Shown: positions 1-64,000 of the stretch, piece after piece
Layout of the letters: every line of letters starts with the position of its first letter
Position numbering within the stretch: position 1 is the stretch's first letter
From: Alphaproteobacteria bacterium
Lineage (GTDB): Bacteria > Pseudomonadota > Alphaproteobacteria > UBA828
NCBI GenBank assembly: GCA_965237415.1
Contig: CBDEFM010000002.1
Coordinates: forward strand, 1,088,001-1,152,000
DNA length: 64,000 nt
Direction: 5' to 3'
The notes under the pieces: model-generated
Databases searched by the model: none
What the model was told of the DNA's origin: nothing
Seen by the model: only the letters and a program-made list of their open reading frames with translations
Position numbers and translations under genes: made by a program

Positions 1-350
1 TTGATGCCTGCCGGCTCCTCCTCCATGGCGAGGGTGTTGGCGACGTCAACCTCGCCCGCCGCAAGCGCCGCCGCCAGTTTCGCGCGCGGCAGGCGGACGA
101 CCTCTAGCGCGAGGCCGTGGGCCTCAGCGACGGCCTGCGCCATCTCGACCTCGAAGCCGCGCAGTACGCCATCCTTCTTGAAGGCGAAGGGCTGGCCGGT
201 CAGCGCGATGCCAACGGTCAGCGTGCCCTCGGTGTGCAGGGCCTCGTTCAGATCGACGTAGTGCGCCGAAGCCGCCGGGGCTGCAACGAGCGCGAGCAAG
301 ATCAGGGCGAGCCTCTGGAACCTGCGTGCCATGGGTGTCCCCTTCATCAT
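1..350 (-). CDS. Amino-acid ABC transporter substrate-binding protein (family 3), N-terminal part; runs off the window
   Basis: Manual translation: MMKGTPMARRFQRLALILLALVAAPAASAH...GTLTVGIALTGQPFAFKKDGVLRGFEVEMAQAVA. Signal peptide plus PBP2 family-3 N-terminal motif; ATGA overlap with the choV stop. Confidence 0.75.
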   Translation of the reverse strand, partial: MMKGTPMARRFQRLALILLALVAAPAASAHYVDLNEALHTEGTLTVGIALTGQPFAFKKDGVLRGFEVEMAQAVAEAHGLALEVVRLPRAKLAAALAAGEVDVANTLAMEEEPAGI

Positions 351-1603
351 TGTCCTTCGGGCGGGGCCGCATCGCCCGCGTCGGCGTTCGCGTCTAAGTC
401 CGCGTCGCGCGAGGGCTTCGGTCCCGCACCCCGGTGCACCAGCGCGGCAAGCAGCTCGGCGGCTCCGATCACGCCAATCAACCGGCCCCCGCCGTCGAGC
501 AGCGGCATCGCCCGCCCGGTCTCGTGGCGCACCTCCAGCGCGGTGCGCATGGTCGTCTCGGCGCTGCCAGCAATGATCTCCCCATTGCCGAGCGCGCCGA
601 GGTCGAGATCCTCGCGGTAGGGCACCAGTTGCGCGGGCGTCCCTTCCAGGGAGAGCGCCTCGGGCCGCCCTTCGCCGTCCAGTCTGCAAAACATGGCCGA
701 TGCGTCGTCGAGTAAGTGAATGCCGTCCTCGTTGCGGAGCGACGCGAGCGGCCGCATCAGAGAGACTCCCCGCAACACGTTGAGCGGGTTCACGTTGGCG
801 ACGAACTGACGCACGTACTCGTTCTCAGGCTCGGTGACGATCTGCTCCGGCGGGCCGACCTGGATAATGCGCCCGCCCTCCATGATGGCGATCCGCGTGC
901 CGATCTTGAGCGCCTCGTCGAGGTCGTGGCTCACGAACAGGATGGTCCGACGCAGCGTCTGCTGCAACGCGAGCAACTCGTCCTGCAGGCGCTCGCGGAT
1001 CAGGGGATCGAGGGCCGAGAAGGGCTCGTCCATCAGCAGGATTTCGGCATCGGTCGCGAACGCGCGCGCGAGGCCCACGCGTTGCTGCATTCCGCCTGAA
1101 AGCTCGTGCGGGTAGTGGTCGAGCCAGGAGCCGAGCCCCACCTGTTCGAGAACCTCCACCACGCGCTCGCGGCGCTCGGCCTTAGGCACGCCGCGCACTT
1201 CGAGCCCGAAGGCGACATTGGCTGCGATGGTCCGCCACGGCATCAGCGCGAATTGCTGAAAGACCATGGAGACGCGGTTCATGCGGAGCCTCCGCATCAG
1301 CTTGGGATCGCAGTCGGTGACGTCGACTTGCCTGCCGCCGTCGTCGATCAGCACGCGGCCTCGCGTCGCTTGATTGAGACCGTTGACGCAGCGGAGAAGG
1401 GTCGACTTGCCCGAGCCCGAAAGCCCCATGAGGACAAAGATTTCGCCGGCCTCGACCTGAAGCGACGCGTTTTGCACGCCCACCACCTGGCCTGTCTCTT
1501 CGAAGATGCGGTCCTTGTCCGCGCCGGCATCGAGCAGCGCCAGCGCCTCCTTGACCCCCCGGCCGAAGATGACGTCGACCCGATCGAAGGTGATAACGGC
1601 CAT
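347..1603 (-). CDS. choV: Choline/betaine ABC transporter ATP-binding protein
   Basis: Start MAVITFDRVDVIFG; Walker A GLSGSGKS, LSGGMQQRVGLAR, LLMDEPFSALDPLIR. Confidence 0.92.
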   Translation of the reverse strand: MAVITFDRVDVIFGRGVKEALALLDAGADKDRIFEETGQVVGVQNASLQVEAGEIFVLMGLSGSGKSTLLRCVNGLNQATRGRVLIDDGGRQVDVTDCDPKLMRRLRMNRVSMVFQQFALMPWRTIAANVAFGLEVRGVPKAERRERVVEVLEQVGLGSWLDHYPHELSGGMQQRVGLARAFATDAEILLMDEPFSALDPLIRERLQDELLALQQTLRRTILFVSHDLDEALKIGTRIAIMEGGRIIQVGPPEQIVTEPENEYVRQFVANVNPLNVLRGVSLMRPLASLRNEDGIHLLDDASAMFCRLDGEGRPEALSLEGTPAQLVPYREDLDLGALGNGEIIAGSAETTMRTALEVRHETGRAMPLLDGGGRLIGVIGAAELLAALVHRGAGPKPSRDADLDANADAGDAAPPEGQ

Positions 1604-2475
1604 CAGCGTGTGGCGGTGCCGCCCCTGCCCTTGCGCCCCTCGGCCTGCTTCAGGATGCGGTCGAGCACGATGGCGACGATCACGATGGCCAATCCTGCCT
1701 CGAAGCCCTGCGCGACATTGACCGTGGTGAGCGCGCGCACCACTGGCACGCCGAGCCCGTCGGCGCCGACGAGGGCCGCGATCACCACCATCGAGAGCGA
1801 GAGCATGATGCACTGGGTGATGCCCTGCATGATTGTCGGCATCGCGTGGGGAAGCTCGACCTTGAGCAGGAGCTGCGTGTCGCTGGCGCCGAAGGCGCGG
1901 CCCGCCTCCAACAGCGGCCGCGGTGCGCTCGAGATGCCGAGATGAGTGAGGCGGATCGGCGCCGGAATGGCGAAGATGACGGTGGAAATAAGGCCCGGTA
2001 CCAGGCCCAGCCCGAAGAAGGTCAGCGTCGGGATCAGATAGACGAAGGGCGGAATGGTCTGCATCAGATCGAGGATCGGCCGCAACATCCTGAAGAGCCA
2101 CGGCCGGTGCGCCGCCGCGATGCCGACGGGCACGCCGACCAGGATGCACACGATCGTGGACGCTGAGACGAGCGCCAGCGTGAACAGCATCTCGTCCCAG
2201 TAGCCGATGTTGAGGATGAGCAGCAGCCCGATCACCACGCCGACCACGAGCACGATGCTGCGGTGCAGCCAATAGGCCAGACCGGCGACGAGAGCGATGA
2301 AGAGAAGCGGCGGAATCAGGTCCAGGAAGTAGGCGAACGCGTCGAGCAACCACCCTATGGCGTCGGAGAAGGCTCGGAGCTCGTGGAAGAAGTTGTCCTT
2401 GATGTACTCGATTGCGTTGGCGACCAACTTGCCGATCGGTACTTTCTCGGTAAGGACTCCGAGATCGGTGCCCAT
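1603..2475 (-). CDS. choW: Choline/betaine ABC transporter permease
   Basis: Hydrophobic protein; ProW-family motifs LDLMQTIPPFVYLIP, EAGRAFGA, LSLSMVVIAALVGA. Confidence 0.92.
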   Translation of the reverse strand: MGTDLGVLTEKVPIGKLVANAIEYIKDNFFHELRAFSDAIGWLLDAFAYFLDLIPPLLFIALVAGLAYWLHRSIVLVVGVVIGLLLILNIGYWDEMLFTLALVSASTIVCILVGVPVGIAAAHRPWLFRMLRPILDLMQTIPPFVYLIPTLTFFGLGLVPGLISTVIFAIPAPIRLTHLGISSAPRPLLEAGRAFGASDTQLLLKVELPHAMPTIMQGITQCIMLSLSMVVIAALVGADGLGVPVVRALTTVNVAQGFEAGLAIVIVAIVLDRILKQAEGRKGRGGTATR

Positions 2476-2572
2476 GACGCCCCTCCCCGACCGGACGGGG
2501 CAGGCGGCCGGCGCCTCTCAGCGCCGACCGCCCGCGTCTTCAGCCCCGTTGGACCGCCCGCGTAATCGGCCG

Positions 2573-3523
2573 CTACATGTTGAGATGGGCCTTCACGGCG
2601 GCAGCACCATCCTGGCCGTCCAGCGTGGTCACGCCTTGGAGCCACTCGTCGACCAGCTCTGGGTGCATCTCGACGAGCTTCCGGGCGGCCGCCTGCGGGT
2701 CCATCCCGTCGTCGAGCATATAGCCCATCATCTCGTTCTCAAGCGCCAACGAGAACCGCATGTTCTGCAACATGGCGCCTACGTTCGGGCAGGCCTCGGT
2801 ATAGCCGGCGTGGGCCAGCGTGTAGACCGTGGCGCCACCGAAGTTGGCCCCGAAGTAGTCGTCGCCACCGTCGAGGTAGCTCATGTCGAAGCGCCGGTTC
2901 ATCGGGTGCGGCTCCCAACCGAGGAAGGCGATCCACTCGTCGCTCCTCACCGCGCGCTCGACCTGGGACAGCATGCCCTGCTCGCTCGACTCCACGACCT
3001 CGAAGCCGCTGAGGCCGAAGGCATCGGTGTCGATCATGCTTTGGATAATCATGTTGCCGTCATTGCCGGGCTCGATGCCGTAGATCTTACCGTCGAACTT
3101 GTCGGCATGCGCGGCGATATCGCCGAAGGTCTTGACCCCGGCCTCGTGGACGTAGGTGGGCACGGCGAGGGTGTACTTGGCTCCCTCGAGATTGACGCCC
3201 ACCTTCTCGATGGTGCCGTCGTTGAAATAGGGGTCGATCATGCTCTGCTGGGTCGGCAGCCAAAGGCCGAGGAAGGCGTCGATGTCGCCGTTGGAGAGGC
3301 TGGCGAAAGTCACCGGCACCGAAAGCACGGTCGCCTTGGGCTCATAGCCGAGCCCCTCGAGGACGGTGGTGGCTACGGCTGTCGTCGCCGTGATGCAGCT
3401 CCAGCCCACGTCGGAGAACCCCACCTCCTTGCAGGTGTCGGCATCGTCGGCATAGGCATTGCCCGCCATGGCCGCGGCACCCATGGCGATGGCGGCGATT
3501 GCGGATGTCATCCGAATGTGCAT
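2573..3523 (-). CDS. choX: Choline ABC transporter substrate-binding protein
   Basis: Signal peptide; FSDVGWSCI, YGIEPGNDGN, FLGWEPHPMN motifs. Confidence 0.92.
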   Translation of the reverse strand: MHIRMTSAIAAIAMGAAAMAGNAYADDADTCKEVGFSDVGWSCITATTAVATTVLEGLGYEPKATVLSVPVTFASLSNGDIDAFLGLWLPTQQSMIDPYFNDGTIEKVGVNLEGAKYTLAVPTYVHEAGVKTFGDIAAHADKFDGKIYGIEPGNDGNMIIQSMIDTDAFGLSGFEVVESSEQGMLSQVERAVRSDEWIAFLGWEPHPMNRRFDMSYLDGGDDYFGANFGGATVYTLAHAGYTEACPNVGAMLQNMRFSLALENEMMGYMLDDGMDPQAAARKLVEMHPELVDEWLQGVTTLDGQDGAAAVKAHLNM

Positions 3524-3573
3524 TGCACCCTCCCTGAAGCTCGATACGCTCTACCGACTTTCGCAACTTTTTC

Positions 3574-3600
3574 TTGATTGGTCAACCAACCAAATATAAT
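3574..3600. promoter_or_regulatory. BetI operator-like imperfect palindrome overlapping a -35/-10-like promoter between divergent choX and betI
   Basis: TTGATTG-GT-CAACCAA at 3574-3589 and TATAAT at 3595-3600 in the short intergenic gap. Confidence 0.7.
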
Positions 3601-3622
3601 GACGGGGATACAGGAGTAGCCG

Positions 3623-4204
3623 ATGCCAAAGATCGGAATGGCGCCCGTGCGCCGGCGCGCCTTCGTCGAAGCCGCCATCAGGAGCATTCACGACCGTGGG
3701 TTCGTCGACCTCACCACGGGCGACGTCGCGCGGGAGGCCGGGCTCTCCCAGGGGCTCGTTCACCACTACTTCGGCTCCAAGAGCGCCCTGATCCTCGCCA
3801 CCATGCGCCACCTCCTCATCGAATTCGGCGCGGGAATCAGGGAACGTTTGCGCGAAGCCAAGACTCCGCGGGAGCGGCTTACAGCGATCGTCGACGGCAG
3901 CTTCTGCGACGAGCAGCTTCGGCCCGAGGTGATCTCCGCCTGGCTCACGTTCTACGTGCAGGCCCATAGGGAGCCAGCGGTGCGCCGGCTGCTGCACATC
4001 TATGCGCGCCGGCTGATCAGCAACCTGCGCCACGAGTACCGGCGCCTGCCGACGCGCGAGTCGGCGGAAGTCGCCGCCGAATCCACCGCCGCCATGATCG
4101 ACGGGCTGTGGCTGCGCCGCGTGCTCGGCGACGCGGAGCCCTGCGGCGATAGCGCGATTGCGATCATGGAAGCGCATATCGACAGCCAGCTCGGGCCGCG
4201 CTGA
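3623..4204 (+). CDS. betI: Choline-responsive TetR-family repressor BetI
   Basis: MPKIGMAPVRRRA N-terminus, HTH GLVHHYFGSK, RRLISNLRH. Confidence 0.93.
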   Translation: MPKIGMAPVRRRAFVEAAIRSIHDRGFVDLTTGDVAREAGLSQGLVHHYFGSKSALILATMRHLLIEFGAGIRERLREAKTPRERLTAIVDGSFCDEQLRPEVISAWLTFYVQAHREPAVRRLLHIYARRLISNLRHEYRRLPTRESAEVAAESTAAMIDGLWLRRVLGDAEPCGDSAIAIMEAHIDSQLGPR

Positions 4205-4219
4205 GCGGCGGCGGCACGC

Positions 4220-5899
4220 ATGAACTCGAAGGCCGGGAGCTTCGACGACGCGTTCGACTATGTGATCGTGGGGTCGGGGTCTGCCGGTTCGGTCCTGGCG
4301 GCGCGGCTCTCGGAAGATCCGAAAAATCGCGTGCTGGTTCTGGAACATGGCGGCACCGACGCGGGCCCCCTCATCCAGATGCCGGCCGCCCTCTCCTACC
4401 CCATGAACATGCCCCGCTACGACTGGGGGTTCGTGACGGAACCCGAACCCCACCTCGGCGGGCGCCGCCTCGCGACGCCGCGCGGCAAGGTGGTCGGCGG
4501 CTCGTCCTCCATCAACGGCATGGTCTATGTGCGCGGCCACTCCTGCGACTTCGACACCTGGGAGGAACTGGGCGCGGCGGGCTGGGGCTATCGGCACGTG
4601 CTGCCCTATTACCGGCGCATGGAGCACGCCCACGGCGGCCAGGCCGGGTGGCGCGGCTCAGACGGCCCGCTCCACGTGACCCGCGGGCGCATGGAAAACC
4701 CGCTCTACAAGCGCTTCATCGAAGCCGGCGAAGAGGCCGGCTACGCGGCGACCGAGGACTACAACGGCGAGCGCCAGGAAGGTTTTGGCGCGATGGAGAT
4801 GACCGTCTGGCGCGGGCGCCGCTGGTCAGCCGCCAACGCCTATCTCAAGCCCGCGCTGCAACGGCGAAATCTCAAGCTGAAAGCCCACGCCCACGTTCGC
4901 CGCGTCATCATCGAGCGCGGGCGGGCGACCGGTGTCGAGTACGAGACCGGCGGCGCGGCCCGCCGCGTTCGCGCCAAGCGCGAAGTCATTCTCGCCGCCT
5001 CGTCAATCAATTCGCCGAAGCTCCTCATGCTCTCCGGCATCGGCCCGGGGGAGCACCTGCGAGAGCACGATATCGAGGTCGTCGCCGACCGGCCTGGCGT
5101 GGGCGCCAACCTGCAGGACCATCTCGAAATCTACCTCCAGCTGAAGTGCCGCCAGCCGATCACGCTCTATCGCCACTGGAACCTCTTCTCCAAGGCGCTG
5201 ATCGGCCTGCGCTGGCTCTTGTTCAGGGACGGCCTCGGCGCCACCAATCATTTCGAGTCCTGCGGCTTCATCCGCTCCCGCGCCGGCGTGCAGTACCCGG
5301 ACATCCAGTACCACTTCCTGCCGTTCGCGGTGCGCTACGACGGAAAGGCCGCCGCCGAAGGCCACGGCTTTCAGACCCATGTCGGGCCGATGCGCTCGAA
5401 GTCGCGGGGTTGGGTGCGGCTCGCTTCGCCCGAGCCAAGTGCCGCGCCCTCGATCCTTTTCAACTACATGTCCCACGAAGACGACTGGCGGAACTTTCGC
5501 ACCTGCATCCGGCTCACGCGGGAGATTTTGTCCCAGCCGGTGCTCGCAGACTACGCAGGCGACGAAATCGCGCCAGGCGCGGACATCCAGAGCGACGAGG
5601 CGCTCGACGACTTCGTGAAGGATGCGGTGGAGAGCGCCTACCATCCCTGTGGCACCTGCCGTATGGGTGCGGCAGACGATGGGCTCGCGGTGGTCGATCC
5701 GGCCTGCCGCGTCATCGGGGTGGATGGACTGCGCGTGGCCGACAGCTCGATCTTCCCGCGCATCACCAACGGCAACCTCAACGGGCCCAGCATCATGGTG
5801 GGTGAGAAGGCCGCCGACCACATCCTCGGCCGCGACCCGCTCCCGCCGGCCAACGACGTGCCCTGGATTCACCCTGACTGGAAAAAGCGGCAGCGCTAA
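4220..5899 (+). CDS. betA: Choline dehydrogenase (GMC oxidoreductase)
   Basis: [11 protein letters not shown] site, [45 protein letters not shown]. Confidence 0.95.
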
Positions 5900-5977
5900 G
5901 CTTCCCACCGGTCTTGCCCGCCCCTCTACCCGGTGAGACAGTAATCCGTACTGTCGAATTGGCGTGAGGAGGGAGCG

Positions 5978-7087
5978 ATGGAGGTCCGTGCGGCGCTGGC
6001 GACCGGCGCAGGCAAGCCGCTCAGCATCGAGACCGTAAATCTCGACGGCCCGCGGGCCGGCGAGGTGCTGATCGAGATCAAAGCCACCGGCGTCTGCCAC
6101 ACCGATGCCTTCACCCTCTCAGGCGAGGATCCCGAGGGGCTGTTCCCCGCCATCCTCGGGCACGAGGGCGCCGGCATTGTGGCGGAGGTCGGCGACGGCG
6201 TGACGAGCGTCGCGCCGGGCGATCACGTGATCCCGCTCTACGTGCCGGAATGCCGCCAGTGCGAGTACTGCCTGAGCGGCAAGACCAACCTCTGCCAGTC
6301 GATCCGCGTGACCCAGGGCGCCGGCGTGATGCCGGACGGCTCCAGCCGCTTCTCCCTCGGCGGCGACAAGATCTTCCACTACATGGGCACGTCGACCTTT
6401 GCGAACTACACGGTCGTCTCCGAATACTCGGTCGCCAAGGTTCGGGAAGACGCCCCCTTCGACACGATCTGCTACATCGGCTGCGGCGTGACCACAGGCG
6501 TCGGCGCTGTGATCAACACGGCGAAGGTGCGCCCCGGCGACAATGTCGTGGTGTTCGGCCTGGGCGGCATCGGGCTCAACGTCGTCCAGGGCGCCCGCCT
6601 GGTTGGCGCCAACATGATCGTCGGCGTCGACATCAACCCGAAGCGCCAGGCGCTGGGCGAGCGCTTCGGCATGACCCACTTCGTCAATCCCAAGGAGGTC
6701 GAGGGCGATCTCGTGCCCTATCTGGTGGATCTCACCGGCGGCGGTGCAGACCACAGCTTCGAGTGCATCGGCAATGTCGAGACCATGCGCCAGGCGCTCG
6801 AATGCTGTCACAAGGGCTGGGGCGAAAGCACGATCATCGGCGTCGCCGGCGCCGGCCAGGAGATTTCCACCCGCCCCTTCCAGCTCGTGACCGGCCGGGT
6901 CTGGCGCGGCACCGCGTTCGGCGGCGCCAAGGGCCGCACCGACGTGCCCCGCATCGTCGATTGGTACATGGACGGCAAACTCGAAATCGACCCGATGATC
7001 ACCCACACGATGCCGCTGGACGCAATCAACGACGCCTTCGACCTCATGCACCGGGGCGAATCGATCCGTAGCGTGGTCACGTTCTAA
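5978..7087 (+). CDS. frmA: S-(hydroxymethyl)glutathione dehydrogenase / class III alcohol dehydrogenase
   Basis: GVCHTD, GHEGAG, CRQCEYC...[17 protein letters not shown]. Confidence 0.95.
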
Positions 7088-8937
7088 TGACCGACGGCAG
7101 CCGCGCCGGCCGGCGTCTCTGCTGCCGGGCGCGGGGCTTTCGCCTGTTCGCAGCGGCCGCATTCGCGGCGCTGACGCTTTACGGCGCCGAGGCCATGGCG
7201 GCGCCCGCCCATGGTATCGCCATGCACGGGTCGCCGAAATACGGGCGTGACTTCCAGCATCTCGACTACGTCAACCCGGACGCGCCCAAGGGCGGTGAGC
7301 TCCGACGCGCGGCGACAGGCACCTTCGACAATCTCAACCCGTTCATCATCAAGGGCGTGGTGGCGCATGGGCGGCACCTGGTCTTCGAAAGCCTGCTGAA
7401 GCGTACCTGGGACGAGCCGTTCTCCCTTTACGGGCTGATCGCCGAGTCGATCGAGGTGCCGGACGACCGCTCGTGGGTCGCCTTCGCGTTACGGCCGGAG
7501 GCCCGCTTCCACGACGGCAGCCCGATCACCGTGGACGACGTGATCTTCTCGTGGGAGACGCTGAGGGAGCAGGGCCGGCCCAACCACCGGCTCTACTACA
7601 ACAAGGTTCGCGAGATCGAACGGCCCGATGCGCGCACGGTGCGCTTCCTCTTCGAGACCGAGACGCCGGATCGCGAGCTGCCGCTGATCCTCGGGCTGAT
7701 GCCGATCGTCTCGAAGGACTACTACTCCTCGGTGACCTTCGAGGAGACGACGCTCACGCCGCCGCTCGGCAGCGGCCCCTACCGGATCGAGAGCGTCGAC
7801 GCGGGCCGCGGCATCGTCTACCGCCGCGATCCCGACTACTGGGGGCGGCACCTGCCGATCAACCGCGGGCAAAACAATTTCGACCGCATCGGCTACGACT
7901 ACTATCGCGACGACGAAGTGATGATGGAGGCCTTCCGGGCGGGCGAATACGACTTGCGCCAGGAGCTCTCGGCGACACGGTGGGCGACCGGCTATGACTT
8001 CCCCGCCGTCGAGGATGGCCGCGTCACGATCGAGTTGCTGCCGCACGGGCGGCCCTCCGGCATGTTCGCGATGATCTTCAACACGCGGCAGCCGATGTTC
8101 GCCGATCGCGCGGTCCGCTACGCGCTCTCGCTCGCCTTCGACTTCGAGTGGATCAACAAGGCGCTGCTGCAAGGCGCCTATGTGCGGACGAACAGCATCT
8201 TCGACAACTCGGAGCTCGGCGCGCGCGGCCTGCCTGAGGGCGGCGAGCTGGCTCTGCTCGAGCCCCACCGCGACCGCCTCCCGCCCGAGCTGTTCGATAC
8301 CGTCTACCGCGCGCCTGTCGTCGAGGGTGGCCTGCGCAAGAACCTCGCCCAGGCAAGGCGCCTATTGGCCGAGGCCGGTTGGAGTATCAAGGACGGGTCC
8401 CTCCGGCGGACGTCGGACGGCCTGCCCATTGCCTTCGAAATCCTGCTGGTGAACCCGGGCAACGAGAAGATCGCGCTCAACTTCACGCGCAATCTCAAGC
8501 GCCTCGGCGTCGAGGCGAAGGTCCGCACCGTGGATACCGCGCAGTACCAGTACCGACGCAACGTCTACGACTTCGACATGATCATGTATCGCTGGGGCAT
8601 GTCGCTCTCGCCGGGGAACGAGCAGGCGTTCTACTGGGGCAGCGAGGCCGCGGAACAAGAGGGCACCCGCAACTATCCGGGGATCGAGGACCCGGTCGTC
8701 GATGCGCTCATCGCGCAGATGACCGAAGCGCGGGAGCGCGAGGCCTTCGTCGACACCGTCCGCGCCATGGATCGGGTGCTGATGTGGGGGCACTACCTCA
8801 TCCCCCTCTATCACCTGAACGACGACCGCTTCGCTTACTGGAACAAGTTCGGGCGGCCCGCGTTCACGCCGGTGTATGGCGCCATTCTGGATGCGTGGTG
8901 GGAGGAACCGGGCAAGGCCGAAACGCTCGACCAGTGA
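7087..8937 (+). CDS. ABC transporter substrate-binding protein, YejA/peptide-nickel family
   Basis: HGIAMHGSPKY...HLDYVNPDAPKGG, GTFDNLNPF, SLSPGNEQ, DRVL. Confidence 0.9.
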   Translation: MTDGSRAGRRLCCRARGFRLFAAAAFAALTLYGAEAMAAPAHGIAMHGSPKYGRDFQHLDYVNPDAPKGGELRRAATGTFDNLNPFIIKGVVAHGRHLVFESLLKRTWDEPFSLYGLIAESIEVPDDRSWVAFALRPEARFHDGSPITVDDVIFSWETLREQGRPNHRLYYNKVREIERPDARTVRFLFETETPDRELPLILGLMPIVSKDYYSSVTFEETTLTPPLGSGPYRIESVDAGRGIVYRRDPDYWGRHLPINRGQNNFDRIGYDYYRDDEVMMEAFRAGEYDLRQELSATRWATGYDFPAVEDGRVTIELLPHGRPSGMFAMIFNTRQPMFADRAVRYALSLAFDFEWINKALLQGAYVRTNSIFDNSELGARGLPEGGELALLEPHRDRLPPELFDTVYRAPVVEGGLRKNLAQARRLLAEAGWSIKDGSLRRTSDGLPIAFEILLVNPGNEKIALNFTRNLKRLGVEAKVRTVDTAQYQYRRNVYDFDMIMYRWGMSLSPGNEQAFYWGSEAAEQEGTRNYPGIEDPVVDALIAQMTEAREREAFVDTVRAMDRVLMWGHYLIPLYHLNDDRFAYWNKFGRPAFTPVYGAILDAWWEEPGKAETLDQ

Positions 8938-9118
8938 CGCGCGGAGTCCCTCCTCCGCTCCGCCCCAGCATCGTGTCTTTAGGATCGTTCGGCGCGCGGT
9001 TGATACACCGGGCCGCCAGCCCTACCTTGAGACGCCGGGAACCAGGTTTTCGGCCGGCGCGGTGGCGCGCATAGCCCGCCGCAATGCAATCGACACAGGA
9101 ACGAGAGGGGGGTCGCCG

Positions 9119-10306
9119 ATGTTGAAACGAATGGTGGGCGCCGTCATGGCCGGCGCGCTTGTCGCCGGCGGGGCTAGCGCGGCGCAGGCGGACGACCACG
9201 AGATCGTGGTCGGCTTCGCCGTCTCGACCAGCGGGTGGCAGGCGGCCTACACCGGCCCTGCGACGCTCGCGGCGCAGATCAGGCTCGAAGAGATCAACGC
9301 TGCCGGCGGCCTGCTTGGCAAACAGCTCGTGATCGCTCAGGCGGACTCGAAGTCCGAACGTGAAGAAGGCGTCAAGGCGGGCCAGATCGTCGTCGACGAC
9401 GGCGCGAACGTGGTCTTCGTCGACTGCGACTTCGACATGGGCGCGCCGGCCGCCAACGTGGCGCAGAATGCTGGCCTCATCTCGCTCTTCCTCTGCGCCG
9501 GCGACGCCAAGGCGGGTATCGAGGGTATCGGCCCCTTCGCCTTCACCGGCGGCCAGGCGGCGCATCTCGACGGTGCCTCCATCGCCACCTTCGCCTACGA
9601 GGATCGCGGTGCACGCACGGCCTATCTGCTGCGCGACGACACCATCGAGTACAACAAGTCGGTCTGTGCCGGCTTCGAGTGGGCCTGGCCGCACATGGAA
9701 GGCACCACGATGCTGGGCCTCGACGTGTTCCAGAACAACGACCCGTCGATCCAGGGCCAGATCGATCGCATCAAGGCGCTGGACACCGTGCCGGACGTGA
9801 TCGCGGTCTGCTCCTACGTGCCGGGCGCCGCTTCGGCCATCAAGCAGCTGCGGGCGTCCGGCGTCGAGACGCTGATCGTCTCGGGCGTCGCGATGGACGG
9901 CCACTACTGGCTCGACGCCGTGCCGAACCTCAGCAACTTCTGCGCGGCCGCGTTCAGCTCCTTGTACGGTGGTGCCGGCGAGGACGTGGAGGCGTTCTTC
10001 AAGAAGCTGGAGGCCAAGGAAGGCGAGCCGACCGCTACCTCGCTCCCCATCGCGGGCTACGTGCTGATGGATCTGTGGGCGAAGGCCGTCGAGAGTGCGG
10101 GTACGGTGGATTCGGCAGCGGTCACGGCCGAGATGGAGAAGTTCACGGACGAGCCCACGCTGATGGGCCCGCGCAGCTTCTCCGACCGGCTCCACATCCA
10201 GGACAAGGCCCGCTACGCCATCGTCTGCACCGATGAGGGCAAGACCCGGATGGAAACCTACGTGATCGCAGGTCCGATTCCGAAGGACGTCATTCTCAAG
10301 AACTAG
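9119..10306 (+). CDS. Branched-chain amino acid-type (LivJ-like) ABC substrate-binding protein
   Basis: Signal peptide MLKRMVGAVMAG; EEINAAGGLLGKQL motif. Confidence 0.85.
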   Translation: MLKRMVGAVMAGALVAGGASAAQADDHEIVVGFAVSTSGWQAAYTGPATLAAQIRLEEINAAGGLLGKQLVIAQADSKSEREEGVKAGQIVVDDGANVVFVDCDFDMGAPAANVAQNAGLISLFLCAGDAKAGIEGIGPFAFTGGQAAHLDGASIATFAYEDRGARTAYLLRDDTIEYNKSVCAGFEWAWPHMEGTTMLGLDVFQNNDPSIQGQIDRIKALDTVPDVIAVCSYVPGAASAIKQLRASGVETLIVSGVAMDGHYWLDAVPNLSNFCAAAFSSLYGGAGEDVEAFFKKLEAKEGEPTATSLPIAGYVLMDLWAKAVESAGTVDSAAVTAEMEKFTDEPTLMGPRSFSDRLHIQDKARYAIVCTDEGKTRMETYVIAGPIPKDVILKN

Positions 10307-10314
10307 CACCCGTT

Positions 10315-10342
10315 GGGGCCGGCGGGCGCACCTGCCGGCCCC
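10315..10342 (+). terminator. GC-rich stem-loop after the SBP gene (mRNA stabiliser or weak terminator)
   Basis: GGGGCCGGC(G)GG-CGCA-CC(T)GCCGGCCCC; no U-tract. Confidence 0.45.
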
Positions 10343-10418
10343 CGATCCTCCAGGAGCATCCTCGGCAACGCGCCCGGAGGTGCCCCGGTGATGGCGCGCA
10401 GAGAAGAAGGGGAACGAT

Positions 10419-10892
10419 ATGGCGGTGAGCGACCTCGAACGCCGCGTGGACACGCTCGAATCGATCGAGGCGATCAAGCGGCTCAAGCACGAGTACTGTG
10501 CCTATTGCGACGCCGGCTACAACCCGGACGGCATCGCCTCGCAGTTCGTCGAGGATGGGGTCTGGGATGGCGGCGAGGACTTCGGCCGGTACGAAGGGCG
10601 CGAGGCGATCCATGCCTTCTTCGCCGGCGTCTCGTCGCAGATCGTCTTCGCCGGCCACCTCGTGATGAACGAGCGCATCGACGTGGACGTGGATAACGAC
10701 ACCGCGCGCGGGCAGTGGTGGATCATCATGCCGGCCACCATGATGATGGAGGGCGTGAAGACGGCGATCTGGCTGCTCGGCGAGTATGACGACCGCTACG
10801 TCCGGCGCGACGGCACCTGGATGTTCCAGACGCTGAACGCGACCATCCACTTCGTGAAGCCGCACAAGGACGGCTGGGTGGAGGCAGAATGA
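10419..10892 (+). CDS. SnoaL/NTF2-like protein (LinA/BaiE-like dehydratase fold)
   Basis: LESIEAIKRLKHEYCAYCD, DGVWD, GHLVMNERIDVD, YDDRYVRRDGTW. Confidence 0.85.
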   Translation: MAVSDLERRVDTLESIEAIKRLKHEYCAYCDAGYNPDGIASQFVEDGVWDGGEDFGRYEGREAIHAFFAGVSSQIVFAGHLVMNERIDVDVDNDTARGQWWIIMPATMMMEGVKTAIWLLGEYDDRYVRRDGTWMFQTLNATIHFVKPHKDGWVEAE

Positions 10893-11353
10893 CCGGGACT
10901 TTGCAGGAGCGGATCCAGCGGCTCGAAGACATCGAGGCGATCCGCCGCCTCAAACACCGCTACATGGCCTATGCCGACGCAGGCTACGACGCAGACAGCA
11001 TCGTGACGCTGATGACGCCCGATGCGGTCTGGGACGGCGGCGAGGCCTTCGGCCGTCAGGAGGGCGCCGAGGCCTTCGGCAACATGGTGCGCGAGGTCGG
11101 CAAGCAGATCAGCTTCGCCGCCCATCTCGCCCTCAACGAGATCATCGATGTGGACGGCGATACCGCGCGCGGCCAGTGGTGGCTGCTGATGCCGTGCACG
11201 GTGCAGAACGACGAAGGCAAGGACGAGGCGCGCTGGATCTTCGCGACCTACGACGACAGGCTCGTGAAGCGGGACGGCCAATGGCTCTTCGCCCACACGG
11301 TGTTCGACGTGAAGGTCTTCACCGCGCACAAGGACGGCTGGGCGGAGGCTTAG
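10889..11353 (+). CDS. SnoaL/NTF2-like protein, paralogue of the upstream gene
   Basis: LEDIEAIRRLKHRYMAYAD, DAVWD, AHLALNEIIDVD, YDDRLVKRDGQW; ATGA overlap. Confidence 0.85.
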   Translation: MTGTLQERIQRLEDIEAIRRLKHRYMAYADAGYDADSIVTLMTPDAVWDGGEAFGRQEGAEAFGNMVREVGKQISFAAHLALNEIIDVDGDTARGQWWLLMPCTVQNDEGKDEARWIFATYDDRLVKRDGQWLFAHTVFDVKVFTAHKDGWAEA

Positions 11354-12597
11354 GATTCGGAGCCAGCCGCTCCGACGTATCCGGCCAAATGTTCCGTCAG
11401 GTCGCGGGCATCGTCCTCGGTCCCGTGGATGAAGCTCGACTTGCGGCGGCGCAGAAAGTTGAGGCCGATCCGGTAGAGGCCGGGCGACCCGGTCACCACG
11501 CCGCCGTCGTGGCGTAGCCGGCCCTTGTGGTCGAAGACCGGGAGATGGACCCAGGAGTGATCGGGCTCGTATCCGGTCGCCCAGATCGCCGTACGTATCC
11601 CTTCCCGTGCGAGGTCGAGGGTCAGCGGCGGCGACTCCTCCACCCGCGTCGGCTCGAAGCGGTGCGGCGGCTCCACCTCATCGTCGAGCCCCTTCTCGGT
11701 GGCCCACTCGTCGATGGTGTCAAGCAGCCGGCCCTGCTTCAAGTCGGCCAGGGTGCACTTGTTGCGGAGCGAGCCCGAGAACTGTGCCTTGCCGTCCGAG
11801 AACCCGGCGAGCGAACCCACGAGCCGCACCCCCAGATCGGTGAGCGCGTTGAGATTCAGCGTGGCCCGCTCAGGCGTCCCGACCAGCTGGGGTGACGGAA
11901 CCCGTCGCGCGCGGACGATATCGTCGACCTCGTCGTAACTCTCGTCGTGCAGCCCTGTGCGGTCCATCCACCACAGGATGTCCTTGCCGCGATAGACGCG
12001 CGGCATGCGGACATGCTCGCCCACCGCGAGCGTCACCGGCCGGCCGGAGCGGTGAACCTCGTCCGCGATCTGAACGCCCGTCGCGGACGCGCCCACCACC
12101 AGCACGCCGCCATCGGGCAGGGCCGAGGGCCGCGTGTAATCCATCGGCGTCACGGACTCGATGGCGCCCGGAAACGCCGCCGCGATGGGCGGAATCTTCG
12201 GCACGTTGAACCCGCCGGAGGCGATCACCACCGCCTGGCACCGCCAGACGCCCCGATCCGTGACGACCTCGTAGCCGTCTCCGTTGCTCGTCAGGGCTTC
12301 GACCGTGGTGCCGGTCTCGAGCGCGGGATCGACGAGCCGGGCATAGCGTTCGATGAACGCCACCACCTCGGCCATCGTCATGAAGCCGTCGGGATCGTCA
12401 CCGTCGTAGGCAAGGCCGGGCACCCGGGTCTGCCAGTTAGGCGTCAGCAAACGCAGAGAGTCCCAGCGCTCCGTCCGCCACGAGTGGGCCACCTCGCCGC
12501 GCTCGATCACCACATGATCGATCCCGCGCGCGGCGAGGCAATGGCTCACGGCGAGGCCGGCATGCCCGGCCCCGACCACGACGGTCGTCGTTTGCAC
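11350..12597 (-). CDS. Flavin-containing monooxygenase-like FAD/NAD(P) oxidoreductase
   Basis: VVGAGHAG, RWDSLRLLTPNW, VVGASATG, IWATGY. Confidence 0.85.
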   Translation of the reverse strand: MQTTTVVVGAGHAGLAVSHCLAARGIDHVVIERGEVAHSWRTERWDSLRLLTPNWQTRVPGLAYDGDDPDGFMTMAEVVAFIERYARLVDPALETGTTVEALTSNGDGYEVVTDRGVWRCQAVVIASGGFNVPKIPPIAAAFPGAIESVTPMDYTRPSALPDGGVLVVGASATGVQIADEVHRSGRPVTLAVGEHVRMPRVYRGKDILWWMDRTGLHDESYDEVDDIVRARRVPSPQLVGTPERATLNLNALTDLGVRLVGSLAGFSDGKAQFSGSLRNKCTLADLKQGRLLDTIDEWATEKGLDDEVEPPHRFEPTRVEESPPLTLDLAREGIRTAIWATGYEPDHSWVHLPVFDHKGRLRHDGGVVTGSPGLYRIGLNFLRRRKSSFIHGTEDDARDLTEHLAGYVGAAGSES

Positions 12598-12605
12598 GGC
12601 GAGAA

Positions 12606-13169
12606 CTAAGTGATGTCGACGGTCACATTCGTCGGGTTGGTCAAGATATCGAAGACCGCCGAACGCTTCTGCGACTGGGCGATGAGCGCCTTGATCTCGT
12701 CAGGCGTCGCGTCGGCGTCGATATCGTAGGTGACGCGGACGTTGCTGAACCCGTTCCGCACTTCGGGATCGGCGCCCAGTATGCCTGCGATATCCATGTC
12801 GCCTTCGACCGTGGCCTTGACCGAACGCAGCTGGATCTCTCTCACCTGCGCGACGGCGGCAACGCCTGCGGTCAGGCAGCTCGCCAGGCCCACGAGGACG
12901 ATCTCCACCGGCGTGGCGGCGTTGTCCTCGGCCGCGAACACCAGGGGATGATCGGACTCGAACGTGTAGGTCGACTTGTGGTCGTGCTCGCCGCCGAGGC
13001 CGAAATAGCCTTCCACCGACGAGTGGCTGTGCGTGCCGTGGAGCCACTGATTGGTGACGCGCCATTGGAATTGGCCGGCTTCCGGGGTCTCGCCCAGGGC
13101 ATTGCGGGCACCGAGCAGGTGCTCGACGTTGACGCCGTTAAGGCCGGGACTCGTGCTGGTATCGGTCAT
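12606..13169 (-). CDS. OsmC family protein
   Basis: NGVNVEHL, SDHPLVFAAEDNAATPVE, GLASCL; AAGGAG RBS before MTDTST. Confidence 0.85.
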   Translation of the reverse strand: MTDTSTSPGLNGVNVEHLLGARNALGETPEAGQFQWRVTNQWLHGTHSHSSVEGYFGLGGEHDHKSTYTFESDHPLVFAAEDNAATPVEIVLVGLASCLTAGVAAVAQVREIQLRSVKATVEGDMDIAGILGADPEVRNGFSNVRVTYDIDADATPDEIKALIAQSQKRSAVFDILTNPTNVTVDIT

Positions 13170-13652
13170 GGAACTTCTCCTTTTGGGCATGGGTGTTGGG
13201 CTGTGACGCCGCCATTTTCGAGAGCGGCGCCAGACGCTTGGAGGATCGCGGGGCCCCCATCGGTCTTACCCGTTGGGATCGGCTACGAGCGGTAGCCTAG
13301 GTACAGCTGAAACGGGACGCGGCCCCCGGAGGGGCGAATGGTTGGGCGCACAGAGTCGTCATCTGGCGGTACTCCTCTCGTCTCCTACGCGCTCTACGAG
13401 CGCCGAGAAGCGGAGTTCCGCCTTCGGCTGACTCATCGATCAGGCATTGGCACCGCTCTTGGCGGTTGCCGCGGCTTCGAAGGGCCTGTCCCTCCACCGC
13501 TCTGGATGAGCGCGTCCTGTATCGGAATGGAAACACATTCCTGCCGGCGCGGTCAACGGGTTGTTGCCGCCCACTTATATGCCGATGATGAATGCAACCG
13601 GCCGCCCCGGCAGTGCGACCGGCGGCTCCGGAACGAACGTGCTTCTCTTCGC

Positions 13653-14276
13653 CTAACTCAGCGGAATCATCACGTGGGTGCGGAAGGGCTCGCGCTCCTG
13701 CAGCCGCTCGTACCAAACCGCAATGTTGGGGAGCGCCGGGCGCTCGATGTCGAGCGCGTGGTAGCGATAGCAGGCGGCGCCGACGGCGATGTCGCCCATG
13801 GTGAGATCGTCAGCGGCAACGAAGCGGCGCCCCTCCATGTGCGCATCGAGGATGCGCCACGCTTCGCCCATGGCGCGGGCGCAACGCTCGATCTTCGCCA
13901 TGTCGCGCTCTTCTGCCGGCGTGCGGATGAGCCCGAGAAAGACCGGCGCGAGGTTGGGCAAGAGCGTGGTCTGCATCCAGTCGAGCCAGAGGTCGGCGCG
14001 TGCGCGGGCCGAGGTATCCTCGGGCCAGAGGCTGCCGGCGCCGTAGCGCGCGGCGATGTAGCGGACGATGGCGTTGGATTCCCAGATCGTGGTGCCGTCG
14101 CCATCGACGATCGTCGGAACCCGCCGGTTGGGGTTGAGCGCGCCGTACTCCGCCGTGTCGAGCCCGCCGAAAGGGCCGCCCACGTCCTTCCGCTCGTGCG
14201 CAAGGTCGAGCTCGCCCACGCACCACATCACCTTCTGCACGTTGATCGAGTTCTTTCGGCCCCAAACGACCAGCAT
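13653..14276 (-). CDS. Glutathione S-transferase (GstB-like)
   Basis: MLVVWGRKNSINVQKV, NPNRRVP, WESNAIVRY. Confidence 0.9.
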   Translation of the reverse strand: MLVVWGRKNSINVQKVMWCVGELDLAHERKDVGGPFGGLDTAEYGALNPNRRVPTIVDGDGTTIWESNAIVRYIAARYGAGSLWPEDTSARARADLWLDWMQTTLLPNLAPVFLGLIRTPAEERDMAKIERCARAMGEAWRILDAHMEGRRFVAADDLTMGDIAVGAACYRYHALDIERPALPNIAVWYERLQEREPFRTHVMIPLS

Positions 14277-14445
14277 GTCATGCGCCTCCCCAGCCCCTTG
14301 CTCCGCAAGGCGGGCAGTATGCCGGATGGCTGCCACGCGGACCACGGGCTCGCGCGCTCGAATCTCGGTTCGACGCGGCGCGCCGGTCGCGATAGGCTTT
14401 CGCTCCACGAGTTCCCGGTGCCGCGTGGAGCCATAGGAGGGCGCG

Positions 14446-15849
14446 ATGAGGGCGAATTTCACTCAGTACGACAACGACGACCTTCGGCAGAAGGACCGCG
14501 ATCACAACATCCACCCCTGGACGGACTTCGCGACCTTCAAGGAGGAAGGCTCCGAAGTCATGGCCGAAGCCGAGGGCGTCTATGTCTATAACGCCAAAGG
14601 CGAGCGCTACATGGACGGCATCGGCGGACTGTGGTGCGTCAACATTGGCTATGGCCGGGACGAGATGGCCCAGGCGATCGCCGATCAGGTGCGCCGCATC
14701 CCCTACTATTCGACCTTCACGCACCTGACCACGCCGCCGGCGGCGGAGCTTGCGGCTAAGCTCGCCGAAATCGCGCCGGCCTCGATCAATCATGTGTTTT
14801 ATGGAACCGGCGGGTCGATGGCGAACGACACCGCCATCCGCGTCATCCATTTCTATTTCAACCGCCTCGGCAAGCCGAACAAGAAGAAGATCATCTCGCG
14901 CATCGACGCCTACCACGGCTCGACCTATCTCGCGATGACCATGACCGGGGTGAAGGCCAACCATGTCGGCTTCGACCTCGCGCCCGATCTGGTGCATCAC
15001 ATCCCGGCACCCCACACCTATCGGCGCCCTGAGGGCATGAGTGTCGAGGAGTTCTGCGACGAGAAGGTCGCCGATCTCGAGAACAAGATTCTCGAGCTCG
15101 GGCCGGAGAACGTCGCCTGCTTCATCGCCGAGCCGATCATGGGCGGCGGCGGGGTGATCGTGCCCCCGCCCGGCTACCACGCCCGCACCAAGGCGGTGTG
15201 CGAGAAGTACGAGGTGCTCTACATCTCCGACGAGGTGGTGACCGGCTTCGGGCGCCTCGGGCACTTCTTCGCGTCCGAACCGGTGTTCAATTTCACCCCC
15301 GACATCATCACCTCGGCCAAGGGGCTCACTTCCGGCTATATCCCGCACTCGGCGACGCTCTTCTCCGATGCGATCTACGAAGTGATCAGCGTGCCCCAGT
15401 CCGAAGGTGCGCTCTTCACCCACGGCTTCACCTATGCGGGGCACCCGGTCTCCTGCGCCGCCGGCCTCAAAAACATCGAGATCATGGAGCGCGAGGACCT
15501 GTGCGGCCACGTGCGCGAGGTCGGCCCCTACTTCGAGGAGCGGCTCAACGAGCTGCTGACATTGCCGCTGATCGGCGACGTGCGGGGCAACAAGTTCATG
15601 ATGTGCGTCGAGGCGGTGAAGGATAAGGAGACCAGGGAGATCTTCGAGCCGGATGCCAAGATCGGCTCGCGGATCACGCGCCATTGCCAGAGTCGAGGCC
15701 TTCTGGTCCGCCCGCTCGGGCACATGAACGTGCTCTCGCCGCCCCTAACGCTCACCCGCAATCAGATCGACACGCTCGTCGAGACGCTGCGGGAAAGCAT
15801 TATCGCCACCCAGAACGACCTCGTCCGCGAGAACATGTGGGCCGGCTGA
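14446..15849 (+). CDS. Class III (omega-amine) aminotransferase
   Basis: DGIGGLWCVNIGYG, FIAEPIMG, DEVVTGFGR, SAKGLTSGY, HGFTYAGHP. Confidence 0.92.
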   Translation: MRANFTQYDNDDLRQKDRDHNIHPWTDFATFKEEGSEVMAEAEGVYVYNAKGERYMDGIGGLWCVNIGYGRDEMAQAIADQVRRIPYYSTFTHLTTPPAAELAAKLAEIAPASINHVFYGTGGSMANDTAIRVIHFYFNRLGKPNKKKIISRIDAYHGSTYLAMTMTGVKANHVGFDLAPDLVHHIPAPHTYRRPEGMSVEEFCDEKVADLENKILELGPENVACFIAEPIMGGGGVIVPPPGYHARTKAVCEKYEVLYISDEVVTGFGRLGHFFASEPVFNFTPDIITSAKGLTSGYIPHSATLFSDAIYEVISVPQSEGALFTHGFTYAGHPVSCAAGLKNIEIMEREDLCGHVREVGPYFEERLNELLTLPLIGDVRGNKFMMCVEAVKDKETREIFEPDAKIGSRITRHCQSRGLLVRPLGHMNVLSPPLTLTRNQIDTLVETLRESIIATQNDLVRENMWAG

Positions 15850-15929
15850 GACGGGGCGCGAAGACTGGCCGGCGGGCGGCGGGTCGCAAGACCGTCGCCG
15901 CCCACGCGGCCGGAGAAGGAGACAGGGAC

Positions 15930-16595
15930 GTGGCACTACCGGTCGCACCGCAGCTGATCGTCAACAGCCGCATGCTCTACTTCTGCTGGGTGCCCGAAGA
16001 CCCGGTAGCGGCGGCGGCCCTGCTGCCGGACGGCCTCACGCCGGCCGAGAACCAGGCGATCTTCATCAACCAGTATGTCGTGGACAGCGACGAGCAGACC
16101 TCGCATTTCGGCGCCTATTCGCTCACCTACGCCGGCCTCGATCTCGCCGGCCTCGACCTCGAGGACGGGACACCCGGCCGCTGGTGGACCCACTATCTCA
16201 ACTCGAACCCGGTGATGCGCGACTATGCCGCGATGCGGGGCGTGCCAGCAGCGCCCGGCCGCACGACGCTCGATCTCGACGGAGATCAATTGACCGCCAC
16301 CACCTATGCGGGCGATCGGGCGATCATCCGCAGCAGGGTGCGGGTCGGCTCCGGTATCGCCGAGACCGCGCGCGGTCACCTGCGTTACATCACCGCCGTC
16401 GATGGCCGCCTGATGAGTGGAAACTACGCCTATGTGGGCGAGATCGCCGACGGCTTCGAGCTTCTCTCGCTCGAATTCCTCGCACCGGACCACTCCTGCC
16501 ACGCGCTGCGCCCGGCGTCGCCGCTGGAGGTCACCTTCGGCTTTTACGCGCCGCGTTCCTCGTTCTGCTATCCGGGCGGCGAAGGGCCGCTCTAG
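15930..16595 (+). CDS. Hypothetical protein, possibly acetoacetate-decarboxylase-like fold
   Basis: GTG start after AGGAG RBS; AAALLPDGLTP motif recalls the Adc-like family; weak. Confidence 0.5.
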   Translation: MALPVAPQLIVNSRMLYFCWVPEDPVAAAALLPDGLTPAENQAIFINQYVVDSDEQTSHFGAYSLTYAGLDLAGLDLEDGTPGRWWTHYLNSNPVMRDYAAMRGVPAAPGRTTLDLDGDQLTATTYAGDRAIIRSRVRVGSGIAETARGHLRYITAVDGRLMSGNYAYVGEIADGFELLSLEFLAPDHSCHALRPASPLEVTFGFYAPRSSFCYPGGEGPL

Positions 16596-16622
16596 CCAGA
16601 CCGCCCGCCCGGCGCGGCGGCC

Positions 16623-17471
16623 TCACTCGGGCGAATAGCCGGGGCAGATCACGTATTTCGGCTCGGTGCAGCCGCCGGTGAGTTCGCGCTGACGCTCCTG
16701 ATAGTTCCACGCACGAACCGCCGTGTAGTGATCGACGGCATGCTCGATCAGGAAGTCGACCGGATCGATCACCTCCTCGCGGCGCACCAACCCCTCGCCA
16801 AGGCTGAGCAACCCGCGCGGAGTCGGGTCGAGCAGATAAGTGCGCAGATCGAGCAGGCCATCGACACCGAAGCCCACGGCATCGCGCGCCGTCGTCGGGC
16901 CGAAGAATGGCAGCACGAGATAAGGGCCTTCGTCGATCCCGTAATGGTGGAGCGTCTGGCCGAAGTCCGCATCGTCGGCCGGGAGCCCCACATCGGTTGC
17001 GACGTCGAAGAGCCCCGCCGCGCCGGCGGTGCTGTTGACCAGGAAGCGACCGAGGCTCGTGCCGGCGCGGCGCCCGTCGAGCTGCAGCAGATGGTTCGCG
17101 GCGACTACCGGCTCCGCCAGATTGGTGTAAGCGCGGCTGATCGCATGGCGCGCGTCGGTCGGCATCATGCCGCGATAGAACCGCGCGAGCGGCTCGAAGA
17201 GGAGAACGTCGAACGCGCCGTTCATGTAGAAGAAGACGCGGTTCATATACTCCAGGGGATCGTCATAGCCATCCTCGCCGCCCTCGCGCGGTAGTACCGG
17301 CCAATCGGCGCCACGACTCTCCACCGGCTCGGCCCCGGCGATCGGGAGCGCGGCTTCCTCCGGCGTCATGCGCTCGCCGCAGCCGTGGATCAACGGAAGC
17401 GCCAAGAGCACCGCCAGCAGCAGGCCGACAAGCCGGCGTGATCTCAATTGGCTAGGCGGCGACAGGATCAT
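16623..17471 (-). CDS. mlaA: VacJ/MlaA family lipoprotein
   Basis: DPLEYMNR, RFLVNSTAG, DFGQTL, GPYLVLPFFGPTTARD. Confidence 0.9.
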   Translation of the reverse strand: MILSPPSQLRSRRLVGLLLAVLLALPLIHGCGERMTPEEAALPIAGAEPVESRGADWPVLPREGGEDGYDDPLEYMNRVFFYMNGAFDVLLFEPLARFYRGMMPTDARHAISRAYTNLAEPVVAANHLLQLDGRRAGTSLGRFLVNSTAGAAGLFDVATDVGLPADDADFGQTLHHYGIDEGPYLVLPFFGPTTARDAVGFGVDGLLDLRTYLLDPTPRGLLSLGEGLVRREEVIDPVDFLIEHAVDHYTAVRAWNYQERQRELTGGCTEPKYVICPGYSPE

Positions 17472-18465
17472 CGCCCCGGCTCAGGACTTCACGGAAGATG
17501 CCGGGATCGACGTTGCCGCCCGAGAGCACGGCGACCACGGTACGCCCGGCGGTGGCGATCTTGCCGGCAAGGACCGCGGCAAGCGCCACCGCGCCCCCCG
17601 GCTCGACCACGAGTTTGAGATGTAGGAACGCCGCCCGCATGGCCGCGCGGACTTCGTCGTCGCTTGCGACGACGCCGCTCTGCACCCGCTCCACATTGAT
17701 CGGGAAGGTGAGCGCACCGGGCATCGGTGCGAAGAGTGCGTCGCAGAGGCTCTCGGGTCCGGGGCCGGGCAGGCCGACGCGGGAGCCTCGTTCCAGCGAC
17801 ATGGCGTGGTCGTCGTAGCCCTGCGGTTCGGCCGTGTGAAGCTGAGTCTCCGGCCAGGCATCGGCAATGGCGAGCGAGGTGCCGGCCATCAGCCCGCCGC
17901 CGCCGGCGGGTACGACCACGGCATCGGGCCGGCAGCCAAGTGCGCTGCACTGCCTGACGATTTCGTGCCCTACCGTCCCCTGTCCTGCGATGACGTGGAA
18001 ATCGTCATAAGGCTTGACCAGCACGGCGCCGCGCTCCGCCGCGATGTGCTGGCCGAGCGCCTCGCGCGCCTCGCTGGCGCGGTCGTAGAGCACGACCTCC
18101 GCCCCGTGGCGGCGGGTGCCCTCAATCTTAACTGCCGGCGCGTCCCTCGGCATGACGATGACCGCGGGCACGCCGACGAGCTTGGCCGCAGCCGCGACGG
18201 CCTGAGCATGGTTGCCGGAGGAGTAGGCCACCACGCCGCCGGCCTTTGCGCCCGCGTCGAGCTGCAACAGCCGGTTGCAGGCGCCCCGAAACTTGAACGA
18301 GCCGGTGCGCTGGAGAGGCTCCGCCTTGAGCAACAGGCGCCCGCCGATCTGCTCATCGAGCGCATCGGCCCGTAGCAGAGGCGTGTCCACCGCGTGTCCG
18401 GCGAGGCGCTCCGCGGCCGCGTACACATCGGCCGGTGTGGGCAGCGGGTTCTGCCTGTCGCTCAT
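17452..18465 (-). CDS. Threonine/serine dehydratase (PLP)
   Basis: LQRTGSFKFRGA, SSGNHAQ, GGGGL, VEPGGA, SGGNVD. Confidence 0.9.
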   Translation of the reverse strand: MSDRQNPLPTPADVYAAAERLAGHAVDTPLLRADALDEQIGGRLLLKAEPLQRTGSFKFRGACNRLLQLDAGAKAGGVVAYSSGNHAQAVAAAAKLVGVPAVIVMPRDAPAVKIEGTRRHGAEVVLYDRASEAREALGQHIAAERGAVLVKPYDDFHVIAGQGTVGHEIVRQCSALGCRPDAVVVPAGGGGLMAGTSLAIADAWPETQLHTAEPQGYDDHAMSLERGSRVGLPGPGPESLCDALFAPMPGALTFPINVERVQSGVVASDDEVRAAMRAAFLHLKLVVEPGGAVALAAVLAGKIATAGRTVVAVLSGGNVDPGIFREVLSRGDDPVAA

Positions 18466-20687
18466 GAGTGCCGCCGGCGGCGCCACCCTGCGCGGCGGGT
18501 CTCGCCACGGTCGGGTCGGTCGGCGGGAGCGACGCCGTCGCCTTCCGAAAACCGACAGGGCGCAGTCAAGCCAACGTGGTCCTGCCCTGCGGCGTCATCG
18601 CCTGCCCCGCAATAGAGCGCCACGGTGCGCTGAGACATGCCGCGCGCAAGATCGCTTTCGAGGCTGGACGCCGTCGGCCGCCGGCCGAGCTGCCAGCGGT
18701 AGACCTGGGTTCCTTCGAGAACCCGCTGAACATAGTTTCGAGTCTCCGGGATCGGGATCATTTCGATCCAATCGATAATGTCCACGTCCGGGTCGCGCCG
18801 GGGGTCGCCGCTGGCCGCGATCCAGCGGGCGACGTTACGCGGCCCGCCATTATAGGCGGCGACGGCCAGCAGGTACGAACCGTCGTAGCGCTCGATCAGG
18901 TCGTCCAGATAGCGGCTGCCGAGGGCGATGTTGTGGGCGGCGTTGGACGTGAGCCGCTTGCTTGACTCGCTCAGGCCCAAGCGGCGGGCGACGCTCCGCG
19001 CAGTCGGTGGCATGAGCTGCATCAGGCCGAGAGCGCCGGAACCGCTCCGCGCTCTGCGGTCGAAGCGGCTCTCCTGGCGGATCAGCGCGAGCACCAACGC
19101 ATGTTCGAGGTCGTCGTCGTCTCTCGCAAACGGCACGTTGACCAGCGGGAACAGCCGGTCGATCGAGACGTAACCGTCCCGCGCGGCATGCTGGGCGGCC
19201 CGGATCGATTGGTCCGGCTGGTCGACGGAGAGCGCGAGCGCCGAAATCAGGGCGTGGTCCGCCTCGTTGCGCGCCAGCGCGCTCAAGCGGTCGTAGAAGG
19301 GCTCGGCGAGATAGTCGCGGCCGAGGAATGTCAGGAAGCGCACGGCAGCGACCAGAGGATGGCCGTCGAGCGTCGCGCCGGCCGCGGTGTCGGGCGCGGC
19401 GCGGATCAACGGTGCATCCCGCGCCGCGATTCGGGCGATGGCGAGCTGGCCGTAAAAGGTGGCCGGATAGATCGCCGCCTTCTCGTACCAGAGCGCCGCG
19501 CTATCCAAGTCGTCGAACGCCTCGGCTGCCCGGCCCGCCCAATATGCGGCCCGCGCCCGGCTTATCGGCATCGTTACCGCGCCGTGCATTTGCACGAAAT
19601 GAGGAAGCGCGGCGCGCGCGTCGTCGAGGAAGCGAAGCGCGAGCCAACCGGCGAGCCACTCCGCCTCCGAGTAGGTTGAGGCAGCCGTCTGACTGTGACC
19701 GGCGGCGAGCGCATAGGCCCGCTCGGTCAGCCCGTCTTCGAGGGCGCGGCGCGCCAGAATGGCGCGTTCCCGCCACCAGAGCTTGGGCTGAGGGCCGAGA
19801 TCCCGCGGCCGCGTTCGCAGGAGCGCGCGGGCGTCGTCGTCGCGGCCCTTCGCGCGCCGCCAGCGCAACCGCTCGTAGACAAGCCCCGGATGATCGCGCA
19901 GCTCCGCCGGCACCCGCTCGATCGCCCGATCCACGCCGCCCTGGCGCGCGCGGAGCATGAGCCGCGCCTCCGCCAGCCGCTGATGCCCCTCGTCGACATA
20001 GCGGTACATGCGCTGTGCCGCGCGAGTATGATTGGCCCACACAAGGCGATCCAGCCGGGCGACGTGATCTTCGGGCCGCAGCATCGAGCGATAGCGGCGA
20101 TGGGTCTCGCGAAGCTCCCGCGAAGTGAACGACCCCTCCACCCACGCTGTTCGAATCAGGGCTGCTGCGCGTTCCTCCTCGTCCCTGGCGAGCAAAGCAT
20201 CGGCGTAGCGCAGGTGACCGTGGCTGCTGATGGGATCGCGCCAATGATACCAGGCGATGACGTCGGCATCGGAGACTCCTCTAGCCATCGCCTCTTCGGC
20301 ATTGATTTGGAGCAGTCTCTGGTCCGGCCAGTCCGGATGCTCGTCCATGAACCGCGCGATCTCGGCGAACGAGGCGGTGCTGCCGGGGCGGCTATAGTCC
20401 CACCAGCGAAGGATCGTGGCGCCGAGCGGGTCGCTGGCCCTCCGGGCGAGGCGATGGGCATGGCGCCAATTGTCGCGCACCGCGGCCCTGAACGCGTCCG
20501 TATAGAGGGCGATATCGGCCCGCGCCACGGGGGGCGGCATCGGTGGATCCGTCGCCGCTCGTGTAGTCACGCCGGAGACCGCCGGAACAAGTACCACGGC
20601 CGCCAAGAGAAGCATTCGCCGCGCCCACCGCGCCGCCTGCGGTGCGCAGCTGAGAAAGGTGGGCTCCCGACGCGGCCTTGTTCCCAT
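18462..20687 (-). CDS. slt: Soluble lytic murein transglycosylase (start uncertain)
   Basis: [32 protein letters not shown]; divergent from dapA. Confidence 0.9.
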
Positions 20688-20741
20688 TATGCTCTCAACC
20701 TATTCTCGCCCGAACGGCAACGGACATCATGGGAGCGTGGC

Positions 20742-21617
20742 ATGTTCGAGGGATATCTGACGGCCCTGATCACGCCGTTCCGCAATGGCGAGGTGGATGA
20801 AGACGCGTACCGTGATTTCGTCGCCTGGCAAATCGATGAGGGTGCCGCCGGGCTGGTGCCCTGCGGAACCACGGGTGAATCGCCGACCCTCAGCCACGGC
20901 GAGCACCACCGCGTGACCGAGATCTGCATCGAGGTCGCGGCAGGGCGGGTTCCGGTCGTTGCCGGGACGGGCTCGAACTCGACCGAGGAGGCGATCAGCC
21001 TCACCCACCACGCCAAGGACGCCGGCGCAGACGGCGCGCTGCTGGTCATGCCCTATTACAACAAGCCGACGCAAGAGGGCATGTACGCCCACTACAAGGC
21101 CATCAACGACGCCGTGGACATTCCGCAGATCATCTACAACATCCCCGGGCGGAGCGTGGTGGACATGTCGGTCGAGACGATGGCGCGCCTCGCCGAGCTC
21201 CCCAACGTCGTGGGCGTCAAGGACGCGACCGCCGATCTGGGCCGGCCCACCCGCACCAGGGCTGCCATCGGCGAAGAATTCTGCCAGCTCTCGGGCGAAG
21301 ACGGCACGATTCTGGGCTTCCTCGCGCAGGGTGGCGACGGTTGCATCTCGGTGACGGCGAACGTGGCACCGCGCCAGTGCGCGGGTTTCTTCGCGGCGTG
21401 GGAGCGCGGCGATACCGAAGAGGCACTGGACCGGCACACCCAGCTCATGCCGCTTCACGACACGCTGTTTGTCGAGAGCAACCCGATCCCTGTCAAGTAT
21501 GCCGCGTCGCTCCTCGGCAAGTGCGAGCCGGAGATGAGGCTTCCGCTGACCTCCCCAAGCGCGGCCAATCGCGAGCGGATCGAAGCGGCAATGCGCCAGG
21601 TCGGCGTCCTCAACTGA
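20742..21617 (+). CDS. dapA: 4-hydroxy-tetrahydrodipicolinate synthase
   Basis: [34 protein letters not shown]. Confidence 0.96.
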
Positions 21618-21657
21618 GCTTAGCTCTCGGGCAACACCTCAAGGCCAGGTCCGCGCC

Positions 21658-22131
21658 GTGAGCGGCAATGCCGCGCCCAGCGGCCAGCGCATTGCGCAGA
21701 ATCGCAAGGCGCGCCGAGACTACCGTCTCGAGCGCCCGTTCGAGGTCGGCATTCAACTGACCGGCACCGAGGTCAAGTCGCTGAGGGCGGGCCGCGCCAA
21801 TATCAACGACGCCTACGCCGTCGAACGCGGCGGCGAGATCTATCTGATTAACGCGCACATTTCCCAATACGACGGCGCCGGGGCCTTCAATCACGATCCG
21901 ATGCGGCCCCGCAAGCTGCTCCTGCACAAGCGCGAGATTCGCAAGCTGCTGGGAGCGCTTCATCGTGGCGGCGTGACCCTGGTACCGCTCACCCTCTATT
22001 TCAACGCGCGCGGGATCGCCAAGCTGGCGCTGGCGATGGCCTCCGGCAAACGCAAGTACGACAAGCGCGCCGCCGAGAAGGAACGCGACTGGAAACGCCA
22101 GAAGGAGCGTCTGATTCGCGATCGGGGATAG
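21658..22131 (+). CDS. smpB: SsrA-binding protein
   Basis: NRKARRDY, GTEVKSLR, RKLLLHKREI, GKRKYDKR. Confidence 0.96.
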   Translation: MSGNAAPSGQRIAQNRKARRDYRLERPFEVGIQLTGTEVKSLRAGRANINDAYAVERGGEIYLINAHISQYDGAGAFNHDPMRPRKLLLHKREIRKLLGALHRGGVTLVPLTLYFNARGIAKLALAMASGKRKYDKRAAEKERDWKRQKERLIRDRG

Positions 22132-22144
22132 TGCCCGATCGCCC

Positions 22145-22807
22145 TCAGGTACGCGCTTCGCCCAACGACGCCCGGATCGCGGCAAACACATCGGCAAACA
22201 TCGCAGGCGTCAGACGGCCCGTGTTCGTGTTGAGGCGCGAGCAGTGGTAGCTGTTGAATAGCCGCCGCCCGTCATCGAGGCGGTGGACCGCACCGTGGGC
22301 GAAGCGGCAAGCACCGGCGCGCAAGCCCAGCGCCTTCAGCACGGCGCCGTGAGCAACAAGGCCGAGCGCGAGAATGGCGCGAAGGCTGCTCATCGCCTCG
22401 ATTTCGGCCTCGAGAAACCCGCGACATGCCGCAATCTCGGGAGCCTTGGGCTGATTTTGCGGCGGCACGCAGCGGACGGCATTGGTGATGCGGCAGTCCT
22501 GAAGCGTGAGACCGTCGTCGGTCGTGGCGCCGTAGGTGCCGCGGGCGAAGCCGAACGCGCCGAGGGTAGCGTAGAGCAGGTCGCCGGCAAAATCGCCCGT
22601 GAACGGTCGGCCGGTGCGGTTGGCGCCGCGTAATCCGGGGGCGAGGCCGACGATCAGCAGCCGGGAGTCAATGCCGCCGAAGCTCGGTACCGGCGCGTTG
22701 TGCCAATGCGGCTCGGCCGCGCGGTGTTCCTTACGATACGCGACGAGCCGCGGACATCGGTCGCAGTCCCGATCCGGCGCAGGCGGAATCGGCACCGGCA
22801 TGCTCAC
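22145..22807 (-). CDS. Uracil-DNA glycosylase family 5
   Basis: CDRCPRL, GLAPGLRGANRTGRPFTGD, YHCSRLNTNTG. Confidence 0.92.
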   Translation of the reverse strand: MSMPVPIPPAPDRDCDRCPRLVAYRKEHRAAEPHWHNAPVPSFGGIDSRLLIVGLAPGLRGANRTGRPFTGDFAGDLLYATLGAFGFARGTYGATTDDGLTLQDCRITNAVRCVPPQNQPKAPEIAACRGFLEAEIEAMSSLRAILALGLVAHGAVLKALGLRAGACRFAHGAVHRLDDGRRLFNSYHCSRLNTNTGRLTPAMFADVFAAIRASLGEART

Positions 22808-23448
22808 ACTGTGTGCGCGATCTCATCGGCCGTGTCGTCCTCATCGCCGTCGCCGTCGAACGCCTCGTACTCGTCGTCCATCGGCTCCCTCAGGTTGCGG
22901 GCACGTTCGTTCCGCCACTTGGGCTCGCGCGCGATCAAGGGTTCGAGATCCTGAAGCTCGATGAAGTTGTCCGCCTGGCGGCGCAACTCGTCGGCGATCA
23001 TCGGCGGCTGCGAGCGGATTGTACTGACGACCGTTACCAGCACGCCCTTGCGTTGGACGGCTTCGGTCACGCGGCGGAAGTCGCCGTCGCCCGAGAACAG
23101 CACGATATGGTCGAGGGCGCCGGACAACTCCAACATGTCGACCGCGATTTCGATATCCATGTCGCCCTTGATCTTGCGACGCCCCATGGAATCGGTGAAC
23201 TCCTTGGTCGGCTTGGTGATCAAGGTGTAGCCGTTGTAGTCGAGCCAATCGACCAACGGCCGGATCGGCGAATATTCCTGATCTTCGACCAGCGCCGTGT
23301 AATAGAGAGCGCGGATGAGCCGGGCCTTGCCCGCGAACTCCTCCCGCAGGCGCTTATAGTCAATGTCGAAACCGAGCGAACGGGCAGCGGCGTAAAGGTT
23401 CGCGCCGTCGATGAAGAGGCCGATCCGCTCTTGCGGGTTGAATTCCAT
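22804..23448 (-). CDS. NYN domain protein (LabA/DUF88)
   Basis: FIDGANL, KGDMDIEIAVD, SGDGDF, LRRQAD. Confidence 0.92.
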   Translation of the reverse strand: MEFNPQERIGLFIDGANLYAAARSLGFDIDYKRLREEFAGKARLIRALYYTALVEDQEYSPIRPLVDWLDYNGYTLITKPTKEFTDSMGRRKIKGDMDIEIAVDMLELSGALDHIVLFSGDGDFRRVTEAVQRKGVLVTVVSTIRSQPPMIADELRRQADNFIELQDLEPLIAREPKWRNERARNLREPMDDEYEAFDGDGDEDDTADEIAHTV

Positions 23449-23611
23449 CAAGGTCTATCCTTCTTGGTCTAGTGAGGCAGAATGCCGGTGAACACGCTGT
23501 CGCCTGTTGGCGAGCGGCCAAATCGCTCACGGGGTCGCGGCCGCGTGGCACGCACGTCATAACTAGGGATTCCCGGAGAGAGGGACAAGTGCAAGCACGC
23601 GGTTCGCGACG

Positions 23612-24139
23612 ATGATCCTGGTTGCACTGGGAGCGAACCTCCCGACCGCGCGCCACGGCACGCCGGCCGAGGGCCTGGACGCAGCGCTCGTTGCGCTGGC
23701 CGAGTGCGGTATCCGACCGGTGGCGCGATCGCGCTGGTATCGGAGCGCGCCGATGCCGCCGGCCACGGGTCCCTCGTTCGTCAACGGTGTAGTCCGGGTC
23801 GAAACGACGCTCGATCCCATTCCGCTCATGGAGCGCCTCCTCGAAGTCGAGGCGAACTTCGGGCGCCGGCGCAGTGTCGCGGGCGCGTCCCGCCCCCTCG
23901 ATCTCGACCTCCTGGACTATGACGGCCAAATCGTCCAGCACGTCGGCGACCGGAGCGGACCGGCCCTCGTCCTTCCTCACCCGCGACTCGCAGAGCGGGC
24001 CTTCGTGCTGGCTTCTCTTATTGAGGTGGCGCCCCGTTGGCGGCATCCCGTGACCGGCGCCAGCGCCACGTCGCTGCTCGCGGCAGTAGCGGAAAAGCAA
24101 GCCGTCGAGCCGCTCTCCCCTGCCCCTATCGACGAGTAG
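23612..24139 (+). CDS. folK: 2-amino-4-hydroxy-6-hydroxymethyldihydropteridine diphosphokinase
   Basis: ALGANL, RPLDLDLL, PHPRLAERAFVL. Confidence 0.92.
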   Translation: MILVALGANLPTARHGTPAEGLDAALVALAECGIRPVARSRWYRSAPMPPATGPSFVNGVVRVETTLDPIPLMERLLEVEANFGRRRSVAGASRPLDLDLLDYDGQIVQHVGDRSGPALVLPHPRLAERAFVLASLIEVAPRWRHPVTGASATSLLAAVAEKQAVEPLSPAPIDE

Positions 24140-24332
24140 CGGCGGCGTGCCGACGCGCGTGTTGATCATGTTCGATGGCGAGAGATAGTATGGGCCGGCC
24201 TCGCACAGCGGGACCTGAAGACGGAGCTTGCCCGGCGCTCGCCCATCGGCGACGGCGGTGGCAGCCCTGACGAGGACCCCGAATACGCGTCGGCACGATG
24301 TTCGGCAACCGGCGCTACGGTCGAGGGATAGA

Positions 24333-25625
24333 ATGCGAAGAGTACTGGTAGCCGGCCTCGTCGGCTTGATGGCGATCACCCTTCCGGCGTTCGCGCTGGC
24401 CCAAGAGGACAGGGAAGCTTACGACCAGCTCGATCTGTTTGGCAAAATCCTCGAAGAAATCCGCAACGAATACGTTGAGGAGGTGAGCACGTCTGAGCTG
24501 ATCGATGCCGCCATCGAGGGCATGATCGGCTCGCTCGACCCGCATTCGAAGTATCACAACCCCAAGAGCTACAAGGAAGTTCAGGTTCAGGCGCGTGGCG
24601 AGTTCGGCGGCCTCGGTATCGAGGTCACGATGGAGGACGGCCTCGTCAAGGTGATCACGCCGATCGACGACACCCCCGCGCAGCGCGCCGGCATCCAGCC
24701 GGGAGACCTGGTGACCCATCTCGACGACGAGCCGGTGCTGGGGCTCACCCTCCAGCAGGCGGTCGACAGGATGCGCGGCCCCGTTAACTCCGAGATCACG
24801 CTCACCGTCCGCCGCAGCGGGGTGGAAGAGTCTCTCAACTTCCCGATAACCCGCGCCATCATCAAGATCCGTTCGGTGCGTGCGCGGGTGGTGGACGACG
24901 AGATTATCGTCGCGCGGATATCCGCATTCTCCGAGCACACATCCGACGATCTCGACGGGGTTCTGGGCGATCTGTGGGAGGAGCAGGGCGATCGGGTGCT
25001 CGGCGCCGTGCTCGACCTGCGCAACAATCCCGGCGGCCTGCTCGATCAGGCAATCGCGGTCTCGGACGCGTTCCTGGAGCAAGGCGAAATCGTATCGACC
25101 CGCGGGCGCGATCCCACCAGCGCGCTGCGCTTCAACGCGCAAGAGGGAGACATCATCGACGGCCTGCCGCTGGTCGTCCTGATCAACAGCGGGACGGCAT
25201 CGGCCTCGGAAATCGTGGCGGGCGCGCTGCAGGATCACGGGCGGGCACTGATCCTCGGCACCCGCTCGTTCGGCAAGGGCTCGGTGCAGACGGTGATTCC
25301 CCTTGGCGGGCGCGGCGCGCTGCGTCTGACCACGGCACGCTACTTCACGCCATCCGGCCGCTCGATCCAGGAACAGGGGATCGACCCGGACATCGTCGTG
25401 GAGCAGATCCGGCCGGAGCCTGAGCCGGAGGCGATACCCGAGCGCCGGGAGGAGGATCTGAGGGGGCACCTCGATAACGACGGGATCACCGACGAGGACC
25501 CGGCGGCGGAGGAAGCCCTGGAGGAAGCCGAGGACGATCCGACGAAGGGCGACTATCAGCTGGCCCGCGCAATCGAGCAACTGCGCGGCGCCCGCATTCT
25601 CTCGGGCGTATCGGCCGTCAACTGA
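24333..25625 (+). CDS. ctpA: S41 family carboxyl-terminal processing protease
   Basis: LDPHS, GLGIEV PDZ, DLRNNPGG, ASASEI, GKGSVQT. Confidence 0.93.
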   Translation: MRRVLVAGLVGLMAITLPAFALAQEDREAYDQLDLFGKILEEIRNEYVEEVSTSELIDAAIEGMIGSLDPHSKYHNPKSYKEVQVQARGEFGGLGIEVTMEDGLVKVITPIDDTPAQRAGIQPGDLVTHLDDEPVLGLTLQQAVDRMRGPVNSEITLTVRRSGVEESLNFPITRAIIKIRSVRARVVDDEIIVARISAFSEHTSDDLDGVLGDLWEEQGDRVLGAVLDLRNNPGGLLDQAIAVSDAFLEQGEIVSTRGRDPTSALRFNAQEGDIIDGLPLVVLINSGTASASEIVAGALQDHGRALILGTRSFGKGSVQTVIPLGGRGALRLTTARYFTPSGRSIQEQGIDPDIVVEQIRPEPEPEAIPERREEDLRGHLDNDGITDEDPAAEEALEEAEDDPTKGDYQLARAIEQLRGARILSGVSAVN

Positions 25626-25670
25626 ACTCACACAAGCTGGTCAACGCTGTCAGCCGGCCCGGCTGCTGAC

Positions 25671-26153
25671 ATGGCAAGCCGAGAGGCGCTCCCCTACCGG
25701 CCCTGCGTCGGCGTACTGTTGTTCAACGGGCAGGGGCAGGTCTTCGTCGGCAGGCGCATCGACATGGTGCAGGAAGCCTGGCAGATGCCGCAGGGCGGGA
25801 TCGACCGGGGCGAAAGTCCCCACGATGCGGCACTCAGGGAGCTTGAGGAAGAGACCGGAGTCGCACCCGATCGGGTGGAGCTGCTGGCGCAGACGCGAGA
25901 GTGGCTGCGCTACGATCTACCGCCCAACATGGTAAGGCGGGTCTGGCGGGGGCGCTATCGGGGACAGGAACAAAAGTGGTTCGCCGCGCGCTTCCTCGGG
26001 ACCGATGCGGACATCGACATCAGGACGGCGCATCCCGAATTCAGCGACTGGCGTTGGTCGCCCGTCGACGAGCTCACCGCAAACGTGGTGACCTTCAAGC
26101 GGGCGCTCTACGAAGCGGTGATCGAGGAGTTTCGCCCGTTTCTCTCGCCCTGA
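25671..26153 (+). CDS. rppH: RNA pyrophosphohydrolase
   Basis: [15 protein letters not shown] Nudix box, GQEQKWF. Confidence 0.93.
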
Positions 26154-26958
26154 ACCGCTCCAGACGCCGGACATAGAGCCTGAGCGCAAGCCAAGTCAGC
26201 GCGGCGATAATTCTTCCCAACCGCCCCTGCGGCTTGATGCCGATCGCCTTGAGCATCATGCCCACCCCACGCTGCACGTGATCGCGCCGGTAGAGCGGAA
26301 ACGTACGCGACGCATAGGCGAGGGTCGCGCGGCGGCGAACGTAGGGATCGGGCTCGCCGGCGCCGCAATGATAGGCGTACGGAAGCTCGTCGTCGCTCGC
26401 CTCGAACACCCGCCCGAGCGCCACCTTGGCCCGGCTGAGTCGGCCGACGCCCTCGATGTCCCGGTAGTGCTTCATCGTGGTGTAGAACAGCTTGTAGTGG
26501 CAGAACTCGTCGCCCCCGATCCGCTTGCAGATCGCCTTGAACACGGGCTCCTCGGCGGCGTCGCGCAGCGCGCTGTAATAGGTAGACGTGCCGGCCTCGA
26601 CAATGCAGCGCGCCACCATCTCGCCGCAGCGGGAGCCGCGGATCGAATCGCTCGCCTCCACGTCGATGGGGTGGCCGGCGACGAAGCGTGCGAAGGTCGC
26701 ATCGAAGTCGAACGACGGGTCCGCAAGCTCGGCGTAGCGCCTGAGGGCGGCGCCGTGCTGGATCTCTTCTTCTGCCCACGCGACCGCATCGGCGCAGAAG
26801 CCGGGATCGTCGTGAAAGACAGCGCAGAGATACTTGCCGTAGTCGGCGCTGTGGTGCTCGACCACGCACGCCGCCTTGGCGATCTTGACCATCTCCGGGT
26901 CCAGTTTGGACCGGTCGAACTGCTCCCACGGGATGTCGTCGAGGGTCCAGGTGCCCAT
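26095..26958 (-). CDS. Ferritin-like domain protein
   Basis: [29 protein letters not shown] (EXXH pairs). Confidence 0.85.
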
Positions 26959-27063
26959 GCTCCGCTCCCCGCTCAGCGACGATTCGACGGATCAGTATAG
27001 TAACGTGGGCGGTCGGGACAACGCGCGAATGGGGGCGCCGGAGGGGCGGCGGATTAGACCGCC

Positions 27064-27465
27064 TCAGGCCGCGTTGGCAGCCAGAAGCTGGGCGAACTCG
27101 ACCTCCCGCTCGTACTTCGCGCGCTCCTCGTCGCCTTCAGCGTCGCGCAAGCCCAGCTGCGCCTGCTCGAGCCGCGCCTCCGCCTGAGCGCGGTCGATGG
27201 CGCCTGCCTCGAACGCCTCGGTGGAGAGTACCGTGCAGCGCTCTCCCGTCACCTCGGCGAAGCCTTCGGCGACCACGTAGCGGTCCTTCGGCTTCTCGTT
27301 CTCGTAGGTCTCGATCACCCCGGGTCTCAGGGTAGAAAGCAGGAGCGAATGGCCCGGCAGCACGCCGAAATCGCCCTCGGCACCTGGCACAACCACCATC
27401 TCGACGTCGCCGGAGAAGATCAGCCGCTCCGGCGCCACAAGCTCGAACTGCAGGGTGTCGGCCAT
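27064..27465 (-). CDS. atpC: ATP synthase F1 epsilon
   Basis: FELVAPER, GDFGVLPGH. Confidence 0.96.
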   Translation of the reverse strand: MADTLQFELVAPERLIFSGDVEMVVVPGAEGDFGVLPGHSLLLSTLRPGVIETYENEKPKDRYVVAEGFAEVTGERCTVLSTEAFEAGAIDRAQAEARLEQAQLGLRDAEGDEERAKYEREVEFAQLLAANAA

Positions 27466-27484
27466 GGCCGTTCCTCAGGCCTCC

Positions 27485-29837
<2,353 letters not shown>

Positions 29838-29871
29838 GGCGGAGGCCTATTTCTCTCTTTGCCGCCGCTAG

Positions 29872-31401
29872 TTAGGCGAATTTCTTCGTAAATTCGTCGA
29901 GGATCGCGGTGAGCGCCTTGTCGCTGTCTGCGCTCATCTCCTGGGAGGTGCGGATCTCCTCCAGCAGGGCCCCATGGTTGGCCCGCATGTCGCTGAGGAA
30001 CTCGCGTTCGAAGCGGTTCACATCGTTCAAGTCGATGCGGTCGAGATAGCCGCGCACGCCGGAGAAGATCGAAACCACCTGCTCTTCCACAGCCATCGGC
30101 GAGAACTGATCCTGCTTGAGCAACTCGGTCAGCCGCGCGCCCCGGTTGAGAAGCCGCTGCGTCGCCACGTCGAGGTCGGAGCCGAACTGCGCGAAGGCCG
30201 CCATCTCGCGGTACTGGGCGAGCTCCAGCTTAATCCGGCCGGCGACTTGCCGCATCGCCTTCACCTGGGCGGCCGAGCCCACCCGGCTCACCGAGAGGCC
30301 GACGTTAATCGCAGGCCGAATGCCCTGATAGAAGAGCTCGGTCTCGAGGAAGATCTGCCCGTCCGTGATCGAGATGACGTTGGTCGGGATGTAGGCCGAG
30401 ACGTCGCTCGCCTGGGTCTCGATCACCGGCATAGCGGTGAGCGAGCCGGAACCGTTGTCCGCGTTCATCTTGGCCGCGCGCTCGAGCAGGCGCGAATGGA
30501 GATAGAACACGTCGCCCGGATAAGCCTCGCGCCCCGGCGGTCGGCGGAGCAGCAACGACATCTGGCGGTAGGCGACGGCCTGCTTCGAGAGATCGTCGTA
30601 GAAGATCACCGCGTGCATGCCGTTGTCGCGGAAGAACTCGCCCATGGTGCAGCCGGCGTAGGGCGCCAGGAACTGCAGCGGCGCGGGCTCCGACGCGGAC
30701 GCCGAGACCACGATCGAATAGTCGAGCGCGCCGTTCTCTTCGAGGGTCTTGACGATCTGCGCCACGGTCGAGCGCTTCTGCCCGATGGCGACATAGATGC
30801 AGTAGAGCTTGCGCGATTCGTCGTCGCCGGCGTTCACGCCCTTCTGGTTGATGATGGTATCGATCGCGATCGCGGTCTTGCCGGTCTGGCGGTCGCCGAT
30901 GATCAGCTCCCGTTGGCCGCGCCCGATCGGCACCAGGGCGTCGAGGGCCTTGAGGCCGGTCTGGACCGGCTCGTGCACCGAGCGGCGCGGGATGATGCTG
31001 GGGGCCTTGACCTCGACGCGGCGGCGCTCCGTGCTTTCGATCGGCCCCTTGCCGTCGAGCGGGTTGCCGAGCGGATCGACGACGCGACCCAAGAGCCCCT
31101 TGCCCACCGGCACATCGACGATGGTGCCGGTCCGCTTGACGACGTCGCCTTCCTTGATGTACCGGTCTTCGCCGAAGATCACGATACCGACATTGTCGGT
31201 CTCAAGATTCAGCGCCATCCCCCTGATTCCGCCAGGGAATTCGACCATCTCGCCGGCCTGGACATTGTCGAGCCCGTAGACCCGGGCCACGCCGTCGCCG
31301 ACCGAGAGCACCTGGCCGACCTCGGCCACATCCGCCTCTGAGCCGAAATTGGCGATCTGTTCCTTCAGGATTGCCGAAATTTCGGCGGCGCCGATATCCA
31401 T
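29872..31401 (-). CDS. atpA: ATP synthase F1 alpha
   Basis: [29 protein letters not shown]. Confidence 0.98.
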
Positions 31402-31402
31402 C

Positions 31403-31960
31403 TCAGATCCCCTTCATCGCCAATTCGAGATTCTGCAACTTGGTCCTAAGCGAGTTGTCGAGCATGCGTGAGCCGACGCGCACCGTGAGGCCGCCTATCA
31501 ACGAGGGATCGACCCGGGACTCGAGCGTCACGTCGCGTCCGACGATGGTACGGAGCGCGTCCCTCACGGCATCAAGGTGATTGGGCTTGAGCGGCACGGC
31601 AGACGTCACTTCGGCCGACACCTCGCCGCGATGCTCGGCGAGCTTCGCCTGAAACGCCGCGATCATGTCGGTCAACAGGGAGACCCGCCGGTTGCGCGCC
31701 AGCAGCGCGACAAAATTCCTGACGTACTGGTTGGTTCCCAGCCGCTCCAGTACCGCGTCCAGCGCCTTACCCTGCTCGGCGCGGGACAGCGTCAGGCTGC
31801 GGATCACGCGCTTGAGGTCGTCGCTGCCGTCCACCAGTTCGCGGATGGAGTCGAGGTCGCGCTCGATCTCCTCGATCGCGCCACGCTCCCGCGCAAGCTC
31901 GAAGAGCGCGGTCGCGTAACGATCCGCGAGACCGGCTCCCCCGACCGATTGCCCAGCCAC
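31403..31960 (-). CDS. atpH: ATP synthase F1 delta
   Basis: [26 protein letters not shown]. Confidence 0.96.
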
Positions 31961-32360
31961 CGCTACTCCCTAGTTCTAGCTCCGGATGCGCCGCCACTCG
32001 CGGTGATTCCGCGGCGCGGTCGCAAAAAAAGCCTCGCGGGCGCCCGTCCCGGACAAGGCGTCGGATGGGTAGCACACTCACCCGCCCCACGCAACCGCCG
32101 GAGAGGCCTTGGACCGAGCCTCTCCAAGCCAATCAGTCGTGCCGCGCAGGGGTGGACTTCGACAGGAATTTGCTGCTTGAAGGGAAGCCTGCCAATAGGA
32201 TGCAGCCAAGGAACCATCGAGGAGATCGAGCGAATGTCGCTGAAGGACGCGGCATAGCGACCCGCCCCCATTTGGAGAGCGGCAGCTCGGCCGTACTCTC
32301 CAGGTCGAGCGACGGCGAACGACCACGCACGTGCTCGCTCATCAATTCAAGGAGGCCACC

Positions 32361-32747
32361 GTGTTCAAGACGTACAATCCGGCCGATATCGCGGGGCCGT
32401 TCGGCCACTACGACCATGGCGTCGAGGCGGTCAACGTGTCGCGCCTGCTGCACATATCGGGGCAGGTCGGTACCGATCCCGACGGCACCGCGCCCGACGA
32501 CGTGGCGGCGCAAATCGAGTGCGTCTGGCGCAACATCGAGGCCGTGCTCGCCGAAGCGGGCATGACGACCGGCAACATTGTGCGCACCATCACCTACATG
32601 CTGGATGCCGACTATGTGCCGCTGCTCGGCGCCGCCCGCCAACGGCACTTGGGCGCCGATCACAAGGCTGCATCGACGACCATCGTGGTGGCCGGTCTCG
32701 TCCGGCCCGAGTGGAAGGTGGAGATCGATGCCGTCGCCGTGGCCTGA
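32361..32747 (+). CDS. RidA/YjgF family protein
   Basis: AAGGAGG RBS then GTG; ISGQVG, LVRPEWKVEIDAVA. Confidence 0.88.
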   Translation: MFKTYNPADIAGPFGHYDHGVEAVNVSRLLHISGQVGTDPDGTAPDDVAAQIECVWRNIEAVLAEAGMTTGNIVRTITYMLDADYVPLLGAARQRHLGADHKAASTTIVVAGLVRPEWKVEIDAVAVA

Positions 32748-32806
32748 ACGGCCGCCCTCATCGCGCGCGGGACACGTACAACGTTAATTTCGAAGCGGGA
32801 TTCGCC

Positions 32807-32841
32807 GGGATTAAGTGGGATTAAGTGGGATAAGTGGGATT
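32807..32841 (+). repeat. Tandem GGGATTAAGT repeats
   Basis: gggattaagt gggattaagt gggataagt gggatt. Confidence 0.85.
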
Positions 32842-32903
32842 CCGTGAGACGGACGGCGGCCGGCTCGGAATGAGGGGTCGCGCACGCCCGGGTCGCGCGA
32901 GCC

Positions 32904-32960
32904 TGAAAGGTCTCGCGCGCGAAATAATGGTCGTGCGCGCGAAATGAGGGGTCGCGCGCC
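32904..32960 (+). repeat. Candidate transposable-phage end: TG followed by two 20-bp direct repeats
   Basis: TGAAAGG TCTCGCGCGCGAAATAATGG TCGTGCGCGCGAAATGAGGG. Confidence 0.55.
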
Positions 32961-32972
32961 CCCGGCCTGCGC

Positions 32973-33692
32973 TCAGACCTTGATGAAGAAGTTGAGGGCG
33001 ATATAGGGCGGCATGTTGTTGTGGGGCTGTCCGCCGCCGGCGTGGCGCACGCCATAGGTGCTGCCGGCGGCCACCGTGGACGCGGTGCCGGTTGTGCCGG
33101 TGAGCCTGTTTCGATCCGCGCCCGCGCCGTCCTGGCGCACGCCGCCGAGGACGTGGCCATGCGTCGGCATTTCGGCCTCCGTGAGGGTGTGCGTCTCCGC
33201 GCCGCCGGTCGCGCCGGCCCGGCGGGTTGCGGTGGCGCCGAGCGCGAAGCGGTCCCTGAGATCGGGCAGGTTGAAGGTGGTCGAGCCGTCGCCGGGGCCG
33301 TAGGCGGTGCCGATGACGGCGAAGAGGTCGGGATAGGTGGCACGGCTCACGGCGGAGCCGTTGCAGGTCAGCCATCCGTTGGGCCTGGCGCCGGCGTGCA
33401 TGGCGACGGTGCCGGGCGGCACGGCCTGCGGCGGTGTCGGCTGTGGCGGAAGCTGCGCGCTCGGCACTCTGCCTGAGCCGTCGAGGGAGGCGATGCCGCC
33501 GGCGACGCCGCGCCCGAGCTCGGCGTCCGGCACGCGGCGGCGGCCGTCGAGGGAGGCCACGCCGTCGGCGCTGCCGCGCCCGGCGATGATCGTCTTGACG
33601 CGCTGAAAGAGCTTGAAGAACTCCGCGCGGGGCGGGCGGTCGGTGCCGGAATCGACGCCGGCGGTCGAGAGATCGTCCGTTGGCCAGGGCAT
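32973..33692 (-). CDS. Phage tail fibre protein with tail-collar domain
   Basis: PPGTVAMHAG..PNGWLTCNGSAVSRATYPDLFAVIGTAYGPGDGSTTFNLPDLR; C-terminal QPHNNMPPYIALNFFIK. Confidence 0.88.
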   Translation of the reverse strand: MPWPTDDLSTAGVDSGTDRPPRAEFFKLFQRVKTIIAGRGSADGVASLDGRRRVPDAELGRGVAGGIASLDGSGRVPSAQLPPQPTPPQAVPPGTVAMHAGARPNGWLTCNGSAVSRATYPDLFAVIGTAYGPGDGSTTFNLPDLRDRFALGATATRRAGATGGAETHTLTEAEMPTHGHVLGGVRQDGAGADRNRLTGTTGTASTVAAGSTYGVRHAGGGQPHNNMPPYIALNFFIKV

Positions 33693-33706
33693 GTGCGCCT
33701 CCTTTC

Positions 33707-34030
33707 AGCTCGGAATTCTCACCGATGTCATGGTCTGCGCGGCGCATTCCGGCCGACAGGGCAGGAAAGGCGCGCAGCGCGTCGCGCGGATACGCGCGCC
33801 TTCGGCGCGACGCCGGGGACATCGGGCAAGCGGCTTGACGAACCCTGTCGGCCGGAAGGCGCCGCCCTTCGGGTCGCGCCCAGACGCCCGCCCGCATCGT
33901 GCGCTCCGCGCGCGTCCCGCGCGGCGTCGCGGGCCTCAACCGTATTCCCCGATACGCTTTTCGGCCCGCTCCTGGCGGATCGAGCGTCTGGGCGCGACGC
34001 AGGCCGTGACATCGGTGAGAACTCCGAGCT
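33707..34030. mobile_element. 324-bp MITE-like element with 33-bp terminal inverted repeats and internal stems
   Basis: 33707-33739 pairs with 33998-34030 (30/33); perfect 15-bp internal pairs 33747-33761/33843-33857 and 33873-33887/33984-33998. Confidence 0.7.
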
Positions 34031-37000
34031 AGTCGGCAACGCCGCGCACGACGGCATCGACCACGGCGTCGGCGGGGTTGCCGTCGCCGTCGTAGATGCG
34101 GATGCGCGTCGGGCTGTTCTTGCTGAGCAGCGTCCACGACCAGCCCGCGCCGACCGATTGCAGGGTGATATCGAGGTCGGTCACGAAGCGCAGGTCGGTC
34201 GGCACGATGCGCCCTGTCGCCGCCGTTCCCTGCCACTCGGCGGTGTTGCGATCGAGCAGCTTGCGCTCGGCCGACGGCGCATGGGCGGACCAGCACAGAT
34301 GATCGAGGGAGAGCACCCGGCTGCCGTCGCCGCTCACGCGCCAGCGCAGTTGCAGCCATCGCCCGGCGACGGTGGTTCCTTCCGCATAGGCGGCCCATGA
34401 GGCGGCGGCCACGGCGGCCGCGCTCGCGCCTGCGCGGTACTCGAAGGCGCCGTCGCCCTCGATCTCGGCGGACCAGCGCAGCGCCACGTCGAAGGCGATG
34501 CCGAGATCGACCGGCTCGGCCGCGAAGGCGATCTCGGCGGCGGCGCCGGTGCCGTTGCCGGCGCCCCACGACTGCCAGGCGTCCCATGTCGTGAGATCGT
34601 CCCATGTGTAATCGCCCGCGCCCTCAAGCGCGTCGTAGCCGTCATCGGAGCGCTCGATATCGGTAAGCCTGCCGGGCCAGCCGGCGGCGGAGGGGCAGCG
34701 CCAGAGCAGGGCGTCGCCCTGGCGCTGCGGCCCGAGCTCGGCGACGATGCGCACGTCGCCGGCGGAAAGCCTGCCGCCGGTATCGATGGCGCGGGCGGCG
34801 AAGACCCAGGTTCCCGGCGACGGCTCGACCGTCTCCAGCGGCGAGGCGGTAAGGTGGCCCCGATGCAAGGGCGTCAGTCGATCCCAGCCAAGCGGCGTGC
34901 CGCCGGCGGCGCCGTAGCGGATCAGGACGCCGGCGAGGTCCACATCGGCCGGCGGTTGCCAGCGCAGCCTGCGGGTGCCGTCGCCCAGCACGTCGATCAG
35001 GAAGTTGGTCGGCACGCCCGGCGGGGCGAGGGAGCCCACGATCTCATAGCGTGCGGTGAAGGGAGCGCCGGCGGGCGCGGCCTCGGTGCCGGGTGTCACG
35101 GTCAGGGTGAGGGTCCCTTGGGGCGGCGCGAGCCATTGCGCGGCCGTCTCGCCGTCCACGAGGCGGGCGACAATGCGGGGCGGGGCGTCGTCGACGGATG
35201 CCCGCACGATACCGCCGCGCCAGTCGCCGGCCGTGGTGAGCACGGCGGCGATCTCGACCGCGAAGCCGGCGCCGACGCGCACCTGGGCCTCGGCGAAAGC
35301 GACGCCCAGCACCCGAGGCGCACGGGCGGAAAGCACCGGCAAGGGCGCGGAGAGATCGGCGGTGGCGGCGGCATAATAGGCCTCCACCTCGTCGATGGCG
35401 GTAAAGCGCACGCGCCGGTCGGTAGCGGGCTCGACCGCCGTGATGCGCGCGCGCACCGGCGGCAGGCTCGCATCGTAGAGGCGCCACAAGGTATCGAGGG
35501 GACTCGCGCCTTGGGCGCCCGGCGCCTCGGGGAGCGGATCGTCGAGCTCGATCTCGGCGGTCTCGCCCTGCGCGCCGCCCGCCGCCGAGACGGCCGTTCG
35601 GTGCACCGTGCCGTCCGGCAGGCGGAACAGCATCTCGCCGCCGGCGCTGGAGGTGGTCGCGCCGGAAGGCGCGCGGAGATCGACCGCGCCGGAAGGCGCG
35701 CGAGAAAATGTCGCGCCGGAAGGCGCGCGGAGATCGACCGCGCGGTCGAGGATCACGTGCGCGGCCGTGCCGCCGGCAAGCCGGCCGGCGGCGCCGCCGT
35801 CGATCAGCGAATGGGTGATGTGCACCACGTCGCCGCGCGCGATCGCAAGCCCTTCGGCCGCCATCTCCCAGCTCAAGCGCCGGCGGTGGTAGAGCTGGCG
35901 CGCGGCTTGCAGATTGCACGCGATCGCCGCGTGTTCGGATGAGGTCACGCCTTCGAGCGTGATCGTGGTCGTGGCCGCCGGCGGCCCGTTCACACCCGGC
36001 ACGAGGCGGCGGAGCGTGTTGAACTGCCAATCGAGGTCGGGCTCGATATAGCGCACGGCAATCTCGTCCGCCGCCTGGCCTGCGGCATACTCGACCGCTA
36101 ACGAGCCGGCGACGATGTTGCCGGGCGTCACCAGCGCCGTGGCCGGGCGGCCGGCATCCTCCCAGACGACGCCGAGCTTGCCGGTCTGCCAGCTCGGGCT
36201 CGCGCGGCCGCATTGGGCGATCGTGGTCAGCACCTCGGCATGGGAGCGGGTGCGGTCGAGCACCAGATTGCAGCCGAGCCCCTGGCCCTCGCACCATGCG
36301 CCCCAGGCCTTGATCGAGTCCTCGTCGATGCGCGTATCCGGCAAGCCGACGCCGGCGACCAGGCGGCCGGCGATACGCAGGCCCCGCGCATACCAACGGA
36401 ACAGCCAAGCCGGATTGGAGGTCGCGGCAGGTGCGGTCCAGCGGGCGCCGTCCCACGTCGGCACGCGCTGGCGCACCATGGCGGAGAGACGATCGAGGCG
36501 GCCGGAAAGCTGGCCGGTGGCGCGGATGCGGAGCCCTAAGCGGGTCTGGCCGCTATAGTCGCCGATGTCGATCTGATAGGCGCGCAGCGCCGCCCAGGCG
36601 AGCTCGTCGTGCACACGATCGGAGGGGTCGGGGTCGGCGGTGCGGCGCACGCGCACGGTCCACGTGCCGGCGCTGGCGAGGTCATAGGCGAAGGTGCGGC
36701 GCAACGGCGCTTGGCTGTCGTGCATGAGGGTGATCGTGCGGCGCTGGGTGGCCTGGCCCGGCGCCCGCCATTCGATCTCGATCTCGGCGCTGTTGGCCTG
36801 AATCTCGCCCTCGTCGTCGATGCGAAAGAGGCGGCCGGTGATATCGACGCCGATGCGCCGCGTGCCGGCGGCGGTCGTGCGCTCAAGCCATTGCGTGTCG
36901 TCGAGGGCGCCGCCGGCGATGCTGTCCACGTTGCCGGCGACGAGGGTAATGCGGCCTCGGGCGTCGCCGAACTCGGTCTCGACTTCCTCGTAGGAATCGA

Positions 37001-37790
37001 GGGCGGTGGTGCCGATCCTGAGATCGTCCACGGCGAGGTCGCCGAGGCCGAAGTTGAAAATCTGATGGAGGACGTGATCGTCGCCCGAGATCTCCGTGTA
37101 TTCCGCGGCGCCGAGGTCGGGAAAGACGCGGTGCGCGCCCAACACCAGAAGCAAGGGCTCATAGGCGCGCGCGCGGTTGGCGCCGCCGCTGAGGCTGTAG
37201 ATGGGCTCAATGGCGCGTGGGCGGGCGGCATCGGGCAGGATCGGCGGGGCGATGGCGTTGACGATGAGGCCGCCGGCAATGGTGATGGCGGCGCCGGCGA
37301 GCGTTTGCGCCCACGTGGCGGTGAAGAGCAGGGGCGGCACGACGATGGCGGCGACGAGCACGCCGATTTGCAGGATGGTGCGCAGCGGATTCTTGTCGCC
37401 GCCGCCATCGGCCAGCGCGGCGCGCAGAGTCACGATCTCGCCGCCCTTGAGCGGGGTCTCGCGCCACGCCGCGCGGGCGACAGGGCGGCCGTCCACGGCG
37501 ACGGCTATCTCCGCCCCACCGCTGCGCTGCTTGAGGGCGGTTATCCATTCCTGCTCGATCAGATCGGCAACGGTGGCGCCGATCGCGCGCCCACGCGCGT
37601 CAACGCGCGACGGAAGCGCACAGACGCGCATCTCGCGCCCTTGGGCTGTCAGTCCATGGGGCCAGAGATCGGTTGTTATGAGCTGTTCGGTCGCCCTGCC
37701 GCTGGACTGCTGGAGGGCGATATCGCTCGCCCTAGCGGCGGACTCATTTACCGCGCGCGCAGGGGCGCGCGACAGGGCGGTTATCTCCAT
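34029..37790 (-). CDS. Tail tip / host-specificity protein J with an N-terminal gpI-like domain
   Basis: AVDGRPV..W...LKGGEIV..GGGDKNPLRTIL (gpI-like); YSLSGGANRARAYEP, FNFGLGDL, ATSNPAW, LQAARQLY, RGDVVHITH. Confidence 0.85.
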   Translation of the reverse strand: MEITALSRAPARAVNESAARASDIALQQSSGRATEQLITTDLWPHGLTAQGREMRVCALPSRVDARGRAIGATVADLIEQEWITALKQRSGGAEIAVAVDGRPVARAAWRETPLKGGEIVTLRAALADGGGDKNPLRTILQIGVLVAAIVVPPLLFTATWAQTLAGAAITIAGGLIVNAIAPPILPDAARPRAIEPIYSLSGGANRARAYEPLLLVLGAHRVFPDLGAAEYTEISGDDHVLHQIFNFGLGDLAVDDLRIGTTALDSYEEVETEFGDARGRITLVAGNVDSIAGGALDDTQWLERTTAAGTRRIGVDITGRLFRIDDEGEIQANSAEIEIEWRAPGQATQRRTITLMHDSQAPLRRTFAYDLASAGTWTVRVRRTADPDPSDRVHDELAWAALRAYQIDIGDYSGQTRLGLRIRATGQLSGRLDRLSAMVRQRVPTWDGARWTAPAATSNPAWLFRWYARGLRIAGRLVAGVGLPDTRIDEDSIKAWGAWCEGQGLGCNLVLDRTRSHAEVLTTIAQCGRASPSWQTGKLGVVWEDAGRPATALVTPGNIVAGSLAVEYAAGQAADEIAVRYIEPDLDWQFNTLRRLVPGVNGPPAATTTITLEGVTSSEHAAIACNLQAARQLYHRRRLSWEMAAEGLAIARGDVVHITHSLIDGGAAGRLAGGTAAHVILDRAVDLRAPSGATFSRAPSGAVDLRAPSGATTSSAGGEMLFRLPDGTVHRTAVSAAGGAQGETAEIELDDPLPEAPGAQGASPLDTLWRLYDASLPPVRARITAVEPATDRRVRFTAIDEVEAYYAAATADLSAPLPVLSARAPRVLGVAFAEAQVRVGAGFAVEIAAVLTTAGDWRGGIVRASVDDAPPRIVARLVDGETAAQWLAPPQGTLTLTVTPGTEAAPAGAPFTARYEIVGSLAPPGVPTNFLIDVLGDGTRRLRWQPPADVDLAGVLIRYGAAGGTPLGWDRLTPLHRGHLTASPLETVEPSPGTWVFAARAIDTGGRLSAGDVRIVAELGPQRQGDALLWRCPSAAGWPGRLTDIERSDDGYDALEGAGDYTWDDLTTWDAWQSWGAGNGTGAAAEIAFAAEPVDLGIAFDVALRWSAEIEGDGAFEYRAGASAAAVAAASWAAYAEGTTVAGRWLQLRWRVSGDGSRVLSLDHLCWSAHAPSAERKLLDRNTAEWQGTAATGRIVPTDLRFVTDLDITLQSVGAGWSWTLLSKNSPTRIRIYDGDGNPADAVVDAVVRGVAD
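35657..35742 (-). repeat. Three in-frame RAPSGA hairpin units inside J
   Basis: CGCGCC-TTCC-GGCGCG three times; translates AVDLRAPSGATFSRAPSGAVDLRAPSGA. Confidence 0.85.
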
Positions 37791-38203
37791 CGGTAGACGC
37801 CTTCGAGCACGAGCGCGCGGCGGTCGAGATCGCGCAACGGATGCAGGATCGAGCCCACGCCCTTGAGGCAATGCAGCACGTAAGGCGCGCCCCCGACGGC
37901 GCACCAGATGCCGATATGGTGGCCCACGCTGTGCCGCCTGGCGGCGGCCGCCATCAGCACGCCGTCGCCCTCGCGCGGCGCCCCCATAGTTCCGCGCGCC
38001 TCCGGCGCGACGCGCACCGCGTAGATGCCCTTGAGCGCCGCGATCTGGCGGTCCCACGCGCGCGTACCCGTCTCATGGGCCGGGAGCGCGAGCTCGCGGC
38101 CGAAGCGCTCGCGCATGACCGCCGCCACGAAGTCGGCGCAGTCGTGCCGCCCCTCGACGTAAGCGCGCCCGATGTAGGACTCGGCCCAATGACTCTTATT
38201 CAT
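37781..38203 (-). CDS. NlpC/P60 tail assembly protein (gpK-like)
   Basis: WAESYIGRAY..HDCADFV, REGDGVLM, HHIGIW, VLHC; Cys-His-His present. Confidence 0.82.
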   Translation of the reverse strand: MNKSHWAESYIGRAYVEGRHDCADFVAAVMRERFGRELALPAHETGTRAWDRQIAALKGIYAVRVAPEARGTMGAPREGDGVLMAAAARRHSVGHHIGIWCAVGGAPYVLHCLKGVGSILHPLRDLDRRALVLEGVYRWR

Positions 38204-38204
38204 T

Positions 38205-38295
38205 TCCCTCATGCGCCGGGCGCTCGCTCCGCTCGCTTGGCTACGCGCTGCGCGCGCGGCGCGGTCGCGCCGTCCGGGCCTGCGGCCCGGCCCCC
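38205..38295 (+). repeat. About 90-bp dispersed palindromic repeat, copy 1
   Basis: tccctca..cgccgggcgctcgctccgctcgcttggctacgcgc...ccgggcctgcggcccgg. Confidence 0.85.
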
Positions 38296-38333
38296 TACCG
38301 GCCCACGCCGTACTTGTTGCCGCGCATCCCACA

Positions 38334-39935
38334 TCAAAACAGCCCCGGCGAGGTCTGCGGATCGTGGCGCAGCGTTACGGCGGCGCGGCCGAGCAAGGGG
38401 TCGAAGCCCAAGCGCGCGGTCACGCGCTCCTGATCGACCGCCATGCCGGCCACGTCCAGCGTCACCTCCCACTCGACCGGCGGATCGTCGATGTCGAGCA
38501 CCTGCATGACGCGCACGCTGGCGCCGACGCCACCGCCTGTCGCCTCGATCCATTGCGTGAGCGCGCGCCCCACGTTGTCGATGGCAAGCTCGGCCTGCGG
38601 CGCCTGGCCGGCGATATCGTCGGCGAGCCGGGCGTCGAAGCGGAGCGCGACATAGTCGTTGCCCTCGATCGCGCGCCCGATCGTGTCGTTGATGACCCGC
38701 ACCGGCTGGGCGATGGCGGGATGGCTGATCTCAAGCGCGGTGAGCAGGCGATCGGCGGGCGCGGCCTCGCGCAACGCGCGCCGGTAGCGGATTTCGGCCG
38801 GGCGCACGCGCTCGATCCGGGCGGAGACCTGCGCCCTGCCGGCGGCGGCGAGGCCCCGGAGCGCGCGGACGTAGGCGATGTCGAGCCGGACACGGGCTTG
38901 CGCCCTGCCCGCGGCGGCGGCGGTGCCCCGCACCATGCGGATCGCGGGGGTCACGCGCAGCACGCGCGCGCGCACCTGCGGCGCGCCGGCCTCGGCCACG
39001 CCGCGCGTCTCGACAACAGTGCGGGCCGGGCGCGCCAGCGCGAAGATAAAGCGCTCGCCATCGGCAATGTCGTCGATGAGCGATAACAGGCCGACCGCGA
39101 GCGGGCCGAACTGAATCATGTTGCCGCCCTCGCGCCCGTGATCGCTTGCAGGAAACGAGGCGGCGCCGTCGTGTGTCTGAATGTAAAGAGTGAGATCGGC
39201 GCCCGCGCCGCCGGGGCTGAAATACGCCGCAAGCGAAAGCGGATCGTTGTCGTTGATCGCGAGCATCGTTCCGTTGCGCCGCCTGATCCGGGTGATCGCG
39301 GCCTCGTCCGCGCCGAGGCCGAGCTCGCCGTCGAGCAACGCGCCCACGGCGCCACGCGGCGGCGAGGCATAGATCGTGCCGCCGCTGCCGCTGCCGGCGC
39401 GGATCAGCGCGAGCACGTCGAACTCAAGCCCGCGCCCGTCGAAGTCCGAAAGCGCCAGCGCCGGCACGACGTCGATCCTGGCGCGGGTCTCCGCCCCGCC
39501 GGCGGCCGCGCCGCGCACCGCGTGCACCGCGACATCCGGGAGGCCGTCGGTAAGGGTCAGCGTGAAGTCGCCGACCGCGGAAGCGAACCACGAGCTCATC
39601 GCGGCGCCGTTGTCCGGCGACCAGAAATAGGGCTCGCTGGCGTCGGCGAAGCTATTGTCGGCGTTGCCGGGGCCTTTCAGCACGAGGGTCGAGGCCTCGA
39701 CCGTGAAGGTAAAGGCGCTGTCGGCCGTCTCGAATGCCTCGGTGAACTCGGGCCCGACGTTCTCCGGGTCGGCGGTGGCGGTGGCCGAAAGGCGGACCTG
39801 GAAATTGTTGCCGATCCCGCGGATGAAGCGCAGATAGGCGGTGACCCCGCCCTCGATCAGGGCGGGGTCGATCAGCGCCGCCCCGGACCATCCCTCGCCG
39901 CCGGGGCCGGCGAGCTCGAGAACCTGCGTCGCCAT
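38334..39935 (-). CDS. DUF1833-like (gpL-type) tail-tip protein with a long N-terminal extension
   Basis: C-terminal LLTALEISHPAI..PVRVINDT..AELAIDNVGRALTQWIE..RHDPQTSPGLF. Confidence 0.72.
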   Translation of the reverse strand: MATQVLELAGPGGEGWSGAALIDPALIEGGVTAYLRFIRGIGNNFQVRLSATATADPENVGPEFTEAFETADSAFTFTVEASTLVLKGPGNADNSFADASEPYFWSPDNGAAMSSWFASAVGDFTLTLTDGLPDVAVHAVRGAAAGGAETRARIDVVPALALSDFDGRGLEFDVLALIRAGSGSGGTIYASPPRGAVGALLDGELGLGADEAAITRIRRRNGTMLAINDNDPLSLAAYFSPGGAGADLTLYIQTHDGAASFPASDHGREGGNMIQFGPLAVGLLSLIDDIADGERFIFALARPARTVVETRGVAEAGAPQVRARVLRVTPAIRMVRGTAAAAGRAQARVRLDIAYVRALRGLAAAGRAQVSARIERVRPAEIRYRRALREAAPADRLLTALEISHPAIAQPVRVINDTIGRAIEGNDYVALRFDARLADDIAGQAPQAELAIDNVGRALTQWIEATGGGVGASVRVMQVLDIDDPPVEWEVTLDVAGMAVDQERVTARLGFDPLLGRAAVTLRHDPQTSPGLF

Positions 39936-39965
39936 CTATCGTCTCCCGACGCCGCCGGCTTGGGC

Positions 39966-40358
39966 TCAGGTGCCGGCCGGGATACGCACGACGACAGCGC
40001 CGGCCGGTACCCGCAGAATGTCGTCTTCCGTTTGTTGCGAGACCGTGGCGGGCATGCCCTGGTCGTTGAGCAGGCGGCCCCAGGCGCGGACGTTGCCGCC
40101 GGCGGCGGCCGTCATGATGGCGAAGTGGGTGGCGTTCTCGACCAGCGCCGTGGGCGCGAAGTCCACGGCCGCGAGGTTCTTCGCCTCGCCCGCCGGATTG
40201 CCGGCCTCGCGGCCGAGGTCGATTTCCGCCCGGCCGGCGGCCGCAATGAGATTGTTGCCCGCTGCCGTCGGGTCGGCACTGGCGAGCGCCAGATGATCGT
40301 CGCCGGCATTGGCGATGGCGAGCACCGCCCGATTCTGTTCCGCCGCTGCAATAGGCAT
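39966..40358 (-). CDS. Hypothetical phage tail-region protein
   Basis: AAGGAG RBS; HLALASADPT, ATHFAIMTAAAGGN recall small phage tail structural proteins. Confidence 0.65.
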   Translation of the reverse strand: MPIAAAEQNRAVLAIANAGDDHLALASADPTAAGNNLIAAAGRAEIDLGREAGNPAGEAKNLAAVDFAPTALVENATHFAIMTAAAGGNVRAWGRLLNDQGMPATVSQQTEDDILRVPAGAVVVRIPAGT

Positions 40359-40417
40359 GATCTCTCTCCTCTTAGTGTTCCCTCAAGTAACGGACGCTTG
40401 CAGGGATGTGGACGATG

Positions 40418-40510
40418 AGGGGTACCGGGCCGCAGGCCCGGACGGCGCGACCGCGCCGCGCGCGTAGCGCGAAGCCAAGCGAGCGGAGCGAGCGCCCGGC
40501 GACTAAGGGA
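40418..40510 (-). repeat. About 90-bp dispersed repeat, copy 2 (inverted)
   Basis: Reverse complement nearly identical to copy 1. Confidence 0.85.
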
Positions 40511-40523
40511 TATGAAAAACGAC

Positions 40524-40898
40524 TCACAGCCCGACGCCCTCAAGATCGAGGGACGCCTCCCACGTGCGCCGGCCGTCGCCACCGATGCGCGCGGTGTATT
40601 CGATCCCGCCGGCGCCGCCGCGCACGCGGACCTGGTGCACGCTGCCGCTTTCCGGCGCGGTCCAGGCAAACCAGCGGTGGGCGCAGTCAGCGGCCCAGGC
40701 GCGGAAGCGCCGATAGTCGCCGTCGTTCGCGATCAAGACGGTGATCGAGAGTGCGGTGAACGCGCTCGCGTAGCGGCGTTCCTGGCGGATCAGCCCGTCG
40801 TCGAAGGGCGTGCGGTCCACGTCGTTATCGTCGGCGACGGTGTGGCCGTCCGCCTCGACCGATGCATAGGAAGGCCAGACAAGGCCGGCGGCGCTCAC
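40524..40898 (-). CDS. Minor tail protein (gpM/distal-tail-like)
   Basis: WPSYA, VDRTPFDDGLIRQERR, FRAWA..WFAW; lies directly after the tape measure gene. Confidence 0.65.
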   Translation of the reverse strand: MSAAGLVWPSYASVEADGHTVADDNDVDRTPFDDGLIRQERRYASAFTALSITVLIANDGDYRRFRAWAADCAHRWFAWTAPESGSVHQVRVRGGAGGIEYTARIGGDGRRTWEASLDLEGVGL

Positions 40899-40907
40899 TT
40901 ATTCTTT

Positions 40908-41003
40908 TCCCTCAGTCGCCGGGCGCTCGCTCCGCTCGCTTGGCTACGCGCCGTTCGGCGCGGCGCGCAGTCGCGCGCTCCGGGCCGCTGCACGGCCCGG
41001 CCC
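40908..41003 (+). repeat. About 90-bp dispersed repeat, copy 3
   Basis: tccctcagtcgccgggcgctcgctccgctcgcttggctacgcgc...ccgggccgctgcacggcccgg. Confidence 0.85.
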
Positions 41004-41013
41004 TTCACCCGCG

Positions 41014-41832
41014 TCATGGGAGTCCTCCGCCGAGCTCGCGTTGCATGGTCTGCCTGATCGGCCCGCCGCGCCGGATATCGTCGGTCACGACGGTCACGAT
41101 CAGGCCGCGCGGATCGAGGCGCACCTCGCGGCTTACCTCGCGCTGCGGCGTGCCGCGATTCTCGAAGGTGATCTCGACGGAAGGCGCCGCGAGGGTGGCC
41201 CCACGCGGGAGCACGGTTTCGCCCGCCTGAGCGATGATCGGCACTTCGTCCGGCCGCAAGCCGGCGATACCGCCGTCCGGCCGGAGGCCGGCAATACCGC
41301 CAGAGTGGAAGCGTGGCGCCAGCGCGAAGACGGCCGGCGGCACCGCGCGCCTCACGCCGCCGGGCTGGCCCGCGACGGCGCCGGCGTGACCAACGCCGGC
41401 TTGCAAGCGACCGAACACGGCCGAGCCGGGGGTCGCCCCGCCGCCGAGTGCGCCGAACAGCAGATCGGTGAGCGGTTGGGTGATGTAGCGCCGCGTCGCC
41501 AGCCGGGCGAGGTCCGCGATCACGGAATCGACGAAGCCCGAGAACGAGACCCTGCCCGTGGTCACGAAACGGGCAAGCGCCGACTCCATGGCACCGAAGA
41601 CGCTCTCGGCTGCGTCCCTGGCCTGGTCGAGGGTGCTCCCGCTCTCCCGACCGAGGGCGCCGAGCGCCGTCGTGAGCGCCTGAGCCGCGCCGGTCGCGCC
41701 CGTCAGCGCCGTGCCGGCCTCGTCACCCCGCCGCGCGGAATCGCCGAGGGAACGATTCAGCGCCCCGATTCCTTTGATCGCCTCGCGCATGTCCGCACGA
41801 ACGCGAAGCGCGAGTTCGAGATCAGCGGGCAT
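41014..41832 (-). CDS. Miniature tail tape measure protein
   Basis: N-terminal DLELALRVRAD; C-terminal lambda-type MESALARFVTTGRVSFSGFVDSVIADLARL, APRFHSGG, DEVPIIAQAGETVL. Confidence 0.8.
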   Translation of the reverse strand: MPADLELALRVRADMREAIKGIGALNRSLGDSARRGDEAGTALTGATGAAQALTTALGALGRESGSTLDQARDAAESVFGAMESALARFVTTGRVSFSGFVDSVIADLARLATRRYITQPLTDLLFGALGGGATPGSAVFGRLQAGVGHAGAVAGQPGGVRRAVPPAVFALAPRFHSGGIAGLRPDGGIAGLRPDEVPIIAQAGETVLPRGATLAAPSVEITFENRGTPQREVSREVRLDPRGLIVTVVTDDIRRGGPIRQTMQRELGGGLP

Positions 41833-41844
41833 CGCTCATCTCCC

Positions 41845-42030
41845 TCAGACTTGCTCGGTCGCCGCGCGGTAGAAGAGGACGATCTGCCGCCACGTCAGGC
41901 GCTCGCTGAGGTCGAGGTGGCCGCGTCCGTGGCCGGCACGGACGAGGGTGTCGAGCACCCGGTAGAGCGCAACGGGCTGGCCTTCTCGCCCTTCGCCCGC
42001 GTCGCCACCTGGGCCATGACGCGGCGCAAA
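41845..42030 (-). CDS. Putative -1 frameshift extension (GT part) of the tail chaperone
   Basis: The -1 frame is open from the T8 run to a stop 13 nt before the tape measure start; LVRAGH..LTWRQIVLF. Confidence 0.55.
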   Translation of the reverse strand, partial: FAPRHGPGGDAGEGREGQPVALYRVLDTLVRAGHGRGHLDLSERLTWRQIVLFYRAATEQV

Positions 42031-42431
42031 AAAAAGCCGCCGTTCGCCGCCCACATCGCCTCCGAGAGCGCGCGCCCGTCCGCATCGCTCAGGCGGGCAA
42101 GCCAGGCCGCGTCCCGGCCGCACGCCCGGGCGGCGAGCTCCAGCCAGAGCGACGCATGGGCAGCGAGCGCGCCTTCGATCGCCAGCGCGTCCGGCCCTTC
42201 TGCCTCTTTTCCGCGCGCGTCCCGCGCGACCTCAGCGTCCGTGCCGTCTTTGCCGGCCGGCACCAGGGCCGCGAGGGCAGCGAGCAATGGCCGCGCCAGC
42301 GCCGTCGCCTCCAGCCCTTCGCGAAAGCGGAACTCCCGCACGGTGAGCGTGACCGGCTCGCGGGTCTCGGGGTCGCGCACCGTCACGTCGCAGTCCGGGA
42401 ACAGGACCGAGAGCTCGTCGACCCCATCCAT
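41895..42431 (-). CDS. Tail assembly chaperone (gpG-like)
   Basis: Lies between tube and tape measure; ELSVLFPD, LTVREFRFREGL, WAANGGFFLRR. Confidence 0.75.
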   Translation of the reverse strand: MDGVDELSVLFPDCDVTVRDPETREPVTLTVREFRFREGLEATALARPLLAALAALVPAGKDGTDAEVARDARGKEAEGPDALAIEGALAAHASLWLELAARACGRDAAWLARLSDADGRALSEAMWAANGGFFLRRVMAQVATRAKGEKASPLRSTGCSTPSSVPATDAATSTSASA

Positions 42432-43321
42432 CAGGCGGCCTGCCCGTCGATGTAGAGCGCGGGCCGGCCGTCGCCCGGCTCCAGCATCGAGACGGCGAGC
42501 CGGATCTGCTGCTCGGACGAGCGACCGTCGAGAAGGGTCAACCCGCCGGCCGGTTGGATCGAACAGCGCGGTGCGTAGATATTTCGCCCCCGGCCCTCGG
42601 CTGCATCCTCGATGTAGCGAAAGCCGCCGATCACCTGCCGCAGCGCACCCTGCACCTGGTCGCGCGCGCCATCGTCAGGCGTGTAATCGAGGGCGACATC
42701 GGTGCCGGCCGCGACGCCGGCCTTCGCCGCGTAGAGTGGGTGATCGGGCGGCAGCCAATAGATGCGGGCGCGATCGTAGTCGACGATGTATTGCCCCTTC
42801 TGCTCGGTCTCGCCCGCGCCGGCCGCAAATTGCCCGGCGGCGATCGCTTGCGTTGTCGTCACCGGCGTTTGCGCCGTGGTGGAGATAGTCACGGCAGCGA
42901 TCGCGGCCGCCTTGTCGGCCGGTGATGCCAAACTGAGGACACCGGCGGGCCGGTCGACCCCACCCAGTTGATGCCAGCGGCCGGGCCTCAGGACGGCAGG
43001 CTCGCCAGAGACCGGTGCGGCCGCGTTGAGCCTTCTCATCTCGCCCACCGTGAAGAGCGCCAGGTTCTCCAGGCTGAGGTCGTGGAGCGTGAGCGTTACG
43101 GTGCGCGTCACACTGCGGGCAATGCGCGCAAGCTCGCGTGCGACAGGGCCCGAGCCCGAAAAGACGGTGGTCTCTTCGGTCGTGATCTCCAGGGCAGCGC
43201 CCACGGCGTCGCCGAGGTAGCGCTCGCCCGTGAACGCACCGCCTTCGTGGAGGTCGAGATAGACCTCGCCGGCGCCGATCACGATGTTGTCGGAGCGCTT
43301 GTCGATGTTTCGCGCGGTCAT
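42431..43321 (-). CDS. Major tail tube protein (non-contractile)
   Basis: VIGAGEVY, ERYLGD, LHDLSLENLALF, YIVDYDRARI, ALYIDG; no sheath gene nearby. Confidence 0.75.
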   Translation of the reverse strand: MTARNIDKRSDNIVIGAGEVYLDLHEGGAFTGERYLGDAVGAALEITTEETTVFSGSGPVARELARIARSVTRTVTLTLHDLSLENLALFTVGEMRRLNAAAPVSGEPAVLRPGRWHQLGGVDRPAGVLSLASPADKAAAIAAVTISTTAQTPVTTTQAIAAGQFAAGAGETEQKGQYIVDYDRARIYWLPPDHPLYAAKAGVAAGTDVALDYTPDDGARDQVQGALRQVIGGFRYIEDAAEGRGRNIYAPRCSIQPAGGLTLLDGRSSEQQIRLAVSMLEPGDGRPALYIDGQAA

Positions 43322-43333
43322 CTTGGTGTCTCC

Positions 43334-43810
43334 CTATTCCGTTTCCACGACGCCGGCGCGGGCGACGCGGCGGATTTCGTACTCGTCGAGCCATTGCATC
43401 CGCCCATCCTCCAGCGAAACGAGCCGCCCGCGGCGGAAGGACAGCACCTCGCGCTGCCCCGGCGGCGTCCAGCCGGCGAGCGCTTGCCTGGCGCGGGCGA
43501 GCAAGGCGGAGAGCCGCTCCCGCCCGCGCGCGCCGCCGCGGTCGTTGGGCGCCGCGACCATCACTGAGACGCCGACGCGCACGACATGTTGCACCGGCGC
43601 GTTCTCGACCCGGCGCGTCGTGCTCTCCTCCGCTTCGTCGGAGATCGGGAGCACCAGTGCTGCCGGCGTCTTGGGCCAGGCTGTCAGCGCCGCCGTATCG
43701 AGTGCGCTCAGCACGGCGGCGAAGACAGGGTCGCCACCGTCTGCCGTGAGCGCCGCGAGCCGCTCGGCCATGGCATCGGCGAGGTGCATCTCCAGCGCCA
43801 CGAGAGTCAT
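43334..43810 (-). CDS. Tail terminator protein (Mu gp37-like)
   Basis: TPAALVLP, ARQALAGWTP, GRMQWLDEY. Confidence 0.7.
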   Translation of the reverse strand: MTLVALEMHLADAMAERLAALTADGGDPVFAAVLSALDTAALTAWPKTPAALVLPISDEAEESTTRRVENAPVQHVVRVGVSVMVAAPNDRGGARGRERLSALLARARQALAGWTPPGQREVLSFRRGRLVSLEDGRMQWLDEYEIRRVARAGVVETE

Positions 43811-44031
43811 GGCCCCGCCCTTTCGAGCGCGCGCGCGACGATGCGCGCGATTGCATTGCGGTCGCGCTCGTCGATGCCGAGATAGGGACGCGCCGGGATC
43901 TTCGCCCGTCTGCCCTTGCCGGCGAGGTCACCGAACTGGTGGATGGCGGCGTAGACGACGTTCGATCCCACCTCGACCGCACGCCCACCGTCGGTGACCA
44001 TGTGCGCGATCGAGCCACGCAGCCGGCCGGT
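43807..44031 (-). pseudogene. C-terminal fragment of a Mu gpG-like virion morphogenesis gene
   Basis: TGRLRGSI..VGSNVVYAAIHQFG..IPARPYLGI; N-terminus missing. Confidence 0.82.
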
Positions 44032-44992
44032 AGTCCACGCGCCTGGGCAGGCCCTCGATGAACCGTTCCAGAATGGCGGCGGGCCGCATCCGCACATCGC
44101 CGCCCGACGCCGACGCGAAAGCGATGGTGGCGTGTTCGCCTGCGGCGCCCTCGTCGGCGTTGCCTTGGTCGTCCCCGAGGGCGGCGAGCAGCGCGGTCAG
44201 CGCCGGCCGCTCCGCCGGCAGGATGCGACCCGCTTCGACATGGGGCGCAATCGCCGCGTCCGCAGCCCGCCGGCGGTCGTCGGCCGCGGCCGCGGCCTCC
44301 CGCGCGAGCAGCGCCGCTTCCCGCGCCGTGAGCGAGGCTTCGTGTTCGTTCGTGTCCCTCAGTCGCCGGTCGCAGGCTCCGGGCTGCTTCGCAGGCCGGC
44401 CCACCTTGCCTCCCACTTCATCGATGGCTTCAGGGACGCCGTCTTCCTCTCCGGCCTCTCCCCGCCCCTGAAGCGCGGAGAGCGGGACGAGGCTGTCGCC
44501 GTCTTCGTCCCCTCCCGGCCCCAGGGCGCGGAGAGAGTCGGGATGATCTGAGGGTGAGTCGTCCGGGGACACCGCCCCAGCATCGTCAGTAAATGCGACC
44601 ACCGTCTCGGGCGCGGACGCGAAGCGGGTCGGCACAAGCCCCGACACCGCCGGTGCTCGGCCGCCCAGGAATCCCACGTGGCGCAGCGTGTCGCCCTGCA
44701 GCGCGATCGAGCGGCCGGCGTAGCGCCCGGCCTCGACCGCCTCGCGGAAGGCCGGCGCGATATCGCGGAGCTTCGCCTGCAGCCGGTCGCCGACGCGGCG
44801 GAGCCCGTCGATCCAGGCGAAGGCCGGGGCGTCCGTCTCAGGATGGCCCACGACCACGGGCGCGGGGTCGGCGACGGCGTGCGCGTCGACGATCCGGTCG
44901 AGCCGGGCCTCGTCGATGGCAACGTCCCGGCCCGCCATGTCGCGCCAAGTGCCGGCGCGGCAGACGTCGATCCAGCCGTCGAGCGCGCTCAT
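43928..44992 (-). pseudogene. Mu-like head maturation protease/scaffold (gpI), C-terminus truncated at the deletion junction
   Basis: WIDVCRAGTW, APVVVGHP..DAPAFAWI, GRYAGRSI, LRHVGFLGGRAPAVSGL, EAGRILPAE, LPRRVDY, then an out-of-frame tail. Confidence 0.78.
44355..44558. repeat. Repeat-derived in-frame insertions in the protease gene
   Basis: 44355-44402 is a partial copy of the 90-bp repeat; 44446-44558 holds two units resembling the 62788 palindrome (LSALQG.GE). Confidence 0.6.
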
Positions 44993-45395
44993 CACGCGAC
45001 CCCTCGCGTGCGGAATCGAAGGAGCGCGCTCCTTTGCGTGTGGAATTGATGAGGCGCGCCCCGGATTGCCCCGGTGGCGCGTGGGGTCTGGGTCCCGTGG
45101 TAGGGAGGCGATGCAGCGGTCAGAGCATTCATGGCGCGGACAATGCCCTGCGCCGAACCCCCTGTGCACCGCACCATGGTCCGGGGCGATTTCTGACCGC
45201 TGCGGCTTAGCTATCCGCCTCTCGACCCGTCTCCTCTCCTAGAACTGAAGAGCTGGATTTGGATTAGCCATGAGCACGCACGTTAGGCCACGTGCATCGC
45301 AACTTCCCAATCAATAAGGCGGAGACACTCCCGCCCCGGCCTCATCCTAATCGCCCAACACCTCCCGAATACCGGGCGGCGCAAGCGACGCATCT

Positions 45396-45686
45396 TTACT
45401 TGGTTGCAGGCTCGCAAACGAGCCGGTTACGCCCGCGACGAAGCAGATAGCCACCCCGCGGGATCGCCAGCGTGCCTTCCCGGACGAGGGGCCAGAGCAT
45501 GTCGACGATGAGCGCGGCGGCGTGGTCCTCCTCTACCACCTCCTGCTTCGGTTGCGTGGAGAGCCACGCAGCGAACGCGCGCTCACCGATCTCGTCGCCC
45601 ACAGACTTGCGCAGTGTGTCGAGTTTGCGGCGTTGACCCCTGGTTAACGTGCTCTCGTCGATCTTGGACGCAGATCGTCCCGCCAT
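45396..45686 (-). CDS. Hypothetical protein (96 aa)
   Basis: GGAGGT RBS and clean ORF; flanked by AT-richer DNA. Confidence 0.7.
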   Translation of the reverse strand: MAGRSASKIDESTLTRGQRRKLDTLRKSVGDEIGERAFAAWLSTQPKQEVVEEDHAAALIVDMLWPLVREGTLAIPRGGYLLRRGRNRLVCEPATK

Positions 45687-45923
45687 GATCTCACCTCCAT
45701 CGAATGCGTGAATTTCCTGAACTTACCGCCATATAGCAGACTTATCGCTGAATGAAATCAGCAGATGTATCGATACGCATTATAGGCATACCAATCAATT
45801 TTGGGGGTATATTCTGCGGGCGTGAAACTGTGAGAAAGATGACGATTTCGACGCGGCGATTCCTTCGTCTCACTAGTGATATTCCTACTGAGTGATGCAG
45901 GGAAAATGCCTTCTGATGTGCCG

Positions 45924-46709
45924 CTATTGCGCTGTCCACCCGCCATCGATCAACAGGCTTGCACCCGTGATCAGGCTGGCTGCGTCGCTTGCAAGAAAAA
46001 CAATGGCGCCCATCACGTCGGGAAGTTCGCCGAGGCGGCCGAGCGCGATCCGGCTCAGCGTGTCGTCTTTGAAGGCAGGATCTTCGAGAAACGGCACGGT
46101 CATCGGCGTGGAAATAAAGGTCGGACCAATTGCGTTGACCCGGATGTTATACGGCGCAAGATCCATCGCCATCGCCTTGGTCATGCCTTCGATCGCGTGC
46201 TTGGTGGTGCAGTAGACCGTGCGCCTGGGCCCGCCGACGTGGCCCATTTGCGAGGACATGTTGATGATGACGCCGCCCCTCTTTGCCGCGACCATCTCCC
46301 GTGCGACCGCCTGGGCGCAGAAATAGGCACCGCGCACGTTGATGCCCATGACAGCATCGAAGTCCTCCACCGTCACGTCCAACAACGCAGCGGGACGGTT
46401 GCCGCCGGCATTATTGATGAGGATATCGACCGGTCCGAGTTCCGCGAGGGCCGCTGCGGCTCGTTCCACATCGGCGACGTCGAGAGGGAGGATCGCCGCA
46501 GCGCCGCCTGCCGCCTCGATTTCACTCGCGACCTGCGCCAGGGCCCCGCGTCCCCGCGCCGCGAGCACCACGTGGGCACCCGCCTCCGCGAGCGCAGCTG
46601 CAGAAGCACGACCAAGGCCGCGACTCGCGCCGGTGACGAGCGCCCGCTTGCCGTCGAGACGGAAGGAGGGCGTCTTGGGCAGCGCGTCCTCGACGGGGAG
46701 ATCAGGCAA
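45924..46709 (-). CDS. SDR family oxidoreductase
   Basis: [23 protein letters not shown]; TTG start overlapping the upstream stop. Confidence 0.9.
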
Positions 46710-47991
46710 GATTCCGCCCGCCGTAGCGGCGCACGCGGATGTCGGCCTGCTCCTTGTGCCCGGCGAAGCCCTCCAGCGCACAGAGCCTGGAGCAGTATTC
46801 GCCAACCATGGCAGACGCCTCGTCGGTCAGCACCCGCTGGTAGGTGCAGGTCTTGAGGAACATGCCGACCCAGAGACCGCCGGTGTAGCGCGCGGCCTTG
46901 CGTGTCGGCAGCGTGTGGTTGGTGCCGATCACCTTGTCGCCGTAGGAAACGTTGGTGCGGGGCCCGAGGAAGAGCGCGCCGTAGTTGGTCATGCGCTCGA
47001 GGAACCAGTCGGGGTCTTCGGTCATCACCTGCACGTGCTCGGCGGCGATCTCGTCCGCAACGGCCACCATCTCGTCGAGGGTGTCGCAGACGATCACCTG
47101 GCCGTAGTCGCGCCAGGCCTGCCCCGCGATCTCCGCGGTCGGCAGGATGCCGAGCTGGCGGTCGACCTCGGCCATCGTCTGCCGGGCGAGGCTCTCGGAG
47201 TTGGTCAGCAGGGTCGCCGGCGAGGTCGGCCCGTGCTCGGCCTGGCCGAGCAGGTCGGCGGCGCAGAGCTCGCCGTCCACGGTCTCGTCGGCGATCACCA
47301 GAGTTTCGGTGGGCCCGGCCAGCAGGTCGATGCCGACGCGGCCGAAAAGCTGGCGCTTGGCCTCCGCCACGAAGGCGTTGCCGGGGCCGACCAGCATGTC
47401 GACCGGTGCGATGCTTCCGGTACCCAAAGCCATCGCGCCCACCGCCTGAATGCCGCCCAGCACGTAGATCTCGTCGGCGCCCGCGAGATGTTGCGCGGCG
47501 ACGATGGCGGGCGCGGGTCTGCCCTCGAAGGGCGGCGCGCAGGTCGCGATGCGCGCGACGCCCGCCACCTTCGCCGTCACCACCGACATGTGGGCGGACG
47601 CCAGCAGCGGATACTTTCCGCCCGGCACGTAGCAACCGACCGCGTTGACCGGGATGTTCTTGTGGCCCAGCACCACGCCCGGCAGAGTCTCGACCTCGAC
47701 GTCCTGAAGCGCATCGCGTTGGATTTGCGCGAAGTTCCGAATTTGCTCCTGTGCGAACAGGATATCGTCCCTGTCCTGCCCGGTGAGAGCGCCGAGGCAG
47801 GCCTCGATCTCGTCCTCGCCGAGCCGAAAGTCCTCGCGCTCCCAGCGATCGAACTTGATCGACATCTCGCGCACGGCGGCGTCGCCCCGGCGCGCGATAT
47901 CGTCCAACGCGTCTTCCACGACGCGGCGGACCTTCGCGTCCGCCTCCGCGGCCTCGGCATCGCTGATGCCGGTCTTCAGGTATCGAGGCAT
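46702..47991 (-). CDS. Histidinol dehydrogenase paralogue (HisD2/HpsN-like)
   Basis: [41 protein letters not shown]. Confidence 0.85.
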
Positions 47992-48060
47992 CGGAACTCC
48001 TGCATTCTATTGGCACCTCGGGGTGCGAGACCGCGTGCGCGGCCGGATAGCGCTCCGGGC

Positions 48061-48345
48061 TCAGGTCCCAACGGTGACTCCCCGCCAGAAAGCGACGTGG
48101 TCCCGGATGTTTTCGGCCGCAGGCTTCGGGTCGGGGTAATACCACGCGGCATCCGCATTGCGCGCGCCTTCGACCTCGATCGAATAATAGTGAGCCGTGC
48201 CTTTCCAGCCGCAAACGGTGGTCGTTGGGCCCCGCGTGAGGAACGCCAGGTTCACGGTACCTGGCGGGAAATAGACGTTGCCCTCGACAGTTTCGTAACG
48301 GTCGGACTCAGCGATGACCTGCCCCTGCCAGAGTGCACGCGCCAT
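48061..48345 (-). CDS. DUF427 protein
   Basis: VEGNVYFP, CGWKGTAHYY, AAWYYPDPK. Confidence 0.9.
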   Translation of the reverse strand: MARALWQGQVIAESDRYETVEGNVYFPPGTVNLAFLTRGPTTTVCGWKGTAHYYSIEVEGARNADAAWYYPDPKPAAENIRDHVAFWRGVTVGT

Positions 48346-48467
48346 GGCTCAGTCTCCCTGGAATCGCTCGCCGAAATGGCAGTCTATCGCGCAGCGCGTC
48401 GATCGGAAGGGTTGCCAATCGGCAAGACCGGCGGGATTTCGCCGTCCCCTTCCCGCCCGCCGCTCGT

Positions 48468-48905
48468 TTACGCGTGCGGCACCCACTTGATGATGTGCTG
48501 CGCCACGGCCACGGTCTCGCCCCGCTGGTTGACGACTTCGATATCGGACAATGCGCGGCGGCGCGTCTCGTCGATCTGGGCTACCGTGTAGGTCACGCTC
48601 ACCGTGTCGTTGATATAGACCGGGGCGGTGAAGCGGATGCGGTCGTAACCGAGCGAGACGGGGGTTTCGTCGCTTTCCCGCTCGGCGCAGCGGGCGATCA
48701 TCATGGTCGACGTGGTCGACATGAAGCCGACCAGCAGGGCGCCGTGAGCGATGCGGTGCCCATAGGCTGACGTCGACATGTACTGCTCGTTCACGTGAAG
48801 TCCGTTCAAATCGCCGGTGATGCCCGCGAACAGGTAAATGTCGCTTTCGCCAACGGTCTTGGAAAACGTCACCTGCTCGCCGACGCTCACATGGAAGTCG
48901 GACAT
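48468..48905 (-). CDS. MaoC family dehydratase
   Basis: FAGITGDLNGLH, RIAHGAL, RFTAPVYINDT. Confidence 0.9.
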   Translation of the reverse strand: MSDFHVSVGEQVTFSKTVGESDIYLFAGITGDLNGLHVNEQYMSTSAYGHRIAHGALLVGFMSTTSTMMIARCAERESDETPVSLGYDRIRFTAPVYINDTVSVTYTVAQIDETRRRALSDIEVVNQRGETVAVAQHIIKWVPHA

Positions 48906-48971
48906 CCTTCGCCCCCGGATGCGTCTAGTGATCTTTGCTCAGGCTCCGCAGGGACCCGTGGGCACCCGTGG

Positions 48972-49568
48972 TCAGAAGCCGGCGGACTGGCCCCAGCGGT
49001 CGGAGAAGACGAACTCGCCGAACGGGCGCCGCGTCCGCGCCTCAAGCTCCATCTCACGGAGTTCGTCGGGAAGGGTGCCCGGGTCCCCGGCATAGCCGAC
49101 GGCGATCCCCGTTACGGGATCGAAGCCCTCCGGCACGCCATAGGTCTCCCGGATTTTTTCCGCTTCGATGCCCGCCATCTGGTGGGTGGCGTACCCGAGC
49201 TCCGTGGCCTGCAAGACGAGCTGGCAGGCGGCGAGTCCGATATCGTGGACGGCACAACTGTTGGGCGAGTCGTTGTGGTCGAACGTGCGCTTGGTCACGG
49301 TAAGGATGAGCAGCGACGCGTTCCGCGCCCACACCTGATTTCCGGGCACCAGGCAATCGAGCAACTGCGCGAAGCGTTCTTCATCGTCCCTGGTCGCGAC
49401 CAGGAAGCGCCAGGGCTGCTGGTTGAAGCTCGACGCCGCCCAGCGCGCGGCCTCCAGCAGCGTAAGAATGTCCGCGCGGGGCATCGGGCGCGGCGTGAAT
49501 GCGCGCGGGCTCCAGCGTCGCTTCATCATTTCGTGGATCGGGTGATCGGCCAGCGCCGGCTTTTCCAT
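48972..49568 (-). CDS. Nitroreductase family protein
   Basis: RRWSPRAF, AASSFNQQPWRF, HQMAG. Confidence 0.9.
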   Translation of the reverse strand: MEKPALADHPIHEMMKRRWSPRAFTPRPMPRADILTLLEAARWAASSFNQQPWRFLVATRDDEERFAQLLDCLVPGNQVWARNASLLILTVTKRTFDHNDSPNSCAVHDIGLAACQLVLQATELGYATHQMAGIEAEKIRETYGVPEGFDPVTGIAVGYAGDPGTLPDELREMELEARTRRPFGEFVFSDRWGQSAGF

Positions 49569-49595
49569 GTCCTCACTCTCCCGCGTCGATAACGA

Positions 49596-50996
49596 TCATT
49601 CGTCCGACCACAGCCACTCTCCAGGACTCTCGCGCACGCTCCGGTAGTGCTCCTCAGGATCGTACAAGTCGACCGGGAGCCCGAGCTGCCGCGCGGTGAG
49701 TGCACCGACCGCCGCTTTCAACCGATAGGCGGCGACGATCTCCTCCCGCTTCGCCCGGACCAGGTTGAGCTGTGCCTTGAAATGCTCCTGTTCGGCGTCA
49801 AGCACGTCGAGCGTCGTTCGCAGGCCGACCCGTGTCTCTTGCTCGACGCCGTCAAGGGCAACGGCCGCCGCAGCCACCTGAGACTCAAACGCGGTGATCT
49901 GTGCCCGTGCCGCGGTGAGCGCTCTCCAGGCATGGGCAGCTTGCTCTTGCACCGCGCGCCGGGCCTGATCGAGCTCCAGGCGCCGCTGCGCCGCTATCTG
50001 CTTCGACTGGCGGATGCGCGCGTTCGCGGCGCCACCCTGATAGAGCGGCACGCGCACGGTCGCCATCAACGAGGCATCGGCGGTCGATTCGATGAGGTCC
50101 GACGGGTCAAAGCGCTGGCGAACGTTGCCCACGATCGAGACCTGCGGCCTGAGTGCCGAGGCTGCCGTGTCGATATCCGCCTCCGACGCGTGCGCGATGA
50201 ACGACGCCGCGGCGATCGATGGGTTGCCCTCGGCCGCGGCGGCGAGCGCGTCCTCTTCGCTCTCTTGCAGTCCCATGGGGACCGGCGGCCAGGACAGTTT
50301 GCCCGGCGGCTCGCCGGTCACGCGCCGGTAAACGGCCCGGGCCGACATCATGCCGCCCTCCGCCGCGACCCGCTCCGCGCCCGCCTGCGCGAGCCGGGCC
50401 TCGGCCTGAGCCACGTCAGTGCGCGTCACCTCGCCGACATCGAGCCGGTCCTGCGCCGCCTGCAGCTGACGCCGCACCACTCGCTCACTGCTAACGCTGA
50501 GCTCTATTTCGGCCAGATAGCGGAGCACGTCCATGTAGGCGGTCGCCGTGTCGAGCAGGATCGTCTGCTCGACCGCCTGAAGCTGTGCCCGTCCCGCGCT
50601 GACGCGGTTCTCTGCCGATTCGATCTGGGCGGCAACGCGCCCACCCTGGTAAACGGGCGCGACCGCCGTGAGCCCGACGCCGTAGGGGGCGACCGTGCTG
50701 CTCCCGCTGTTGGGAATCATGCCGTCTGTATTGCTGTACAGGGCGCCGACATCCCCCACGATCTCGATCGTGGGGCGCCAGCCGGCCAGCGCCTCCGGCA
50801 CCTCCTCGTCCACCGCCCGCAGGCGTGCACGCTGGGCTTGCAAGGTAGGATTGTTCTGGTAGGCGAGCACGAGCGCCTCTTCCAGGGTCTGCGCAGCGGC
50901 ACTGTGGAATTGCGCCGATGCGCCAACGAGAAGCGCCGCAAAGAGCGCGAAAAGGGCGATCATACCAGTCGCGTAGGTTCGTCGATCGCGAGTCAT
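49596..50996 (-). CDS. tolC: TolC family outer membrane protein
   Basis: TLEEALVLAYQNNPTL, GEVTRTDVAQAEAR, GLRTTLDVLDAEQE. Confidence 0.9.
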   Translation of the reverse strand: MTRDRRTYATGMIALFALFAALLVGASAQFHSAAAQTLEEALVLAYQNNPTLQAQRARLRAVDEEVPEALAGWRPTIEIVGDVGALYSNTDGMIPNSGSSTVAPYGVGLTAVAPVYQGGRVAAQIESAENRVSAGRAQLQAVEQTILLDTATAYMDVLRYLAEIELSVSSERVVRRQLQAAQDRLDVGEVTRTDVAQAEARLAQAGAERVAAEGGMMSARAVYRRVTGEPPGKLSWPPVPMGLQESEEDALAAAAEGNPSIAAASFIAHASEADIDTAASALRPQVSIVGNVRQRFDPSDLIESTADASLMATVRVPLYQGGAANARIRQSKQIAAQRRLELDQARRAVQEQAAHAWRALTAARAQITAFESQVAAAAVALDGVEQETRVGLRTTLDVLDAEQEHFKAQLNLVRAKREEIVAAYRLKAAVGALTARQLGLPVDLYDPEEHYRSVRESPGEWLWSDE

Positions 50997-51008
50997 GGGC
51001 CGCTCCCC

Positions 51009-51338
51009 TCAGTAGGTCGGCATGGCGGGATCGACAGCACGCGCCCACGCGTCGATACCGCCTTCCAGATTGACCGCATTGTCGTAGCCGAGCCGCTGCA
51101 GCCATGCCGTGACATGACCGCTTCGCTGGCCGTGGTGGCACAGCACCACCAGCGGGCGGTCTGCTGGCAGCGAGTCGAGCCGATCGGGCAGCTCGTTCAT
51201 GGGGATGGTCATCGCCTCCGGCAGCGCGCCGAGCGCCACCTCCCAGGGCTCGCGCACATCGAGCAGCGCGTAGTCCCCCTGACTCGCGCGCAGCGCCGCG
51301 AAGTCCCCGACCGAAAGCGCCGGCACCTCCCCATCCAT
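51009..51338 (-). CDS. Rhodanese-like protein
   Basis: LLDVREPWE, CHHGQRS, NLEGGIDAW. Confidence 0.9.
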   Translation of the reverse strand: MDGEVPALSVGDFAALRASQGDYALLDVREPWEVALGALPEAMTIPMNELPDRLDSLPADRPLVVLCHHGQRSGHVTAWLQRLGYDNAVNLEGGIDAWARAVDPAMPTY

Positions 51339-51342
51339 GGTT

Positions 51343-51999
51343 TTAGAACTCAAAGTGCACGGGACGAGCGATGCCGGGAAGCGGCGGAAGCGACGCCTCG
51401 AACAGGCTGCGGCTGGATAGCGCGCCCCGGTGCTTCGCCCAGAGGGTCGCCTGCCCCACCCCACCGGCCTTGCGCAGGACGCCGACAATCCTGCCCCGCT
51501 CGGCCAGTTGGTCCGCCAGCGCTTGCGGCAGGTGATCCACCGCACCGCCCAACAGGATGACGTCATAGGGCGCCTGGCGGGCGCAGCCCTCGGCGAGCGG
51601 GCCGGTCATCACGATCGCGTTGTCGGCGCCCACCGCGCTCAGCGTGCGCTCCGCCTCCGCGGCGAGCGATTTGTCGACGTCCAGTGCGATCACGGTACCG
51701 GCGAGGCGAGCCATGATCGCCGTTGCGTAGCCCGTGCCGCAGCCGACATCGAGGACCATGTCATCGGCCGCTATATTTGACTCCTGGACCAGCCGCGCCA
51801 GCACCATGGGCTCCATCAGGTAGCGGCCGGACGCGATCTTCACGTCCTCGTCCACATAGGCGACGCCCCGCTTGGCGTGCGGAACGAAGCGCTCGCGAGG
51901 GATCTCCTCCATCGCTTCGATGATCCGCTCGTCGGTGACGCGGTTGGTCCTGATCTGGCCCGAGACCATGTTGCGACGGGCGGCGGCGTGGTCGATCAT
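51343..51999 (-). CDS. pcm: Protein-L-isoaspartate O-methyltransferase
   Basis: ARRNMVSGQIRTN, PRERFVP, LDVGCGTGY, APYDVI. Confidence 0.9.
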   Translation of the reverse strand: MIDHAAARRNMVSGQIRTNRVTDERIIEAMEEIPRERFVPHAKRGVAYVDEDVKIASGRYLMEPMVLARLVQESNIAADDMVLDVGCGTGYATAIMARLAGTVIALDVDKSLAAEAERTLSAVGADNAIVMTGPLAEGCARQAPYDVILLGGAVDHLPQALADQLAERGRIVGVLRKAGGVGQATLWAKHRGALSSRSLFEASLPPLPGIARPVHFEF

Positions 52000-52110
52000 C
52001 TGAGGGAAAACTCGTTGGAGGCAGACGTTGCTACTCCATTCTAGTGCGTGCAGTGCGAGAATGGCAATAAGGCTGCGAGCACGGCACAATGATCAGGGTG
52101 CCGCATCTTA

Positions 52111-52177
52111 CCACATATGTTGCCGAGTTTTCAATATATCGTAGTAGTACACTATTTATAGTCGCTATATGTTGATC
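52111..52177. promoter_or_regulatory. Cluster of NrdR-box-like motifs
   Basis: ACACTATTTATAGTCG (52149-52164), CTATATGTTG (52165), CAATATATCG (52132), ACATATGTTG (52113). Confidence 0.45.
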
Positions 52178-52273
52178 GAGTTATGCTCCGAAACACGGTT
52201 ATCCACGAGAAATACTGCGGGGTAGCGGAGCACGGCAGCCGCAATGCGAAAGCGGGACGTGCCGTCTCGACGC

Positions 52274-53257
52274 TCACCGCCGTCGGGCAGCGCTCTTCTT
52301 TTTTGGCTTCGGAGGGAGCCCAAACGGTCCCACCACCAAGTGCCCGCGTTCGTTGAACAGGTAACAGTGCTCAGGCGGGTAGACTGGCATCTCGCCCTCG
52401 CGGCCGATGTGTTCCGGCCAGATGGCGAGGGTGGCGCGCTCGTCCGCGGCCGCATCGTCGGATTCGCAGGCGAGTGTAAGGACCGTACCGTCCTTGAGAC
52501 GCACCGTGAGGGCGTTCTCCTCCGTGCCTATCACGCGCGCGGCGCGGAGCTTGGCGCCGAAGAGCTTTGCGACCTGGCGCGAGGCGGGCCACTGAATGAT
52601 CCTCTGCGGGCTGCCCATCTGCAGCTTTCGCCCTTCGTGGAGGACGACGATCCAGTCGGCGAGCTCGCGCGCCTCCTCGACGGTGCCGGCGGCATAGACC
52701 ACGGTACGGCCGAACTCATCCCTGAGCCGCCGCATCTCGCTGATCGCGAGTTCGCGTATGACCCTGTCCTCCTCCGTCGGCAGTTCGAAGAGGTAGACAC
52801 CGGGGTCGCGCACCAGCGCGCGTGCGAGGCCGATCTGGTAGCACTGGACGTCCGTGAGCCTCTTCGGCCGCTCCGTGAGCACGTCGATCAACCCGAAATG
52901 CTCGCCGACGGCAAGCACACGCGCCTCGATCGTCTCCCTGTCGAAGCGGGCGATCCTGAGCGGATAGGCAATGTTGTCGAAGGCCGTCTTGTGCGGCATC
53001 AGCGCGGCGGAGCGGAAGACCGTCGCCGCTTCGCGCATCCCCTCTTTCTCCCTCAGCACGTCGTCGCCGTCGATCAGGATGGAGCCGCCTTGCGGCTTCT
53101 CGATTCCGGCGATGACCTTGAGCGCCGTCAGGCGGCCCGAGTCGTCATCGCCCAACAGCGCCGTGATGCGGCCCGACGGCGCCTTCATGCTGAGGCCGTC
53201 GAGAATGATGTTCCTTTGATGCCAGCGCTCGACCTTGCGCAGTTCCAGCTCCGCCAT
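52274..53257 (-). CDS. MalK/UgpC-like ABC ATPase with degenerate catalytic motifs
   Basis: Fold motifs present (ALMPHKTAFDNIAYPL, ARALVRDP), but Walker A reads GDDDSGRLT, signature LTDVQ, Walker B YLFELP. Confidence 0.75.
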   Translation of the reverse strand: MAELELRKVERWHQRNIILDGLSMKAPSGRITALLGDDDSGRLTALKVIAGIEKPQGGSILIDGDDVLREKEGMREAATVFRSAALMPHKTAFDNIAYPLRIARFDRETIEARVLAVGEHFGLIDVLTERPKRLTDVQCYQIGLARALVRDPGVYLFELPTEEDRVIRELAISEMRRLRDEFGRTVVYAAGTVEEARELADWIVVLHEGRKLQMGSPQRIIQWPASRQVAKLFGAKLRAARVIGTEENALTVRLKDGTVLTLACESDDAAADERATLAIWPEHIGREGEMPVYPPEHCYLFNERGHLVVGPFGLPPKPKKKSAARRR

Positions 53258-53268
53258 ACCCTGCTCCG

Positions 53269-54315
53269 TTACACTTCAAGCACAACCTTGCCGAAGACGG
53301 CGCGCGCTGCGAGACGCTCGTGCGCCGTGCGCATTTCCGCCAACGGCAGGACCTCGCCGATCACCGGCCTGAGCTTGCCCTGCTCCATCAGGCGCAGGAC
53401 CTCGCTGTTGGTGGACTTCGGCGCGAAATGGCAGCTCGTCATGGTGATCTGCTTGCGGAAGAACTCGATCATATCGATCTCGACCTTCTCGCCCGCATGC
53501 GCGCCGCAGGTGGCCAGCCGCCCGTTGAGCGCGAGCGCGTCGAGGCTCTGCTGCAGCACCGACCCGCCCACCATCTCGATGCAGACATCGACGCCGCGGC
53601 CATCGGTGAGGCCGCGCACGGCCTCGCCGATCGCCGGGGTCTCGTTGTAGTTGATCACCTCGTCGGCGCCTAGCTGGCGCGCGCGTGCGAGCTTGTCGTC
53701 GGAGCCGGCGGTGGCGATCACCCGCGCCCCTGCAACGCGGGCACACTGGATCGCGGCCGAGCCGACGCCGCTGCCGGCGGCGTTGATGAGCACGTCCTCG
53801 CCCTGGCGCACCTGCGCCTTCTTCACCACAAGCTCCCAGGCGGTGGCGAAGGCGACCTGCCCCGCCGCCGCATCCAGCGCCGAGACGCCGTCGGGAATAC
53901 GAATCACATTGTGGTGGGAGACATTTACATATTCCGCGTAGGTGCCCCAACAGGTCACGCCCAGCTTCTCGAAGTCGAGGCAGATGTTGTCCATGCCGAG
54001 CGCGCAGTTGCACACCTTGTGCCGGCAGAGGCCGGACGTGAAGGTGAGGAAGGGCATGACCCGGTCGCCGGGGCGAAAGGCAGTCACCGCGGAACCCACC
54101 TCGGCGACAGTGCCCGCGCCCTCGACACCGAGGATGTGAGGCATGTCCAGGCTGAGATATCCCGAGATGCCGTCGCACACGTCGAGGTCGAAGTGGTTGA
54201 GACCGACCGTCTCCAGGTTGATGAGGACGTCCTCAGGCCCGACCGCCGGTGTCTCGATGTCTTCGTAGACGAGTTCTTCCGGCCCGCCGTGACGGTGGAT
54301 GACGACCGCCTTCAT
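53269..54315 (-). CDS. Zinc-binding/quinone oxidoreductase (MDR family)
   Basis: MKAVVIHRHGGPEEL, PHILGVEGAG, AAGSGVG, FGKVVL. Confidence 0.9.
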   Translation of the reverse strand: MKAVVIHRHGGPEELVYEDIETPAVGPEDVLINLETVGLNHFDLDVCDGISGYLSLDMPHILGVEGAGTVAEVGSAVTAFRPGDRVMPFLTFTSGLCRHKVCNCALGMDNICLDFEKLGVTCWGTYAEYVNVSHHNVIRIPDGVSALDAAAGQVAFATAWELVVKKAQVRQGEDVLINAAGSGVGSAAIQCARVAGARVIATAGSDDKLARARQLGADEVINYNETPAIGEAVRGLTDGRGVDVCIEMVGGSVLQQSLDALALNGRLATCGAHAGEKVEIDMIEFFRKQITMTSCHFAPKSTNSEVLRLMEQGKLRPVIGEVLPLAEMRTAHERLAARAVFGKVVLEV

Positions 54316-54845
54316 GCCTGCTTGCTCCGTTCGACTGCGGCCCCTGCCCGCGAACGGGCCGGGTACTCGGCTTCCGCGACCCTCTCGCTCTGGTCCGCAT
54401 CGGGCGGCCCCTTGAGCTCGACCGTATTGCCGTCCGGGTCGGTGAGGTAGAGCGAAGGGCCGTGGCCGTCGGCGCCGTAGCGCCGTGCCGTCTCGCCCGT
54501 CTCCACGCCGCGCCGCTTGAAGTAGCGGCGGAGCTTCTTCTCGTCGAAGGCGGCAAGTCTCAGCGCGAAGTGCTCCATGTTGCGCCGCGTCTTGCCCGGG
54601 GCCGCGCCGCCCGGCTTGCCGGCCTTGCTGTCGACGGGGACAAGATCGATCAGGTTCGTGCCGGCGCGCAGTTGGTAGAGCCCGAAGTTCTCGATGCGCC
54701 GCTCGACGGTGCAGCCTAACACCCGCTTGTACCAGTCGATCGAGGCCTCGATGTCCGCGACCCGGAGCACGACATGGTCCAGTCCAAGCACCTCGACGGG
54801 ACTCGATCGCGCGGCGGCAGGCACAGTCCAGGGCCTCGGACACAA
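54312..54845 (-). CDS. VOC/glyoxalase family protein (true start probably further downstream)
   Basis: LDHVVLRV, MEHFAL, SLYLTDPDGNTVELK. Confidence 0.85.
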   Translation of the reverse strand: MCPRPWTVPAAARSSPVEVLGLDHVVLRVADIEASIDWYKRVLGCTVERRIENFGLYQLRAGTNLIDLVPVDSKAGKPGGAAPGKTRRNMEHFALRLAAFDEKKLRRYFKRRGVETGETARRYGADGHGPSLYLTDPDGNTVELKGPPDADQSERVAEAEYPARSRAGAAVERSKQA

Positions 54846-54857
54846 GCGGCGCGGCGC

Positions 54858-55688
54858 TCAGGCTGCAATCAGCCGGGCGCTCTGGCGCTCGCGCGGGGTC
54901 TCCCGCATCACCGCAGCCATGTCGGGCTTGTCGTCGGCGCCAAAGGGGGCGAGATGGCGGCCGGTGAACGACACCTCGAGGCCGTCGTCGCGGAAGGGAT
55001 AGGGGTCGAGGCTGTATACCCCATCGCCCAGCGCGCGGACCTCGACACTGACATCGTCGTCGACCCCGCGCGGCACGTTGGCAAAGGTGCTCTCGCCGCG
55101 TCCCTCCGGATGCACGCAGTTGAAATAGAGCGCGAAGGTATCGAAGAACTGCAGCGCCTTGTAGTTGGCGAAGAGCCGCTCTTCCTCGACCCAGGGTGCG
55201 GTATTGGGATCGTCCTGCAGCACGGCGGTGAGCCGCTCCTGGCGCTGGCGCTCGGTGGTTAGCATGGTTTCGGCGGCGAGGCGGTGCTGCTCCGGCACGA
55301 TGTCGATCAGCACCTTGTCCGAGAGCCCGTAGCGTCCGTTGTAGAGGCCCCAGATGTGCATGCTGTCCAGCAGCCCGCAATAGGCGTGGTGCGCCTCGTT
55401 GTACTCGGGCGAGCGGCAGCCGGTCAGCGTGATGATGGGGATCGGCGTCTCCACCAGGTTGTAAGGCAGCCCGGTCTCGGGGTCGAGCGGCGGGTTGTCG
55501 TCCAGGTCCTTCCAGCCCTTGTCGTGCCAACGGCAGGCATAGAGGAAGTAGTCGCGCGGCTCGGGCCGAGCGAAGGTGTCGTTGCCGAAATTCTCGGCGA
55601 GCTGGCTCGCCAATTGGAGATGCTCGTCGAGGGTGATGGCGAAACGGGCGCCGTCCTTCCGCTCTTCAGCCTGGGTCTGGATGATCAT
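54858..55688 (-). CDS. DUF3891-like protein
   Basis: EHLQLASQLAENFGN, HDKGW, LLDSMH, LDPYPF. Confidence 0.7.
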   Translation of the reverse strand: MIIQTQAEERKDGARFAITLDEHLQLASQLAENFGNDTFARPEPRDYFLYACRWHDKGWKDLDDNPPLDPETGLPYNLVETPIPIITLTGCRSPEYNEAHHAYCGLLDSMHIWGLYNGRYGLSDKVLIDIVPEQHRLAAETMLTTERQRQERLTAVLQDDPNTAPWVEEERLFANYKALQFFDTFALYFNCVHPEGRGESTFANVPRGVDDDVSVEVRALGDGVYSLDPYPFRDDGLEVSFTGRHLAPFGADDKPDMAAVMRETPRERQSARLIAA

Positions 55689-55779
55689 GGCGTCCCCCCT
55701 GCGCTCCCATCGTCCGCATCGGTGGTAAAGCCTGGGCGACCCTAGCAAAGGCGGGGGAACGAGTCACGGCGAGCGCGGG

Positions 55780-58014
55780 TCACATGAAGCTGTGGGGGTC
55801 GATATCCACTTGGAGGTGAGCGCGGGTGCGTCGGTCGAGAGACTCCAGCCATCGCCTCAGATGAGGCTGGAGCAGCACGCCGCGCGGCGCCTTGAAGAGG
55901 AGGCGGAAGCGATGGCGCCCGCGCAGCAGCTTGAGCGGTGCAGGCGCAGGCCCCAACACCTGGAAGCCGAGGCTCTTCTCCTCGGCACGCGCGGTGCGGG
56001 CGAGAGCGGATGCGGCGCGCAGCGTCTCGGCCTCGTTCGGGCCGGACGCGATAACCGCCACGAGGCGGCCGTAGGGCGGAAGGCCGTGGGTCTCGCGCGC
56101 CGCCGCCTCGCGCGCCATGAAGGAATCGCGGTCGCCGACGGCGAGCGCCGTCATTACCGGGTGCTCGGCGGCATAGGTCTGAAGTACGACCCGGCCGGGG
56201 CGCCCGCCGCGCCCGGCGCGACCCCCCACCTGATGAAGCAGCTGATAGGTGCGCTCGGCCGCACGCATGTCGCCGCCCGCAAGTCCCAGATCGGCATCCA
56301 CCACGCCCACAAGCGTGAGCTGCGGGAAGTGATGCCCCTTGGCCACCATTTGCGTGCCGATGAGCACGTCGACCTCATGGGCCGCGATGGCATCGACCAG
56401 GTCTTGCACCTGGCTGGGTCCGCGCACCGTATCGCTTGTGAGCACCACCCAGCGGGCGCCAGGGAAAGCGCGGTCCACCTCTTCGGCGAGCCGCTCGACT
56501 CCCGGACCGCAGGCAGCGAAGCGGTCCTCCGCCTCGCAAGCCGGGCAGGCCCCGGGCAGACCCCGCCGGTAGCCGCAATGATGGCAATCGAGCGTGCCGG
56601 CGAAGCGATGCTCCACCAACCAGGCGCTGCAGTTCGGGCAATGGAAGCGATGACCGCACGCCCGGCAGAGCGTAAGTGGCGCGTAACCCCTGCGGTTGAG
56701 GAAGAGCAGCGCCTGCTCGCCGGCCTCCAGGGTCTCTGCGAGGGCCGCGCGTAGCGCCGGGGCGAGCCACGCGCCCCGTTCCGGCGGCGTCTCGCGCAGG
56801 TCGACCGTTTCGATGGCGGGCAGCCGTGCGCCGCCGTGGCGATCAGGCAACCGCACGCGGCCATAGCGGCCATTCTCGATATTGACCACGGTCTCCAGGG
56901 ACGGCGTGGCCGAAACCAGAACGACAGGGCGCCCCTCCAGGCGCGCGCGGACGACCGCCATGTCGCGGGCGTGATAGACGACACCGTCCTCCTGCTTGAA
57001 GGCGGCGTCGTGCTCCTCATCGACGACGATCAAACCGAGCGATGGAAAGGGCAGCCACAGCGCGGACCGGGCGCCGACCACGACCTCTGCCCGGCCCTCG
57101 GCGACGGCGCGCCAGGTCTCGCGGCGCTGGCGCGTGCCGAGCTCGGAATGCCAAACCGCGGGCTCCACACCGAAGCGTGCGCGAAAGCGCCCCAGCCACT
57201 GAGCGCTGAGCGCGATCTCGGGCAGCATCACCACCACCTGATGGCCTGCATCGAGCGCCGCGGCGACGGCCTCGAAATAGACCTCGGTCTTGCCGGCGCC
57301 GGTTACGCCGTCGAGCACGGTGACCGAGAATTCCCGGGCGGCGACTGCCTCTCGCAGCGCGTTAGCGGCGTCTGCTTGCGCATCGGACAAGATCGGGCCG
57401 GCACGGCGCGTATCGGGGCGGCCAAAGGCAGAGACCTCGCGCACCGAGACCGCCTCGACCGCGCCGAGGGCAGCCAGGCCGCGCACCACGGCGGTTCCCA
57501 CATTGGCTTTGCGCGCGATCTCGGCGGCAGTGCGCGGCGGCCCGTCCTGCAAAAACGCGAGCACGCGACTTCGGGCTTCCGTCATGCGCGGTGCCTCGTC
57601 CTGCCCGCGCCGGTACGCGGTCCGCATCGGCGGCGGCTCCACGGCGGCAGGCACGCTCATCGCCATACGCAGAACGGCGCCGCGCTGTGCAAGCGTATAG
57701 TCGGCCGCCCAATCGACCAGGCGACGGAGCGGCGAGGTCATCGGCGGCGACTCCAGCACCGCCGTCACCGGCTTGAGACGCGCCGGCTCCACGTCGCCTT
57801 CGCCCTCGCCCCAGACCACGCCGATGCGCTCCACCCTGCCGAGCGGCACGCGCACGAAGGAGCCGGGCGCAATGTCGGCCCCAAGCTCTTCCGGCACGGC
57901 GTAGTCGTAAACGCGGTCGAGCGGCAGCGGCAGCAGGACGGCGACGGTAGCGGGTGGAGGCGTAGATGGGCGCGCGCTTGCGCTCCTCGCTTCCCGGTCG
58001 CTCGATCGGCTCAC
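55780..58014 (-). CDS. priA: Primosomal protein N'
   Basis: [17 protein letters not shown], Cys clusters, [15 protein letters not shown]. Confidence 0.96.
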
Positions 58015-58214
58015 GGCACCTGATCCCCAGCGCCGGAATGGTAACGGCGTGCGGGACATGCTATGAGGCCGCCCGCGTTACTCGCCGGCCCGGAGCCGAT
58101 TCGAGTCGTGGATGCTGCGGTCATGCTCTCGTCCTGCAACACTCCCGCGACGGCGTCCAGCCCGATGGCTCGAAAGGCCGGCGCAGGACGAAGGATCTCG
58201 GACGGAGCGGCGGC

Positions 58215-58877
58215 ATGAAGTTTTTCGTAGATACGGCGGACATTGCCGAAATCGAAGATCTGGCGGCGACCGGCCTGCTCGACGGTGTGACCACCAATCC
58301 CTCGCTCATCGCCAAGTCGGGCGGCGACTTCTTCGACGTGATCCGGAACATCTGCGACATCGTGCCGGGCCCCGTAAGCGCCGAGGTCACTGCGACCGAT
58401 GTCGAAACCATGCTCTCCGAAGGCCGTGCGCTCGCTGCCATCGCGCCCAATGTCGCAGTCAAGGTGCCGCTCACCTGGGACGGCCTGAAGGCCTGTCGGG
58501 CGCTCAGCCAGGGCGGCACCAAGGTGAATGTCACCCTCTGCTTCTCACCCTCCCAGGCGTTGCTGGCGGCGAAGGCGGGTGCTGCCTTCATCTCGCCCTT
58601 CGTCGGCCGGCTCGACGATATCAGCCAGGATGGGATGGGCCTGATCCGCGAGATCGCGACGATCTACCGCGCCTACCCCGATACCATCAGCACCGAGATC
58701 CTGGTCGCCTCGATCCGCCACCCGCTCCACGTCGTGGAGGCCGCGAAGCTCGGCGCCGATGTGGCGACGGTGCCGCCGGGCGTGCTGCGGAAGCTCGCGA
58801 GCCACCCGCTCACCGACAAGGGGCTCGACGCCTTCCTCGCAGACTGGCAGAAGACGGGCCAGTCGATCCTCTCATGA
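58215..58877 (+). CDS. fsa: Fructose-6-phosphate aldolase/transaldolase
   Basis: [35 protein letters not shown]. Confidence 0.95.
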
Positions 58878-59833
58878 CCGGGCCGGCGAGCGGGCCGATG
58901 CCGGCCGCCGCCGACCTCGCTATGGCGGTCGACACCTGGCTCGGCCGCCTCGCCAATGAGCGGCGACGCTCCGACCACACGATCGCCGCCTACCGGCGGG
59001 ACCTCGACGAGTTTCTGCGCTTCCTCGCGGAACATCGGGGTGGAGCGCCCGATCTCGCGGCTCTCGCTGCGCTCAGCGTGCGCGACCTGCGCGGCTGGCT
59101 CGCGCGGCGGGCGGCGGAAGGCCGCGCACGGACCTCGACCGCCCGGGCGCTCTCGGCGGTTCGCGTCTTCTTCCGCCATCTCGAGCGCGAGGGTGTTCCC
59201 GTCTCCTCGGCGCTCTCACTGGTGCGCGCGCCGCGCACGCCGCGCGGCGTGCCCCGGCCGCTCACCGAGGGCCAGGCCAAGGCTGTCGTCGATCCGAACG
59301 CGCTAAGCGCCGGGCCGCCCGACTGGATCGCCCGCCGGGATACCGCGGTGCTGCTGCTGCTCTACGGCTGCGGGCTCCGCATCGGCGAGGCATTGACCCT
59401 CGATCGTGCCGACGCGCCGGCCGCCGATTCCGAGCTCCACAGCCTGATGATCACGGGCAAGGGCAACAAGCAGCGGGTGGTGCCGGTGCTACCCGTCGTG
59501 GCCGAAGCGATCAACGACTATCTCGCCGCCTGCCCGCACCGGCTGGAGCCAGGCGATCCCCTCTTCGTCGGCGTGCGCGGCAAGCGGCTTCAGCCCCGCC
59601 TGGTGCAGCAGACGATGGCGCGGCTGCGCGGCGCGCTCGGCCTGCCGGCTTCTGCGACCCCGCACGCGCTCCGCCACAGCTTCGCCACCCATCTGCTCGC
59701 AGGCGGCGGCGATCTGCGCACGATCCAGGAGCTCCTCGGGCACGCCAGCCTCTCGACCACGCAGCGCTACACGGAGGTCGACGAAGCCGGGCTTCTCGCC
59801 GCCTACACGGCGGCGCATCCGCGGGCCAATTAG
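58874..59833 (+). CDS. xerC: Tyrosine recombinase XerC
   Basis: [43 protein letters not shown]. Confidence 0.93.
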
Positions 59834-59864
59834 TCTCCTGCCCCGGCGCCGTGCGGGGCCGGGA

Positions 59865-60416
59865 TCAGGCGACGACGCTCAGGCGGCCTTGTGCCGGCTT
59901 GAGCGACTCGATGTGGGCGAGCATGGTCTCGGCGTCGGAGACCTCGAAGGGGTCGCCCGGCGCGTTGTCGCAAAGCCCCGGCTCCACGAACATCTTCGTA
60001 ATCTCGCCGTCCTCGACCAGCATGGAGTAACGCCAGCTGCGCAGGCCGAAGCCGAGATTGTCCTTGTCCACCAGCATGCCCATGCGGCGGCTGAAGGTGC
60101 CGCAGCCATCCGGCAGCAGGGTGACGTGCTGGACCCCCTGATACTTCCCCCACTGGTACATGACGAAAGCGTCATTGACGGAGAGGCAGATCACCTCGTC
60201 GATGCCGGCATCCATGAAGCAGTGGTGCAGCGCGTCGTAGCCCGGCAGATGGGTCGAGCTGCAGGTCGGCGTGAAGGCGCCTGGGAGTGCGAAGAGCATC
60301 ACCCGGCGGCCGGCGAAGATCTCGGCGCTGGTCCGGTCCTGCCAGCGGAAGGGGTTCGGCCCCTCGACGCTCTCGTCACGGACGCGGGTCTTGAATGTCA
60401 CCTCGGGTACACGCAT
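59865..60416 (-). CDS. Peroxiredoxin (Prx5/PgdX type)
   Basis: FKTRVRDES..NPFRWQD, PGAFTPTCS, SVNDAFVM, GFGLRSWRY. Confidence 0.92.
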   Translation of the reverse strand: MRVPEVTFKTRVRDESVEGPNPFRWQDRTSAEIFAGRRVMLFALPGAFTPTCSSTHLPGYDALHHCFMDAGIDEVICLSVNDAFVMYQWGKYQGVQHVTLLPDGCGTFSRRMGMLVDKDNLGFGLRSWRYSMLVEDGEITKMFVEPGLCDNAPGDPFEVSDAETMLAHIESLKPAQGRLSVVA

Positions 60417-60454
60417 AGCACTTGCTCCTGATCCGGAATGTGTTCTGAGATGCA

Positions 60455-60476
60455 AATTAGAACTATTATTATTATA
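60455..60476. promoter_or_regulatory. AT-rich Fur-family (Irr/PerR)-like box upstream of the peroxiredoxin
   Basis: AATTAGAACTATTATTATTATA; one half-site resembles the ICE half TTCTAAA. Confidence 0.4.
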
Positions 60477-60658
60477 GTCAAGGGCGAACATGTATGCCTC
60501 TCTGGCAGCCGGTGGGTCGCTCGACTGCGCCGGGATAGTGCCAAGGCGTCGGCGGCCCTGTCGGTCGGCCGCCTGTCACGATCACCCTCCCGCCGCCAAT
60601 TCGGCGACCGAGCGGAGGAGTGGATGCGGACGATCAGTGCCGCCCGGCGGTGGCGGGC

Positions 60659-61108
60659 TCACGTTGCGATCGGATTAATCGCTGCTAGTCCTTCGCTGCC
60701 CGCCGCTTCGCAGAGGCGCGTGTCCGCACACACAAACGTCACCGGCTCCGGCATGCCGTGACGAACCACGAGACAGCCCGCGAGTTGAAGCGCGTCGTAG
60801 GCCCTGAGCGGGTGCCGGTCGATCAGCCGGGCGGCTTCCTCCATCACTGCCGAGGTCGAGGGCTGCACTAGGAAGAGCGACGAGGCATCGTCTTCGATCT
60901 GCCGCAAGACCCGATCCGCGTCCGCCGCTGCTATGTCGCCCTCACGTTCGCGCCGGCGGATTGCCGATCGGGCTTCAACCGGAGTGAGGTCGAGAATGAC
61001 CGCATGGCCGTCCTCGGCGTCTTCCACGACGTGCGTGACCCGATCCGTCCCGGCTTCCTCGATGTAGAACTTGAGCAGCGCACTCGTGTCGAGATAGACG
61101 CTTGACAT
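60659..61108 (-). CDS. vapC: VapC-type PIN domain toxin
   Basis: YLDTSALLKFY, LRAYDALQLA, FVCADTRL. Confidence 0.88.
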   Translation of the reverse strand: MSSVYLDTSALLKFYIEEAGTDRVTHVVEDAEDGHAVILDLTPVEARSAIRRREREGDIAAADADRVLRQIEDDASSLFLVQPSTSAVMEEAARLIDRHPLRAYDALQLAGCLVVRHGMPEPVTFVCADTRLCEAAGSEGLAAINPIAT

Positions 61109-61117
61109 TGGACCCCT

Positions 61118-61798
61118 TCAGCGTCTGTCGCCGAGAACGGTGTCTGCGATCGCACCTCCCCGTATGCGCACCCGCTCGAACCCGGTACGGCGAGGCGGCG
61201 ACTCTGTCCCGAACCGCGGATGACGCCGATTGACCCGTATCGCGGTGACCGGGTGGAGCGGGTTGTTCGGGTTGGGGACCTGGCTGGTCAGGATTAGGCG
61301 CTGCTCGGTCGCGCGGCGCAGCAGGGCGCCGCTGTTCCTCGCATCGCGCGCCCAGCCGTAACCGCGCTCGGGCAGGTATTGATCGCGGAACCATCTAAGA
61401 GCCACGAACCGCCGCGTGCCTTCGACTTCCGCGAGCGCCTCGAGGAGCTGGTCCATGGCCGCCTCGCGATCAAACGCACCGTCCTTGCCGTCGTCGCCAT
61501 CCGGCAGGCTCCCGTTGCCTGGGCCATCTTCGTCATGAGGGTCCTCGGAGGGCACGAAGCTGATGACCACCTCGCAGTAATCCGGGACGAAGTAGCTGGC
61601 GTCCGCGTCCTTGCGGATCTTCCTGTGCTGCTTCCCGTTCCAGTACCGAATGCTCACCCGGGGCTCATAGTCGCCGAGCGGCAGTTGCCGCAATCCCCGC
61701 AACGCTGGCGGCAGGGCCGACATCTTCAGACTCTTCAAGTTCGCGAGACTTTGCTCGATATCGAGCGTAACGTCCTGAATCTGCATTGCACCCCCCAT
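61118..61798 (-). CDS. Hypothetical protein, putative atypical antitoxin
   Basis: Directly upstream of vapC; C-terminal RVRIRGGAIADTVLGDRR resembles VapB/Phd tails. Confidence 0.6.
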   Translation of the reverse strand: MGGAMQIQDVTLDIEQSLANLKSLKMSALPPALRGLRQLPLGDYEPRVSIRYWNGKQHRKIRKDADASYFVPDYCEVVISFVPSEDPHDEDGPGNGSLPDGDDGKDGAFDREAAMDQLLEALAEVEGTRRFVALRWFRDQYLPERGYGWARDARNSGALLRRATEQRLILTSQVPNPNNPLHPVTAIRVNRRHPRFGTESPPRRTGFERVRIRGGAIADTVLGDRR

Positions 61799-61986
61799 TT
61801 AAAATCGAGATATTATTTAAATCGTATCTAGATCGGTAAGAAAATATAACGCGCTTTGCCAGCATTGCAAGCAAAGTGATCGAATGCGGCCGTTGGTGGG
61901 AGAGCCAAGCACCCCGCCCGCAGGGACGCGGACGGAACGTGCGATGACCGGGCGTTGCCTCGGAGCCGCAGCCGCTGCCTGCTCCC

Positions 61987-62745
61987 CTACTCCGCGGCTT
62001 CGGCGACGTCGTCGGCGGTCCCGAAGTGGCGGAACATGCCGGTGAAGTGCTTGCGCTCGGGCGGGCGGTAAGTCTTGCGCTTGCTGGTCTTGAGCCCGAG
62101 ATCGACCAGCAGCTCAGCCTGCTTGGTGGCGCAGACCACACCGTCGAGGACCGGCACCCCGAGCTCGGCTTCGAGCTCGGCCGCGAAGCGCGCGAAGCCG
62201 GCGCAGCCAAGACAGACAGCCTCGGCGTCGTCCTCCTCCACCGAGCGCCGCACCTCGTCCCTTAGCTTCTCCATCGAGCCTTCCGGGTCGCGCTCGATGT
62301 CCAGCACGTAGAGCGGCGTGGTGCGGATGGCGACGATCCGTTCCGTCATGCCGTAGCTGTGCACCATCTCTTCGAGCAGGGTGCGGACGCGGGGAATCAC
62401 CGAAACGACGGAGAAGCGGGCAGCGACCATGGAGGCTGTGTAGAACGAGGCCTCGGCGATGCCGACCACCGGCTTCTCGGTCATCTCGCGCGCGGCGTGA
62501 AGCCCTGGATCGCCGTAGCAGGCGATGACATAGGCGTCGACGCCTTCGCTCTTTCCCTTTCGCACCTCGTCGAGGACGCCGCAGGCCGCGACCTGCTCGT
62601 CGTAGTAGCTCTCGATCGAGGCCGGCCCGAATTCGGGGCTCACCGCCACGATCTCGGTGCCGGCCCGCGCGACGGAGCGCGCGGCCTCGCCGATCCCCTC
62701 GGTCATCTCCATGGTGGTGTTGGGGTTGATCACCTTGATCTTCAT
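61987..62745 (-). CDS. Hydantoin/allantoin racemase family protein
   Basis: INPNTT, GPASIES, IACYGDPG, LGCAG, PVLDGV. Confidence 0.9.
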   Translation of the reverse strand: MKIKVINPNTTMEMTEGIGEAARSVARAGTEIVAVSPEFGPASIESYYDEQVAACGVLDEVRKGKSEGVDAYVIACYGDPGLHAAREMTEKPVVGIAEASFYTASMVAARFSVVSVIPRVRTLLEEMVHSYGMTERIVAIRTTPLYVLDIERDPEGSMEKLRDEVRRSVEEDDAEAVCLGCAGFARFAAELEAELGVPVLDGVVCATKQAELLVDLGLKTSKRKTYRPPERKHFTGMFRHFGTADDVAEAAE

Positions 62746-62787
62746 CGGCGTGTCTCCCTATCCGCTTCCGCGCCGTCGGCACGGTTC

Positions 62788-62846
62788 CCCCACCTCACCC
62801 CGGCCCTCTCCGCCCTTCAGGGGGGAGAGGGACAGGGAGAGGTGGG
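62788..62846. repeat. Intergenic REP-like palindrome
   Basis: CCCACCTC..CCCTCTCC GCCC TTCA GGGG GGAGAGGG..GAGGTGGG. Confidence 0.75.
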
Positions 62847-62858
62847 TGCGTTCTCGTT

Positions 62859-64000
62859 CTATCCTTCCAGCGCAGAGGCGCGCCGAGCTTCGGTGGCCGC
62901 GACGTCAAGCTCATCTGCCTCGGTGACGATGACACCATAGAATCTCTCGGCCGTCCGGCGAGAGATGTAGCCGTCGCGCACGTCTTCGGCGACCGCCGCG
63001 GGTGGGCGCTCGGCGGCCTCGCCGTAGCCGCCGCCGCAGGTGCCGGTGAGTGTGAGGCTCTCGCCGGCCTTGACCGCGCGGTTCGGCATCATCGAGGGGA
63101 ACGGAATATCCTCGCCGTCGGCGCGGTGATAGACCAGCGCCGCTTCGCGCCCCTCCTCGCCGCCGTCGAAGCCCCAGGGGCGGAAGGCGTGGCCGTCGCC
63201 TTCGACCGAAATTGAGCTGTCGGCGAGGAAGGATACTTGGCGGATGGAGCCGATGCCGCCGCGCCAGCGCCCGGCCGCGGACGCGTCGTCGCGCAGCTCA
63301 TAGCGCCGGATGCGGAGCGGCAGGTGGGACTCGATATCCTCGATCGGGTTGTTGCGGGTGTTGGCGTAGAGGGTGTCCACCGCGTCCATTCCGTCCTTGC
63401 CGGCGCGCCCGCCGTAGCTGCCCTCGTGGATATCCATGTGCACCCAGTGGCCGCCGTCCTTGATACCTGAGAACGCCACCACCTTGAGGTTGCCGACGCC
63501 GGCGGAGACCTTATCGGGCACCGCCTGGGCCAGCGCCTTCATCAGCGTGTCGGCAACGATGTTGCCGGAGACGAAGCGCGCGATGGTGGGCGCCGGGAAG
63601 GTGGGATTGGCGATGGTTCCTTCCGGCGCCTTGATGATAATCGGGCGGATCAGGCCTGAGTTCTGCGGGATGTGGCCGAAAGTCTCACTGTCGAGGAGGA
63701 TCGAGCGGACCGTCAGCCAGATCGCGCAATCGACCGTGCCCTCGAGCGGCATGTTGATGGGCCGGTCGTCGCACTGCCGCGCGGTGCCGTCGAGGTCCAC
63801 CACCAGTTCGCTGCCCTTCACGGTGACGGCGACGGCGATCTTGAAGTGGCGCCGGTCGGGGTCGTCGAGGAAGCCGTCCACATGGCCCTCGGCCCGGTAT
63901 GTGCCATCGGGCAGCGCCTCGATCGCCTGGCGCATGAGCCGCTCGGAATAGTCCATGAGCGCGTCGGCCGCCGCCTCGACCGTGTCGAGCCCGTGGCGCT
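62859..64000 (-). CDS. Hydantoinase B/oxoprolinase family protein; start lies beyond the window
   Basis: LPDGTY, DGMDAVD, NNPIEDIE, GRWRGG, GGGYG. Confidence 0.9.
   Translation of the reverse strand, partial: RHGLDTVEAAADALMDYSERLMRQAIEALPDGTYRAEGHVDGFLDDPDRRHFKIAVAVTVKGSELVVDLDGTARQCDDRPINMPLEGTVDCAIWLTVRSILLDSETFGHIPQNSGLIRPIIIKAPEGTIANPTFPAPTIARFVSGNIVADTLMKALAQAVPDKVSAGVGNLKVVAFSGIKDGGHWVHMDIHEGSYGGRAGKDGMDAVDTLYANTRNNPIEDIESHLPLRIRRYELRDDASAAGRWRGGIGSIRQVSFLADSSISVEGDGHAFRPWGFDGGEEGREAALVYHRADGEDIPFPSMMPNRAVKAGESLTLTGTCGGGYGEAAERPPAAVAEDVRDGYISRRTAERFYGVIVTEADELDVAATEARRASALEG

Follow-up and report, generated by a model that had tools for sequence, protein, structure and literature searches.

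Dispersed head, tail, packaging and lysis genes of a Mu/B3-like siphovirus: a probably domesticated element in a genus of sponge-associated Rhodospirillales

Gene transfer agents (GTAs), F-type tailocins and PBSX-like defective prophages are the described systems closest to the locus studied here. The GTA of Rhodobacter capsulatus (RcGTA) combines an HK97-type head and a g15 protein with a GTA_TIM domain with a tail whose shortness is a known trait. In F-type tailocins (F-pyocins, monocins) the headless state is conserved and selected, and the regulators and the lysis cassette lie next to the tail genes. PBSX-like defective prophages are phage-like bacteriocins that package host DNA and are encoded by a contiguous cluster of the myovirus type. 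To our knowledge, only a handful of independent domestications of phages into GTAs have been described, and none of them started from a transposable phage. RcGTA-type agents of Alphaproteobacteria are treated in PMC5026251 and PMC11841831.

The window analysed here, a stretch of 64,000 nucleotides of genome G000, contains a run of ten tail genes on the minus strand (positions 32973-44097), which the first-pass annotation had recognized and which we confirmed (Table 1). Taken alone, the window resembles an F-type tailocin, as its non-contractile tail array includes a frameshifted chaperone gene and genes for tape measure, tip and fibre but none for a head. The array is flanked by the atp operon and genes for RidA, HisD and an SDR protein. 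The 38 further ORFs of the window are of the housekeeping type or lack a Pfam family; no other phage gene was found among them, no regulator or lysis gene adjoins the tail genes within the window, and a search of positions 30000-48000 against Rfam yielded no family. The annotation had also stated that capsid, portal, terminase and lysis genes are missing, which holds for the window but not for the genome, because a search for genes acting in trans located capsid, portal, TerL and lysis genes elsewhere in G000. Based on these and the following findings we consider it probable that the array belongs to an anciently domesticated, multi-locus element of the GTA-like or PBSX-like kind that originated from a B3/Mu-like siphovirus and is broken, or misassembled, in G000.

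Table 1. Positions of the phage-derived genes and associated sequence features (window positions unless marked C2)
Feature	Position	Strand	Family match or remark
Neck1/tail-completion protein (Mu G-like), C-terminal fragment	ORF 43807-44097, Neck1-derived part 43807..44026	-	PF05069 positions 75-148 of 148
Tail terminator	43334-43810	-	PF23840, E 4e-19
Major tail (tube) protein, Ig-like domain	42431-43321	-	phrog_807, E 9e-27
Tail assembly chaperone G, 178 aa	41895-42431	-	DUF6631, phrog_1442
Chaperone G with -1 frame extension T	41845..42431	-	G stop 41895; T stop 41845-41847
Short tape measure, 272 aa	41014-41832	-	PF09718
124-aa virion protein (putative distal tail)	40524-40898	-	phrog_384, E 6e-12
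130-aa Gp80-like protein	39966-40358	-	PF23140, E 9e-11
533-aa minor tail protein, C-terminal DUF1833 (L-like) domain	38334-39935	-	PF08875 at aa 391-523, phrog_396
K-like NlpC/P60-fold protein, 143 aa	37781-38212	-	C25/H99/H114; Foldseek
J-like central tail fibre/tip protein, 1253 aa	34029-37790, start ATG 37790	-	PF24801, PF13550, phrog_31 (E 2e-101)
Collar-domain tail fibre, 239 aa	32973-33692	-	PF07484 (E 1e-23), phrog_9116
Head maturation protease, N-terminal ~322 codons only	44027-44992	-	phrog_976 positions 32-322 of 415
Conserved ~85-nt promoter-like block	45107..45191	-	Upstream of protease
25.8-kb inverted duplicate, one copy	44014..64000 (C2:1132014-1157806)		Other copy C2:1-25793, reaching contig start
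Regulator/lysis locus A of G000	C2:1208141-1213281		Gam PF07352, GemA PF06252, Mor PF08765
MITE-like insertion, 39-nt terminal inverted repeats	33707..34030		Between J-like and collar-fibre genes
REP-like repeat	38195..38296		Family copies also 40420-40519 (inverted), 40898-40951; all intergenic

The slippery site noted earlier is present in the chaperone gene as a T8 tract (42028-42035), and the conserved -1 frame ends just 5' of the ATG of the tape-measure gene. Among 12 pattern-matched loci the tract is T8 in nine, T7 in two and T10 in one, and the -1 frame peptide of chaperone T is conserved among relatives. The K-like protein has no match in Pfam or PHROG, and the PDB sequence-profile search gave weak matches only (Spr/MepS, E 0.04). 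However, the best 11 Foldseek matches of its AF2 model (pLDDT 79) are all NlpC/P60 peptidases, MepS/Spr included (E ~1.5e-3 to 4.5e-3). Because C25, H99 and H114 are invariant in seven orthologues, the alignment supports the Cys-His-His set assigned to this protein before. The tape measure is short throughout: where the gene is complete (nine loci), its open frame measures 241-278 aa from stop to stop, as compared with 742 aa in a Chromatiales relative and ~1090 aa in phage JBD67. No recognized domain is present in the N-terminal ~355 aa of the 533-aa minor tail protein, and genome G003 has only a 178-aa ORF that matches aa 356-533. For two labels of the first-pass annotation, 'gpM-like' (124-aa protein) and 'I/J fusion' (1253-aa protein), no family match was found.

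In the relatives, the tail genes are the distal part of a larger cluster, termed locus C, with the order protease, scaffold/decoration protein, major capsid protein, orfX, gp36-like adaptor, Neck1, terminator, tube, G/GT chaperone, ~270-aa tape measure, distal tail proteins, J-like protein and collar fibre. This cluster is contiguous from protease to collar fibre in all ten relatives examined, and in seven of them it occupies the same chromosomal site, downstream of hisD, the SDR gene and a gene for a 96-aa protein; RidA follows on the other side in eight. A capsid orthologue was found in 16 of the 20 other genomes of the genus, full-length in 15 (92-96% amino acid identity) and truncated in G004 (98%), and the tube gene is full-length in 13 of the 20. 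The nearest cultured phages are B3-like transposable siphoviruses (capsid identity 38-39%); IMG/VR holds a single 5-kb contig at 94%, all remaining matches being at or below 43%. The earlier assignment to a Mu-like module is thus sound, which does not apply to the headless domestication that had been linked to it.

Further genes of the element are found at other places of the chromosome. Locus A encodes an S24 repressor, Gam, GemA and a Mor-like activator together with a holin-like/DUF5675 lysis cassette, and is syntenic in at least ten genomes of the genus (79-97% nucleotide identity). Locus B encodes TerL (phrog_2/PF17289) and a Mu-type portal (PF06074) in the order hydantoinase, racemase, TerL, (RTX), portal, pyc, which was seen in seven of eight relatives examined. 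Of 15 genus genomes searched, 12 have the portal gene as a single open frame (84-96% identity), invariably on a different contig from locus C or at a great distance from it; it was detected in none of nine genomes searched outside the genus. Correspondingly, of 16 cluster-C loci none contains a portal gene and two contain TerL. The distances between the loci amount to at least 75 kb in G000 and to about 1.65 Mb in G004. A gene for TerS adjoins TerL only in G003 and G002. The origin of the element is reflected in the Mu/B3-type genes found, namely those for the Mu-type portal, gp28-type TerL, Gam, GemA, Mor, and the protease, scaffold and capsid of phrog_976, phrog_673 and phrog_1005. MuA (DDE_2, PF02914), by contrast, was not found in G000; three of the 21 genomes of the genus have it, at loci unrelated to the element.

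Purifying selection acts on the head, packaging, tail, lysis and regulator genes, whose divergence keeps pace with that of host genes. Median dN/dS values, for which each structural gene was represented by 13 to 17 orthologues with open frames, are 0.09 for the capsid, 0.13 for the terminator (84-99% amino acid identity across 14 relatives' loci), 0.15 for the scaffold, 0.19 for the tube, 0.28 for the 124-aa protein (74-87% identity in relatives), 0.32 for the 130-aa Gp80-like protein, 0.33 for the tape measure, 0.39 for the J-like protein (58-95%), 0.53 for the 533-aa protein and 0.63 for the collar fibre, the fastest-evolving gene. In loci A and B they amount to 0.13 (holin-like), 0.18 (portal), 0.19 (Mor), 0.24 (TerL) and 0.25 (repressor). 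As controls, hisD and atpH gave 0.08 and 0.16; the capsid gene is therefore the most constrained of the cluster, at about the level of hisD. The medians stay below the value near 1 that had been named, along with a locus unique to one strain, as speaking against the earlier proposal; the locus, too, is shared with related genomes. The median dS of the element (0.42) is close to that of hisD (0.46), with a Pearson r of 0.76 over 21 pairs that are not independent of each other.

The headless state, in turn, turned out not to be conserved: the fusion of protease and Neck1 is present in this assembly only and in none of the ten relatives examined, and six more genomes of the genus, those for which matches are listed on either side, retain the ~3.1-3.2-kb head segment. 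In G000, the frame of the protease fragment continues over a break at window 44026/44027, which coincides with the edge of the 25.8-kb duplicate, and stops at 43928; the N-terminal half of Neck1 is missing, while G008 has the full 149-aa gene. The two copies of the duplicate are 99.961% identical over 25,795 nt (~10 differing positions). The second copy, 1.1 Mb away, provides the whole protease, scaffold and capsid genes and most of orfX, with a complete 388-aa protease at C2:24816-25982 and protease, phrog_673 scaffold/decoration and phrog_1005 major capsid genes complete at C2:24816-27326. Homology to the relatives stops at C2:28440 and resumes at C2:1132032 (window 44032), and 687 nt of the G004 cluster are in neither G000 copy; they run from the last part of orfX through the gp36-like adaptor to the middle of Neck1.

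Two origins of the headless arrangement are conceivable: a rearrangement of very recent date, by which heads and tails would be uncoupled in G000, or an artefact of assembly or strain mixture, in which case the true genome would have a contiguous protease-to-tail cluster like the relatives. The latter reading is plausible, with a chance somewhat short of even; it concerns the local arrangement only and is compatible with a multi-locus domesticated element. It is favoured by the extension of the duplicate to base 1 of contig C2, by further inverted copies at contig ends (C1:1-15493 of C1:257808-273345; the final 13.5 kb of C1 of C2:2224311-2237779), by a contamination rating of 6.35% for the genome and by a contig of a G000-like strain in another bin (G012:C2, 98-99% identical). 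Moreover, Logan contigs of runs X15 and X17 leave the window at 44027 and enter an intact protease gene (29 of 30 letters as in copy B). Among the Logan contigs of related samples (best share 0.59), none listed bridges position 44027 or has the joint there, and contig depth was uninformative. Against an artefact speak the uniqueness of both new junctions, with no long repeat common to protease and tail sides that might have misled the assembler, the ~10 differences between the copies and the loss of the 687 nt from both places. In addition, an IS remnant (C2:29007-29405) is located ~570 nt past the second breakpoint, as expected of a real IS-linked rearrangement.

An ordinary cryptic prophage in slow decay, whose genes are functionless leftovers awaiting deletion, is an unlikely explanation, even though several carriers are damaged. 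Of the 11 genomes with a complete reading of locus C or B, five have lesions (G000, G004, G020, G009, G008): a frameshift and a deletion from protease into capsid gene in G004; a 1.8-kb insertion in the protease gene of G020, from which the genes for K and for the 130-aa and 533-aa proteins are also missing; an insertion of 4.4 kb in the terminator gene of G009; and a 5-kb insertion in TerL of G008. A stop interrupts the K gene of G011. Two further genomes have remnants, G018 retaining just the J-like and collar genes and G013 a capsid gene without a tube orthologue; no capsid gene was found in G012, G015 and G016, IS, REP and MITE insertions are frequent within and near the loci, and rearrangements have scattered the element. 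However, the lesions differ between lineages, which argues that they are recent, and at a dS of ~0.4-0.5 neutral sequence would be full of stops and frameshifts. The frames are open instead, with dN/dS of 0.09-0.39 (higher in the 533-aa and collar genes) and a capsid constrained like hisD, and the T8 tract and -1 frame peptide persist despite a genomic G+C content of 67%.

Still less probable, and in our opinion very doubtful, is the proposal of the first-pass annotation that the headless tail operon is itself selected as a short, F-type-tailocin-like particle, derived from the tail of a transposable phage and directed against other bacteria or acting on the host. Siphovirus tail assembly needs no head genes, and promoter-like block, protease stub and ten tail genes form one unbroken same-strand array of open frames in which slippery tract, NlpC/P60-type residues and receptor-binding genes are intact, the head-joining adaptor is lost and Neck1 is truncated; the fast evolution of the J-like and collar-fibre genes would fit an arms race over surface recognition. 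Yet the headless junction was found in G000 only and may be an artefact, and since the flanking 25.8-kb copies are 99.96% identical, selection has had no time to act on the event. The genes for capsid, portal and TerL belong to the most strongly constrained of the system, are conserved genus-wide and still exist in G000. Neither a conserved headless state nor an adjoining regulator and lysis cassette was found, which sets the locus apart from F-type tailocins: here a single assembly is headless, head and packaging genes occur across the genus, and lysis and regulator genes are 75 kb off. A functional transposable (Mu/B3-like) prophage is not compatible with the lack of linked MuA/MuB genes and of a contiguous genome of ~35-40 kb, nor is a satellite or PICI with the lack of an integrase and the immobility of the element, which occupies the same site in seven of ten relatives.

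The domesticated element that we favour can be compared with known systems gene by gene. B3-like siphoviruses of Pseudomonas (JBD67, NC_042135.1) have genes of the same kinds in the same local order (TerL, portal, then protease, scaffold, capsid, adaptor, terminator, Ig-like tube, chaperone, tape measure) as well as Gam, GemA and a late activator. They differ by a contiguous 38-kb genome with transposase A/B genes, TerS adjoining TerL and an F-like minor head protein, whereas the element described here has scattered loci, no transposase gene and a tape measure about a quarter as long, and neither G000 nor most carriers yielded a Mu F (PF04233) gene. With RcGTA it shares phage-derived head, tail and packaging genes under purifying selection, vertical inheritance, the absence of replication and integration genes, a very short tape measure, and distribution over several loci that would exceed the capacity of one particle. 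Ancestry is unrelated, however, since the portal is of the Mu type, the capsid is B3-like (phrog_1005, weakly PF03864) and Gam, GemA and Mor are present; furthermore, a phage-type S24 repressor and a Mor-like activator are kept. G000 does not belong to the RcGTA-like family (Rhodogtaviriformidae), as PF13547 is absent and capsid and portal are of other types. Like the PBSX-like prophages of Bacillus, the element is chromosomally fixed, conserved and non-propagating and retains head, tail, terminase, repressor and lysis genes, but it is siphoviral, Mu-derived and multi-locus.

We propose that the tail module makes up the distal two-thirds of an operon that belonged to an ancient Mu/B3-like siphoviral prophage. 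This prophage would have lost its transposition genes, been inherited vertically by the genus of sponge-associated Rhodospirillales and survived as at least three separate chromosomal loci (A, B and C). Upon loss of repression, the Mor-like activator may turn on the late operons; capsids would be built, fitted with a short tail (roughly 40 nm) and filled by headful packaging, and lysis would release the particles. Since distances of 75 kb to more than 1.6 Mb separate the loci, presumably no particle could carry the whole gene set, and with genes so dispersed the system would act as a GTA or a PBSX-type defective particle rather than as a phage. Judged from the sequences, it displays two features expected of a GTA, vertical inheritance under selection and the lack of a replication, integration or transposition module; killing instead of gene transfer may nevertheless be its output, as in PBSX. 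More tentatively, a transposable (B3/Mu-like) siphovirus at the base of the genus might have given rise to a new, independently evolved GTA-like system with three dispersed loci, three operon starts (lysis cassette, portal, head-tail) preceded by the same Mor-type promoter-like box and a tail cut ~fourfold. In this reading a gene like Mu gp27 (small terminase) has been multiplied, and its 2-15 copies, each preceded by the box and scattered around the chromosome, would possibly serve as packaging start points, and the split in G000 would be a natural experiment uncoupling head and tail.

If correct, uncultured animal symbionts would have a Mu-like particle system that is genus-wide, multi-locus and under selection. 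This would constitute a new origin of GTA-like elements, a candidate route of gene exchange, or of antagonism, within sponge microbiomes, and a case of convergent tail shortening. Full-text literature searches returned no report of a GTA derived from a transposable phage and none for sponge symbionts. FluMu-type transposases are mentioned for sponge-associated viruses in PMC11410982, whose relevant sections contain nothing on this Mu-like element. Irrespective of function, a 'headless tail module' in one window can arise from local rearrangement or assembly and does not require a tailocin.

The promoter-like block upstream of the protease gene has at its core, ~43 nt before an ATG, a near-palindromic box (GGACCATGGTGC, then GGTGCAC). 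The block is near-invariant in 11 aligned loci, and an nhmmer profile built from these 11 detected it upstream of the protease in 15 of 15 relatives' loci that cover the site (E 1e-18 to 1e-25). Weaker copies precede the portal gene and the lysis operon/DUF5675 (each in G000 and eight of eight relatives), where the box likewise lies ~43 nt ahead of an ATG; none was found upstream of TerL in G000. The box is, however, a member of a dispersed repeat with ~60 copies and occurs before unrelated genes, so that a promoter role is only putative. As the marker of a coherent late regulon it was rejected: for 27 of the 60 copies, the next 600 nt downstream contain no supported ORF, and among 20 ORFs scanned behind other copies, 17 are housekeeping genes without relation to the element (gyrA, proS, aminotransferases, MFS and others), the other three lacking a family match. 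As regards the remaining repeats, the MITE-like insertion belongs to a family with many copies elsewhere in the genome, and every repeat insertion in the tail array is intergenic, confirming the previous impression that the tail frames have been spared.

The window carries a continuous minus-strand array of tail genes running from 44097 to 32973, as defined by GC3-guided ORF calling and Pfam/PHROG scans, and the remaining 38 ORFs scanned are housekeeping genes (atp operon, hisD etc.) or lack a Pfam family. The observation of the first-pass annotation, a tail array without further phage genes in the window, therefore stands, although its labels 'gpM-like' and 'I/J fusion' received no family support. 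Its interpretation as a headless Mu-like siphoviral tail module, a candidate short tailocin-like particle, holds with respect to the domesticated and Mu-like character of the element but is wrong on the central point, because what is conserved and under selection includes both a head and packaging machinery. The absence of head, packaging and lysis genes is true of the window only; genes for capsid, portal, TerL, a holin-like protein and DUF5675 are located elsewhere in the source assembly (G000).

Features of the element in G000, with dN/dS values. Plain numbers are window positions; C1 and C2 are contigs. Values for locus C (the protease-to-collar-fibre cluster) and its adjoining host genes are NG86 medians over pairs with dS below 1.5.
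Feature	Position	Strand	Description	dN/dS
Protease fragment	44027-44992	-	upstream of array; phrog_976 positions 32-322 of 415	0.31 (protease)
Complete protease	C2:24816-25982		other copy
Scaffold/decoration			118 aa, after complete protease; phrog_673	0.15
Major capsid			324 aa, next to scaffold; phrog_1005, E 9e-70	0.09
orfX			ORF after capsid gene, other copy
Array 1, Neck1/tail-completion		-	C-terminal fragment
Array 2, tail terminator		-		0.13
Array 3, Ig-like major tail protein (tube)		-		0.19
Array 4, tail chaperone		-		0.26
T8 tract in chaperone gene	42028-42035
Stop of -1 frame	41845-41847
Array 5, tape measure		-	272 aa	0.33
Array 6, virion protein		-	124 aa	0.28
Array 7, Gp80-like		-	130 aa	0.32
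Array 8, 533-aa protein		-	final ~140 residues DUF1833/minor tail protein	0.53
Array 9, K-like		-	143 aa	0.36
Array 10, J-like		-	1253 aa	0.39
Triplication in J-like gene	35656-35743	-	27-nt unit
Array 11, collar-domain fibre	ends 32973	-		0.63
REP-like copies	38195-38296, 40420-40519, 40898-40951		intergenic spacers
MITE-like element	33707-34030		324 nt, intergenic spacer
Upstream block	45107-45191		~85 nt
96-aa ORF	45396-45686	-	no family	0.17
hisD, RidA, atpH			host	0.08, 0.16, 0.16
Locus A	C2:1208141-1213281		DUF2730-like, holin-like, DUF5675, S24 repressor, 113-aa ORF, Gam, GemA, Mor-like
Holin-like, DUF5675, S24 repressor			locus A	0.13, 0.29, 0.25
Gam, GemA, Mor			locus A	0.30, 0.41, 0.19
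Dps			between locus A genes	0.08
TerL	from C2:1226498		locus B; 454 aa	0.24
RTX protein	C2:1228074-1229426		450 aa	0.54
Portal, Mu-type	C2:1229641-1230969		locus B; 442 aa, PF06074	0.18
pyc			host	0.11
gp27 examples	C2:1398714-1399208, C2:3851326-3851820, C2:668041-668523		outside window
Contig end	C1:1-15493		inverted copy of C1:257808-273345
Contig end	C1:699888-713356		inverted copy of C2:2224311-2237779
Contig end	C2:1-25793		inverted copy of C2:1132014-1157806

The headless array is the state of a single assembly, and its reality is uncertain. From position 44014 to its end at 64000 the window belongs to a 99.96% inverted duplicate of the C2 contig end, a copy that reaches the first base of the contig; the exact break lies at 44026/44027. 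Homology to the closest relative, G004, ends at C2:28440 and restarts at C2:1132032, and the 687 nt of the G004 cluster between these ends are missing from G000. In intact relatives this segment comprises the last part of orfX, a gene for a head-tail adaptor of the Mu gp36 type (PF07030) and the 5' half of the Neck1 gene (PF05069). An element with at least 20 copies in G004 has left a remnant about 570 nt past C2:28440. Short Logan contigs of two runs from related samples (X15, X17) diverge at window position 44027 into intact protease sequence, and the contamination rating of G000 is 6.35%. The junction may represent either a real, very recent rearrangement or an artefact of assembly or strain mixture. 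A real junction would leave G000 able to produce, at most, heads and short tails that do not join; no evidence points to selection for the headless state.

Near-identical inverted copies of internal regions form three of the four G000 contig ends, probably a sign of structural variants left unresolved or of problems in the assembly. Another contig, G012:C2:1-6426, matches window 27000-33365 at 98–99% and stops inside the collar-fibre gene, while the atp operon of G012 itself is 86% identical; this contig is probably from a G000-like strain binned with G012.

The relatives are apparently uncultured sponge-associated Rhodospirillales MAGs, and none of the ten fetched shares the headless locus that the first-pass annotation proposed to look for. 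The protease-to-tail cluster is contiguous in all ten same-genus genomes fetched, preceded by hisD, an SDR gene and the 96-aa ORF in seven and followed by RidA and then atpH in eight. A head segment of ~3.1–3.2 kb between protease and Neck1 is also kept in another six genomes of the genus, those for which matches are listed on either side of it. Among the 20 other genomes of the genus, capsid orthologues are present in 16 (15 full-length, 92–96% amino acid identity; G004, 98%, truncated) and not found in G012, G015, G016 and G018, and a full-length tube gene is present in 13. Of 16 copies of locus C, none contains a portal gene, and only two (G003, G002) contain TerL.

Damage to the element differs between lineages and is therefore recent. 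It includes a frameshift and a deletion that begins at protease residue ~302 and reaches capsid residue 30 (G004), a 1.8-kb insertion in the protease gene together with missing 130-aa, 533-aa and K genes (G020), insertions of 4.4 kb in the terminator (G009) and ~5 kb in TerL (G008), a stop in K (G011), and reduction of the 533-aa gene to its L-like 178 aa (G003). G013 has the capsid gene, with no tube orthologue found; in G018 the J-like and collar genes are all that is left, next to the atp operon; and homology at this site does not extend past atpH in G012 and G015. No lesion was seen in G019, G001 and locus C of G008.

Of 15 genus genomes searched, 12 have the portal gene as a single open frame (84–96% identity), in every case at a distance from locus C; it was found in none of nine genomes outside the genus. 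The order at locus B, which harbors TerL and portal, is hydantoinase, racemase, a divergent MetE-like gene, TerL, in some cases an RTX protein, portal and pyc in seven of eight relatives fetched. TerL of G000 is complete and aligns across the ATPase motifs with gp28 of the B3-like Pseudomonas phage JBD67 (NC_042135.1). The RTX calcium-binding-repeat protein (~78% amino acid identity) lies between TerL and portal in G000, G004 and G005, and not at that site in the other relatives fetched. Locus A, which comprises regulator and lysis genes, is conserved at 79–97% nucleotide identity in at least ten genus genomes, usually 15–22 kb from the portal gene. A more phage-like layout is seen in G003 and G002, where locus C has locus A, a gp27-type TerS and TerL next to it in inverted orientation. 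MuA (PF02914) occurs in only three of 21 genus genomes, each time at another locus, and Mu F was found neither in G000 nor in most carriers.

The dN/dS values show that the tail genes are constrained (0.13–0.63; protease 0.31), and the capsid gene, at 0.09, is the most constrained of locus C. Median dS of the element (0.42) equals that of hisD (0.46), and the two are correlated across 21 non-independent pairs (Pearson r 0.76). IMG/VR contains one 5-kb contig at 94% identity, all other matches being at or below 43%. Together these results are the signature of a single ancient acquisition with vertical inheritance since then, and of lasting constraint on all parts of the element, from head, packaging and tail to lysis and regulator genes.

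Individual features noted previously within the array were substantiated. The K-like protein has no family match in Pfam or PHROG; C25, H99 and H114 are kept in seven orthologues, and the 11 best Foldseek matches of its AF2 model (pLDDT 79) are NlpC/P60 peptidases (E ~1.5e-3 to 4.5e-3, TM ~0.5), in line with a retained NlpC Cys-His-His triad. The slippery site is likewise retained: from the T8 tract of the chaperone gene the -1 frame extends over ~65 codons to a stop directly ahead of the tape-measure ATG, and both tract and -1 peptide are conserved among relatives. The tract is T8 in nine of 12 matched loci, T7 in G004 (L013/L014) and G002 (L030) and T10 in one MAG (L058); these variants shift the frame read without slippage and may be either genuine or the product of homopolymer sequencing errors. 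All REP-like and MITE-like insertions spare the tail frames. The J-like gene contains an in-frame tandem triplication whose copies are 100%, 71% and 100% identical.

Among cultured phages, B3-like transposable siphoviruses of Pseudomonas come closest (38–39% capsid identity). JBD67 has the same kinds of genes as the element but, by contrast, carries them in a single 38-kb genome that also encodes a transposase, TerS and an F-like protein; its tape measure is ~1090 aa long. The tape-measure frame of the element is 241–278 aa in all nine loci holding the whole gene; as tail length amounts to ~1.5 Å per tape-measure residue, this would correspond to a tail of roughly 40 nm. A tailocin was rejected on the criteria examined, head and packaging genes being conserved genus-wide and the headless state having been seen only in G000. 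On the genomic criteria examined the element agrees with a GTA. It is not homologous to RcGTA, whose GTA_TIM domain was not found in G000, and neither a Mu-derived GTA nor this element turned up in full-text literature searches. The wider element is plausibly a GTA-like or PBSX-like system that is new and arose independently, and as such worth experimental follow-up.

The block upstream of the protease gene is near-invariant in 11 aligned loci, including those of G003, G002 and G008, which have different flanks. An ATG follows ~43 nt from the centre of its core, a near-palindrome (GGACCATGGTGC, then GGTGCAC); this geometry is reminiscent of activator-dependent Mu middle and late promoters. Matches to the block profile are present upstream of the protease gene in all 15 relatives' loci covering the site, and directly upstream of the portal gene (C2:1229536) and of the DUF5675 lysis operon (C2:1209582) in G000 and eight of eight relatives each. 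This positional conservation suggests that the box may serve the three operons as promoter or operator. A caveat is that it also heads a dispersed family of ~60 copies in G000 (E ≤0.05): 27 of these copies lack a supported ORF in the next 600 nt, and 20 downstream ORFs scanned comprise 17 unrelated housekeeping genes and three without family match.

Two gene families are multiplied in G000. The 96-aa ORF, directly upstream of the protease gene in G000 and most relatives (69–95% amino acid identity), has at least eight paralogous copies at 72–79% nucleotide identity. Mu gp27 genes (small-terminase-like, PF11985) number ten in G000, 2–15 in element carriers, one in G018 and none in G012, G015 and G016. 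The upstream box precedes eight of the ten G000 copies at E<1 and four at E≤0.05, and many box copies without an ORF retain the first codons of a gp27-like gene.
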